From Eledone cirrhosa (lineage: Eukaryota), in contig OZ024748.1 in the NCBI GenBank assembly GCA_964016885.1, positions 31,062,001 through 31,126,000 on the forward strand: 64,000 nt of DNA. Reading direction: 5' to 3'. The notes below the pieces were generated by a model. The model was not told the DNA's origin and did not search any database. It was given only the letters and a program-made list of their open reading frames with translations. The stretch's first letter is position 1. Every line of letters starts with the position of its first letter. The position numbers were made by a program, and so were the translations under genes. Of the stretch, positions 1 through 64,000 are shown one piece after another.

Positions 1-845
1 CTTTGTAAAGAAAAAAAGGCAAGTTTAATCTGTAGGTGGGTTGCAGTGTAAATTCCATAATTCGGGCGAATCCACAGAAGTGACTGAAATATTGACAAGT
101 CCAGTTCAATTTGTTGCCTTCCCAGCGAGTCGGGCAAAAACAACAAGACGGATGGCCGTCATGGACGATCAGTGTGCAATGAGATGCGAAGCTGTTTGAG
201 TTCAGCTGCAATTAGTATTCTCGTGTTGCGGTGCCTGTTTGAATCCAGTGGATTAAGCTCTGTGAGCTGCTAGCATGTGACAGCACCTCAACCAGGTGAA
301 AAGGGACTCGCAGAATATTACGTTTGAAGAACATATACCAAGAACAACATGTTGGTGTGTGATAAAAAAAAATGTGTGCATATGCAGGCATGTAATACAG
401 CAGAGAATGTGAATGAACAAAAACCATTAGCAAGCAAATAGCAAAAGAGCACAAAACAAGTAAATGCATTCTACAAAGAAATATGTGAATGTAAGAAACT
501 GATAATTCAAAGTCAATCTAAGGGAGCAGAGAAATTGCCCAACAAGTTCAAAGTTTTTCAAAGTCAAATAGTTCACACATCACCAGTGTACAGACACTAG
601 TTCTATCTGAAAACTGAAAAAGAAGTTTGTTAATGCCGTTAGGGGTTAGATGTATGGTGTTTTTGTGAGTTTTCGTGGCCATTTTACCGTCCCGCCACAC
701 GGTTGTGTTGCTTATTGTTAAAGCAAAGTCAAAGAATCTTCTGTAGAGTAGCAGTCACCAAACATGGCAGCCACGTCTGACGCCATAATGGTGAGAAAAC
801 TACTGTCTCAATTTCTCGAGTCCCTGTGGTAACGAGACAGAAGGT

Positions 846-930
846 ATGGTGGTTGCGTCGGTAAAGTTACAAGCCGTTTTGAAATTTCCGATGTGTGGTG
901 GTTTGCGTCGGTAAGGCTATGAAGCTGCCA
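846..930 (+). repeat. Short imperfect direct repeat, 2 copies, ~49-bp spacing
   Basis: GGTGGTTGCGTCGGTAAAGTTACAAGC versus GGTGGTTTGCGTCGGTAAGGCTATGAAGC. Confidence 0.7.
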
Positions 931-1165
931 CTCACTGTTCCCCGTATTGGTCAGTGGTTAAACAACGCTGTCGCTGCTGCTGTCATTGTTGTTGGTAGCC
1001 ATCTTGAAATTTTTTCGTGGCGAAAAAGTTTTTGAAATACTGCCAATTTTTAAAAAAATTTTGAAAGGAATATATTTTATTTTCGCAAGCTGCGAAAAAG
1101 GTTGGCAACGTGGCAATAAAAGTTCAACTGAATGGAAAAGAAGGGCTGCGTTAAATTCTTACGTC

Positions 1166-1262
1166 GGTCACCACTTTAGCAGTATTGGTTATAGAGTAGT
1201 CGAATGGTCGCCACTTTAGCAGGGTGGTAGAATCAGTGGTCGCCACTTTAACAGGGTAGATG
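1166..1262 (+). repeat. Three imperfect copies of GGTCRCCACTTTARCAG
   Basis: GGTCACCACTTTAGCAG (~1166), GGTCGCCACTTTAGCAGGGT (~1206), GGTCGCCACTTTAACAGGGT (~1238). Confidence 0.75.
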
Positions 1263-1780
1263 ATTGAAGGTCGTTAGTTGCCAGTGTGGTAAGTGATAGT
1301 ATCCTCGTTGGATTATCTTGTTGACATAGACGTGAGGGAAGGTCCCTCGATCTATTACCAATATTCCTTTCGTCAGGTCGCCAATTCCAGCAGCATGGAT
1401 TATAGTTGTTATTGAGACACGAGTAACATAAAAATGATTTCAACAGCAGAAATTAGAGATGAAATGTATGTTTATTTTTTGATGTAGCACAATGTTTGTT
1501 AACTTATATGGTTGAAGTTACAGATAAGAAGAGGTTACAAAAGGGAATGTGCCATTGCGCCGTTAAGCCGGCGAGGCTAGGGTGCAATATCTCACCGTTA
1601 CATTATGCGTGTTGCTGGCTCGAAGTTTCTGGTACAAGAGAGAGATTCTTCAAATCTTCGCGGGGAATTTCTTCCTCAGGGCGCGAAGGGATACATCCTC
1701 TTCTACTGGCGCTGATTGGCTGAACTGAGCCAAATCACGCACAGAGATGTATGTAAGCCCGCGGAATGTAGGTCACTACA

Positions 1781-4700
1781 CAAGCATAAGCCTTAGACTT
1801 AAAGCCCAACCCCAAAACTTAGACTTAGACTTAAACCCCAACCCCAAGCCTTAGACTTAAAGCCCAACCCCAAGCCTTAGACTTAGACTTAAACACCAAC
1901 CCCAAGCCTTGTACATAGACTTAAACCACAACCCAAACCTTATAATTAAACCCTAACAAGCCTTACACTTAAAACCTAACCCCAAGCCTTAGCCCAACCT
2001 GTAAACTTAAACCCCAACCCAAAGACTTAGATTTAGACTTAAACCCCAATCCCAAGCCTTAGACATAGACTTGAACCCCAATCCCAAGCTTAGACTTAGA
2101 CTTAAAACCCAACCACTAGCATTAGACTTAGACTTAAACTCCAAGCCATAGACATAGATTTAAACGCCAACCTCAAGATTTAGACTTAGACTTAAACCCC
2201 AGCTGCAAGCCTTAGACTTAAACTTAAGCCTCAACCCTAAGCCTTAGGCTTAGATTTAAACCTCAACCTCAGGCCTTAGACTTAGACTTAAATCACAACT
2301 CAAAGCCTTAGTCTTAGAGTTAAACCCCAAAACCAACCATTAGGCTTAGACTTAAAGCCCAACCCCAAGTCTTAGACTTAACTTAAAACCCAGCCACTAG
2401 CATTAGACTTAGATTTAAACCCCAACACCAAGCCTTAGACTTAAACCCTAACCCCAAGCCTTAGACTTAAACCTCAACCCCAAGCCTTAGACTTAGGTTT
2501 AAACACAAACCCCCCAAGCCTTACATTTGGATTTAAACCCAAAACCAAAGCCTTAGACATAGACTTAATTCCCAACCCCAACACTTAGACTTAAAGACCA
2601 ACCCAAAGCCTTAGACGTAGACTTAAACCTCTGTCCAAAGCCTTAGATTAGACTTAAACCCCAACCTCTAGCATTAGACTTAGACTTAAACCCAAACTCA
2701 AAGCCTCAGAATTAAACCATAACCACAAGTCTTAGACATAAACCCCAACCCCAAGCCTTAGACTTTGACTTAAACACCAACTCCTAGCCTTAGACTTAAA
2801 ATTAAACCCCAACCCCATGACTTAGACTAGACTTAAACCTCGACCCTAATCCTTAGACTTAGATATAAATACCAACCCCAGGCCTTAGACTTAGACTTAA
2901 ACCACAACCCAAAGCCTCAGTCATAGACATAATCCTCAACACCAAGCCTTACACTTAGACGTAAACGCCAACCCAAAGCCTTAGACTTAGATTTAAAACC
3001 CAACCACAAGCCTTAGGCTTAGACTTAAATCTAAACCCAAAGTCTTAGAATTAAAATTAAACCCCAACCCCAACCTTAGACTTAGACTTAATCCCCAATA
3101 TTAAGCTTTAGACTTAGACTTAAACCCCTAGCCTTAGACATAGATTTAAACCCCAACCACAAGCCTTAGACTTAGACTTACACCCCAAACCCAAGCCTTA
3201 GACTTGAAGATCAAGCGCAAGTGTTAAACTTAGACTTGAACCCCAACCACAAGCATAAGACTTAGACTTAAACCCCAACCCTAAGCCTTAGACTTAAAGA
3301 CCAATCCCAAGCCTTAGTCGTAGACTTAAACCTCTACCCAAAACCTTAGAATTAGACTTAAACCCCAAACCGAAGCTTTAGACTTAAACATAAACCCTAA
3401 CCCCAAGCTTTAGACTTAAACTTAAACCCTAACCCCAAGCCTTAGACTTAGACTTAAACCCCAACCCCAAGCCTCAGACATAGACTTAAACCTCAACCCA
3501 AAGCCTTAGACTGAGACTTAAACCACAATCACTAGCATTAGACTTAGAATTAAACTCCAAGCCATAGACATAGATTTAAAAACCAAATTCAAGACTTAGA
3601 CTTAAGCCCCAGCTTCAAGCCTTAGATTTAGACTTAGTCCCCAACCACAAGCTTTAGACGTAAATTTAAACCCCACCTCCAAGACATAGACTTAGACTTA
3701 AACCCCAACCTTAAGCCTTAGACGTAGACGCTAACCCCAAAACAGAGCCTTAGACTTAGAATTAAACCCCAACCACAAGCCATATACATAGACTTAAATC
3801 ACAACCACAAGCCTTAGAATTAAACCCTAACAACAAGCCTTAAACTTAAAACCTAACCCAAGCCTTAGCCCAACCCGTAAACTTAAACCTCAACCAAAAG
3901 CCTTAGACTTAGACTTAAACCCCAGACCCGAGTATTAGACTTAGATTTAAACCCCAACCGCAAGGCTTAGACATAGATTTAAACGCCAAACCCAAGCTTT
4001 AGACTTAGACTTGAGCCCCAACTCCTAGCCTTAGAATTAAATTTAAACCCCAACCCTAAGCCTTGGACTTAGATTTAAAACTCAACCCCAGGCCTTAGTC
4101 TTAGACTTAAATCACAACCCAAAACATTAGACGTAAATTTAATCCCCAACCCCAAGCCTTAGTGATAGACTTAAACCCAAACCTCAAGCCTTAGACATAG
4201 ACTTAAACCCCAACCACTAGCATTAGATTAGATTTAAACGCCAACCCAACACTTAAACTTAAAGACCAACCCAAGCCTTAGACGTAGACTTAAACCTCTA
4301 TCCAAAGCCTTAGAATTAGACTTAAACCCCAAACGGAAGCTTTAGACTTAAACTTAAACCCTAACTCCAAGCCTTAGACATAGACTTAAACTTCAATCCA
4401 AAGCCTTAGACTTAAACCCCAACACTAAGCCTTAGACTTAGACATAAAGCCCAACTCCAGTCCTTAGACTTAAACCCTAACCCCAACCCTTAAACTTAGA
4501 CTTAAACCCCAACCCCAAGGCTTAGACTTAGACTTAAACCCCAAACCCAAGCCTTAGACTTAGACTTAAACCCTAAAAAAATTTATTCTTAAAACCGAAC
4601 CCAAATACCAAGCCTTAGCCCAACATGTAAACTTAAACCCCAACCCCGTGCCTTAGATTTAGGCTTAAACCCCAACACCATGCCTTAGATTTAGACTTAA

Positions 4701-7700
4701 ACTCCAACCCCAAGCCTTAGTTGTAGACTTAAATACCAACCCCAAACCATAGACATAGATTTAAACCCCAACCCCAAGCCTGAGACTTAGACTTAAACCC
4801 CAACCACTAGCCTTAGACGTAAACTTAAACCCCAACCCCAAGCCTTTGAGTTTGACTTAAACCCAAGCCCATAGACTTATACTTAAACCCCAACCTCAAG
4901 CTTTAGACTTAGGCTTAAGCCCCAAAGCCCAAGCCTTAGACTTAAACCCCAACCCAAAGTCTTAGTCTTAGACTAAACCCCAACCTCAAGCCTTAAAACC
5001 CAACCATGAGCATTAGACTTAGACTTAAACCCCAAGCCATAGACATAGATTTAAACCCCAACCCCAAGCCTTAGACAAGACTTAAACCCCAACCACAAGC
5101 ATTAGACTTAGACTTAAACCCCAACACCATGCCTTAGATTTAGACTTAAACTCCAACCCCAAGCCTTAGACATAGACTTAAACCCCAACCCCAAGCTTAA
5201 GACATCGACATAAACCCCACCCACAAGCATTATACTTAGACTTAAACCCCAACCCCAAGCCTTAGACTTAGACTTGAACCCCAACCCCAATCCTTAGACT
5301 TAGACTTAAACCCCAACACCAAGCCATAGACATAAAGCCTAACACCAAGCTTTAGACTTAAACCCCAACCCCAAGCTTTGACTTAGGCTTAAACCCCAAC
5401 TCCAAGCCTTAGAATTAAACCATAACCACAAGGCTTAGACTTAAACACAAATTCCTAGCCTTAGACTTAAACTTAAACCCCAAACGCTAGCCTTTGACTT
5501 AGACTTAAACACAGGCCTTAGAATTAGACTTCAACCCCAACACCAAGCCTTAGACATAAACCGTAACCCCAAGCTTTAGACTTAGGCTTAATCCCCAATC
5601 CCCAAGCCTTAGACTTAAACCCCAACTCCAAGCCATAGACATAGATTTAAACCCCAACCTCAAGACTTAGACTTAGACTTAAACCCCAGCTCCAAGCCTT
5701 AGTCTTAGACTTAAACCCCAACCCCAAGACTTAGACTTAGACTTGAACCCCAAACCCAAGTCTTAGACATAGACTTAAACACAAACACAAGCCTTAGACA
5801 CATACTTAAACATCAAGCCAAAGCCTTAGACTTAGTTTTAAACCCCAACCCCAAGCCTTAGACTTAGACTTAAAGCCCAACACCACGCCTTAGACATAAA
5901 CCCCAACCTTAGCCATAGACACTAATCCCAAAGCAAAGCCTTAGACTTAGAATTAAACACCAACCCCAAGCCTTATGCATAGACTTAAACCACAACACCA
6001 AGCCTTAGAATTAAACCCTAACAACAAGACTTAGTCTTAAAACCGAACCCCAACCGCAAGCCTTAGCCTAACCAGTAAACTTAAACCCCAACTCGAAGCC
6101 TTAGATTTAGGCTTAAACTCCAACCCCTAGCCTTAGAGAAAACTGAAACCCCAACCACAAGCATTAGACATCGACATAAATCCCAACCACAATCATTAAA
6201 CTTAGACTTAAACCCCACCCCAAGCCTTAGACTTAGACTTAAACCCCAACATTAAGCCTTAGACTTAGACTTAAACCCCAACCACTAGCCTTAGCCGTAA
6301 ACTTAAACCCCAACCCCAAGCCTTTGAGTTTGACTTAAACCCAAGCCCATAGACTTATACTTAAACCCCAACCTCAAGCTTTAGACTTAGGCTTAAACCC
6401 CAACCCCCAAGCCTTAGACTTAAACCCCAACCCAAAGTCTTAGTCTTAGACTAAACCCCAACCTCAAGCCTTAAAACCCAACCAGGAGCATTAGACTTAG
6501 ACTTAAACCCCAAGCCATAGACATAGATTTAAACCCCAACACCAAGCCTTAGACAAGACTTAAACCCCAACCACAAGCATTAGACTTAGACTTAAACCCC
6601 AACACCATGCCTTAGATTTAGACTTAAACTCCAACCCCAAGCCTTAGACATAGACTTAAACCCCAACCCCAAGCTTAAGACATCGACATAAACCCCACCC
6701 ACAAGCATTATACTTAGACTTAAACCCCAACCCCAAGCCTTAGACTTAGACTTGAACCCCAACCCCAATCCTTAAACTTAGACTTAAACCCCAACACCAA
6801 GCCTTAGACATAAAGCCTAACCCCAAGCCTTAGACTTAAACCCCAACCCCAAGCTTTGACTTAGGCTTAAATCCCAACTCCAAGCCTTAGAATTTAACCA
6901 TAACCACAAGGCTTAGACTTAAACACAAACTCCTAGCCTTAGACTTAAACTTAAACCCCAAACGCTAGCCTTTGATTTAGACTTAAACACAAGCCTTAGA
7001 ATTAGACTTCAACCCCAACACCAAGCCTTAGACATAAACCGTAACCCCAAGCCTTAGAGTTAAACACCAACCCCAAGCTTTAGACTTAGGCTTAATCCTC
7101 AATCCCCATGCCTTAGACTTAAACCCCAACTCCAAGCCATAGACATAGATTTAAACCCCAACCTCAAGACTTAGACATAGACTTAAACCCCAGCTCTAAG
7201 CCTTAGACTTAGACTTAAACCCCAACCTCAAGACTTAGAATTAGACTTGAACCCCAACCGCAAGTCTTAGACATAGACTTAAACCCAACCCCAAGTCTTA
7301 GACATATACTTAAACCTCAACCCAAAGCCTTAGACTTAGTTTTAAACCCCAACCCCAAGCCTTAGACTTAGACTTAAAGCCCAACTCCACGCCTTAGATT
7401 TAAACACTAACCCCAACCCTTAAACTTAGAATTAAACCCCAACCAAAATGCTTAGACTTAGACTTAAACCCCAACCACTAACATTAGACTTAGACTTAAA
7501 CTCGAAGTCATAGACATAGATTTAAATCCCAGCTTCAAGCCTTAGACTTAGACTTACTCCCCAGCCCCAAGCCTTAGACGTAACCTTAAACCCCCACTCC
7601 AAGACTTAGACTGAGACTTAAACCCCAACCACAAGCCTTATACATAGACTTAAACCACAATCCCAAGCCTTAGAATTAAACCCTAACAACAAGCCTTAGA

Positions 7701-10700
7701 CTTAAAACCTAACCCGAAGCCTTAGCACAACCCGTATACTTAAACCCCAACACAAAGCCTTAGATTTAGACTTAAACTCCAACCACAAGCATTAGACTTA
7801 GACTTAAACCCTAACCCCAAACCTTAGACTTAAACTTACCCCAACCATAAGCCTTAGAATTAGACTTAAACCCCAAGCAATAGACATAGATTTAAACCCC
7901 AACCACAAGCCTTAGACGTAGACTTAAATCCCAACCTCAAGCTTTAGACTTAGACTTGAACCTCAACCCCAAGCTTTAGACTTAGATTTAAAACCCAACC
8001 ACTAGCATTAGACTTAGACTTAAATTCCAAGCCATAGACATAGCTTTAAACGCCAACCTCAAGACTTAGACTTAAAGACCAACTCAAGCCTTAGACGTAG
8101 ACTTAAACCTCTACCCAAAGCCTTAGACTTAGACTTAAACCCCAAACCCAAGCCTTATACATTGACTTCAACTTCAACCCAAATCTTAGAGTTAGACTTA
8201 AAACCCAACCCCAAGCCTTAAACTTAGACTTAAAGCCCAAACTAAAGCCTTAGACTTAGACTTAAACCCCAACCACAAGCCTTATGCATAGATTTAAACC
8301 ACAACACCAAGCCTTACAATTAAACCCTAACAACAAGATTTAGTCTTAAAACCGAACCCCAACCCCAAGCCTTAGCCCAAAACCGTAAATTTAAAACCCC
8401 AACTCAAGCCTTAGATTTAGACTTAAACTCCAACCCCAAGACTTAGACATAGACTTAAACCCCAACCCAAGCTTTACACATCGACATAAACCCCAACCAC
8501 AAATATTAGACTTAGATTTAAACCCCAACAACAAGCCTTAGACATAAACCCTAACCTCAATCTTTAGACTCAGGTTTAAACCCCAACTCCAAGCCTTAGA
8601 ATTAAACCATAACCACAAGGCTTAGACATTAACCCCAACCCCAAGCCTTAGACTTAGACTTAAACACCAACACCTAGCCTTAGACTTAAACTTCAACCCC
8701 AACCCCAAGCCTTTGACTTAGATTAAACCCAAGCCTTAGACTTAGACTTAAACCCCAGCCCCAAGCTTAAGACTTAGGCTTAAACCCCAACCCCCAAGTC
8801 TTAGACTTAAACCCCAACCCAAAGTCTTAGACTTAGACTTAACCACAAACCCAAAGCCTTAGACTTAGACATAAACCCCAAGCCATAGACATATATTTAA
8901 ACCCCAGCCTCAAGACTTAGACTTAGACTTAAACCCCAGCTCCAAGCCTTAGACTTAGATTTAAACCCAAACCCCAAGACTTAGACTTAGATTTCAACCC
9001 CAACACTAAGTCTTAGACTTAGACTTAAACCCAACCACAAGCCTTAGACATAGACTTAAACCTCAACCCAAAGCCTTGGACTTAAAACCTAACCCCAACC
9101 CTTAAACTTAGACTTAAACCCCAACTCCAAGTCTTAGACTTAGAGTTAAACGCCAACCCCAAGCCTTAGACTTAGAATTACACCCCAACCCCAAGCTTTA
9201 GACTTAAACCCTAACCCCAACGCTTAAACTTAGACTTAAACCCCAACTTTAAAACTTAGGCTTAGATTTAAACCCCAACCTCAAGCCTTAGACGTAGGCA
9301 CTAACCCCAAAGCAAAGCCTTAGACTTAGAATTAAACCCCAACCCAAAGCCTTATGGATAGACTTAAACCACAACAGCAAGCCTTACAATTAAACCCTAA
9401 CAACATGTCTTAGTCGTAAAAGATAACCCCAACCCCAAGCCTTAGCCCAACCCGTAAACTTAAAGCCCAACCCCAAGTCTTAGATTTAGACTTAAACTCC
9501 AACCCCAAGCCTTAGACATAGACTTTAACCCCATCCCCAATCCTTAGAATTAGAATTAAACCCCAACCCAAAGCCCATGTCTTAGAATTAAACCCAAGCC
9601 TTAGACTTAGAATTAAACACCAACACCAAGCCTTAGACATAAACCCTAACTCCAAGCTTTAGACTTAAAACCCAACCCCAAGCCTTAGACTTAGACGTGA
9701 ACCCCATCCCCAAGTCTTAGACTTAGACTTAAAACCCAACCACTAGCATTAGACTTAGATTTAAACCCCAACTCCAAGCCTTAGAATTAAACCATAACTA
9801 AAAGCCTTAGACATAAACGCCAACCCAAAGTCTTAGACTTAGAATTAAACACCAAACCCAAGCCCTAGAATTAGACTTAAACCCGTTCCCCAAACCCCAA
9901 CCCCAAGCCTTAGATTTAGATTAAACTCAAACCTTAAGCCTCAGACTTAGACTGAACCCCTAAGACATAGTCATAGATTTAAACCCCAACCTCAAGCCTT
10001 AGACTTAGACGTAATCCCCAACTACAAGCCTTAGAATTAAACCATAAACACAAGCCTTAGACTTAAACCCCAACCCAAAGCCTTAGACTTAGACTTAAAT
10101 CCCAACCCCAAGCCTCAGACTTAGACTTAAAGCCCAACCCTTAGACTCAGACTAAACTCCAACCCCTAGCCTTAGACGTAAACTTAAACCCCAAATCCTA
10201 CACTTAGACTTAAACCCTAACCACAAGCCTTAGACTTAGACTTGAACCCCAACTCCTAGCCTTAGACTTAGACTTAAACCCCAACCCCAAGCCTCAGACT
10301 TAGACTTAAACCCCAAACCATAGACTTAGACTTAACCCCCAAGCACAAGCCTTAGACTTAGAATTTAAACCCCAATCTCAATCCTGAGACATAGACTTAA
10401 ACCCTAACCTCAAGCCTTAGACTTGAAGCCTAACGGCAACACCAATCTTTAGACATAGACTTAAACCTTAACACCAAGCCTTAGACTTAGACTTAAAACC
10501 CAACCCCAAGCCTCAGACTTAGACTTAAACCCCAACCCTTAGACTTAGACTAAACCCCAACCCCTAGCCTTAGACGTAAACTTAAAATTAGACTTAGACT
10601 TAAATCCCAAACTCAAGCCTTAGACTTAAACCCGAACCCCAAGCCTAAGACTTAGACTTAACCCAAAACCCAAACCCTTAGACTTAGACATAAACCCCAA

Positions 10701-13700
10701 GCCCTAGACATAGATTTAAACCCCAACCCCAAGCCTTAGACTTAGACGTGAACCCCATCCCCAAGTTTTAGACTTAGACTTAAACCCCAACCACTAGCAT
10801 TAGACTTAGACTTAAACCCGAACTCCAAGCCTTAGAATTAAACCATAACCACAAGCCTTAGACATAAACGCCAACTCCAAGTCTTAGACTTAGAATTAAA
10901 CCCCAAACCCAAGCCTTAGAATTAGACTTAAACCCGCTCCCCAAACCCCAACCCCAAGACTTAGATTTAGACTTAAACTCAAAACTTAAGCCTCAGACTT
11001 AGACTTAAACCCTAAGACGTAGACATAGATTTAAACCCCAACCTCAAGCCTTAGACTAAGACTTAAATCCCAACACCAAGCTTTAGACTTAGACGTAATC
11101 CCCAATAAAGAGCCTTAGAATTAAATCATAAACACAAGCCTTAGACTTAAACCCCAACCCAAAGCCTTAGACTTAGACTTAAACCCCAACCCCAAGCCTC
11201 AGACTTAGACTTAAAGCCCAACACTTAGACTCAGACTAAACCTCAACCCCTAGCCTTAGACGTAAACTTGAACCCCAACTCCTACACTTAGACTTAAACC
11301 CTAACCACAAGCCTTAGACTTAGACTTTAACCCCAGCCCAAAGCCTTAGACTTAGACTTAAACCCCAACCCCAAGCCTCAGATTTAGACTTAAACCCCAA
11401 CCCCAAGCCTCAGACTTAGACTTAAACCCCAACCCTTAGACTTAGACTAAACCTAAACCCCTAGCCTTAGACGTAAACTTAAATTTAGACTTAGACTTAA
11501 ATCCCAACTTCTAGCCTTAGACTTAGACTTAAACCCCAACTCCAAGCCTCAGACTTAGACTTAAACCCCAACCCTTAGACTTAGACTTAAACCCCAACCA
11601 CAAGCCTTAGACTTAGAATTTAAACCCCACTCCCAATCCTGAGACTTAGACTTAAACCCTAACCCCAAGCCTTAGACTTAAAGCCTAACCGCAACCCCAA
11701 TCTTTAGACATAGACTTAAACCTTACCCCCAAGCCTTAGATTTAGACTTAAAACCCAACCCCAAGCCTCAGACATAGACTTAAACCCCAACCCTTAGACT
11801 TAGACTAAACCCCAACCCCTAGCCTTAGACGTAAACTTAAAATTAGACTTAGACTTAAATCCCAAACTCATGCCTTAGACTTAGACTTGAACCCCAATTA
11901 CAAGTTTTAGAGTTAGACTTAAATCCCAACCCCAAGCTTTAGAATTAGACGTAATCCCCAACTACAAGCCTTAGAATTAAACCATAAACACAAGCCTTAG
12001 ACTTAAACCCCAACCCAAAGCCTTAGACTTAGATTTAAATCACAACCCCAAGCCTCAGACTTAGACTTAAAGCCCAACCCATAGACTGAGACTAATCCCC
12101 AACCCCTAGCCTTAGATGTAAACTTAAACCGCAACTCCTACACTTAGACTTAAACCCTAACCACAAGCCTTAGACTTAGACTTTAACCCCAACCCAAAGC
12201 CTTAGACTTAGACTTAAACCCCAACCCCAAGCCTCAGACTTAGACTTAAACCCCACCCCTTAGACTTAGACTAAACCCCAACCCCTAGCCTTAGACGTAA
12301 ACTTAAAATTAGACTTAGACTTAAACCCCAAACTCAAGCCTTAGACTTAGACTTGAACCCCAACTCCTAGCCTTAGACTTAGACTTAAACCCCAACCCCA
12401 ACCCTCAGACTTAGACTTAAACCCCAAACCATAGACTTAGACTTAACCCCCAACCACAAGCCTTAGACTTAGAATTTAAACCCCAATCTCAATCCTGTGA
12501 CTTAGACTTAAACCCTAACCCCAAGCTTTAGACTTAAAGCCTAACGGCAACCCTAATCTGTAGACTTAGAATTACACTCCAACCCAAAGACTTAGACCCC
12601 AACCCCAACCCCAAGCATTAGACATAGAATTAAACATTTACCCCAAGCCTTAGAGTTAGACTTAAAACCCAACCCCAAGATTCAGACTTAGACTTAAACC
12701 CCAACCCCTAGCCTTAGACATAAACTTAAAATTAGACTTAGACTTAAATCCCAAACTCAAGCCTTAGACTTAGACTTGAACCCCAACAACAAACTTTAGC
12801 ATTAGACTTAAACCCCAACCCCAAAGTTTAGATTTAGATTTGAACACCAACCCCAAGCCTCAGACTTAGACTTAAACCCCAACCCTTAGACTTAGACTTA
12901 AACCCCAACCAAAAGCCTTAGACTTAGATTTTAAACCCCAACATCAAGCCTGAGACTTAGACTTAAACCCTCACCCCAAGCCTTAGACTTAAAGCCTAAC
13001 CGCAACCCCAATCTTTAGACTTAGCATTAAACTCCAACCCAAAGACTTAGACCCCTACCCCAACCCCAAGCATTAGACATAGACTTAAACATTAACCCCA
13101 AGCCTTAGACTTAGACGTAAATACCAACCACTAGCATTACACTTAGATTTAAACCCCAACCTTAGACATACACTAAAATCCCAACCCCAACACTTGGAAT
13201 TAAACCCCAACCCAAGCCTTAGACATAGACTTAAACCTCAACCCAAAGCCTTAGACTTAGACTTAAACCACAACCCCATGCTATAGATTTAGACTTACAC
13301 CCCAACCACTTACCTTAGACGTAAGCTTAAACCCCAACTCCAAGTCTTAGACGTAGACACTAACCCCAAACCAAAGCCTTAGACTTAAAATTAAACCCCA
13401 ACCCCAAGCCTTAGACATAGACTTAAACCTCAACCCCTTGTTTAGACTTCAACATAAAACCCAACCTTAAGCCTTAGACTTAGATTTAAACCCTAAGCCA
13501 TAGACATAGATTTAAACCCCAACCCCAAGCCTTAGACTTAAATTTAATCCCCAACATTAAGCTTTAGACTTAGACTTAAACCCCAAGACTTAGACATAGA
13601 TTTAAACCCCAACCACAAGCCTTAGACTTGGACTTACACCCCAAGACCAAGCCTTAGACATAAACCCCAACCACAAGCCTTAGACATACACTGAAACCCC

Positions 13701-14727
13701 AACCCCAAAACATAGACTTAGATTTAAACCTCAACCACTAGCATTAGATTTAGACTTAAAGCCATCACCAAGGCTTAGACTTAAACCGTATCACCAAGCC
13801 TTAGATTTAAACCCCAACCCCACGCGTTAGACTTAGACTTACACCCAAAACCAAAGCCTTAGACATAGACTTAAACCCCAACCACAAGCCTTACACTTAG
13901 AATTAAACCCCAACACCAAGCCTTAGACTTAGATTTAAACACCAACCCCAAGCCTCAGACTTAGACTTAAAGCCGAACACGAAGCTTAAATTAGACTAAA
14001 ACCCGAAATCCAAGCCTGAGACTTAGATTTAAGACCCAATCCTAAGCCTTAGACTTAGACTTAAACCCGAACCCCAAGCCTTAGACTTAAACGCCAACCC
14101 AAGCCTTAAACTTAGACATAAACGCCCCCAAAGCCTTAGACTTAGACTTAAACCCCAAATCCAAGCCTTAGACTTAAACCTTAACACCAACACTTCGACT
14201 TAGACTTAAACCACAAACCCAAGCCTTAGAGAGTAGTCTTAAAACCCAACACAAAGCCTTAGACTTAGACTTAAACTCCAACCCCAAGCCTTAGACATAG
14301 ACTTAAACCGCAACCCTCAGCTTTAGACTTAGACGTAAACCCCAACTCCAAGCCTTAGAATTAAATCCTAACCACTTAGACTTAAACCCGAACCCCAACC
14401 TTATCCTTAGAATTAGACGTATACTCCAAGCCAAAGCCTTAGACTTAGACTTAAACCCTAACGCCAAGCATTAGATTTATACTCACATCCTAACCCCAAG
14501 CCTTAGACTTAGACCTAAACCCTAACCCCATGCCTTAGACTTAGACATAAACCCCAACCACAAGCATTAGACTTAGCCTTAAACCCAAACACTCATCCTT
14601 AGATTTAAATCCTAACCCTTAGATTTAAACCCCAACCACAAGACTTAGACTTAGATTTAAACACGGACCCAAGCCTCAGGCTTAGACTTAAACTCCAAAC
14701 CCAAGCCTTAGACCTAGACTTAAACTT
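1781..14727 (+). repeat. Satellite A, left arm, C-rich on + strand; 32-bp monomer with 26-bp variants
   Basis: Continuous tandem copies of AAACCCCAACCCCAAGCCTTAGACTTAGACTT. Variants lack one AGACTT or one AACCCC hexamer, and point substitutions are frequent. Confidence 0.97.
4770..7390 (+). repeat. Higher-order duplication within satellite A, period ~1478 bp
   Basis: The rare variant AGCCTTTGAGTTTGAC occurs at 4841 and 6319. The following ~1 kb shares variants (GCTTAAGACATCGACATAAACCCCACCCAC, AACGCTAGCCTTTGA). Boundaries are approximate. Confidence 0.8.
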
Positions 14728-17700
14728 AAGTCTAAGGCTTCGTGTTGGGATTTAAGTCTATGTCTATGGCTATGGTTTTGGGTTTAAGTCTAAGACTAAG
14801 GCTTGGGGTTACGGTTTAAGTCTAATGCTTGGTATTGGTTTTAAGTCTAAGTCTAATGCTAGTGGTTGAGGTTTAAGTCTAAGTCTATGTTTTGGGGTTG
14901 GGGTTTAAGTCTATGTCTAAGGCTTGGTGTTGGGGTTTAAGTCTAAGTCTAAGACTTAGGGTTGGGGTTTAAATCTATGTCTAAGGCTTGGTGTTGGGTT
15001 TAAGTCTACGGGTTGAGGTTATGGTTTAATTCTAAGGCTTGGATTTGGGGCTTAAGTCTAAGTCTAATGCTAGAGGGTGGGGTTTAAGTCTAAGACTAAG
15101 AATTGGGATTGGGGTTTAAGTCTAAGTCTAAGGCTTGGAGTTCGGGTTTAAATCTAAGTGTAACTCTTGTGGTTGGGGTTTAAATCTAAGGATTAGGATT
15201 TAAATATAAGGATGGGTGTTGGGGTTTAAGGCTAAGTCTGGTAGGGGTTTATGTCTAAGTGTAAGGCATGGGGTTAGGGTTTAAGTCTAAGTCTGAGGCT
15301 TGGGGTTGGGGTTTAAATCTAAGTGTAAGTCTTGTGGTTGGGTTTAAGTCTATGTCTAAGGGTTGGTGTTCGGATTTAAATTTATGTCTAAGGCTTTGGT
15401 TTTGGGTTTAAGTCTAAGTCTAAGGTTTGGGGGTTGGTCTTTAAGCCTAAGTCTATGTTTTGGGGTTGGGTTTAAGTCTAAGTCTAAGGCTTAGGGTTGG
15501 GGTTTAAATCTATGTCTAAGGGTTGGGGTTGGGTTTAAGGCTAACTCTAAGGATTGGTGTTGGGTTTAAGTCTACGTCTTGTGGTTATGGTTTAATTCTA
15601 AGGCTTGGATTTGGGGCTTAATTCTAAGACTAAGAATTGGGGTCGGGGTGTAAGTCTAAGACTAAGGCTTGGGGTTCGGGTTTAAGTCTAAGTCTAAGGC
15701 TTTGTATTGAGGTTTAAGTTTAAGTCTAAGGCTGTGGTTTAAGTCGAATGCTTGGGGTTACGGTTTAAGTCTAAAGCTTGGTGTTGGCTTTAAGTCTAAG
15801 TCTAACGCTAGTAGTTGAGGTTTAAGTCTGAGTCTATGTTTCGGTGTTGGGGTTTAAGTCTAAGTCTAAGGCTTAGGGTTGGGGTTTACATCTATGTCTA
15901 AGGCTTGGTGTTGGGGTGTAAGTCTAAGTCTAAGGCTTGTGGTTGGGGTTTAAATCTATGTCTAAGGCTTGGGGTTTAAGTCTAAGTCTAAATCTTAATG
16001 TTGGGGATTAAGTCTAAAGCTAAGGCTTAGGTTCGGGGTTAAGTTTAATTCTAAGGCTTTGGGTTTAGGTTTAAATCTAAGTATAAGGCTTGGTGTTGGG
16101 GATTATGTCTATGACTAAGGCTTTGGGTTTTGGTTTAAGTCTAAGTCTAAGGGCTGGGCTTGGTATTTAAATCTAAGTCTAAGGCTTGGGTGTCGAGGAT
16201 TATGTCTAAGTCTAAGGTTTGGTGTTGGGGTTTAAGTTTAAGTCTAAGGCTAGGAGTTGGTGTTTAAGTCAAAGTCTAAGGCTTGGTGTTGGGCTTTATG
16301 TCTAAGGCTTGTGGTTATGGTTTAATTCCGAGGATTGGAGTTGGGGTTTAAGTCTAAGTCTAAGGCTTGGGGTTGGGGTTTAAGTCTACGTCTAAGGCTT
16401 GAGGTTGGGGTTTAAATCTATGTCTATGGTTTGGGGTTTAAATCTAAGTTTAAGGCTTAAGGTTGGGGTTTAAGTCTACGTCTATAGCTTGTGGTTGTGT
16501 TTTATGTCGAAGTCTAAACTTGGGGTTGGGATTTAAGTCTATGTCTAGGGATGGGATTGGGGTTTAAGTGTAAGTCTAAGGCTTGGGGTTGGGGTTTAAG
16601 TCTAAGTCTAAGGCTTTGGGTTGGGGTTTAAGTATACGGGTTGGGCTAAGGCTTGGGGTTGTGGTTAGGTTGTAAGTCTAAAGATTGTTATTAGGGTTTA
16701 ATTCTAAGGCTTGAGGTTGTGGTTTAAGTCTATGTATAAGGCTTGAGGTTGGGGTTTAATTCTAAGTCTAAGGCTTTGGTTTGGTGTTAGTGTCTCCGTC
16801 TAAGGCTTGAGGTTTCAGCTTAAATCTAACTCTAATTCTTGGAGTGGGAGTTTAAGTCTAAGTCTAAGTTTTGGGGTTGGGGTTTAAGTCTAAGGCTTGC
16901 GGTTCGGGTTTAAATCTATGTCTAATTCTTGTGGTTGGGGTTTAAGTCTAAGTCTAAAGCTTGGGTTTGTGGTTTAAGTCTACGTCTAAGGGTTGGTTTA
17001 GGATTTAAGTCTAAGACTTGGGGTTAGGGTTTAAGTTTAAGTCTCAGGATTGTGATTGAGGTTTAAATTCTAAGTCTAAGGGTTGTGGTTTAAGTCTAAT
17101 CTAAGGCTTGAGGTTAGTGTTTAAGTCTAAGTCTAAGGCTTGGAGTTGGGGCTTAAGTCTAAGGCTTGTGGTTTGGGTTTAAATCTAAGGCTTGGAGTTG
17201 GGGTTTACGTCTAAGTCTAAAGTTTGGCGTTTGGGTTTAAGTCTAAATCGAAGTTTAAGTTTACGTCTAAGTTTAAGTTTACGTCTAAGTGTAAGGGTTG
17301 GGGTTTAAGTCTAAGGCTTGGGGTTGGGGTTGGGGTTTAAGTTTAAGTCTAATGCTTGGGGTTGGGATTTAAGTTTAAGTCTAAGGCTAGGAGTTGGGGT
17401 TCAAGTCTATGTCTAAGGCTTGGAGTTGGGGTTTAAGTCTAAGTCTAAGGCTTATAGTTGGGGTTTAAGTCTAAGTCTAAGGCTTGGTGTTAGCATTTAA
17501 GTCTAAGGTTTGGAGTTAGGGTTTAAGTCTAAGTCTAAATTTAGGGGTTGGGGTTTAAGTTTACGTCTAAGGCTAGGGGTTGTGGTTTAGTCTAAGTCTA
17601 AGGCTTGGCGTTTGCGTTTAATTCTAAGGCTTGTGTTTATGGTTTAATTCTAAGGCGTGTAGTTGGGTATTACGTCTAATTCTAAAGCTTGGGGTTGGGG

Positions 17701-20700
17701 TTTAAGTCGTAGTCTAAGGCTTGAGGTTGGGGTTTAAATCTATGTCTATGTCTTGGGGTTTAAGTCTAAGTCTAAGGCTTGGGTTTGGGGTTTAAGTCTA
17801 AATCTAAGGCTTGGTGTTGGGGTTATTTATCTAAGTCTAAGGCTTGGGGTAGGGTTTAAGTCTAAATGGAAAGCTTGGGTTTAGGGTGTAAGTGTAAATC
17901 TAAGGCTTGGATTTGATGTTTAAGTCTAAATCTTAGGCTTGGTTTGGGGTTTAAGTCTAAGATTAAGAATTGGGGTTGGGGTTTATGTCTAAGTCTTAGG
18001 GTTCGGGTTTAAATCTAAGACTAAGTCTTGTGGTTGGGGTTTAAGTCTAAGTCTGAGGCTTGGGTTTGTGGTTTAAGTCTAAGTCTAAGGGTTGGTTTAG
18101 GATTTAAGTCTAAGGCTTGTGGTTTAAGTATAATCCAAGGCTTGGGGTTAGATTTTAAGTCTAAGTCTAAGGCTTGGGGTTGGGGTTTAAGTCTAAATCT
18201 AAGTTTAAGATTATATCTAAGTCTAAGGGTTGGGGTTTAAGTCTAAGTCTGAGGCTTGGGGTTGGGGTTTAAGTCTAAGTCTAAGGCTAGGAGTTGGGGT
18301 TGAAATCTAAGTCTAACCTTGAGGTTGGAGTTTAACTCTAAATCTAAAGCTTGCAGTTCGGGTTCAAGTCTAAGGCTTGGCGTTAGGGTTTAAGTTTAAG
18401 TCTAAGGCTTGGGGTTAGGGTTGAATTGTAAGCTTTGGGTTGGTGTTTAAGTCTACCCCTAAGGCTTGAGGTTGGGGTTTAAGTGTAAGTCTAAGTTTAA
18501 GTTTACGTCTAAGTCTAATGGTTGGGGTTTAAGTGTAAGTCTAAGGCTTGGGGTTAGGGATTAAATCTAAGGCTTGGGGCTAGGGTTTAAGTCTAAGTCG
18601 AAGGGTTGGGGTTAGGCTTTAAGTGTAAGCCTTGGGTTGGGAGTTAAGTCTACGCCTAAGGCTTGAGGTTCGGGTTTAAGTCTAAGTCTAAGTTTAAGTT
18701 TACTTCTAACGCTAGGGGTTGGGCTTTAGTCTAAGTCTAAGTCTAAGGCTGGGGGTTGCGGTTTAAGTCTAAGTCTAAGCCTTTGGGTTGGCGTTCATGT
18801 CTAAGTCTAAGGCTTGGGGTGGGGTTTAATTCTAAGGCTCGGGGTTCGGGTTTAAGTCTAAGTCTAAGGCTATGAGTTTGGGTTCAAATCTAAGTCTAAA
18901 CTTTGGGGTTGGGGTTTAAGTCTAAGTCTAAAGCTTGCAGTTGGGGTTCAAGTCTAAGGCTTGAAGTTTGGGTTTAAGTCTAAGGCTTGGGGTTACGGTT
19001 TAAGTCTAAGGCTTGGTGTTGGCTTTAACTCTAAGTCTAATGATAGTGGTTGAGGTTTAAGTCTAAGTCTATGATTTGGGGTTGGGGTTTAAGTCTATGT
19101 CTAAGGCTAGGTGTTGGGGTTTAAGTATAAGTTTAAAGCTTAGGGTTGGGGTTGAAATCTATGTCTAAGCATTGGTGTTGGGGTTTAAATCTAACTCTAA
19201 GACTTGGGGTTGGTGTTTAAGTCTAAGTATAAGGCTTGTAGTTGTGGTTTAAGTCTAAGCCTTGCGGTTCGGGTTTAAATCTAAGTCTAATTCTTGTGGT
19301 TGGGGTTTAAGTCTAAGTCTAAAGCTTGGGTTTGTGGTTTAAGTCTAAGTCTAAGGGTTGGTTTAGGATTTAAGTCTAAGACATGGGGTTAGGGTTTAAG
19401 TTTAAGTCTCAGGATTGGGATTGAGGTTTAAATTCTAAGTCTAAGGCTTGTGGTTTAAGTTTAATATAAGGCTTGTGGTTAGGGTTTAAGTCTAAGTCTA
19501 AGGCTTGGAGTTGGTGCTTAAGTCTAAGGCTTGTGGTTTGGGTTTAAATCTAAGGCTTGGAGTTGGGGTTTACGGCTAAGTCTAAAGTTTGCCGTTGGGG
19601 TTTAAGTCTAAATCTAAGTTTAAGTTTACGTCTAAGTCTAAGGGTTGGGGTTTAAGTCTAAGTCTGAGGCTTGGGGTTGGGGTTTAAGTCTAAGGCTTTG
19701 GGTTAGGGATTAAGTGTAATCTTTGGGTTGGGGTTTAAGTCTACGCCTAATGCTTGAGGTTGGGGTTTAAGTCTAAGTCTAATTTTAAGTTTACCTCTAA
19801 GGCTAGCGGTCGGGGTTTAGTCTAAGTCTGAGGGTTGGTGTTTAAGTCTAAGACTAAGTTTAAGGCTGGGGGTTGGGGTTTAAGTGTAAGTCTAAGCCTT
19901 TGGGTTGGGGTTTAAATCTATGTCCAAGGGTTGGGGTTGGGGTTTAAGTCTAAGTCTAAGGCTTGGGGTTGGGGTTTATGTTTAAGTGTTTTTGTTATGG
20001 GTTAATTCTAAGGCTTGTAGTTGGGGTTTAAATCTAAGTCTAAGGCTTGGGGTTGGGGTTGAAGTCTAAGTCTAAGGCTTGTGGTTCGGGTTTAAATCTA
20101 TGTCTATGGCTTGGGTTTTAAGTCTAAGTCTAAGACTTAATGTCTAAGGCTAGGTGTTTTGGTTTGGGGTACGGATTTAATTCTAATTCTAAGGCTTGGG
20201 TTGGGGTTTAAGTCTAAATCTAAGGTTTGGGGTTGGGGTGTATGTGTAAGTCTAAGGCTTGCGCTTGCGCTTCAAGTCTAACTCTAAGGCTTGGGCTTGG
20301 GGTGTAAGTCTAAGTCTAAGGCTTGTGGTTGGGGTTTAAATCTATGTCTAAGGCTTGGGGTTTAAGTCTAAGTCTAAATCTTAATGTTGGGGATTAAGTC
20401 TAAAGCTAATGCTTGGGTTCGGGGTTAAGTTTAATTCTAAGGCTTTGGGTTTAGGTTTAAATCTAAGTATAAGGCTTGGTGTTGGGGATTATGTCTATGA
20501 CTAAGGCTTTGGGTTGTGGTTTAAGTCTAAGTCTAAGGGCTGGGCTTGGTATTTAAATCTAAGTCTAAGGCTTGGGTGTCGAGGATTATGTCTAAGTCTA
20601 AGGCTTGGTGTTGGGGTTTAAGTTTAAGTCTAAGGCTAGGAGTTGGTGTTTAAGTCAAAGTCTAAGGCTTGGTGTTGGGCTTTATGTCTAAGGCTTGTGG

Positions 20701-23700
20701 TTATGGTTTAATTCCGAGGATTGGAGTTGGGGTTTAAGTCTAAGTCTAAGGCTTGGGGTTGGGGTTTAAGTCTACGTCTAAGGCTTGAGGTTGGGGTTTA
20801 AATCTATGTCTATGGCTTGGGGTTTAAATCTAAGTTTAAGGCTTAAGGTTGGGGTTTAAGTCTACGTCTAAAGCTTGGGTTTGTGGTTTAAGTTTAAGTC
20901 TAAGGGTTGGTTTAGGATTTAAGTCTAAGACTTGGGGTTAGGGTTTTAGTTTAAGTCTCAGGATTGGGATTGAGGTTTAAATTCTAAGTCTAAGGCTTGT
21001 GGTTTAAGTCTAATCTAAGGCTTGTGGTTTGGGTTTAAATCTAAGGCTTGGAGTTGGGGTTTACGTTTAAGTCTAAAGTTTGGCGTTTGGGTTTAAGTCT
21101 AAATCGAAGTTTAAGTTTACGTCTAAGTCTAAGGGTTGGGGTTTAAGTCTAAGGCTTGGGGTTGGGGTTTAAGTTTAAGTCTAAGGCTTGGGGTTAGAGA
21201 TTAAGTGTAAGCTTTGTGTTGGGGTTTAAGTCGACGCCTAAGGCTTGAGGTTGGGGTTTAAGTCTAAGTCTAAGTTTAAGTTTACCTCTAAGGCTAGGCG
21301 TTGGGGTTTAGTCTAAGTCTAAGGGTTGGTGTTTAAGTCTCAGACTAAGTCTAAGGCTGGGGGTTTGGGTTTAAGTCTAAGTCTAAGGCTTGGGGTTGGG
21401 GTTTATGTTTAAGGCTTGTGGTTATGTGTTAATTCTAAGGCTTGGAGTTGGGGTTTAAATCTAAGTCTAAGGCTTGTGGTTGAGGTTTAAATCTATGTCT
21501 AAGGCTTGGCGTTTAAGTCTAAGTCTAAATCTTAATGTTGGGGATTAAGTCTAAAGCTAAGGCTTGGGTTCGGGGTTAAGTTTAATTCTAAGGCTTTGGG
21601 TTTAGGTTTAAATCTAAGTATAAGGCTTGGTGTTGGGGATTATGTCTATGACTAAGGCTTTGGGTTTTGGTTTAAGTCTAAGTCTAAGGGCTGGGCTTGG
21701 TATTTAAATCTAAGTCTAAGGCTTGGGTGTCGAGGATTATGTCTAAGTCTAAGGTTTGGTGTTGGGGTTTAAGTTTAAGTCTAAGGCTAGGAGTTGGTGT
21801 TTAAGTCAAAGTCTAAGGCTTGGTGTTGGGCTTTATGTCTAATGTTTGTGGTTATGGTTTAATTCCGAGGATTGGAGTTGGGGTGTAAGTCTAAGTCTAA
21901 GGCTTGGGGTTGGGGTTTAAATCTATGTCTATGGCTTGGGGTTTAAATATAAGTTTAAGGCTTAAGTTTGGGGTTTATGTCTACGTCTAAAGCTTGTGGT
22001 TGTGTTTTATGTCGAAGTCTAAACTTGGGGTTGGGATTTAAGTCTATGTCTAGGGATGGGATTGGGGTTTAAGTGTAAGTCTAAGGCTTGGGGTTGGGGT
22101 TTAAGTCTAAGTCTAAGGCTTTGTGTTGGGGTTTAAGTATACGGGTTGGGCTAAGGCTTGTGGTTGTGGTTAGGTTGTAAGTCTAAAGATTGTTATTAGG
22201 GTTTAATTCTAAGGCTTGAGGTTGTGGTTTAAGTCTATGTATAAGGCTTGAGGTTGGGGTTTAATTCTAAGTCTAAGGCTTTGGTTTGTTGTTTGTGTCT
22301 CCGTCTAAGGCTTGAGGTTTCAGCTTAAATCTAACTCTAATTCTTGGAGTGGGGGTTTAAGTCTAAGTCTAAGTTTTGGGGTTGGGGTTTAAGTCTAAGG
22401 CTTGCGGTTCGGGTTTAAATCTATGTCTAATTCTTGTGGTTGGGGTTTAAGTCTAAGTCTAAAGCTTGGGTTTGTGGTTTAAGTCTACGTCTAAGGGTTG
22501 GTTTAGGATTTAAGTCTAAGACTTGGGGTTAGGGTTTAAGTTTAAGTCTCAGGATTGGGATTGAGGTTTAAATTCTAAGTCTAAGGCTTGTGTTTTAAGT
22601 CTAATCTAAGGCTTGAGGTTAGTGTTTAAGTCTAAGTCTAAGGCTTGGAGTTGGGGCTTAAGTCTAAGGCTTGTGGTTTGGGTTTAAATCTAAGGCTTGG
22701 AGTTGGGGTTTACGTTTAAGTCTAAAGTTTGGCGTTTGGGTTTAAGTCTAAATCGAAGTTTAAGTTTACGTCTAAGTCTAAGGGTTGGGGTTTAAGTCTA
22801 AGGCTTGGGGTTGGGGTTTAAGTTTAAGTCTAAGGCTTGGGGTTAGAGATTAAGTGTAAGCTTTGTGTTGGGGTTTAAGTCGACGCCTAAGGCTTGAGGT
22901 TGGGGTTTAAGTCTAAGTCTAAGTTTAAGTTTACCTCTAAGGCTAGGCGTTGGGGTTTAGTCTAAGTCTAAGGGTTGGTGTTTAAGTCTCAGACTAAGTC
23001 TAAGGCTGGGGGTTTGGGTTTAAGTCTAAGTCTAAGGCTTGGGGTTGGGGTTTATGTTTAAGGCTTGTGGTTATGTGTTAATTCTAAGGCTTGGAGTTGG
23101 GGTTTAAATCTAAGTCTAAGGCTTGTGGTTGAGGTTTAAATCTATGTCTAAGGCTTGGCGTTTAAGTCTAAGTCTAAATCTTAATGTTGGGGATTAAGTC
23201 TAAAGCTAAGGCTTGGGTTCGGGGTTAAGTTTAATTCTAAGGCTTTGGGTTTAGGTTTAAATCTAAGTATAAGGCTTGGTGTTGGGGATTATGTCTATGA
23301 CTAAGGCTTTGGGTTTTGGTTTAAGTCTAAGTCTAAGGGCTGGGCTTGGTATTTAAATCTAAGTCTAAGGCTTGGGTGTCGAGGATTATGTCTAAGTCTA
23401 AGGTTTGGTGTTGGGGTTTAAGTTTAAGTCTAAGGCTAGGAGTTGGTGTTTAAGTCAAAGTCTAAGGCTTGGTGTTGGGCTTTATGTCTAATGTTTGTGG
23501 TTATGGTTTAATTCCGAGGATTGGAGTTGGGGTGTAAGTCTAAGTCTAAGGCTTGGGGTTGGGGTTTAAATCTATGTCTATGGCTTGGGGTTTAAATATA
23601 AGTTTAAGGCTTAAGTTTGGGGTTTATGTCTACGTCTAAAGCTTGTGGTTGTGTTTTATGTCGAAGTCTAAACTTGGGGTTGGGATTTAAGTCTATGTCT

Positions 23701-25965
23701 AGGGATGGGATTGGGGTTTAAGTGTAAGTCTAAGGCTTGGGGTTGGGGTTTAAGTCTAAGTCTAAGGCTTTGTGTTGGGGTTTAAGTATACGGGTTGGGC
23801 TAAGGCTTGTGGTTGTGGTTAGGTTGTAAGTCTAAAGATTGTTATTAGGGTTTAATTCTAAGGCTTGAGGTTGTGGTTTAAGTCTATGTATAAGGCTTGA
23901 GGTTGGGGTTTAATTCTAAGTCTAAGGCTTTGGTTTGTTGTTTGTGTCTCCGTCTAAGGCTTGAGGTTTCAGCTTAAATCTAACTCTAATTCTTGGAGTG
24001 GGGGTTTAAGTCTAAGTCTAAGTTTTGGGGTTGGGGTTTAAGTCTAAGGCTTGCGGTTCGGGTTTAAATCTATGTCTAATTCTTGTGGTTGGGGTTTAAG
24101 TCTAAGTCTAAAGCTTGGGTTTGTGGTTTAAGTCTACGTCTAAGGGTTGGTTTAGGATTTAAGTCTAAGACTTGGGGTTAGGGTTTAAGTTTAAGTCTCA
24201 GGATTGGGATTGAGGTTTAAATTCTAAGTCTAAGGCTTGTGTTTTAAGTCTAATCTAAGGCTTGAGGTTAGTGTTTAAGTCTAAGTCTAAGGCTTGGAGT
24301 TGGGGCTTAAGTCTAAGGCTTGTGGTTTGGGTTTAAATCTAAGGCTTGGAGTTGGGGTTTACGTCTAAGTCTAAAGTTTGGCGTTTGGGTTTAAGTCTAA
24401 ATCGAAGTTTAAGTTTACGTCTAAGTTTAAGTTTACGTCTAAGTCTAAGGGTTGGGGTTTAAGTCTAAGGCTTGGGGTTGGGGTTTAAGTTTAGGTCTAA
24501 GACTTGGGGTTAGAGATTAAGTGTAAGCTTTGGGTTGGGGTTTAAGTCGACGCCTAAGGCTTGAGGTTGGGGTTTAAGTCTAAGTCTAAGTTTAAGTTTA
24601 CCTCTAAGGCTATGCGTTGGGGTTTAGTCTAAGTCTAAGGGTTGGTGTTTAAGTCTCAGACTAAGTCTAAGGCTGGGGGTTTGGGTTTAAGTCTAAGTCT
24701 AAGCCTTTGGATTGGGGTTTAAATCTATGTCTAAGGGTTGGGGTTGGGGTTTAAGTCTAAGTCTAAGGCTTGGGGTTGGGGTTTATGTTTAAGGCTTGTG
24801 GTTATGTGTTAATTCTAAGGCTTGGAGTTGGGGTTTAAATCTAAGTCTAATGCTAGTGGTTGGGGTTTAAGTCTAAGTCTAAGGCTTGGGTTTCGGGTTT
24901 AAATCTATGTCAATGGCTTGGGTTTTAAGTCTAAGTCTAAGATTTAATGTTGGGTTTTAAGTCTAATTCTAAGGCTAGGTGTTTTGGTTTGGGGTACGGA
25001 TTTAATTCTAATTCTAAAGCTTGGGTTGGGGTTTAAGTCTAAATCTAAGGCTTGGTGTTGCGGTGTATGTGTAAGGCTAAGGCTTGCGCTTGTGCTTCAA
25101 GTCTAACTCTGAGGCTTGGGCTTGGGCTTGGGGTGTAAGTCTAAGTCTAAGATTTGTGGTTGGGGTTTAACTCTATGTCTAAGGCTTGCGGTTTAAGTCT
25201 AAGTCTAAATCTTAATGTTGGGGATTAAGTCTAAGTCTAAGGCTTGGGTTCGGGTTTAAATTTAATTCTAAGGCTTTGGGTTTAGGTTTAAGTCTAAGTC
25301 TAAGGCTTGGTGTTGGGGATTATGTCTATGACTAAGGCTTTGGGTTGTGGTTTAAGTCTAAGTCTAAGGCCTGGGCTTGGTATTTAAATCTAAGTATAAG
25401 GCTTGGGTGTCGAGGATTATGTCTAAGTCTAAGGCTTGGGGTTGGGGTTTTAGTTTAACTCTAAGGATAGGAGTTGGTGTTTAAGTCTAAGTCTAAGGCT
25501 TGGTGTTGGGCTTTATGTCTAAGGCTTGTGGTTATGGTTTAATTCTGAGGCTTGGAGTTGGGGTTTAAGTCTAAGTCTAATGCTAGTGGTTGGGGTTTAA
25601 GCCTAAGTCTAAAGCTTGGGGTTGGGGTTTAAGTCTACGTCTAAGGCTTGAGGTTGGGGTTTAAATCTATGTTTATGGCTTGGGGATTAAATCTAAGTTT
25701 AAGGCTTAAGGTTGGGGTTTAAGTCTACGTCTAAGGCTTGGGCTTGGGGTATAAGTCTAATTCTAAGGATAAGGTTGGGGTTCGTGTTTAATTCTAAGTC
25801 TAAGGCTTTGGTTTGGGGTTTAAGTTTAAGTCTAAAGCTACGGTTTGGAGTTTAAGTCTAATTCTAAGGCTTTGTGTAGAGGTTTAAGGCTACGACCAAG
25901 GCTTGGGTTTGGGGTTTAAATCTAAGTCTTATGCTTGTGGTTGGGGTTCAAGTCTAAGTCTAACG
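14728..25965 (-). repeat. Satellite A, right arm part 1, G-rich on + strand
   Basis: Reverse complement of the same monomer: AAGTCTAAGTCTAAGGCTTGGGGTTGGGGTTT. Confidence 0.97.
20870..24700 (-). repeat. Near-identical tandem higher-order repeat in satellite A, period 1649 bp
   Basis: Marker AAATCGAAG starts at 21101, 22750 and 24399. Marker GTATACGGG occurs at 22137 and 23786. All spacings are 1649 bp. Boundaries are approximate. Confidence 0.88.
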
Positions 25966-26508
25966 CTTAGACTTGAACCCCAACCACAAGCATAAGACTT
26001 AGATTTAAACCCCAACCTTAAGCCTTAGACTTAGATTTAAACCCCAAGCCATAGACATAGGTTTAAACCCCAACCTCAAGCCTTAGACGTAGACTGAAAC
26101 CCCAACCCCAAGTCTTAGACTTAGACTTAAACCCCAACCACTAGCATTAGACTTAGAATTAAACCCCAACTCCAAGCCTCAGAATTAAACCATAACCACA
26201 AGTCTTAGACATAAACCCCAACCTCAAGCCTTTGACATTGACTTAAACACCAACTTCTAGCCTTAGACTTAAACTTAAACCCCAACACCAAGCATTAAAT
26301 TTAGACTTAAACCTAAACCCAAAGCCTTTGAATTTAATTTAAACCACAACCCGAAGACTTAGATTTAGCCTTAAACCCGAACCCCAAGCCTTAGACTTGG
26401 GCTTAATCCCCAACATTAAGCTTTAGACTTAGACTTAAACCCCAAGCCTTAGACATAGATTTAAACCCCAACCACAAGTCTTAGACTTATACTTACACCC
26501 CAAGCCCA
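25966..26508 (+). repeat. Locally inverted block of satellite A, C-rich on + strand
   Basis: Orientation switches at ...AGTCTAAG TCTAACG CTTAGACT... and switches back at ...CAAGCCCA CGTCTAATGC... Confidence 0.93.
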
Positions 26509-29500
26509 CGTCTAATGCTTTGGGTTGTGATTTAAGTCTAAGACTAAGGCCTGGGGTTGAGGTTTAAATCTAAGTCTAAGGCTTAGGGTTGGGGTTTAAA
26601 TTTAATTCTAAAGCTAGGAGTTGGGGCTCAAGTCTAAGACTAAATCTATGTCTATGGCTTGGTGTTTAAGTCTATGGCTTGGTGTTGGGGTTCAAGTCTC
26701 AGTCTAAGGCTTTGGGTTGAGGTTTAAGTCTATGTCTGAGGCTTGGGTTGTGGTTTAAGTCTAAGTCTAAGGCTTGGGGTTAGGGTTTAAGTTTAAGTCT
26801 AAGGCTTGGGGTTAGGGTTTAAGTTTAAGTCTAAAGCTTCGGTTTGGGTTTTAAGTCTAATTCTAAGGCTTTGGGTAGAGGTTTAAGTCTACGACTAAGG
26901 CTTGCGCTTGATCTTCAAGTCTAACTCTAAGGCTTGGGTTTGGGGTGTAAGTCTAAGTCTAAGGCTTGTGGTTGGGGTTTAAATCTATGTCTAAGGCTAG
27001 GGGTTTAAGTCTATGTCTAAAGCTTAATGTTGGGGATTAAGTCTATGTCTAAGGTTGGGGTTGGGGTTTAATTTTACTTCTAAGGCTTTGGGTTTAGATT
27101 TAAGTCTAAGCCTAAGGCTTGTGGTTGGGTTTTAAATCTAAGTCTAAGGCTTTGGGTTGGCGTTTAAGTCTAAGTCTAAGGCTTGGTGTTGGGGATTATG
27201 TCTATGACTGAGGCTTTGGGTTGTGGTTTAAGTCTAAGTCTAATGCATGTGGTTGGGATTTAAGTTTACGGGTTGGGCTAAGGCTTGGGGTTAGGTTTTA
27301 AGTGTAAGGTTTGTTAGGGTTTAATTCTAAGGCTTGGGGTTGGGGTTTATGTCTAAGACTTGTGGTTATGGTTTAATTCTGAGGCTTGTGGTTGGAGTTT
27401 AATTCTAAGTCTAAGGCTCTGGTTTGATGTTAGTGCCTACGTCTAAGGCCTAAGGTTGGGGTTTAAGTCTAAGTCTAAATCTTGGAGTTGGGGACTAAGT
27501 CTAAGTCTAAGGCTTTAAGCTGGGGTTTAAGTCTAAGTCTAAGTCTTGAAGTTGGGGTTTTAATCTATGTCTATGGCTTGGAGTTTAAGTCTAAGTCTAA
27601 TGCTAGTGGTTGGGGTTTAAATCTAAGTCTAAGTCTTTGGGTTGCGGTTTAAGTCTATGTCTGAGGCTTGGGTTGGGGTTTAAGTCTAAGTCTAAGGCTT
27701 AATGTTGGGGATTAATCTAAGTCTAAGGTTGGGGTTGGGGTTCAAGTCTAAGTCTAAGGCTTGGGGTTTAAGTCTACGTCTAAGGCTTGAGGTTGGGGTT
27801 TAAATCTATGTCTATGGCTTGGGGTTTTAGTCTAAGTCTAAGGCTTATGGTTGGGGTAAGTCTAAGTCTAAGTCTTGGTGTTAGGGTTTAAGTCTAATGC
27901 TTGTGGTTGGAGTTTATGTCAAAGTCTAAAGCTTGGGTTTGGGGTTCAAGTCTATGTCCAAGGCTTGGTGTTGGAGTTTAAGTGTAAGTCCAAGTCTTGG
28001 GGTTCGGGTTTAAGTCTAAGTCTAAGGCTTTGGGTTGGGCTTTACGTTTAAACGTTGGGCTAAGGCTTGGGGTTACCTTTTATGACTAAGGCTTGTTGTT
28101 AGGTTTTAATTCTAAGTCTAAGGTTAGGAGTTGGTGTTTAAGTCAAAGTCTAAGGTTTGGGTTGGGGTTTATGTCTAAGGCTTGTGGTTATGGTTTAATT
28201 CTGAGGCTTGGAGTTGGGGTTTAAGTCTAAGTCTAATGCTAAAATTTGGGGTTTAAGTTTAAGTCTAAGGCTTGGGGTTGGAGTTCAAGTCTAAGTCTAA
28301 GTCTTGGGGTTGGGGTTTAAGTATACGTCTAAGGCTTGAGGTTGGGGTTTAAATCTATGTCTATGGTTTGGGCTTTAAATCTAAGTCTAAGGCTTAAGAT
28401 TGGTGTTTAAGTCTAAGTCTAAGTCTTGTGGTTGATTTTTATGTCGAAGTCTAAACTTGGGGTTGGGTTTTAAGTCTATGTCTAAGGCTTGGGATTGGGA
28501 TTTAAGTCTAAGTCTAATGCTTGTGGTTGGGGTTTATGTCGAAGTCTCAGGCTTGTTGTTGGGGTTTAACTTTAAGTCTAAGGCTAGGATTTGGGGCTCA
28601 TGTCTAAGTCTAAGGCTTGGGGTTGGGATTTTAAACTATGTTTAAGACTTGGGTTGGGGTTTAAGTCTAAGTCTTGAGGTTGGGATTTTAATCTAGGTCT
28701 ATGACTTAGGGTTTATGTCTAAGTCTAAGGCTTTGGGTTTGGGGTTAAGACTAAGTCTAAAACTTGGGGTTGGGGTTTAAGCCTATGTCTAAAGCTTGGG
28801 GTTGGGGTTTAAGTCTAAGGCTTGGGGTTAGCGTTTATGTCTAAGGCTTGGTGTTGGGGTTTAAGTCTAAGTCTAAGTCTAAGTCTTGGGTTTAATTATG
28901 GGTCAAAGGCTTGGGGTTGGGGTTTAAGTCTAAGTCTAATGCTTGTGGTTGGGGTTTAAGTCTAAATCTAAGGCTTGGGGTTGGGGTTTAAGTTTACGGG
29001 TTGGGCCAAGGCTTCGGGTTGTGGTTTAAGTCTATGTATAAGACTTGGGATTGGGGTTTAATTCTAAGTCTAAAGCTTTGGTTTGTGGTTAGTATCTACG
29101 TCTTAGGCTTGACGTCGGGGTTTAAGTCTAAGTCTAAGCCTTGCGGTTGGGTTTTAAGTCTAAGTTTAAGGGTTGGGGTTAGGGTTTAAGTCTAAGGCCT
29201 GGAGTTGGGCTTTAAGTCTAAGTCTAAGGCTTACGGTTGAGGTTTAAGTCGATGTCTAAGGCTTGGGGTTGGGGTTTCAGTCTATGTCTAAGGCTTGGGT
29301 TGGGGTTTAAGTCTATGTCTAAGTCTTGGTGTTGGAGATTAAATCTATGTCTAAGGCTTTGGGTTGTGATTTAAGACTAAGTCTAAGGCCTAGGGTTGAG
29401 GTTTAAATCTAACTCTAAGCCTTGGTGTTGGGGTTTAAGTTTATGTCTAAGGCTAGGAGTTGGGGCTCAAGTCTAAGTCTAAGGTTTGGGTTTGGCGTTT

Positions 29501-32500
29501 AAATCTATGTCTAAGCCTTGGGGTTGGGATTTAAGTGTAAGTCAAATGCTTGGGTTTGGGATTTAAATCTAAGTCTAAGGCTTTGGGTTGAGGTTTAAGT
29601 CTATGTCTAAGGCTCGGGGTTGGGTTTAATTCTAAGTCTAAATGTTCGGTTTGGGGGTTACGTCTAATTCTAGGGCTTTGGGTAGAGGCTTAAGTCTAAG
29701 TCTATGGCTTGTGGTTGGGGTTTAAGTCTAAGGGTTGGTGCTGGGGTTTAAGTCTATGTCTAAGGCTTGGGGTTTTCTAAGGCTATGTCTAAGGCTTGAG
29801 TTTGGGGTTTAAATCTATGTCTATGGCTTGGGATTTTAGGCTAAGTCTAAGGCTTATGGTTGGGGTAAGTCTAAGTCTAAGGCTTGGTGTTAGGTTTTAA
29901 GTCTAAATCTAATGCTTGTCGTTGGGGTTTATGTCGAAGTCTAAGGCTTGTTGTTGTGATTTAAGTCTAAGTGTACGGCTTGAGGTTCAGGTTTAAGTCT
30001 AAATCTAAGGCTTGCGGTTGAGGTTTAAGTCTAAGACTAAGGCTTGGTGTTGGGGTTTAACTTTAAGTCTAAGGCTAGGATTTGGGGCTCATTTCTAAGT
30101 CTAAGGCTTGGGGTTGGGATTTTAAACTATGTTTATGACTTGGGGTTGGGGTTTAAGTCTAAGTCATTGTGTTTGTGTTTAAGTCTAAGGCTGGTGGTTA
30201 TGGTTTAATTCTATTTCTTGGAGTTGGGGATTACGTCTAAGTCTAAAGTTTTGGGTTTGGGTTTAAGTCTTGAGGTTGGGGTTTAAATCTAAGTCTATGA
30301 CTTAGGGTTTATGCCTAAGTCTAAGGCTTTGGGTTTGGGGTTAAGTCTTAGACTTAGAAGTCTATGACTTTGGGTTGGGGTTTAAGTCTAAGTCTAAGGC
30401 TTGTGTTTAGGGTTTAAGTCTAATTCTAAAGCTTCGTTTTGGGGTTCAAGGCTTATCCTTTAAGGCTAATTGGGTAGAGGTTTAATTCTAAGTGTTGGAG
30501 TTGGGATTTAAGTCTATGCTTGGGGATTTGTGTTTAAGCCTATGTCTAAGGCTTGGTGTTGGGGTTTAAGTCTAAGTCTAATGCTAGTGGTTGGGTTTTA
30601 AGTCAAAGTCTAAGGCGTGGGGCTGGGGTTTAAATCTATGTCTAATGTTTGGGGTTGGGTTTAAGACTATCTCTAAGACTTAGCGTTGGGGATTAAATTT
30701 ATGTTTACGTTTTGGGGATTTGGTTTCAGTCTAAGACTTTGGGTTTGTGGTTAAGTCTAAATCTAAGACTTTGGGTTGTGGTTTAAGTTTAAGGCATTGT
30801 GGTTGGTGTTTAAGCCTAAGTCTAAAGCTTGGGGTTGGGGTTTAAGTCTAAGGCTTGGGTTTAAGTCTAAGTCAAAGGCTCCGGGTTGGGGTTTAAGTCT
30901 AAGTCTAAGGCTTGGGGTTGGAGTTTAAGTCTAAATCTAAGGCTTGGGGTTGGTGTTAGATTTTAAGTCTAAGGGTTTAATTCTAAGGCTTGGTGTTGTG
31001 GTTTAAATCTATGTATAAGACTTGGGGTAGGGGTTTAATTCTAAGTCTAAGGCTTAGGTTTGGGGTTAGTTTCTACGTCTAAGGCTTGAGGATGGGCTTT
31101 AAGTCTAAGTTTAAGTCTTGGAGTTGGGGTTTAAGTTTACGTCTAAGGCTAAGGTTTGTGGTGTATGTCTAAGTCTAAGCCTTGAGGTTGGAGTTTAAGT
31201 CTAAGTTTAAGGGTTGGGGTTAAGGTTTAAGTCTAAGTCTAAGGCTTGGGGTTTGTATTTAAGCCTAAGTCTAAGGCTTGGCGTTGGGGTTTAAGTCTAA
31301 GACTAAGGTTAGAGTTTAAGTCTAAGGCTTGGGGTTAGGGTTTAAGTCTAAGATTTGGGTTGAGTTTTAAGTCTACGCCTACGGCTTGAGGTTGGGGTTT
31401 ACGTCTAAGTCTAAGTTTAAGTTTACGTCTGAGGCTTTGGGTTGGGGTTTAAGTCTAAGTCTAAGGCTTTGGGTTCAAGTCTAAGTCTAAGATTTGTGGT
31501 TGGGGTTTAAGTCTAAGTCTAAGGCTTATAGTTGGGGATTAAGTGTAATTCTAAGGCTTAGGGTTTAAATCTGAGGCATGGGTTTAGGGTTTAAGACTAA
31601 GTCTAAGTTTAGGGGTTGGGGTTTATGTTTACGTCTAAGGCTAGGGAGTGTGGTTTAAATCTAAGTCTAATGCTTGGCGTTTGGGTTTAAGTCTAAGGCT
31701 TGTGTTTATGGTTTAATAGAAGGCTTGTAGTTGGGGATTACGTCTAAAACTAAAGATGAAGGTTTGGGTTTAAGTCTAAATCTAATGCTTGGGGTTGGGG
31801 TTTGGTGTATGGGTTTAAGTCTAATTCTAAGGCTTGGTTTTGGGGTTTATGATTAAGTCTAAGACTTGGGGTAGGGTTTAAGTCTAAATCGAAAGCTTGG
31901 GCTTAGGGTGTAAGTGTAAGTCTATGGCTGGGGGTTGGGGTTTATATCTAAGTCTAAGCCCTCGGTTTGGCGTTTATGTCTAAGTCTAAGGCTTGGGGTT
32001 GGGGTTCAAGTCTAAGGCTTGGGGTTCGGGTTTAAGTCTAATTCTAAGTCTTGTGGTTGAGGTTTAAGTCTAAGTCTAAGGGTTCGTGTTAGGGTTTAAT
32101 TCTAAAGCTTGGGGTGGGGATTTAAGTTTAAGTCTAAGGCTAGGTGTTTGGGTTTAAGTCAAATTCTAAGGCTTTGGATTCGGGTTTATGTCTAAATCTG
32201 AGGCTTGGGTTTGGGGTTTAAGTCTAAGTCTAAGACTTGTGGTGGGGTTTAAATCTAAGGGTTAGGATTTAAATCTAAGGCTTGGGGTTGGGGTTTAAGT
32301 CTAGGTCTAAGGCTTGGGTTGGGGTTTAAGTCAAATTCTTAAGGCTTGGGGTTCGGGTTTAAGTCTAAGTCTAAGGCTTGTGGTTGGGGTTTAAGTCTAA
32401 GGCTTGGGTTCGGGTTTAAATCTAAATCTAAGGCTTTTGGTTAGGGTTTAAGTCTAAGGCTAGGATTTGGGGTTTAAGTCTAAGTCAAAGGCTTTTTTAT

Positions 32501-33584
32501 TTTTGGGGGGGCGGTGTGTTTATGTCTAAGTCTAAGGCTTGGGGTTGGCATTTAAGTCTAAGGCTTGGGGTGCGGGTTTAAGTCTAAGTCTAAGGCTTGG
32601 GATTGGGGTTTAAATCTAAGTCTAAAGCATGGATTTCGGGTTTAAGTCTAATTTTAAGGCTTCGTGTTCGGCTTTAAGTCTAAGTCTAAGGCTTGCGGTT
32701 GGTGTTTCAATCTAAGGCTATGTCTAAGGCTTGGTGTTGGGATTTAAGTATATGTCTAAGGCTATAGTTTTGTGTTTAAGTCTAAGTCTAAGGCTTGGGG
32801 TTACGGTTTAAGTCTAAGGCTTGGTGTTGGCTTTAAGTATAAGTCTAATGCTAGTAGTTGAGGTTTAAGTCTAAGTCCATGTTTTGGGGTTGGGGTTTAA
32901 GTCTATGTCTAAGGCTTGGGGTTGGTGTTTAAGTCTAACTCTAAGACTTGGTGTTGGTGTCTACGGCTTGTGGTTATGGTTTAATTCTAAGGCTTGGAGT
33001 TGGGGTTTATGTCTAAATCTAAAACTAGTGGGTGGGGTTTAAGTCTAAGACTAAGAATTGGGTGGGGGTTTAAGTCTAAGTCTAAGGCTTGGGGTTCGGG
33101 TTTAAGTCTACCTCTAAGGCTTGGCGTTGGGGTTTAAGTCTAAGTCTAAGGCTTGTGGTTGGGGTTTAAGTCTAAGGCTTGGGGTTCGGGTTTAAATCTA
33201 AGTCTAAGTCTTGTGGTTGGGATTTAAGTCTAACTCTAAGGCTTGGGATTGTGGTTAAAGTCTAAGTGTAAGGGTTGGTTTAGGATGTAAGTATAAATCT
33301 AATGCTTGGCGTTAGGGTTTATGTCTAAGTCTAAGGCTTGGGTTGGGGTATAAGTCTAAGTCTAAGGCTTGGGGTTGAGGTTCGGGTTTAAGTTTAAGGG
33401 TTGTGGTTAGGATTTAATTTTAAGACTTGGGGTTGGAGTGTAAGTGTAAGTCTAAGGCTTTGGGTTGGGGTTTAAATCTACGTCTAAGGCTTGAGTTTGG
33501 GGTTTAAGTCTAAGTCTTAGTTGGGCTTTAATATTACGTCTAAGGGTAGGGGTTGCGGTTTAAGTCTAAGTCTAAGTCTTAAGT
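26509..33584 (-). repeat. Satellite A, right arm part 2, more degenerate toward its end
   Basis: Same G-rich monomer with more indels and substitutions. Ends at ...TCTAAGTCTTAAGT. Confidence 0.95.
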
Positions 33585-36500
33585 ATTATGTGGTGTAAAT
33601 CAGTGTTGGTGGACATTAGGCGGAGTGAATCAGTGGAGGTGTGGTGGACATTAGGTGGAGTGAATCGATAGTGGTGTGGTGGACATTAGGTGGAGTGAAT
33701 CAGTTGTGGTGAACATTAGGTGGAATGAATCCGTGGTGGTGGACATTAGGTGGAGTGAATCAGTGGTGCTGGACATTAGGTGGAGTAAATCATTGGTGGT
33801 GGATATTAGCTGGATTGAATTGGTAGTGGTAGATATTAGGTAGAGTGACTCAGTGGTGCTGTGTTGGACATTAGGTGGAATGAAGCAGTGGTGGTGTGGT
33901 GGACATCAGGTGGAGTTACTCGGTACTGTTCTGGTGGACATTAGGTGGAGTGAATCAGTGGTGGTGGACATTAGGTGGAGAGAATCAATGGTAGGGGACA
34001 TTAGGTAGAGTGAATCAGTGATGGTGTGGTGGACATTAGGTGGAGTGAATCAGTGGTGCTGGACATTAGGTGGAGTGCATCAGTGGTGTAGACATTAGAT
34101 AGAGTGAATCAGTGGTGGTGTGGTGGACATAAGGTGGAATAAATCAGCAGTGGTGTGGTAGACATTATGTGGTGTAAATCGGTGGTGGTGGAGATTATGT
34201 GGTGTGAATCAGTGTTGCTGGACATTTGGTGTAGTTAATCAGTCGTTGTGGATGTTAGGTGGAGTAAATCAGTGGTGGTGTGGTGGACATCAGGTGGAGT
34301 AAATCGGTGGTGGTGGACATTAGGTGGAGTGAATCCGGGGTTGTGGACATTAGGTGGAGTGAATCAGTGGAGGTGTGGTGGACATTAGGTGGAGTGAATC
34401 GGGAGTGTGTGGGGGACATTAGGTGGAGTGAATCAGTGGTGGTGTGCTGGATATTAGGTTGGGTGAATCAGTGGTGGGGGACATTAGGTGGAATGAATCA
34501 GTTGTGGTGGACATTAGGTGGAATGAATCAGTTGTGGTGGACATTAGGTGGAGTGAATAAGTGGTGGTGGACATTAGATGGAATGAATCAGTGGTGTGAA
34601 TCAGTGGTGGTGTGGTGGACATGAGTAGAGTGAATCGGTGGTGGTGTGGTGGACAGTAGGTAAAGTTAATCATTGGTGGTGGACGTTAGGTAGAGTGAAT
34701 CAGTGGTGGTGGACATTAGGTGGAGTGAATCACTGGTGGTGTGTTGGACATTAGGTGGAGTGAATCAGTGGTGGTGGACGTTAGGTAGAGTGAATCAGTG
34801 GTGGTGGACATTAAGTGGAGTGAATCAGTGGTGGTGGACGTTAGGTAGAGTGAATCAGTGGTGGTGGACATTAAGTGGAGTGAATCAGTGGTGGTGTACA
34901 TCAGGTGGAGTGAATCAGTGGTGGTGGACGTTAGGTAGAGTGAATCAGTGGTGAGTGACATTAGGTGGAGTGAATCAGTGGTGGTGTGTTGGACATTAGG
35001 TGGAGTGAATCAGTGGTGGTGGACGTTAGCTAGATAGAATCAGTGGTTGTGGACATTAGGTGGAGTGAATCAGTGGTGGTGTGTTGGACATTAGGTGGAG
35101 TGAATCAGTGGTGGTGGACATTAGGTGGAGTGAATCAGTGGTGGTGTGGTGGACATTAGGTGGAGTGAATCTGTGGTGGTGTACATTAAGTGGAGTGAAT
35201 CAGTGCTGGTCTGGTGGACATTAGGTGGAGTGAATCAGTGCTGGTGGACATTAGGTAGAGTGAATCAGTGGTGGTGTGTTGGACATTAGGTGGAGTGAAT
35301 CAGTGGTGGTGGACATTAGGTAGAGTGAATCCTTGGTGGTGGACATTTGATGGAGTGAATCTGTGGTGGTGTGTTCGACATTAGGTGGAGTGATTCAGTA
35401 GTGGTGTGGTGGACATTAGGTGGAGTGAATCGGTAGTTGTGTGGTGGACATTAGGTGGAGTGAATCTATGGTGGTGTGGTGGACATTAGGTAGGGTGAAT
35501 CGGTGGTGGGGGACATTAGTTAGTGTTTATCAGTGGTGGTGTGGTGGGCATTCGGTGGAGTGAATCAGTGGTGCTGCACATTAGGTTGAATGAATCAGTG
35601 GTTGTGGACATTAGGTAGAGTGAATCAGTGGCAGTGTGGTGGACATTAGGTGGAGTGAATCATTGGTGGTGGACATTAGGTAGAGTGAATCAGTGGCAGT
35701 GTGGTGGACATTAGGTGGAGTGAATCTGTTGTGGTGGACTTTAAGTGGAGTGAATAAGGGTGTTGTCTTGGACATTAGGCGGAGTGAATCAGTGGTTGTG
35801 TGGTGGACATTAGGTGGAATAAATCAGTGGTGGTGGACATTAGGAGGAGTGAATCAGTTGTGCTGGACATTAGGTGGAGTGAATCAGTGGCAGTGTGGTG
35901 GACATTAGGTGGAGTGAATCTGTTGTGGTGGACATTAAGTGGAGTGAATAAGGGTGGTGTCTTCGACATTAGATAGAGTGAATCAGTGGTGGTCTGGTGG
36001 ACATTAGGTGGAATAAATCTGTGGTGGTGGACATTAGGAGGAGTGAATCTGTGGTGGTGGACATTAAGGGGAATGAATCAGTGGTGGTGTGGTGGACATT
36101 AGGTGGAGTGAATCAGTGGTGGTGTGGTGGACATTAGGTGGAGTGAATCTGTAGTGGTGCACATGAGGTAGAGTGAATTAGTGGTGGTGTGTTGGACATT
36201 AGGTGGTGTGAATCAGTGGTGGTGTGGTGGACAGTAGGTAGATTTAACCATTGGTCCTGGACGTTAGGTAGAGTGAATCAGTGGTGGTGGACATTAGGTG
36301 GAGTGAATCAGTGGTGGTGTGTTGGACATTAGGTGGAGTGAATCAGTGGTGGTTGACGTTAGGTAGAGTGAATCAATTGTGGTGGACGTCAGGTAGAGTG
36401 AATCAGTGGTAGTGGACATTAGGTGGAGAGAATCAGTGGTGGTGTGTTGGACATGAGGTGGAGTGAATCAGTGGTGGTTGACGTTAGGTAGAGTGAATCA

Positions 36501-39500
36501 ATTGTGGTGGACGTCAGGTAGAGTGAATCAGTGGTAGTGGACATTAGGTGGAGAGAATCAGTGGTGGTGTGTTGGACATGAGGTGGAGTGAATCAGTGGT
36601 GGTGGACGTTAGGTAGAGTGAATCAGTGGTGGTGGACATTAGGTGGAGTGAATCAGTGGTGGTGTGGTGGACATTAGGTGGAGTGAATCAGTGCTTGTGT
36701 AGTGGACATTAGGTGGAGTGAATCTGTGGTGGTGGACATTAAATGGAGTGAATCAGTGCTGGTGTGGTGGACATTAGGTGGAGTGAATCAGTGCTGGTGT
36801 GGTGGACATTAGGTGGAGTGAATCTGTAGTGGTGCACATGAGGTAGAGTAAATTAGTGGTGGTGTGTTTGACATTAGGTGGTGTGAATCAGTGGTGGTGT
36901 GGTGGACATTAGGTGGAGTGTATCGGTAGTGGTGGACATTAGGTGGAGAGCATCAATGGTGGTAGATATTAGGTAGAGTGAATCAGGGATGTTGTGGTGG
37001 ACATTAGGTGGAGTGAATACTTGGTGGTGGGACATTTGATGGAGTGAATCAGTGGTGGTGGACATTAGGTGGAGAGAATCAGTGGTGGTGGACATTAAGT
37101 GGAGTGTATCGGCAGTGGTGGTTATTAGGTGGAGAGAATCAATGGTAGGGGACAGTAGGTAGAGCTAATCAGTGATGGTGTGGTGGACATTAGGTGGAGT
37201 GAATCAGTGGTGCTGGACATTAGGTGGAGTGCATCAGTGGTGTAGACATTAGATAGAGTGAATCAGTGGTGGTGTGGTGGACATAAGGTGGAATAAATCA
37301 GCAGTGGTGTGGTAGACATTATGTGGTGTAAATCGGTGGTGGTGGAGATTATGTGGTGTGAATCAGTGTTGCTGGACATTTGGTGTAGTTAATCAGTCGT
37401 TGTGGATGTTAGGTGGAGTAAATCAGTGGTGGTGTGGTGGACATTAGGTGGAGTGAATCGGGAGTGTGTGGGGGACATTAGGTGGAGTGAATCAGTGGTT
37501 GTGTGCTGGATATTAGGTTGGGTGAATCAGTGGTGGGGGACATTAGGTGGAATGAATCAGTTGTGGTGGACATTAGGTGGAGTGAATAAGTGGTGGTGGA
37601 CATTAGATGGAATGAATCAGTGGTCGGGGACATTAGGTGGTGTGAATCAGTGGTGGTGTGGTGGACATGAGTAGAGTGAATCGGTGGTGGTGTGGTGGAC
37701 AGTAGGTAGAGTTAATCATTGGTGGTGGACGTTAGGTCGAGTGAATCAGTGGTGGTGGACATTAGGTGGAGTGAATCACTGGTGGTGTGTTGGACATTAG
37801 GTGGAGTGAATCAGTGGTGGTGGACGTTAGGTAGAGTGAATCAGTGGTGGTGGACATTAAGTGGAGTGAATCAGTGCTGGTGGACGTTAGGTAGAGTGAA
37901 TCAGTGGTGAGTGACATTAGGTGGAGTGAATCAGTGGTGGTGGACGTTAGCTAGATAGAATCAGTGGTTGTGGACATTAGGTGGAGTGAATCAGTGGTGG
38001 TGTGTTGGACATTAGGTGGAGTGAATCAGTGGTGGTGGACATTAAGTGGAGTGAATCAGTGGTGGTGTACATCAGGTGGAGTGAATCAGTGGTGGTGGAC
38101 GTTAGGTAGAGTGAATCAGTGGTGAGTGACATTAGGTGGAGTGAATCAGTGGTGGTGTGTTGGACATTAGGTGGAGTGAATCAGTGGTGGTGGACGTTAG
38201 CTAGATAGAATCAGTGGTTGTGGACATTAGGTGGAGTGAAATCAGTGGTGGTGTGTTGGACATTAGGTGGGGTGAATCAGTGGTGGTGGACATTAGGTGG
38301 AGTGAATCAGTGGTGGTGTGGTGGACATTAGGTGGAGTGAATCTGTGGTAGTGTACATTAAGTGGAGTGAATCAGTGCTGGTCTGGTGGACATTAGGTGG
38401 AGTGAATCAGTGCTGGTGGACATTAGGTAGAGTGAATCAGTGGTGGTGTGTTGGACATTAGGTGGTATGAATCAGTGGTGGTGTGTTGGACATTAGGTGG
38501 AGTGAATCAGTGGTGGTGGACATTAAGTGGAGTGAATCAGTGGTGGTGTACATCAGGTGGAGTGAATCAGTGGTGGTGGACGTTAGGTAGAGTGAATCAG
38601 TGGTGAGTGACATTAGGTGGAGTGAATCAGTGGTGGTGTGTTGGACATTAGGTGGAGTGAATCAGTGGTGGTGGACGTTAGCTAGATAGAATCAGTGGTT
38701 GTGGACATTAGGTGGAGTGAAATCAGTGGTGGTGTGTTGGACATTAGGTGGGGTGAATCAGTGGTGGTGGACATTAGGTGGAGTGAATCAGTGGTGGTGT
38801 GGTGGACATTAGGTGGAGTGAATCTGTGGTAGTGTACATTAAGTGGAGTGAATCAGTGCTGGTCTGGTGGACATTAGGTGGAGTGAATCAGTGCTGGTGG
38901 ACATTAGGTAGAGTGAATCAGTGGTGGTGTGTTGGACATTAGGTGGTATGAATCAGTGGTAGTGTGGTGGACATTAGGTAGAGTGAATCCTTGGTGGTGG
39001 ACATTTGATGGAGTTAATCAGTGGTGGTGGACATTAGGTAGAGTGAATCTGTGGTGGTTCACATTAGGTAGAGTGAATCAGTGGTGGTGGACATTAGGTG
39101 GAGTGTATAGGTGGTGGTATGGTGGACATTAGGTGGCGTAAATCGGTGGTGGTGGACGTTAGATGTAGTGAATCAGTGGTGGTGTGTTCGACATTAGGTG
39201 GAGTGATTCAGTAGTGGTGTGGTGGACATTAGGTGGAGTGCATCAGTGGTAGTGTGGTGGACATTAGGTAGAGTGAATCGGTAGTTGTGTGGTGGACATT
39301 AGGTGGAGTGAATCTATGGTGGTGTGGTGGACATTAGGTAGGGTGAATCGGTGGTGGGGGACATTAGGTTGAATGAATCAGTGGTGGTGGACATTCGGTG
39401 GAGTGAATCAGTGGTGCTGCACATTAGGTTGAATGAATCAGTGGTGGTGGACATTTGGTAGAGTGAATCAGTGGCAGTGTGGTGGACATTAGGTGGAGTG

Positions 39501-40731
39501 AATCTGTTGTGGTGGATTTTAAGTGGAGTGAATAAGGGTGTTGTCTTGGACATTAGGCGGAGTGAATCAGTGGTTGTGTGGTGGACATTAGGTGGAATAA
39601 ATCAGTGGTGGTGGACATTAGGAGGAGTGAATCAGTTGTGCTGGACATTAGGTGGAGTGAATCAGTGGCAGTGTGGTGGACATTTGGTGGAGTGAATCTG
39701 TTGTGGTGGACATTAAGTGGAGTGAATAAGGGTGGTGTCTTCGACATTAGATAGAGTGAATCAGTGGTGGTGTGGTGGACATTAGGTGGAATAAATCTGT
39801 GGTGGTGGACATTAGGAGGAGTGAATCTGTGGTGGTGGACATTAAGGGAAATGAATCAGTGGTGGTGTGGTGGACATTAGGTGGAGTGAATCAGTGGTGG
39901 TGGACATTAAGTGGAGTGAATCAGTGGTGGTGTGGTGGACAGTAGGTAGAGTGAATCAGTGGTGGTGGACATTAGGAGGAGTGAATCAGTGGTGGTGTGT
40001 TGGACATTAGGTGGAGTGAATTAGTGGTGGTTGACGTTAGGTAGAGTGAATCAATTGTGGTGGACGTCAGGTAGAGTGAATCAGTGGTAGTGGACATTAG
40101 GTGGAGTGAATCAGTGGTGGTGTGTTGGACATTAGGTGGAGTGAATCACTGGTGGTGGACGTTAGGTAGAGTGAATCAGTGGTGGTGGACATTAGGTGGA
40201 GTGAATCAGTGGTGGTGTGGTGGACATTAGGTGGAGTGAATCAGTGCTAGTGTAGTGGACATTAGGTGGAGTGAATCTGTGGTGGTGGACATTAAGTGGA
40301 GTGAATCAGTGCTGGTGTGGTGGACATTAGGTGGAGTGAATCAGTGCTGGCGTGGTGGACATTAGGTGGAGTGAATATGTAGTGGTGCACATGAGGTAGA
40401 GTGAATTAGTGGTGGTGTGTTGGACATTAGGTGGTGTGAATCAGTGGTGGTGTGGTGGACAGTAGGTGGAGTGTATCGGTAGTGGTGGAGAGCATCAATG
40501 GTGGTAGATATTAGGTAGAGTGAATCAGGGATGTTGTGGTGGACATTAGGTGGAGTGAATCAGTGGTAGTGTGGTGGACACTAGGTAGAGTGAATACTTG
40601 GTGGTGGGACATTTGATGGAGTGAATCAGTGGTGGTGGACATTAGGTGGAGTGAATCAGTGATGGTGGAAATTAGGTAGAGTGAATCTGTGGTTGTTCAC
40701 ATTAGGTAGAGAGAATCAGTGGTGGTGGACA
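33585..40731 (+). repeat. Satellite B, left of the insertion; 30/35-bp monomer
   Basis: Tandem GGACATTAGGTGGAGTGAATCAGTGGTGGT with an optional extra GTGGT. Block duplications are visible, e.g. a 3778-bp offset between 35693 and 39471. Confidence 0.97.
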
Positions 40732-40792
40732 TGTAGCGGTTGTCTCCCTTGTTTTGATTAGGATCTAGACGGGAAGTGGAACCCTTTCTGCA

Positions 40793-40816
40793 ACTTCCGG
40801 TCAGAGCCCTATAAAA
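40793..40816 (+). promoter_or_regulatory. Putative LTR promoter: ETS-type ACTTCCGG plus TATA box TATAAAA
   Basis: ACTTCCGG at 40793-40800 and TATAAAA at 40810-40816, in the U3 position expected for an LTR promoter. Motif match only. Confidence 0.5.
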
Positions 40817-41032
40817 CTAACAACTTTAAGCTTTCTAACTCTCTTTGCCTTTTCGGCACCAGGTCAAGAGCCTCTCATTTGGCTCTGCCATTAATTTGGC
40901 CAACAGGCGCCTGGCCTTAGCCAGGCGTCCTCTGCCAGCCGCGTTTGCCTGGCAATCAAAACGGTAACTACTAACTTTGTTTCATTCTAACATCTATCTT
41001 TGACATGTCAAGTATACTATCTACCATTGTTA

Positions 41033-41038
41033 ATTAAA
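41033..41038 (+). promoter_or_regulatory. Putative LTR polyadenylation signal ATTAAA
   Basis: Variant hexamer ~60 bp before the LTR end. Motif match only. Confidence 0.35.
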
Positions 41039-41101
41039 TATTATACACACAAACCATGTCTCGTTTTGTTACATTCATACAACCCAGTATCCTCGCTATA
41101 T

Positions 41102-41119
41102 TGGTAACCCTGACGTGAT
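41102..41119 (+). promoter_or_regulatory. Primer-binding site, tRNA-Trp type
   Basis: TGGTAACCCTGACGTGAT lies 1 nt after the LTR. It matches TGGTGACCCCGACGTGAT (complement of the animal tRNA-Trp 3' end, recalled from memory) at 16/18 positions. Confidence 0.85.
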
Positions 41120-41318
41120 ACGAACACGCAGCCGTTCATCGCTATAAGTGGTCACCCCCCCAAAAAAAGAAAAAAATAGCACATCTGGTTTTGTGAGTAA
41201 CATTACGAATACACAGCAAATTTAGCGACAAACTATGAAAATACTCAAGGACACGCACACACGCACATGTGGAATTCGCACAGACAGACTTTTTCTCTCA
41301 CGCATCAATTAACTGTCG

Positions 41319-41460
41319 CATTTCACCAATATATATATGTTTCTCGTTTCTTACAACGAACACTTTCAAAACAAAAAAGAAAAAAAAACATTTCACGATA
41401 TATATATATGTTTCTCGTTTCTTACAACGAACTCTTTCAAAACACACAAAAAAAAAAAAA
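41319..41460 (+). repeat. 70-bp tandem duplication ending in A-tracts, inside the element
   Basis: CATTTCAC..ATATATATATGTTTCTCGTTTCTTACAACGAAC.CTTTCAAAAC(A-rich) at 41319 and 41389. Confidence 0.85.
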
Positions 41461-42479
41461 GAAATTTGATATTCTTTAAAAAACATTTCAACAGGCACAT
41501 TTATTTTCGATGAACCATTGCCTTTTTGTTCATCGTTTTCTTCATCGTTCAAGTTTTTTGTTTTTTTCCAAAGTTCACACCAATAATTATGCTGAGTGAA
41601 GCCTTTCTTTTTCATCATTGTCACTTTCAACATTGCACTATCATTTTCTCGCGCGTTAGAAATATTATTTTTTTTCAACCTTGTATTGGCACGTGTAGGC
41701 AGCACACATTCTCGATTCACAGAGATGTCTCTACTCACAGACAGCCGCACGCCATAGATAACATTTCTCACCAGGGATTCTTCAGCCTTAAGCTATATTC
41801 TTCTATTTGCCGGTTTATAAATTTACAATGTAAATTTACAGTTGATAACCGCGCATTTATTAAGAATGCTTATTTCTCTGGTCGCTGGCCTCTTGACCCT
41901 TCCAGGTCAACGCATTCTCAACATCGACCATCAACTTCGGCTGCTATTTCTAGCACCTTGCGCCACTCATTTTTTCTAAAAAAAGGAGAAAAATTTTTTT
42001 TTTACTGTGAATTTAAACACTGAATACGCTCACTCAGCGAGACAACAGCAGCAGCAACAGCAATATAACAGCAACAGCAATACATCAATACAGCTTCACC
42101 AAAGCCAGAGAATTCATTTTTGCAGCACTCTTCCTGTGAGAAAATCCATTCGGAGGTTGGAAATTTCACGATATACCACAGAACAGAAACCACCTGCATT
42201 CATTCTCTGGAACACACTTTCTTTCCTGCTGTCATGTGATTGCACACCTGTGAACTATATTTTGAACTTTGAGCTCTTCTATTACTTTTACTTTATTACA
42301 TTGTATCTTTGGGTGATGGATAGATGGATGTCCAGTCGTTCTCTGGCCAAGAGCGGTTGGCTACCTTGATATCTATCATTGATTTTTCCAAACATTCTTT
42401 TGTCGTAATTTTCATGCCTGTTACAACATTCTCGCCAACTTGCTACATATTTTCATTTCGATTTTTATACACTAAAATT

Positions 42480-42493
42480 CTGGCGGGAGGTTA
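42480..42493 (+). promoter_or_regulatory. Polypurine tract (plus-strand primer)
   Basis: CTGGCGGGAGGTTA directly precedes the TG of the second LTR. Confidence 0.75.
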
Positions 42494-42772
42494 TGTAGCG
42501 GTTGTCTCCCTTGTTTTGATTAGGATCTAGACGGGAAGTGGAACCCTTTCTGCAACTTCCGGTCAGAGCCCTATAAAACTAACAACTTTAAGCTTTCTAA
42601 CTCTCTTTGCCTTTTCGGCACCAGGTCAAGAGCCTCTCATTTGGCTCTGCCATTAATTTGGCCAACAGGCGCCTGGCCTTAGCCAGGCGTCCTCTGCTAG
42701 CCGCGTTTGCCTGGCAATCAAAACGGTAACTACTAACTTTGTTTCATTCTAACATCTATCTTTGACATGTCA
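42494..42772 (+). repeat. 3' LTR, direct copy, truncated after 279 bp
   Basis: Matches 40732-41010 except CTGCCAGC to CTGCTAGC. Stops at TGACATGTCA. Confidence 0.92.
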
Positions 42773-43128
42773 GGGTTGTATGAATGTAACAAGGAATACA
42801 TGGTTTGTGTGTATAATATTTAATTAACAATGGTAGATAGTATACTTGACATGTCAAAGATAGATGTTAGAATGAAACAAAGTTAGTAGTTACCGTTTTG
42901 ATTGCCAGGCAAACGCGGCTGGCAGAGGACGCCTGGCTAAGGCCAGGCGCCTGTTGGCCAAATTAATAGCAGAGCCAAATGAGAGGCGGCTCTTGACCTG
43001 GTGCCGAAAAGGCAAAGAGAGTTAGAAAACTTAAAGTTGTTAGTTTTATAGGGCTCTGACCGGAAGTTGCAGAAAGGGTTCCACTTCCCGTCTAGATCCT
43101 AATCAAAACAAGGGAGACAACCGCTACA
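42773..43128 (-). repeat. Inverted LTR copy lacking the last 15 bp of the LTR
   Basis: Reverse complement of 40732-41085 with a 3-bp insertion (GAGAGGCGGCTC), two substitutions and one small variant cluster (AAGGAATACA versus AAAACGAGACA). Confidence 0.92.
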
Positions 43129-46100
43129 GACATTAAGTGAAGTGTATCGGCAGTGGTGGTTATTAGGTGGAGAGAATCAATGGTAGGGGACAGTAGGTAG
43201 AGCTAATCAGTGATGGTGTGGTGGACATTAGCTGGAGTGAATCAGTGGTGCTGGACATTAGGAGGAGTGAATAAGTGGTGGTGTGGTGGATATTAGGTGG
43301 AGTGAATCAGTGCTGGTGGACATTAGGTAGAGTGAATCAGTGGTGGTGTGTTGGACATTAGGTGGAGTGAATCAGTGGTGTTGGACATTAGGTGGAGTGA
43401 ATCAGTAGTGGTGTGGTGGACATTAGGTGGAGTGCATCATTGGTAGTGTTGTGGACATTAGGTGGAGTGAATCGGTAGTGGTGTGGTGGAGATTAGGTGG
43501 AGTGAATCGGTAGTGGTGTGGTGGACATTAGGTGGAGTGAATCTATGGTGGTGTGGTGGACATTAAGTAGGGTGAATCGGTGTTGGGGGACATTAGCTAG
43601 TGTTTATCAGTGGTGGTGTGGTGGACATTCGGTGGAGAGAATCAGTGGTGCTGGACATTAGGTGGAATGCACCAGTGGTGGTGGACATTAGGTAGAGTGA
43701 ATCAGTGGTGGTGTGGTGGACATCAGGTGGAGTGAATCAGTGGTGGTGTGCTGGACATTAGGTAGAGTGACTCGGTAGTGGGGTGGTGGACATTAGGTGG
43801 AGTGAATCAGTAGTGGTGGTTATTAGCTGGAGTGAATCAATGGTGGTGGACATTAGGTGGAGTAAATCAGCGGTGGTGGACATTAGGTAGAGTGAATCTG
43901 TGGTGGTGGATATTAGGTAGAGTGAATCAGTGGTGGTGTGTTGGATATTAGGTGGAATGAATCAGCGATGGTGTGGTGGACATTAGGTGGCGTGAATCAG
44001 TGGTGGTGTGGTGGACATTAGGTGGAGTGAATCAGTGGTGTTGGACATTAAGTGGAATGAATCAGTGGTGGTGGACGTTAAGTGGAATGAATCAGTGGTG
44101 GTGTGGTGGACAGTAGGTAGAGTTAATCATTGGGGGTGGACGTTAGATAGAGTGAATCAGTGGTGGTGTGTTGGACATTAGGTGGAGTGAATCAGTGGTG
44201 GTGGACATTAGGTGGAATGAATCAGTGGTGGTGTGGTGGACATTAGGTGGAGTGAATCTGTGTTGGTGGACATTAGGTAGAGTGAATCAGTGGTGGTGTG
44301 TTGGACATTAGGTGGAGTGAATCAGTGGTGTTGGACATTAGGTGGAGTGAATCAGTGGTGGTGGACATTAGGTAGAGTGAATCAGTGGTGGTGTGTTGGA
44401 CATTAGGTGGAGTGAATCAGTGGTGTTGGACATTAGGTGGAGTGAATCAGTGGTGGAGTGGTGGACATTAGGTGGAGTGAATCAGTGGTGGTGGACATTA
44501 GGTGGAGTGAATCAGTGGTGGTGTTGTGGACATTAGGTTCAGTGAATCGGTAGTGGTGTGGTGGACATTAGGTGGAGTGAATCAGTGGTGGTGCGCTGGA
44601 TATTAGGTACGGTGAATCAGTGGTTGGAGCCATTAGGTAGAGTGAATCAGTGGTGGTGGACATTAGGTGGAGCGAATCAGTGGTGGTGGACATTAGGTGG
44701 AGTGAATCAGTGGTGGTGGATATTAGGTGGAGTGAATCAGTGGTGGTGTGGCGGACATTAGGTGGAGAGAATCCTTGGTGGTGGGTATTTGATGGAGTGT
44801 ATCAGTGGTGGTGGACATTAGGTGGAGTGTATCGGTAGTGGTGTGGTGGACATTAGGTGGAGTGAATCTATGGTGGTGTGTTGGACATTAAGTAGGGTGA
44901 ATCGGTGTTGGGGGACATTAGCTAGTGTTTATCAGTGGTGGTGTGGTGGACATTCGGTGGAGAGAATCAGTGGTGCTGGACATTAGGTGGAATGCACCAG
45001 TGGTGGTGGACATTATGTAGAGTGAATCAGTGGCAGTGTGATGGACATTAGGTTGAGTGAATCATTGGTGGTGGACATTAGGTGGAGTGAATCAGTGGTG
45101 GTGTGGTGGACATCAGGTGGAGTGAATCAGTGGTGGTGTGCTGGACATTAGGTAGAGTGACTCGGTAGTGGGGTGGTGGACATTAGGTGGAGTGAATCAG
45201 TAGTGGTGGTTATTAGCTGGAGTGAATCAATGGTGGTGGACATTAGGTGGAGTGAATCAGTGGTGGTGTGGTGGACATTAGGTGGAGTGAATCTGTGTTG
45301 GTGGACATTAGGTAGAGTGAATCAGTGGTGGTGTGTTGGACATTAGGTGGAGTGAATCAGTGGTGTTGGACATTAGGTGGAGTGAATCAGTGGTGGTGTG
45401 GTGGATATTAGGTGGAGTGAATCAGTGCTGGTGGACATTAGGTAGAGTGAATCATTGGTGGTGTGTTAGACATTAGGTGGAGTGAATCAGTGGTGTTGGA
45501 CATTAGGTGGAGTGAATCAGTGGTGGTGTGGTGGATATTAGGTGGAGTGAATCAGTGCTGGTGGACATTAGGTAGAGTGAATCAGTGGTGGTGTGTTGGA
45601 CATTAGGTGGAGTGAATCAGTGGTGTTGGACATTAGGTGGAGTGAATCAGTGGTGGTGGACATTAGGTAGAGTGAATCAGTGGTGGTGTGTTGGACATTA
45701 GGTGGAGTGAATCAGTGGTGTTGGACATTAGGTGGAGTGAATCAGTGGTGGAGTGGTGGACATTAGGTGGAGTGAATCAGTGGTGGTGGACATTAGGTGG
45801 AGTGAATCAGTGGTGGTGTTGTGGACATTAGGTTGAGTGAATCGGTAGTGGTGTGGTGGACATTAGGTGGAGTGAATCAGTGGTGGTGCGCTGGATATTA
45901 GGTACGGTGAATCAGTGGTTGGAGCCATTAGGTAGAGTGAATCAGTGCTGGTTGACATTAGGTGGCGTGAATCAGTGGTGGTGGACATTAGGTGGAGTGA
46001 ATCAGTGGTGGTGGATATTAGGTGGAGTGAATCAGTGGTGGTGGATATTAGGTTGAGTGAATCAGTGGTGGTGGACATTAGGTGGAGCGAATCAGTGGTG

Positions 46101-49100
46101 GTGGACATTAGGTGGAGTGAATCAGTGGTGGTGGATATTAGGTGGAGTGAATCAGTGGTGGTGTGGCGGACATTAGGTGGAGAGAATCCTTGGTGGTGGG
46201 TATTTGATGGAGTGTATCAGTGGTGGTGGACATTAGGTGGAGTGTATCGGTAGTGGTGTGGTGGACATTAGGTGGAGTGAATCTATGGTGGTGTGTTGGA
46301 CATTAAGTAGGGTGAATCGGTGTTGGGGGACATTAGCTAGTGTTTATCAGTGGTGGTGTGGTGGACATTCGGTGGAGAGAATCAGTGGTGCTGGACATTA
46401 GGTGGAATGCACCAGTGGTGGTGGACATTATGTAGAGTGAATCAGTGGCAGTGTGATGGACATTAGGTTGAGTGAATCATTGGTGGTGGACATTAGGTGG
46501 AGTGAATCAGTGGTGGTGTGGTGGACATCAGGTGGAGTGAATCAGTGGTGGTGTGCTGGACATTAGGTAGAGTGACTCGGTAGTGGGGTGGTGGACATTA
46601 GGTGGAGTGAATCAGTAGTGGTGGTTATTAGCTGGAGTGAATCAGCGGTGGTGGACATTAGGTAGAGTGAATCTGTGGTGGTGGATATTAGGTAGAGTGA
46701 ATCAGTGGTGGTGTGTTGGATATTAGGTGGAATGAATCAGCGATGGTGTGGTGGACATTAGGTGGCGTGAATCAGTGGTGGTGTGGTGGACATTAGGTGG
46801 AGTGAATCAGTGGTGGTGGACATTAAGTGGAATGAATCAGTGGTGGTGGACATTAAGTGGAATGAATCAGTGGTGGTGTGGTGGACAGTAGGTAGAGTTA
46901 ATCATTGGTGGTGGACGTTAGATAGAGTGAATCAGTGGTGGTGTGTTGGACATTAGGTGGAGTGAATCAGTGGTGGTGGACATTAGGTGGAATGAATCAG
47001 TGGTGGTGTGGTGGACATTAGGTGGAGTGAATCTGTGTTGGTGGACATTAGGTAGAGTGAATCAGTGGTGGTGTGTTGGACATTAGGTGGAGTGAATCAG
47101 TGGTGTTGGACATTAGGTGGAGTGAATCAGTGGTGGTGTGGTGGATATTAGGTGGAGTGAATCAGTGCTGGTGGACATTAGGTAGAGTGAATTAGTGGTG
47201 GTGTGTTGGACATTAGGTGGAGTGAATCAGTGGTGTTGGACATTAGGTGGAGTGAATCAGTGCTGGTGGACATTAGGTAGAGTGAATCAGTGGTGGTGTG
47301 TTGGACATTAGGTGGAGTGAATCAGTGGTGTTGGACATTAGGTGGAGTGAATCAGTGGTGGTGGACATTAGGTAGAGTGAATCAGTGGTGGTGTGTTGGA
47401 CATTAGGTGGAGTGAATCAGTGGTGTTGGACATTAGGTGGAGTGAATCAGTGGTGGAGTGGTGGACATTAGGTGGAGTGAATCAGTGGTGGTGGACATTA
47501 GGTGGAGTGAATCAGTGGTGGTGTTGTGGACATTAGGTTGAGTGAATCGGTAGTGGTGTGGTGGACATTAGGTGGAGTGAATCAGTGGTGGTGCGCTGGA
47601 TATTAGGTACGGTGAATCAGTGGTTGGAGCCATTAGGTAGAGTGAATCAGTGCTGGTTGACATTAGGTGGCGTGAATCAGTGGTGGTGGACATTAGGTGG
47701 AGTGAATCAGTGGTGGTGGATATTAGGTGGAGTGAATCAGTGGTGGTGGACATTAGGTGGAGTGAATCAGTGGTGGTGGATATTAGGTGAAGTGAATCAG
47801 TGGTGGTGTTGTGGGCATTAGGTTGAGTGAATCATTGGTGGTGGACATTAGGTGGTGTGAATCAGTGGTGGTGTGGCGGACATTAGGTGGAGAGAATCCT
47901 TGGTGGTGGGTATTTGATGGAGTGTATCAGTGGTGGTGGACATTAGGTGGAGTGTATCGGTGGTGGTATGGTGGACATTAGGTGGCGTAAATCGGTGGTG
48001 GTGGACATTAGATGGAGTGAACCAGTGGTGGTGTTTTCGACATTAGGTGGAGTGAATCAGTAGCGGTGTGGTGGACATGAGGTGGAGTGAATCTATGGTG
48101 GTGTGGTGGGACATTAGGTAGGGTGAATCGGTGGTGGGGGACATTAATTAGTGTTTATCAGTGGTGGTGTGGTGGAGATTCGGTGGGGTGAATCAGTGGT
48201 GCTGGACATTAGGTGGAATGAATCAGTGGTGGTGGACATTAGTTAGAGTGAATCAGTGGCAGTGTGGTGGACATAAGGTGGAATAAATCAGTGGTGGTGG
48301 ACATTAGGAGGAGTGAATCAGTGGTGGTGTGTTGGACATTAGGTGGACTGAATCAGTGGTGGTGTACATTAGGAGGAGTGAATCAGTGGTGGTGGACATT
48401 AAGTGGAATGAATCAGTTGTGGTGTGGTGGACATCGGGTGGAGTGAATCAGTGGTGGTGTGGTTGACATTAGGTGGAGTGAATCAGTGGTGGTGTGTGGG
48501 ATATTAGGCAGAATGAATCATTGGTCGTTGACATTAGGTGGAGTGAATCAGTGGTGTTGGACATTAGGTGGAGTGAATCAGTGGTGGTGGACATTAAGTG
48601 GAGTGAATCAGTGGTGGTGTGGTGGACAGTAGGTAGAGTTAATCATTGGTGCTGGACGTTAGGTAGAGTGAATCAGTGGTGGTCGACATTAGGTGGAGTG
48701 AATCAGTGGTGGTGTGCTGGACATTAGGTGGAGTGAATCAGTGGTGATTGACGTTAGGTAGAGTGAATCAATTGTGGTGGACGTCAGGTAGAGTGAATCA
48801 GTGCTGGTGGACATTAGGTGGAGTGAATCAGTGGTGGTGTGTTGGACATGAGGTGGAGTGAATCAGTGGTGGTGGACGTTAGGTAGAGTGAATCAGTGGT
48901 GGTGGACATTAGGTGGAGGGAATGAGTGGTGGTGTGTTGGACATTAGGTGGAGTGAATCAGTGGTGGTGGACATTAGGTGGAGTGAATCAGTGGTGGTGT
49001 GGTGGACATTAGGTGGAGTGAATCAGTGGTGGTGGACGTTAGGTAGAGTGAATCAGTGGTGGTGGACATTAGGTGGAGGGAATGAGTGGTGGTGTGTTGG

Positions 49101-52100
49101 ACATTAGGTGGAGTGAATCAGTGGTGGTGGACATTAGGTGGAGTGAATCAGTGGTGGTGTGGTGGACATTAGGTGGAGTGAATCTGTAGTGGTGGACATT
49201 AGGTAGAGCGAATCAGTGGTGGTGTGTTGGACATTAGGTGGTGTGAATCAGTGGTGGTGCAGTGGACATTGGGTGGTGTGAATCGGTAGTGGTGGACATT
49301 AGGTGGAGAGAATCAACGGCGGTAGATATTAGGTAGAGTGAATTAGGTATGTTGTGGTGGACATTAGGTGGAGTGAATCAGTGGTAGTGTGGTGGACACT
49401 AGGTAGAGTGAATACTTGGTGGTGGACATTTGATGGAGTGAATCAGTGGTGGTGGACATTAGGTGGAGTGAATCAGTGGTGGTGGATATTAGGTAGATTG
49501 AATCAGTGGTGGTGGACATAAGGTAGACTGAATCAGTGGTGCTGGACATTAGGTAGACTGAATCAGTGGTGGTGTGTTGGACATTAGGTGGAGTGAATCA
49601 GTGGTGGTGGACATTAGGTGGAGTGAATCAGTGGTGATGTGGTGGACATTAGGTGGAGTGAATCTGTGTTGGTGGACATTAGGTAGAGTGAATCAGTGGT
49701 GGTGTGTTGGACATTAGGTGGAGTGAATCAGTGGTGTTGGACATTAGGTGGAGTGAATCAGTGGTGGTGTGGTGGATATTAGGTGGAGTGAATCAGTGCT
49801 GGTGGACATTAGGTAGAGTGAATCATTGGTGGTGTGTTAGACATTAGGTGGAGTGAATCAGTGGTGTTGGACATTAGGTGGAGTGAATCAGTGGTGGTGT
49901 GGTGGATATTAGGTGGAGTGAATCAGTGCTGGTGGACATTAGGTAGAGTGAATCAGTGGTGGTGTGTTGGACATTAGGTGGAGTGAATCAGTGGTGTTGG
50001 ACATTAGGTGGAGTGAATCAGTGGTGGTGGACATTAGGTAGAGTGAATCAGTGGTGGTGTGTTGGACATTAGGTGGAGTGAATCAGTGGTGTTGGACATT
50101 AGGTGGAGTGAATCAGTGGTGGAGTGGTGGACATTAGGTGGAGTGAATCAGTGGTGGTGGACATTAGGTGGAGTGAATCAGTGGTGGTGTTGTGGACATT
50201 AGGTTGAGTGAATCGGTAGTGGTGTGGTGGACATTAGGTGGAGTGAATCAGTGGTGGTGCGCTGGATATTAGGTACGGTGAATCAGTGGTTGGAGCCATT
50301 AGGTAGAGTGAATCAGTGCTGGTTGACATTAGGTGGCGTGAATCAGTGGTGGTGGACATTAGGTGGAGTGAATCAGTGGTGGTGGATATTAGGTTGAGTG
50401 AATCATTGGTGGTGGACATTAGGTGGTGTGAATCAGTGGTGGTGTGGCGGACATTAGGTGGAGAGAATCCTTGGTGGTGGGTATTTGATGGAGTGTATCA
50501 GTGGTGGTGGACATTAGGTAGAGTGAATCAGTGGTGGTGGACATTAGGTGGAGTGTATCGGTGGTGGTATGGTGGACATTAGGTGGCGTAAATCGGTGGT
50601 GGTGGACATTAGATGGAGTGAACCAGTGGTGGTGTTTTCGACATTATGTGGAGTGAATCAGTAGCGGTGTGGGGGACATGAGGTGGAGTGAATCTATGGT
50701 GGTGTGGTGGGACATTAGGTAGGGTGAATCGGTGGTGGGGGACATTAGTTAGTGTTTATCAGTGGCAGTGTGGTGGACATAAGGTGGAATAAATCAGTGG
50801 TGGTGGACATTAGGAGGAGTGAATCAGTGGTGGTGTACATTAGGAGGAGTGAATCAGTGGTGGTGTGTTGGACATTAGGTGGACTGAATCAGTGGTGGTG
50901 TACATTAGGAGGAGTGAATCAGTGGTGGTGGACATTAAGTGGAATGAATCAGTTGTGGTGTGGTGGACATCAGGTGGAGTGAATCAGTGGTGGTGTGGTT
51001 GACATTAGGTGGAGTGAATCAGTGGTGGTGTGTGGGATATTAGGCAGAGTGAATCATTGGTCGTTGACATTAGGTGGAGTGAATCAGTGGTGGTGTGTGG
51101 GATATTAGGCAGAGTGAATCATTGGTCGTTGACATTAGGTGGACTGAATCAGTGGTGGTGTACATTAGGAGGAGTGAATCAGTGGTGGTGGACATTAAGT
51201 GGAATGAATCAGTTGTGGTGTGGTGGACATCAGGTGGAGTGAATCAGTGGTGGTGTGGTTGACATTAGGTGGAGTGAATCAGTGGTGGTGTGTGGGATAT
51301 TAGGCAGAGTGAATCATTGGTCGTTGACATTAGGTGGAGTGAATCAGTGGTGTTGGACATTAGGTGGAGTGAATCAGTGGTGGTGGACATTAAGTGGAGT
51401 GAATCAGTGGTGGTGTGGTGGACAGTAGGTAGAGTTAATCATTGGTGCTGGACGTTAGGTAGAGTGAATCAGTGGTGGTCGACATTAGGTGGAGTGAATC
51501 AGTGGTGGTGTGGTGGACATTAGGTGGAATAAATCAGTGGTGGTGGACATTAGGAGGAGTGAATCAGTGGTGGTGTACATTAGGAGGAGTGAATCAGTGG
51601 TGGTGGACATTAGGTAGAGTGAATCAGTGGTGGTGTGTTGGACATTAGGTGGACTGAATCAGTGGTGGTGGATATTAGGTGGAGTGAATCAGTGGTGGTG
51701 TGGCGGACATTAGGTGGAGAGAATCCTTGGTGGTGGGTATTTGATGGAGTGTATCAGTGGTGGTGGATATTAGGTGGAGTGTATCGGTAGTGGTGTGGTG
51801 GACATTAGGTGGAGTGAATCTATGGTGGTGTGTTGGACATTAAGTAGGGTGAATCGGTGTTGGGGGACATTAGCTAGTGTTTATCAGTGGTGGTGTGGTG
51901 GACATTCGGTGGAGAGAATCAGTGGTGCTGGACATTAGGTGGAATGCACCAGTGGTGGTGGACATTATGTAGAGTGAATCAGTGGCAGTGTGATGGACAT
52001 TAGGTTGAGTGAATCATTGGTGGTGGACATTAGGTGGAGTGAATCAGTGGTGGTGTGGTGGACATCAGGTGGAGTGAATCAGTGGTGGTGTGCTGGACAT

Positions 52101-55100
52101 TAGGTAGAGTGACTCGGTAGTGGGGTGGTGGACATTAGGTGGAGTGAATCAGTAGTGGTGGTTATTAGCTGGAGTGAATCAATGGTGGTGGACATTAGGT
52201 GGAGTGAATCAGTGGTGGTGTGGTGGACATTAGGTGGAGTGAATCTGTGTTGGTGGACATTAGGTAGAGTGAATCAGTGGTGGTGTGTTGGACATTAGGT
52301 GGAGTGAATCAGTGGTGTTGGACATTAGGTGGAGTGAATCAGTGGTGGTGTGGTGGATATTAGGTGGAGTGAATCAGTGCTGGTGGACATTAGGTAGAGT
52401 GAATCATTGGTGGTGTGTTAGACATTAGGTGGAGTGAATCAGTGGTGTTGGACATTAGGTGGAGTGAATCAGTGGTGGTGTGGTGGATATTAGGTGGAGT
52501 GAATCAGTGCTGGTGGACATTAGGTAGAGTGAATCAGTGGTGGTGTGTTGGACATTAGGTGGAGTGAATCAGTGGTGTTGGACATTAGGTGGAGTGAATC
52601 AGTGGTGGTGGACATTAGGTAGAGTGAATCAGTGGTGGTGTGTTGGACATTAGGTGGAGTGAATCAGTGGTGTTGGACATTAGGTGGAGTGAATCAGTGG
52701 TGGAGTGGTGGACATTAGGTGGAGTGAATCAGTGGTGGTGGACATTAGGTGGAGTGAATCAGTGGTGGTGTTGTGGACATTAGGTTGAGTGAATCGGTAG
52801 TGGTGTGGTGGACATTAGGTGGAGTGAATCAGTGGTGGTGCGCTGGATATTAGGTACGGTGAATCAGTGGTTGGAGCCATTAGGTAGAGTGAATCAGTGC
52901 TGGTTGACATTAGGTGGCGTGAATCAGTGGTGGTGGACATTAGGTGGAGTGAATCAGTGGTGGTGGATATTAGGTGGAGTGAATCAGTGGTGGTGGATAT
53001 TAGGTTGAGTGAATCAGTGGTGGTGGACATTAGGTGGAGCGAATCAGTGGTTGTGGACATTAGGTGGAGTGAATCAGTGGTGGTGGATATTAGGTGGAGT
53101 GAATCAGTGGTGGTGTGGCGGACATTAGGTGGAGAGAATCCTTGGTGGTGGGTATTTGATGGAGTGTATCAGTGGTGGTGGACATTAGGTGGAGTGTATC
53201 GGTAGTGGTGTGGTGGACATTAGGTGGAGTGAATCTATGGTGGTGTGTTGGACATTAAGTAGGGTGAATCGGTGTTGGGGGACATTAGCTAGTGTTTATC
53301 AGTGGTGGTGTGGTGGACATTCGGTGGAGAGAATCAGTGGTGCTGGACATTAGGTGGAATGCACCAGTGGTGGTGGACATTATGTAGCGTGAATCAGTGG
53401 CAGTGTGATGGACATTAGGTTGAGTGAATCATTGGTGGTGGACATTAGGTGGAGTGAATCAGTGGTGGTGTGGTGGACATCAGGTGGAGTGAATCAGTGG
53501 TGGTGTGCTGGACATTAGGTAGAGTGCCTCGGTAGTGGGGTGGTGGACATTAGGTGGAGTGAATCAGTAGTGGTGGTTATTAGCTGGAGTGAATCAATGG
53601 TGGTGGACATTAGGTGGAGTGAATCAGTGGTGGTGTGGTGGACATTAGGTGGAGTGAATCTGTGTTGGTGGACATTAGGTAGAGTGAATCAGTGGTGGTG
53701 TGTTGGACATTAGGTGGAGTGAATCAGTGGTGTTGGACATTAGGTGGAGTGAATCAGTGGTGGTGTGGTGGATATTAGGTGGAGTGAATCAGTGCTGGTG
53801 GACATTAGGTAGAGTGAATCATTGGTGGTGTGTTAGACATTAGGTGGAGTGAATCAGTGGTGTTGGACATTAGGTGGAGTGAATCAGTGGTGGTGTGGTG
53901 GATATTAGGTGGAGTGAATCAGTGCTGGTGGACATTAGGTAGAGTGAATCAGTGGTGGTGTGTTGGACATTAGGTGGAGTGAATCAGTGGTGTTGGACAT
54001 TAGGTGGAGTGAATCAGTGGTGGTGGACATTAGGTAGAGTGAATCAGTGGTGGTGTGTTGGACATTAGGTGGAGTGAATCAGTGGTGTTGGACATTAGGT
54101 GGAGTGAATCAGTGGTGGAGTGGTGGACATTAGGTGGAGTGAATCAGTGGTGGTGGACATTAGGTGGAGTGAATCAGTGGTGGTGTTGTGGACATTAGGT
54201 TGAGTGAATCGGTAGTGGTGTGGTGGACATTAGGTGGAGTGAATCAGTGGTGGTGCGCTGGATATTAGGTACGGTGAATCAGTGGTTGGAGCCATTAGGT
54301 AGAGTGAATCAGTGCTGGTTGACATTAGGTGGCGTGAATCAGTGGTGGTGGACATTAGGTGGAGTGAATCAGTGGTGGTGGATATTAGGTGGAGTGAATC
54401 AGTGGTGGTGGATATTAGGTTGAGTGAATCAGTGGTGGTGGATATTAGGTTGAGTGAATCATTGGTGGTGGACATTAGGTGGTGTGAATCAGTGGCGGTG
54501 TGGCGGACATTAGGTGGAGAGAATCCTTGGTGGTGGGTATTTGATGGAGTGTATCAGTGGTGGTGGACATTAGGTAGAGTGAATCAGTGGTGGTGGACAT
54601 TAGGTGGAGTGTATCGGTGGTGGTGTGCTGGACATTAGGTAGAGTGACTCGGTAGTGGGGTGGTGGACATTAGGTGGAGTGAATCAGTAGTGGTGGTTAT
54701 TAGCTGGAGTGAATCAGCGGTGGTGGACATTAGGTAGAGTGAATCTGTGGTGGTGGATATTAGGTAGAGTGAATCAGTGGTGGTGTGTTGGATATTAGGT
54801 GGAATGAATCAGCGATGGTGTGGTGGACATTAGGTGGCGTGAATCAGTGGTGGTGTGGTGGACATTAGGTGGAGTGAATCGGTAGTGGTGTGGTGGACAT
54901 TAGGTGGAGTGAATCAGTGGTGGTGCGCTGGATATTAGGTACGGTGAATCAGTGGTTGGAGCCATTAGGTAGAGTGAATCAGTGCTGGTTGACATTAGGT
55001 GGCGTGAATCAGTGGTGGTGGACATTAGGTGGAGTGAATCAGTGGTGGTGGATATTAGGTGGAGTGAATCAGTGGTGGTGGATATTAGGTTGAGTGAATC

Positions 55101-58100
55101 AGTGGTGGTGGACATTAGGTGGAGCGAATCAGTGGTGGTGGACATTAGGTGGAGTGAATCAGTGGTGGTGGATATTAGGTGGAGTGAATCAGTGGTGGTG
55201 TGGCGGACATTAGGTGGAGAGAATCCTTGGTGGTGGGTATTTGATGGAGTGTATCAGTGGTGGTGGACATTAGGTGGAGTGTATCGGTAGTGGTGTGGTG
55301 GACATTAGGTGGAGTGAATCTATGGTGGTGTGTTGGACATTAAGTAGGGTGAATCGGTGTTGGGGGACATTAGCTAGTGTTTATCAGTGGTGGTGTGGTG
55401 GACATTCGGTGGAGAGAATCAGTGGTGCTGGACATTAGGTGGAATGCACCAGTGGTGGTGGACATTATGTAGAGTGAATCAGTGGCAGTGTGATGGACAT
55501 TAGGTTGAGTGAATCATTGGTGGTGGACATTAGGTGGAGTGAATCAGTGGTGGTGTGGTGGACATCAGGTGGAGTGAATCAGTGGTGGTGTGCTGGACAT
55601 TAGGTAGAGTGACTCGGTAGTGGGGTGGTGGACATTAGGTGGAGTGAATCAGTAGTGGTGGTTATTAGCTGGAGTGAATCAATGGTGGTGGACATTAGGT
55701 GGAGTGAATCAGTGGTGGTGTGGTGGACATTAGGTGGAGTGAATCTGTGTTGGTGGACATTAGGTAGAGTGAATCAGTGGTGGTGTGTTGGACATTAGGT
55801 GGAGTGAATCAGTGGTGTTGGACATTAGGTGGAGTGAATCAGTGGTGGTGTGGTGGATATTAGGTGGAGTGAATCAGTGCTGGTGGACATTAGGTAGAGT
55901 GAATCATTGGTGGTGTGTTAGACATTAGGTGGAGTGAATCAGTGGTGTTGGACATTAGGTGGAGTGAATCAGTGGTGGTGTGGTGGATATTAGGTGGAGT
56001 GAATCAGTGCTGGTGGACATTAGGTAGAGTGAATCAGTGGTGGTGTGTTGGACATTAGGTGGAGTGAATCAGTGGTGTTGGACATTAGGTGGAGTGAATC
56101 AGTGGTGGTGGACATTAGGTAGAGTGAATCAGTGGTGGTGTGTTGGACATTAGGTGGAGTGAATCAGTGGTGTTGGACATTAGGTGGAGTGAATCAGTGG
56201 TGGAGTGGTGGACATTAGGTGGAGTGAATCAGTGGTGGTGGACATTAGGTGGAGTGAATCAGTGGTGGTGTTGTGGACATTAGGTTGAGTGAATCGGTAG
56301 TGGTGTGGTGGACATTAGGTGGAGTGAATCAGTGGTGGTGCGCTGGATATTAGGTACGGTGAATCAGTGGTTGGAGCCATTAGGTAGAGTGAATCAGTGC
56401 TGGTTGACATTAGGTGGCGTGAATCAGTGGTGGTGGACATTAGGTGGAGTGAATCAGTGGTGGTGGATATTAGGTGGAGTGAATCAGTGGTGGTGGATAT
56501 TAGGTTGAGTGAATCAGTGGTGGTGGATATTAGGTTGAGTGAATCATTGGTGGTGGACATTAGGTGGTGTGAATCAGTGGCGGTGTGGCGGACATTAGGT
56601 GGAGAGAATCCTTGGTGGTGGGTATTTGATGGAGTGTATCAGTGGTGGTGGACATTAGGTAGAGTGAATCAGTGGTGGTGGACATTAGGTGGAGTGTATC
56701 GGTGGTGGTGTGCTGGACATTAGGTAGAGTGACTCGGTAGTGGGGTGGTGGACATTAGGTGGAGTGAATCAGTAGTGGTGGTTATTAGCTGGAGTGAATC
56801 AGCGGTGGTGGACATTAGGTAGAGTGAATCTGTGGTGGTGGATATTAGGTAGAGTGAATCAGTGGTGGTGTGTTGGATATTAGGTGGAATGAATCAGCGA
56901 TGGTGTGGTGGACATTAGGTGGCGTGAATCAGTGGTGGTGTGGTGGACATTAGGTGGAGTGAATCAGTGGTGGTGGACATTAAGTGGAATGAATCAGTGG
57001 TGGTGGACATTAAGTGGAATGAATCAGTGGTGGTGTGGTGGACAGTAGGTAGAGTTAATCATTGGTGGTGGACGTTAGATAGAGTGAATCAGTGGTGGTG
57101 TGTTGGACATTAGGTGGAGTGAATCAGTGGTGGTGGACATTAGGTGGAATGAATCAGTGGTGGTGTGGTGGACATTAGGTGGAGTGAATCTGTGTTGGTG
57201 GACATTAGGTAGAGTGAATCAGTGGTGGTGTGTTGGACATTAGGTGGAGTGAATCAGTGGTGTTGGACATTAGGTGGAGTGAATCAGTGGTGGTGTGGTG
57301 GATATTAGGTGGAGTGAATCAGTGCTGGTGGACATTAGGTAGAGTGAATTAGTGGTGGTGTGTTGGACATTAGGTGGAGTGAATCAGTGGTGTTGGACAT
57401 TAGGTGGAGTGAATCAGTGGTGGTGTGGTGGATATTAGGTGGAGTGAATCAGTGCTGGTGGACATTAGGTAGAGTGAATCAGTGGTGGTGTGTTGGACAT
57501 TAGGTGGAGTGAATCAGTGGTGTTGGACATTAGGTGGAGTGAATCAGTGGTGGTGGACATTAGGTAGAGTGAATCAGTGGTGGTGTGTTGGACATTAGGT
57601 GGAGTGAATCAGTGGTGTTGGACATTAGGTGGAGTGAATCAGTGGTGGAGTGGTGGACATTAGGTGGAGTGAATCAGTGGTGGTGGACATTAGGTGGAGT
57701 GAATCAGTGGTGGTGTTGTGGACATTAGGTTGAGTGAATCGGTAGTGGTGTGGTGGACATTAGGTGGAGTGAATCAGTGGTGGTGCGCTGGATATTAGGT
57801 ACGGTGAATCAGTGGTTGGAGCCATTAGGTAGAGTGAATCAGTGCTGGTTGACATTAGGTGGCGTGAATCAGTGGTGGTGGACATTAGGTGGAGTGAATC
57901 AGTGGTGGTGGATATTAGGTGGAGTGAATCAGTGGTGGTGGACATTAGGTGGAGTGAATCATTGGTGGTGGATATTAGGTGAAGTGAATCAGTGGTGGTG
58001 TTGTGGGCATTAGGTTGAGTGAATCATTGGTGGTGGACATTAGGTGGTGTGAATCAGTGGTGGTGTGGCGGACATTAGGTGGAGAGAATCCTTGGTGGTG

Positions 58101-61100
58101 GGTATTTGAAGGAGTGTATCAGTGGTGGTGGACATTAGGTGGAGTGTATCGGTGGTGGTATGGTGGACATTAGGTGGCGTAAATCGGTGGTGGTGGACAT
58201 TAGATGGAGTGAACCAGTGGTGGTGTTTTCGACATTAGGTGGAGTGAATCAGTAGCGGTGTGGTGGACATGAGGTGGAGTGAATCTATGGTGGTGTGGTG
58301 GGACATTAGGTAGGGTGAATCGGTGGTGGGGGACATTAATTAGTGTTTATCAGTGGTGGTGTGGTGGAGATTCGGTGGGGTGAATCAGTGGTGCTGGACA
58401 TTAGGTGGAATGAATCAGTGGTGGTGGACATTAGTTAGAGTGAATCAGTGGCAGTGTGGTGGACATAAGGTGGAATAAATCAGTGGTGGTGGACATTAGG
58501 AGGAGTGAATCAGTGGTGGTGTGTTGGACATTAGGTGGACTGAATCAGTGGTGGTGTACATTAGGAGGAGTGAATCAGTGGTGGTGGACATTAAGTGGAA
58601 TGAATCAGTTGTGGTGTGGTGGACATCGGGTGGAGTGAATCAGTGGTGGTGTGGTTGACATTAGGTGGAGTGAATCAGTGGTGGAGTGGTGGACATTAGG
58701 TGGAGTGAATCAGTGGTGGTGGACATTAGGTGGAGTGAATCAGTGGTGGTGTTGTGGACATTAGGTTGAGTGAATCGGTAGTGGTGTGGTGGACATTAGG
58801 TGGAGTGAATCAGTGGTGGTGCGCTGGATATTAGGTACGGTGAATCAGTGGTTGGAGCCATTAGGTAGAGTGAATCAGTGCTGGTTGACATTAGGTGGCG
58901 TGAATCAGTGGTGGTGGACATTAGGTGGAGTGAATCAGTGGTGGTGGATATTAGGTGGAGTGAATCAGTGGTGGTGGATATTAGGTTGAGTGAATCAGTG
59001 GTGGTGGACATTAGGTGGAGCGAATCAGTGGTTGTGGACATTAGGTGGAGTGAATCAGTGGTGGTGGATATTAGGTGGAGTGAATCAGTGGTGGTGTGGC
59101 GGACATTAGGTGGAGAGAATCCTTGGTGGTGGGTATTTGATGGAGTGTATCAGTGGTGGTGGACATTAGGTGGAGTGTATCGGTAGTGGTGTGGTGGACA
59201 TTAGGTGGAGTGAATCTATGGTGGTGTGTTGGACATTAAGTAGGGTGAATCGGTGTTGGGGGACATTAGCTAGTGTTTATCAGTGGTGGTGTGGTGGACA
59301 TTCGGTGGAGAGAATCAGTGGTGCTGGACATTAGGTGGAATGCACCAGTGGTGGTGGACATTATGTAGAGTGAATCAGTGGCAGTGTGATGGACATTAGG
59401 TTGAGTGAATCATTGGTGGTGGACATTAGGTGGAGTGAATCAGTGGTGGTGTGGTGGACATCAGGTGGAGTGAATCAGTGGTGGTGTGCTGGACATTAGG
59501 TAGAGTGACTCGGTAGTGGGGTGGTGGACATTAGGTGGAGTGAATCAGTAGTGGTGGTTATTAGCTGGAGTGAATCAATGGTGGTGGACATTAGGTGGAG
59601 TGAATCAGTGGTGGTGTGGTGGACATTAGGTGGAGTGAATCTGTGTTGGTGGACATTAGGTAGAGTGAATCAGTGGTGGTGTGTTGGACATTAGGTGGAG
59701 TGAATCAGTGGTGTTGGACATTAGGTGGAGTGAATCAGTGGTGGTGTGGTGGATATTAGGTGGAGTGAATCAGTGCTGGTGGACATTAGGTAGAGTGAAT
59801 CATTGGTGGTGTGTTAGACATTAGGTGGAGTGAATCAGTGGTGTTGGACATTAGGTGGAGTGAATCAGTGGTGGTGTGGTGGATATTAGGTGGAGTGAAT
59901 CAGTGCTGGTGGACATTAGGTAGAGTGAATCAGTGGTGGTGTGTTGGACATTAGGTGGAGTGAATCAGTGGTGTTGGACATTAGGTGGAGTGAATCAGTG
60001 GTGGTGGACATTAGGTAGAGTGAATCAGTGGTGGTGTGTTGGACATTAGGTGGAGTGAATCAGTGGTGTTGGACATTAGGTGGAGTGAATCAGTGGTGGA
60101 GTGGTGGACATTAGGTGGAGTGAATCAGTGGTGGTGGACATTAGGTGGAGTGAATCAGTGGTGGTGTTGTGGACATTAGGTTGAGTGAATCGGTAGTGGT
60201 GTGGTGGACATTAGGTGGAGTGAATCAGTGGTGGTGCGCTGGATATTAGGTACGGTGAATCAGTGGTTGGAGCCATTAGGTAGAGTGAATCAGTGCTGGT
60301 TGACATTAGGTGGCGTGAATCAGTGGTGGTGGACATTAGGTGGAGTGAATCAGTGGTGGTGGATATTAGGTGGAGTGAATCAGTGGTGGTGGATATTAGG
60401 TTGAGTGAATCAGTGGTGGTGGATATTAGGTTGAGTGAATCATTGGTGGTGGACATTAGGTGGTGTGAATCAGTGGCGGTGTGGCGGACATTAGGTGGAG
60501 AGAATCCTTGGTGGTGGGTATTTGATGGAGTGTATCAGTGGTGGTGGACATTAGGTAGAGTGAATCAGTGGTGGTGGACATTAGGTGGAGTGTATCGGTG
60601 GTGGTGTGCTGGACATTAGGTAGAGTGACTCGGTAGTGGGGTGGTGGACATTAGGTGGAGTGAATCAGTAGTGGTGGTTATTAGCTGGAGTGAATCAGCG
60701 GTGGTGGACATTAGGTAGAGTGAATCTGTGGTGGTGGATATTAGGTAGAGTGAATCAGTGGTGGTGTGTTGGATATTAGGTGGAATGAATCAGCGATGGT
60801 GTGGTGGACATTAGGTGGCGTGAATCAGTGGTGGTGTGGTGGACATTAGGTGGAGTGAATCGGTAGTGGTGTGGTGGACATTAGGTGGAGTGAATCAGTG
60901 GTGGTGCGCTGGATATTAGGTACGGTGAATCAGTGGTTGGAGCCATTAGGTAGAGTGAATCAGTGCTGGTTGACATTAGGTGGCGTGAATCAGTGGTGGT
61001 GGACATTAGGTGGAGTGAATCAGTGGTGGTGGATATTAGGTGGAGTGAATCAGTGGTGGTGGATATTAGGTTGAGTGAATCAGTGGTGGTGGACATTAGG

Positions 61101-64000
61101 TGGAGCGAATCAGTGGTGGTGGACATTAGGTGGAGTGAATCAGTGGTGGTGGATATTAGGTGGAGTGAATCAGTGGTGGTGTGGCGGACATTAGGTGGAG
61201 AGAATCCTTGGTGGTGGGTATTTGATGGAGTGTATCAGTGGTGGTGGACATTAGGTGGAGTGTATCGGTAGTGGTGTGGTGGACATTAGGTGGAGTGAAT
61301 CTATGGTGGTGTGTTGGACATTAAGTAGGGTGAATCGGTGTTGGGGGACATTAGCTAGTGTTTATCAGTGGTGGTGTGGTGGACATTCGGTGGAGAGAAT
61401 CAGTGGTGCTGGACATTAGGTGGAATGCACCAGTGGTGGTGGACATTATGTAGAGTGAATCAGTGGCAGTGTGATGGACATTAGGTTGAGTGAATCATTG
61501 GTGGTGGACATTAGGTGGAGTGAATCAGTGGTGGTGTGGTGGACATCAGGTGGAGTGAATCAGTGGTGGTGTGCTGGACATTAGGTAGAGTGACTCGGTA
61601 GTGGGGTGGTGGACATTAGGTGGAGTGAATCAGTAGTGGTGGTTATTAGCTGGAGTGAATCAATGGTGGTGGACATTAGGTGGAGTGAATCAGTGGTGGT
61701 GTGGTGGACATTAGGTGGAGTGAATCTGTGTTGGTGGACATTAGGTAGAGTGAATCAGTGGTGGTGTGTTGGACATTAGGTGGAGTGAATCAGTGGTGTT
61801 GGACATTAGGTGGAGTGAATCAGTGGTGGTGTGGTGGATATTAGGTGGAGTGAATCAGTGCTGGTGGACATTAGGTAGAGTGAATCATTGGTGGTGTGTT
61901 AGACATTAGGTAGAGTGAATCAGTGGTGTTGGACATTAGGTGGAGTGAATCAGTGGTGGTGCGGTGGATATTAGGTGGAGTGAATCAGTGCTGGTGGACA
62001 TTAGGTAGAGTGAATCAGTGGTGGTGTGTTGGACATTAGGTGGAGTGAATCAGTGGTGTTGGACATTAGGTGGAGTGAATCAGTGGTGGTGGATATTAGG
62101 TGGAGTGAATCAGTGGTGGTGGATATTAGGTTGAGTGAATCAGTGGTGGTGGACATTAGGTGGAGCGAATCAGTGGTGGTGGACATTAGGTGGAGTGAAT
62201 CAGTGGTGGTGGATATTAGGTGGAGTGAATCAGTGGTGGTGTGGCGGACATTAGGTGGAGAGAATCCTTGGTGGTGGGTATTTGATGGAGTGTATCAGTG
62301 GTGGTGGACATTAGGTGGAGTGTATCGGTAGTGGTGTGGTGGACATTAGGTGGAGTGAATCTATGGTGGTGTGTTGGACATTAAGTAGGGTGAATCGGTG
62401 TTGGGGGACATTAGCTAGTGTTTATCAGTGGTGGTGTGGTGGACATTCGGTGGAGAGAATCAGTGGTGCTGGACATTAGGTGGAATGCACCAGTGGTGGT
62501 GGACATTATGTAGAGTGAATCAGTGGCAGTGTGATGGACATTAGGTTGAGTGAATCATTGGTGGTGGACATTAGGTGGAGTGAATCAGTGGTGGTGTGGT
62601 GGACATCAGGTGGAGTGAATCAGTGGTGGTGTGCTGGACATTAGGTAGAGTGACTCGGTAGTGGGGTGGTGGACATTAGGTGGAGTGAATCAGTAGTGGT
62701 GGTTATTAGCTGGAGTGAATCAATGGTGGTGGACATTAGGTGGAGTGAATCAGTGGTGGTGTGGTGGACATTAGGTGGAGTGAATCTGTGTTGGTGGACA
62801 TTAGGTAGAGTGAATCAGTGGTGGTGTGTTGGACATTAGGTGGAGTGAATCAGTGGTGTTGGACATTAGGTGGAGTGAATCAGTGGTGGTGTGGTGGATA
62901 TTAGGTGGAGTGAATCAGTGCTGGTGGACATTAGGTAGAGTGAATCATTGGTGGTGTGTTAGACATTAGGTGGAGTGAATCAGTGGTGTTGGACATTAGG
63001 TGGAGTGAATCAGTGGTGGTGTGGTGGATATTAGGTGGAGTGAATCAGTGCTGGTGGACATTAGGTAGAGTGAATCAGTGGTGGTGTGTTGGACATTAGG
63101 TGGAGTGAATCAGTGGTGTTGGACATTAGGTGGAGTGAATCAGTGGTGGTGGACATTAGGTAGAGTGAATCAGTGGTGGTGTGTTGGACATTAGGTGGAG
63201 TGAATCAGTGGTGTTGGACATTAGGTGGAGTGAATCAGTGGTGGAGTGGTGGACATTAGGTGGAGTGAATCAGTGGTGGTGGACATTAGGTGGAGTGAAT
63301 CAGTGGTGGTGTTGTGGACATTAGGTTGAGTGAATCGGTAGTGGTGTGGTGGACATTAGGTGGAGTGAATCAGTGGTGGTGCGCTGGATATTAGGTACGG
63401 TGAATCAGTGGTTGGAGCCATTAGGTAGAGTGAATCAGTGCTGGTTGACATTAGGTGGCGTGAATCAGTGGTGGTGGACATTAGGTGGAGTGAATCAGTG
63501 GTGGTGGATATTAGGTGGAGTGAATCAGTGGTGGTGGATATTAGGTTGAGTGAATCAGTGGTGGTGGATATTAGGTTGAGTGAATCATTGGTGGTGGACA
63601 TTAGGTGGTGTGAATCAGTGGCGGTGTGGCGGACATTAGGTGGAGAGAATCCTTGGTGGTGGGTATTTGATGGAGTGTATCAGTGGTGGTGGACATTAGG
63701 TAGAGTGAATCAGTGGTGGTGGACATTAGGTGGAGTGTATCGGTGGTGGTGTGCTGGACATTAGGTAGAGTGACTCGGTAGTGGGGTGGTGGACATTAGG
63801 TGGAGTGAATCAGTAGTGGTGGTTATTAGCTGGAGTGAATCAGCGGTGGTGGACATTAGGTAGAGTGAATCTGTGGTGGTGGATATTAGGTAGAGTGAAT
63901 CAGTGGTGGTGTGTTGGATATTAGGTGGAATGAATCAGCGATGGTGTGGTGGACATTAGGTGGCGTGAATCAGTGGTGGTGTGGTGGACATTAGGTGGAG
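43129..64000 (+). repeat. Satellite B, right of the insertion; homogeneous with nested higher-order repeats; runs off the window end
   Basis: Same 30/35-bp monomer. The marker TAGGTACGGTGAATCAGTGGTTGGAGCC recurs about 13 times, with offsets of 1415, 670, 2085, 5981 and 10192 bp taken from repeated ORF-track coordinates. Confidence 0.97.

Follow-up and report, generated by a model that had tools for sequence, protein, structure and literature searches.

Within the window, a 64,000-nucleotide stretch of Eledone cirrhosa DNA, we identified a 2,397-bp LTR retroelement (positions 40732-43128) that has GACA on both sides and the U3 end of an LTR at both termini. Its parts are arranged in the order 5' LTR, tRNA-Trp PBS, non-coding interior, PPT, 279-bp LTR stub, and inverted 356-bp LTR (LTR3), the last of which supplies the right-hand U3 end. 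Ordinary copies of the family have direct LTRs with one U3 end and one U5 end, a canonical layout from which this element departs. Two further loci with U3 at both ends are present in the genome, and we consider it very probable that such composites arise recurrently by integration through two U3 ends and do not constitute a TIR family. To a more specific version we give slightly better than an even chance: reverse transcriptase (RT) copied an extra LTR backwards onto the 3' end, and the integrase of a partner element used the two U3 ends.

Table 1. Features of the composite element and its satellite host (positions in the window)
Feature	Positions	Strand	Remarks
Left TSD copy, GACA (4 bp)	40728..40731	+	Paralogous empty site in support
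LTR1, complete 369-bp 5' LTR, TGT...ATA	40732..41100	+	
PBS	41102..41119	+	16/18 bases pair with the 3'-terminal sequence of host tRNA-Trp(CCA) plus added CCA
Non-coding interior	41101..42493	+	94-98% identity to ordinary family copies
PPT	42482..42490	+	Next come TTA and the start of U3
LTR2 stub, LTR positions 1-279	42494..42772	+	1 difference versus LTR1
LTR3, inverted LTR, 356 bp, LTR positions 1-354 (last 15 missing)	42773..43128	-	
Right TSD copy, GACA	43129..43132	+	
Host satellite, 30/35-bp units, GTGGTGGACATTAGGTGGAGTGAATCAG-type, split by the element	33598..63981	+	
Paralogous empty site: last left-flank unit, single GACA (37091-37094), right-flank units	37072..37210	+	

The coordinates and end sequences bear out the order of parts and the U3 termini that had been proposed in a sequence-only reading of the window. 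Inward from either terminus the element reads TGTAGCGGTTGTCTCCCTTG, and its inverted arms (LTR1 and LTR3) are 97.2% identical across 357 columns, in agreement with the TIRs of about 355 bp described in that reading. The TG..CA ends that it cited as a mark of a DDE integrase are not those of this family, whose LTRs run TG...TA. LTR1 carries TATAAAA at LTR position 79 and AATTAAA at position 301, which we infer to be the promoter and the poly(A) signal, respectively. The PPT-TTA-U3 context is identical ahead of every 3' LTR among the family rows listed, and the LTR2 stub terminates at a 10-bp palindrome, TGACATGTCA. None of the three ORFs of 120 aa or more in the element has a Pfam match. The interior includes a 71-bp tandem duplication (41319-41460), and a second relic resembling an LTR end/PBS lies at 41141-41158.

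Judged by its sequence, the element is a copy of a non-autonomous, non-coding, CsRN1-like Gypsy LTR family with a size of 2.1 kb and 1,162 exact LTR starts in the genome. Among the LTR rows listed, 47 of 50 end in GCTATA, giving termini of TGT...ATA. Target-site duplications of 4 bp are found in 11 of the 13 rows classed as solo (one of the two misses is the mis-cut row of locus L062), and in 11 paired family elements the TSDs are varied 4-mers without target preference. Single-LTR clusters make up 31 of 65 among the first 100 LTR starts listed. For Ty3/Gypsy elements of the CsRN1 clade (CsRn1, PwRn1, and AgCR), PMC2582038 describes a tRNA-Trp PBS, a 4-bp TSD without sequence preference, and LTR termini of TGT...ATA or TGT...AAA. 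The clade is further marked by its RT/integrase phylogeny and an unusual Gag, for which the element has no coding sequence. The window element shares the PBS, the preference-free 4-bp TSD, and the TGT...ATA termini, whereas it differs in being non-coding, in belonging to a 2.1-kb non-autonomous family, and in having U3 at both ends. The genome also contains elements that combine a DUF7041 gag with this PBS, and 29 of the first 32 interior bases are identical to the leader of one element that bears such a gag; we take this gag to be tied to the CsRN1 clade. A search for an autonomous Gypsy element with the same LTR, as suggested in the sequence-only reading, found none among the 30 of 150 DUF7041 loci examined, and the coding elements examined have an LTR end of TACA-C and no LTR similarity to the family. 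TRIM and LARD elements likewise have LTRs, a PBS, a PPT, and no genes, and those of animals that have 4-bp TSDs are believed to depend on Gypsy partners; at 2.1 kb the family exceeds the <1-kb definition of a TRIM, and the term "inverted" does not occur in the available part of this source (PMC10886601).

Nearly every unit of the host satellite contains GACA, and therefore the TSD had to be tested. The final 23 bases of the left flank have one further occurrence in the window, at 37072, where a single GACA leads directly into units of the right-flank type with 118 of 120 bases identical. Further left, this empty paralog diverges by approximately three satellite units. Because a single GACA joins both flank types in the paralog, the flanks of the element must have adjoined each other before insertion, and the 4-bp TSD that had been claimed around the whole composite is genuine. 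An origin by two insertions plus a deletion is ruled out by the empty paralog together with the TSDs in non-satellite DNA.

Two independent motif scans, run in spacing windows and blind to joints in the interior, to motif loss, and to motif mismatch, gave the identical three composites, corresponding to a U3/U3 frequency of roughly 0.4% of insertions (roughly 3 in 750). The other two composites (L062 and L117) lie in non-satellite DNA, have different junctions, and carry another LTR subfamily than the window element. The three loci are situated at C8:31.10 Mb (the window element), C1:206.96 Mb, and C4:101.43 Mb. Direct, exact 4-bp TSDs flank all three (GACA in the window, AATG and AAAC at the other loci). 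In each case, the inverted arm is one LTR that is cut at the LTR end or within 15 bases of it (LTR position 354 in the window, 369 and 369 at the other loci), and the stubs break at LTR position 279 in the window and at about 320 and 346 elsewhere. The junction between LTR2 and LTR3 in the window is blunt and without microhomology, and those at the other loci have 2-base overlaps (TA; AA/TT). Taken together, the junctions show overlaps of 0-2 bases and a total loss of 21-105 bases.

The scans also returned candidates that were set aside. One set of nine loci comprised the three composites, four loci of an unrelated repeat (judged by sequence inspection only), an ordinary nested insertion (L116), and an internal fold-back whose ends are normal (L118). 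Another scan gave the window element plus six unrelated loci, and all five loci in the spacing window 80-140 belong to an unrelated repeat. The tail-to-tail spacing windows 18-78 and 258-318 contained no loci, no intact tail-to-tail dimer appeared in the tail-to-tail scan, and head-to-head (U5-out) junctions numbered zero in motif scans of a genome in which 628 LTRs carry both main motifs exactly.

The unequal ends of this family (TGTA vs TATA) reveal the origin of each end. At all three composites the right end reads TGTAGCG, the U3 form, whereas the family U5 end reads TATAGCG. Since the family LTR ends in GCTATA, the right end is U3 derived to its second base. Together with the direct TSDs, these right ends point to an integrase that joined two U3 ends. 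The proposal that the inverted layout preceded integration is accordingly the most likely one, given the direct 4-bp TSDs, the U3-type ends, and the likeness of the three loci, and the same observations support the proposed insertion by a DDE integrase.

Evidence for a second template comes from the U5 block. LTR1 and LTR3 have different U5 haplotypes, each of which is common in the family (20/46 and 26/46), and two templates are visible in both composites that retain a 5' LTR versus 2 of 11 ordinary elements, the latter being best BLAST matches and not a random sample. LTR3 has three private changes beyond its haplotype, but with 3 of 4 private changes falling on it (p about 0.13) they do not establish a second template, for which the U5 block alone counts. 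There are four differences between LTR2 and LTR3 in the window and four between the arms of L062. At L117, the stub equals the inverted LTR over about 330 bases and the 5' LTR differs. The 5' junction of L117, found once in the genome, skips the PBS, which we regard as another indication of defective plus-strand transfer.

In the strong-stop version, one particle with two RNA genomes would yield two plus-strand strong-stop DNAs. The first would jump and become the 5' LTR, while the second would be displaced by the extending plus strand, which would stall within the 3' LTR and jump end-to-end onto that displaced strand's 3' end. Copying of that strand back to its first base, the PPT-defined U3 start, would then give a linear DNA with a U3 attachment site at both ends. 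As the TSD and end sequences suggest, this DNA would have been integrated in one concerted step, and the inserting enzyme was likely the integrase of the partner element. The inverted arms match plus-strand strong-stop DNA in size, which supports this route. According to PMC3035444, RTs including that of Tf1 can prime in vitro where the overlap is 2 bases or the ends are blunt, and the HIV clamp requires C or G in the overlap. Against this route, the window junction lacks microhomology and the TA and AA/TT overlaps lack the C or G of the HIV clamp; the differences between LTR2 and LTR3 and between the L062 arms must be ascribed to later mutation or RT error; and the AA at the junction of L062 is also compatible with the unprocessed end of a linear cDNA, such as end-joining would leave. 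Furthermore, later solo-LTR recombination also yields single-LTR arms, and a count of three U3-out to zero U5-out is not significant alone (n=3, p 0.125).

A possible rival, against which we lean, holds that two cDNAs gave one U3 end each to an integrase complex, that the host end-joined their U5 tails before or after strand transfer, and that later LTR-LTR recombination reduced one or both arms. Retroviral and Ty1 integrases can work on a pair of like ends in vitro, and this scenario has the same TSD and end evidence in its favor as the strong-stop model. Junction overlaps and losses of the extent seen here are typical of end-joining, and the AA at L062 corresponds to the two bases after the LTR end (TT ahead of the PBS). 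LTR3 in the window is unlike both LTR1 and LTR2, the U5 end of the family (TA, not CA) might be a weaker substrate, and single LTRs are common in the family. However, the less-truncated arm is LTR-only in 3/3 composites, even in young copies (1 difference between LTR1 and LTR2; 0 differences between LTR2 and LTR3 of L117), no intact dimer of either orientation was seen in the scans, and the identity of LTR2 and LTR3 at L117 would need reciprocal exchange within one particle. We think it quite unlikely that gene conversion or template switching later put an inverted LTR in place of the right end of a normal insertion, with the TSD preserved, or that a one-ended integration was rebuilt by host polymerases. 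TAGCG is common to both LTR ends and is a possible microhomology, the window breakpoint lies at a palindrome, and L118 shows that fold-back inversions occur in the family. One-ended HIV integrations in which host repair can join viral sequence in either orientation are described in PMC5041404, and the aberrant HIV and ASLV proviruses resemble our element in having a truncated end joined to inverted element sequence; however, they usually lack a normal short TSD, whereas the ends of the element are precise and its TSD is exact. A switch at TAGCG would leave TATA, yet TGTA is found at all three loci, and copying of LTR1 back into the flank predicts a reverse-complement TSD and identity of LTR3 with LTR1, in contrast to the direct TSDs and other U5 haplotype observed. 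We regard later replacement as largely refuted, and the post-insertion gene conversion that had been allowed for has become unlikely, as TGTA stands at the right ends in place of the TATA of the family U5.

It is very improbable that the composite is one member of a TIR family that derives from LTRs and is mobilized as DNA by a Ginger-like transposase, as the sequence-only reading had entertained. According to PMC2836005, Ginger1 and Ginger2 have TGTNR termini, long TIRs of 40-270 bp, a Gypsy-integrase-like transposase, and 4-bp TSDs, with CCGG/CCGT (Ginger1) or RTATAY (Ginger2) as targets. The element has TGTAG termini that fit TGTNR, TIRs, and a 4-bp TSD, and three TIR-bounded loci are present. 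Unlike Ginger elements, it has a TIR of 354 bp, encodes no transposase, lacks a multi-copy family that shares ends and interior, and retains a PBS, a PPT, and a retro-type 5' LTR. The three TSDs match no Ginger target preference, being other than CCGG/CCGT and AT-rich only in part, and the loci differ in subfamily and break points and have no junction in common. The 24-mer across the junction has a single occurrence in 3.0 Gb when up to 1 mismatch is allowed, and the junction region, used as query in a BLAST-type search, gave only half-matches to ordinary LTRs. A mobile TIR family is refuted in this assembly; so, too, is the alternative of a one-off accident, as the same product arose independently at least three times in the genome. 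Equally improbable is an assembly or library artefact, namely a fold-back chimera in satellite. In its favor are the satellite setting and the restriction of the junction support to contigs from runs of one sample, possibly the source of the assembly, with no long read seen. A 59-nt read-derived contig over the inner junction (42743-42801) has 0 differences at depths of 7.9, 11.5, and 7.8 in three of the four runs compared, all three from that sample, and reaches 30 and 29 bases either side, narrowly missing the bridging threshold of 31 bases. The junctions are without cover in runs X1 and X6, and the right terminus, in satellite, is without contig cover in 4/4 runs, which carries no weight either way. 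Against an artefact are the depth of 8-11 that junction words reach in three runs, the haplotype of LTR3, which is its own and unlike a fold-back of one molecule, the TSD consistent with the empty paralog, and the two similar loci outside satellite.

The composites are likely a rare, recurring copying error accepted by the normal insertion enzyme, not a new mobile family. They are evidence from a genome that the integrase of a Gypsy element can work with a pair of like ends in the germ line, and they bear on how two cDNA ends get paired, a question that can be tested by scanning assemblies because the unequal ends are readable. In literature that was mostly non-subscription and thin on older Ty1 and avian integrase work, we found no report of natural inverted-LTR or U3/U3 insertions. 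An element with direct LTRs would acquire long TIRs and a TSD in a single step, whereas PMC2836005 derives Ginger TIRs from two opposed LTRs through two chance insertions and calls the route unclear. It is conceivable, albeit rather unlikely, that a side-path of Gypsy reverse transcription recurrently makes integrated units that in one step acquire a TSD, long TIRs, and a U3 end for integrase binding at each terminus, that these can move as DNA, and that Ginger1-type transposons arose when a copy coding for integrase underwent such an event. The composite itself is predicted to be unable to spread as such, since direct LTRs would be restored once its RNA is reverse transcribed. U3/U3 loci can also be mis-annotated as DNA transposons. 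Finally, a read-through transcript of the window element is predicted to fold as a 279-bp hairpin, a long hairpin RNA that could feed small-RNA silencing of the family.

The composite element lies inside a 30/35-bp satellite, in a window that is nearly all satellite. Its sequence bears out the order described in the sequence-only reading, with identical inward-facing termini and GACA on each side (table). Both ends read TGTAGCGGTTGTCTCCCTTG inward, and the LTR2/LTR3 junction is blunt, with zero microhomology.

The window element, related loci, and other features of the window
Feature	Location	Length or extent	Arrangement
Window element	40732-43128	2,397 bp	composite
LTR1		369 bp	start of element, then PBS
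Interior		1.4 kb	between PBS and PPT
LTR2		cut at LTR position 279	direct, after PPT
LTR3		cut at LTR position 354	inverted, after LTR2
GACA			both flanks of element
L062	C1:206.96 Mb	657 bp	AATG, LTR to about position 320, AA, complete inverted LTR, AATG
L117	C4:101.43 Mb	2,500 bp	AAAC, 5' LTR, interior, PPT, LTR to 346-348, complete inverted LTR, AAAC
L118	C4:8360000-8368500, locus 2183-4461		normal outer ends, TSD ATAG; 5' LTR to about 309, inverted 3' end (LTR 1-312, PPT, 57 interior bases), then remainder
L063	C1:206187700-206191000, locus 502-1066		mini copy, TSD GCCT; LTR positions 1-218 fused directly to PPT and full LTR
L064	C1:204424000-204433999		element interrupted by 2.3-kb foreign stretch; two more LTR heads (positions 1-140) nearby, 1.24 kb apart
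Relic	41141-41158		second GCTATA plus TGGTCACCCC, immediately downstream of PBS
Second satellite	1792-33517	26/32-bp units	CTTAGACTTAAACCCC-type; strand switches near 14,700, 25,970, and about 26,700
Higher-order duplication	21014-24721	1,649 bp	in second satellite
Non-satellite DNA	1-1790		

Because GACA is present in almost every satellite unit, two insertions and a deletion could resemble a target-site duplication (TSD). The final 23 bases of the left flank recur once in the window, at 37072, where a single GACA runs straight into units of the right flank (118 of 120 bases identical). Upstream units are collinear (36470-37018 versus 40023-40560), with the paralog short by about three units, an indel that explains why a simple ungapped joint score gave no clear signal of flank adjacency. 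Before insertion, then, the two flanks were contiguous, and this paralogous empty site supports a 4-bp TSD around the whole composite, as had been proposed.

The inner junction is spanned by a 59-nt contig (42743-42801) with no differences in three of four read runs, all three from one sample that is possibly the source of the assembly. Its depth is 7.9, 11.5, and 7.8, compared with thousands for ordinary LTR words, and it reaches 30 and 29 bases to either side, slightly below the bridging threshold. The U3/U3 composite is real.

Exact matches to the U3 start number 1,162 in the genome. The first 100 listed places form 65 clusters (32 same-strand pairs, 31 singles, one triple, and one convergent pair), from which we extrapolate about 750 family insertions. 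Ordinary copies carry varied 4-bp TSDs and are either solo LTRs or 2.1-kb elements whose LTRs are direct; the LTR terminus is GCTATA in 47 of 50 rows. Of the 18 PBS bases, 16 match host tRNA-Trp(CCA). Matches to the tRNA-Trp 3' end cluster at C4:277.41-277.44 Mb and C4:353.39-353.49 Mb, and those checked at C4 277.4 Mb are tRNA-Trp(CCA) genes. A tRNA-Trp PBS, unbiased 4-bp TSDs, and TGT...ATA termini are all shared with CsRN1-like Gypsy elements (PMC2582038). The interior has no Pfam matches. The genome also carries elements that combine this PBS with a DUF7041 gag, the leader of one matching at 29 of 32 bases. The autonomous Gypsy element envisaged earlier did not emerge among the 30 DUF7041 loci examined, none of which carries this LTR as its own. 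Judged by sequence, the PBS, TSD, termini, lack of Pfam matches, and DUF7041 elements with the same PBS point to a non-autonomous family that depends on a CsRN1-like partner. The relic beside the PBS may be what is left of an LTR end and PBS that were duplicated long ago in this family.

Two further units with U3 at both ends, L062 and L117, came from scans for an LTR motif and, after it, the reverse complement of that motif. A scan with a second motif gave these two and the window element alone. L117 has exactly the layout of the window element. The LTRs of both loci fall in one subfamily, which shares 85-88% identity with the LTR of the window element. Motif scans for head-to-head (U5-out) units found none. 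The 24-mer across the window junction occurs once in the genome and L062 and L117 have junctions of their own, which argues against the mobile TIR family raised in the sequence-only reading; the existence of these two loci likewise argues against its alternative of a single accident. U3-out products are rare, at about 0.4% of insertions, and have arisen repeatedly, and none of them has been copied; the window composite is a recurrent aberrant integration product. The scans also picked up an ordinary nested insertion (L116) and an unrelated repeat with many short inverted pairs and an 11-mer in common with the LTR (L106, L108, L110-L115). At L118, another locus caught by the scans, where an inverted segment lies inside the element, the LTR pieces are identical across their shared length, likely reflecting RT fold-back.

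Read inward, the family's ends are unequal (U3, TGTAGCG; U5, TATAGCG), and the right end is TGTAGCG flush with a direct TSD in all three composites, as expected if the inverted architecture predates integration, as originally proposed. A post-insertion template switch at the shared TAGCG would retain TATA, whereas all three right ends read TGTA. Host repair after one-ended integration is documented (PMC5041404); repair copying LTR1 backwards predicts an inverted flank and an LTR3 equal to LTR1, neither of which is observed. The simplest reading is that two U3 ends were joined to a target cut in staggered fashion.

We are less sure how the DNA acquired two U3 ends, and the comparison of mechanisms rests on three loci. 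In all three, the inverted arm consists of one LTR that reaches the first base set by the PPT and stops at the U5 end or close to it, resembling plus-strand strong-stop DNA in these respects. At L117 the inverted arm is identical to the neighboring stub and the 5' LTR is different; in the window, the U5 haplotype of LTR3 differs from that of LTR1. Two templates are thus evident in both composites having a 5' LTR versus 2 of 11 ordinary pairs, which are not a random sample. L117 (C4:101424500-101433500, locus about 2690-2720) also has the end of its 5' LTR fused to a second LTR-end/PBS-like relic, which lies 48 bases further downstream, so that the PBS is skipped; this junction occurs once in the genome. 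The LTR-only arm, two-template signs, and PBS-skipping junction lead us to favor, by slightly better than even chances, a model in which the extending plus strand would jump end-to-end onto a displaced strong-stop strand, and the resulting two U3 ends would be joined to the staggered target cut. In vitro, RT is known to prime across overlaps of 2 bases, though the HIV clamp requires a C or G, which the composite junctions lack (PMC3035444). A less probable but credible route, to which we give about one chance in three, has a single integrase complex containing two cDNAs whose tails are end-joined, solo-LTR reduction coming later; the blunt and short-overlap junctions fit it, as does the AA at L062. 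Among ordinary elements, L012/L052 and L014/L022 have paired LTRs differing at 14 and 9 places, the latter confined to LTR positions 281-357, and are likely two-template products.

Ginger elements share TGTNR ends, TIRs, and a 4-bp TSD with the window composite, which differs in copy sharing, target preference, and transposase. How an LTR element becomes a DNA transposon is regarded as unclear in the Ginger paper, which suggests that separate insertions placed two LTRs in opposed orientation (PMC2836005). The window element, L062, and L117 represent a one-step LTR-to-TIR route in a non-coding family; an origin of Ginger by such a route would be speculative. A search of mainly open-access literature turned up no description of U3/U3 insertions in nature.

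LTR2 stops short of LTR position 301, where the AATTAAA lies, and transcription from LTR1 is therefore predicted to continue into LTR3, giving an RNA that would form a stem of 279 bp (-559 kcal/mol, z -63). If reverse transcription proceeds in the standard way, new copies would again have direct LTRs, so the TIR form should not be passed on to them.
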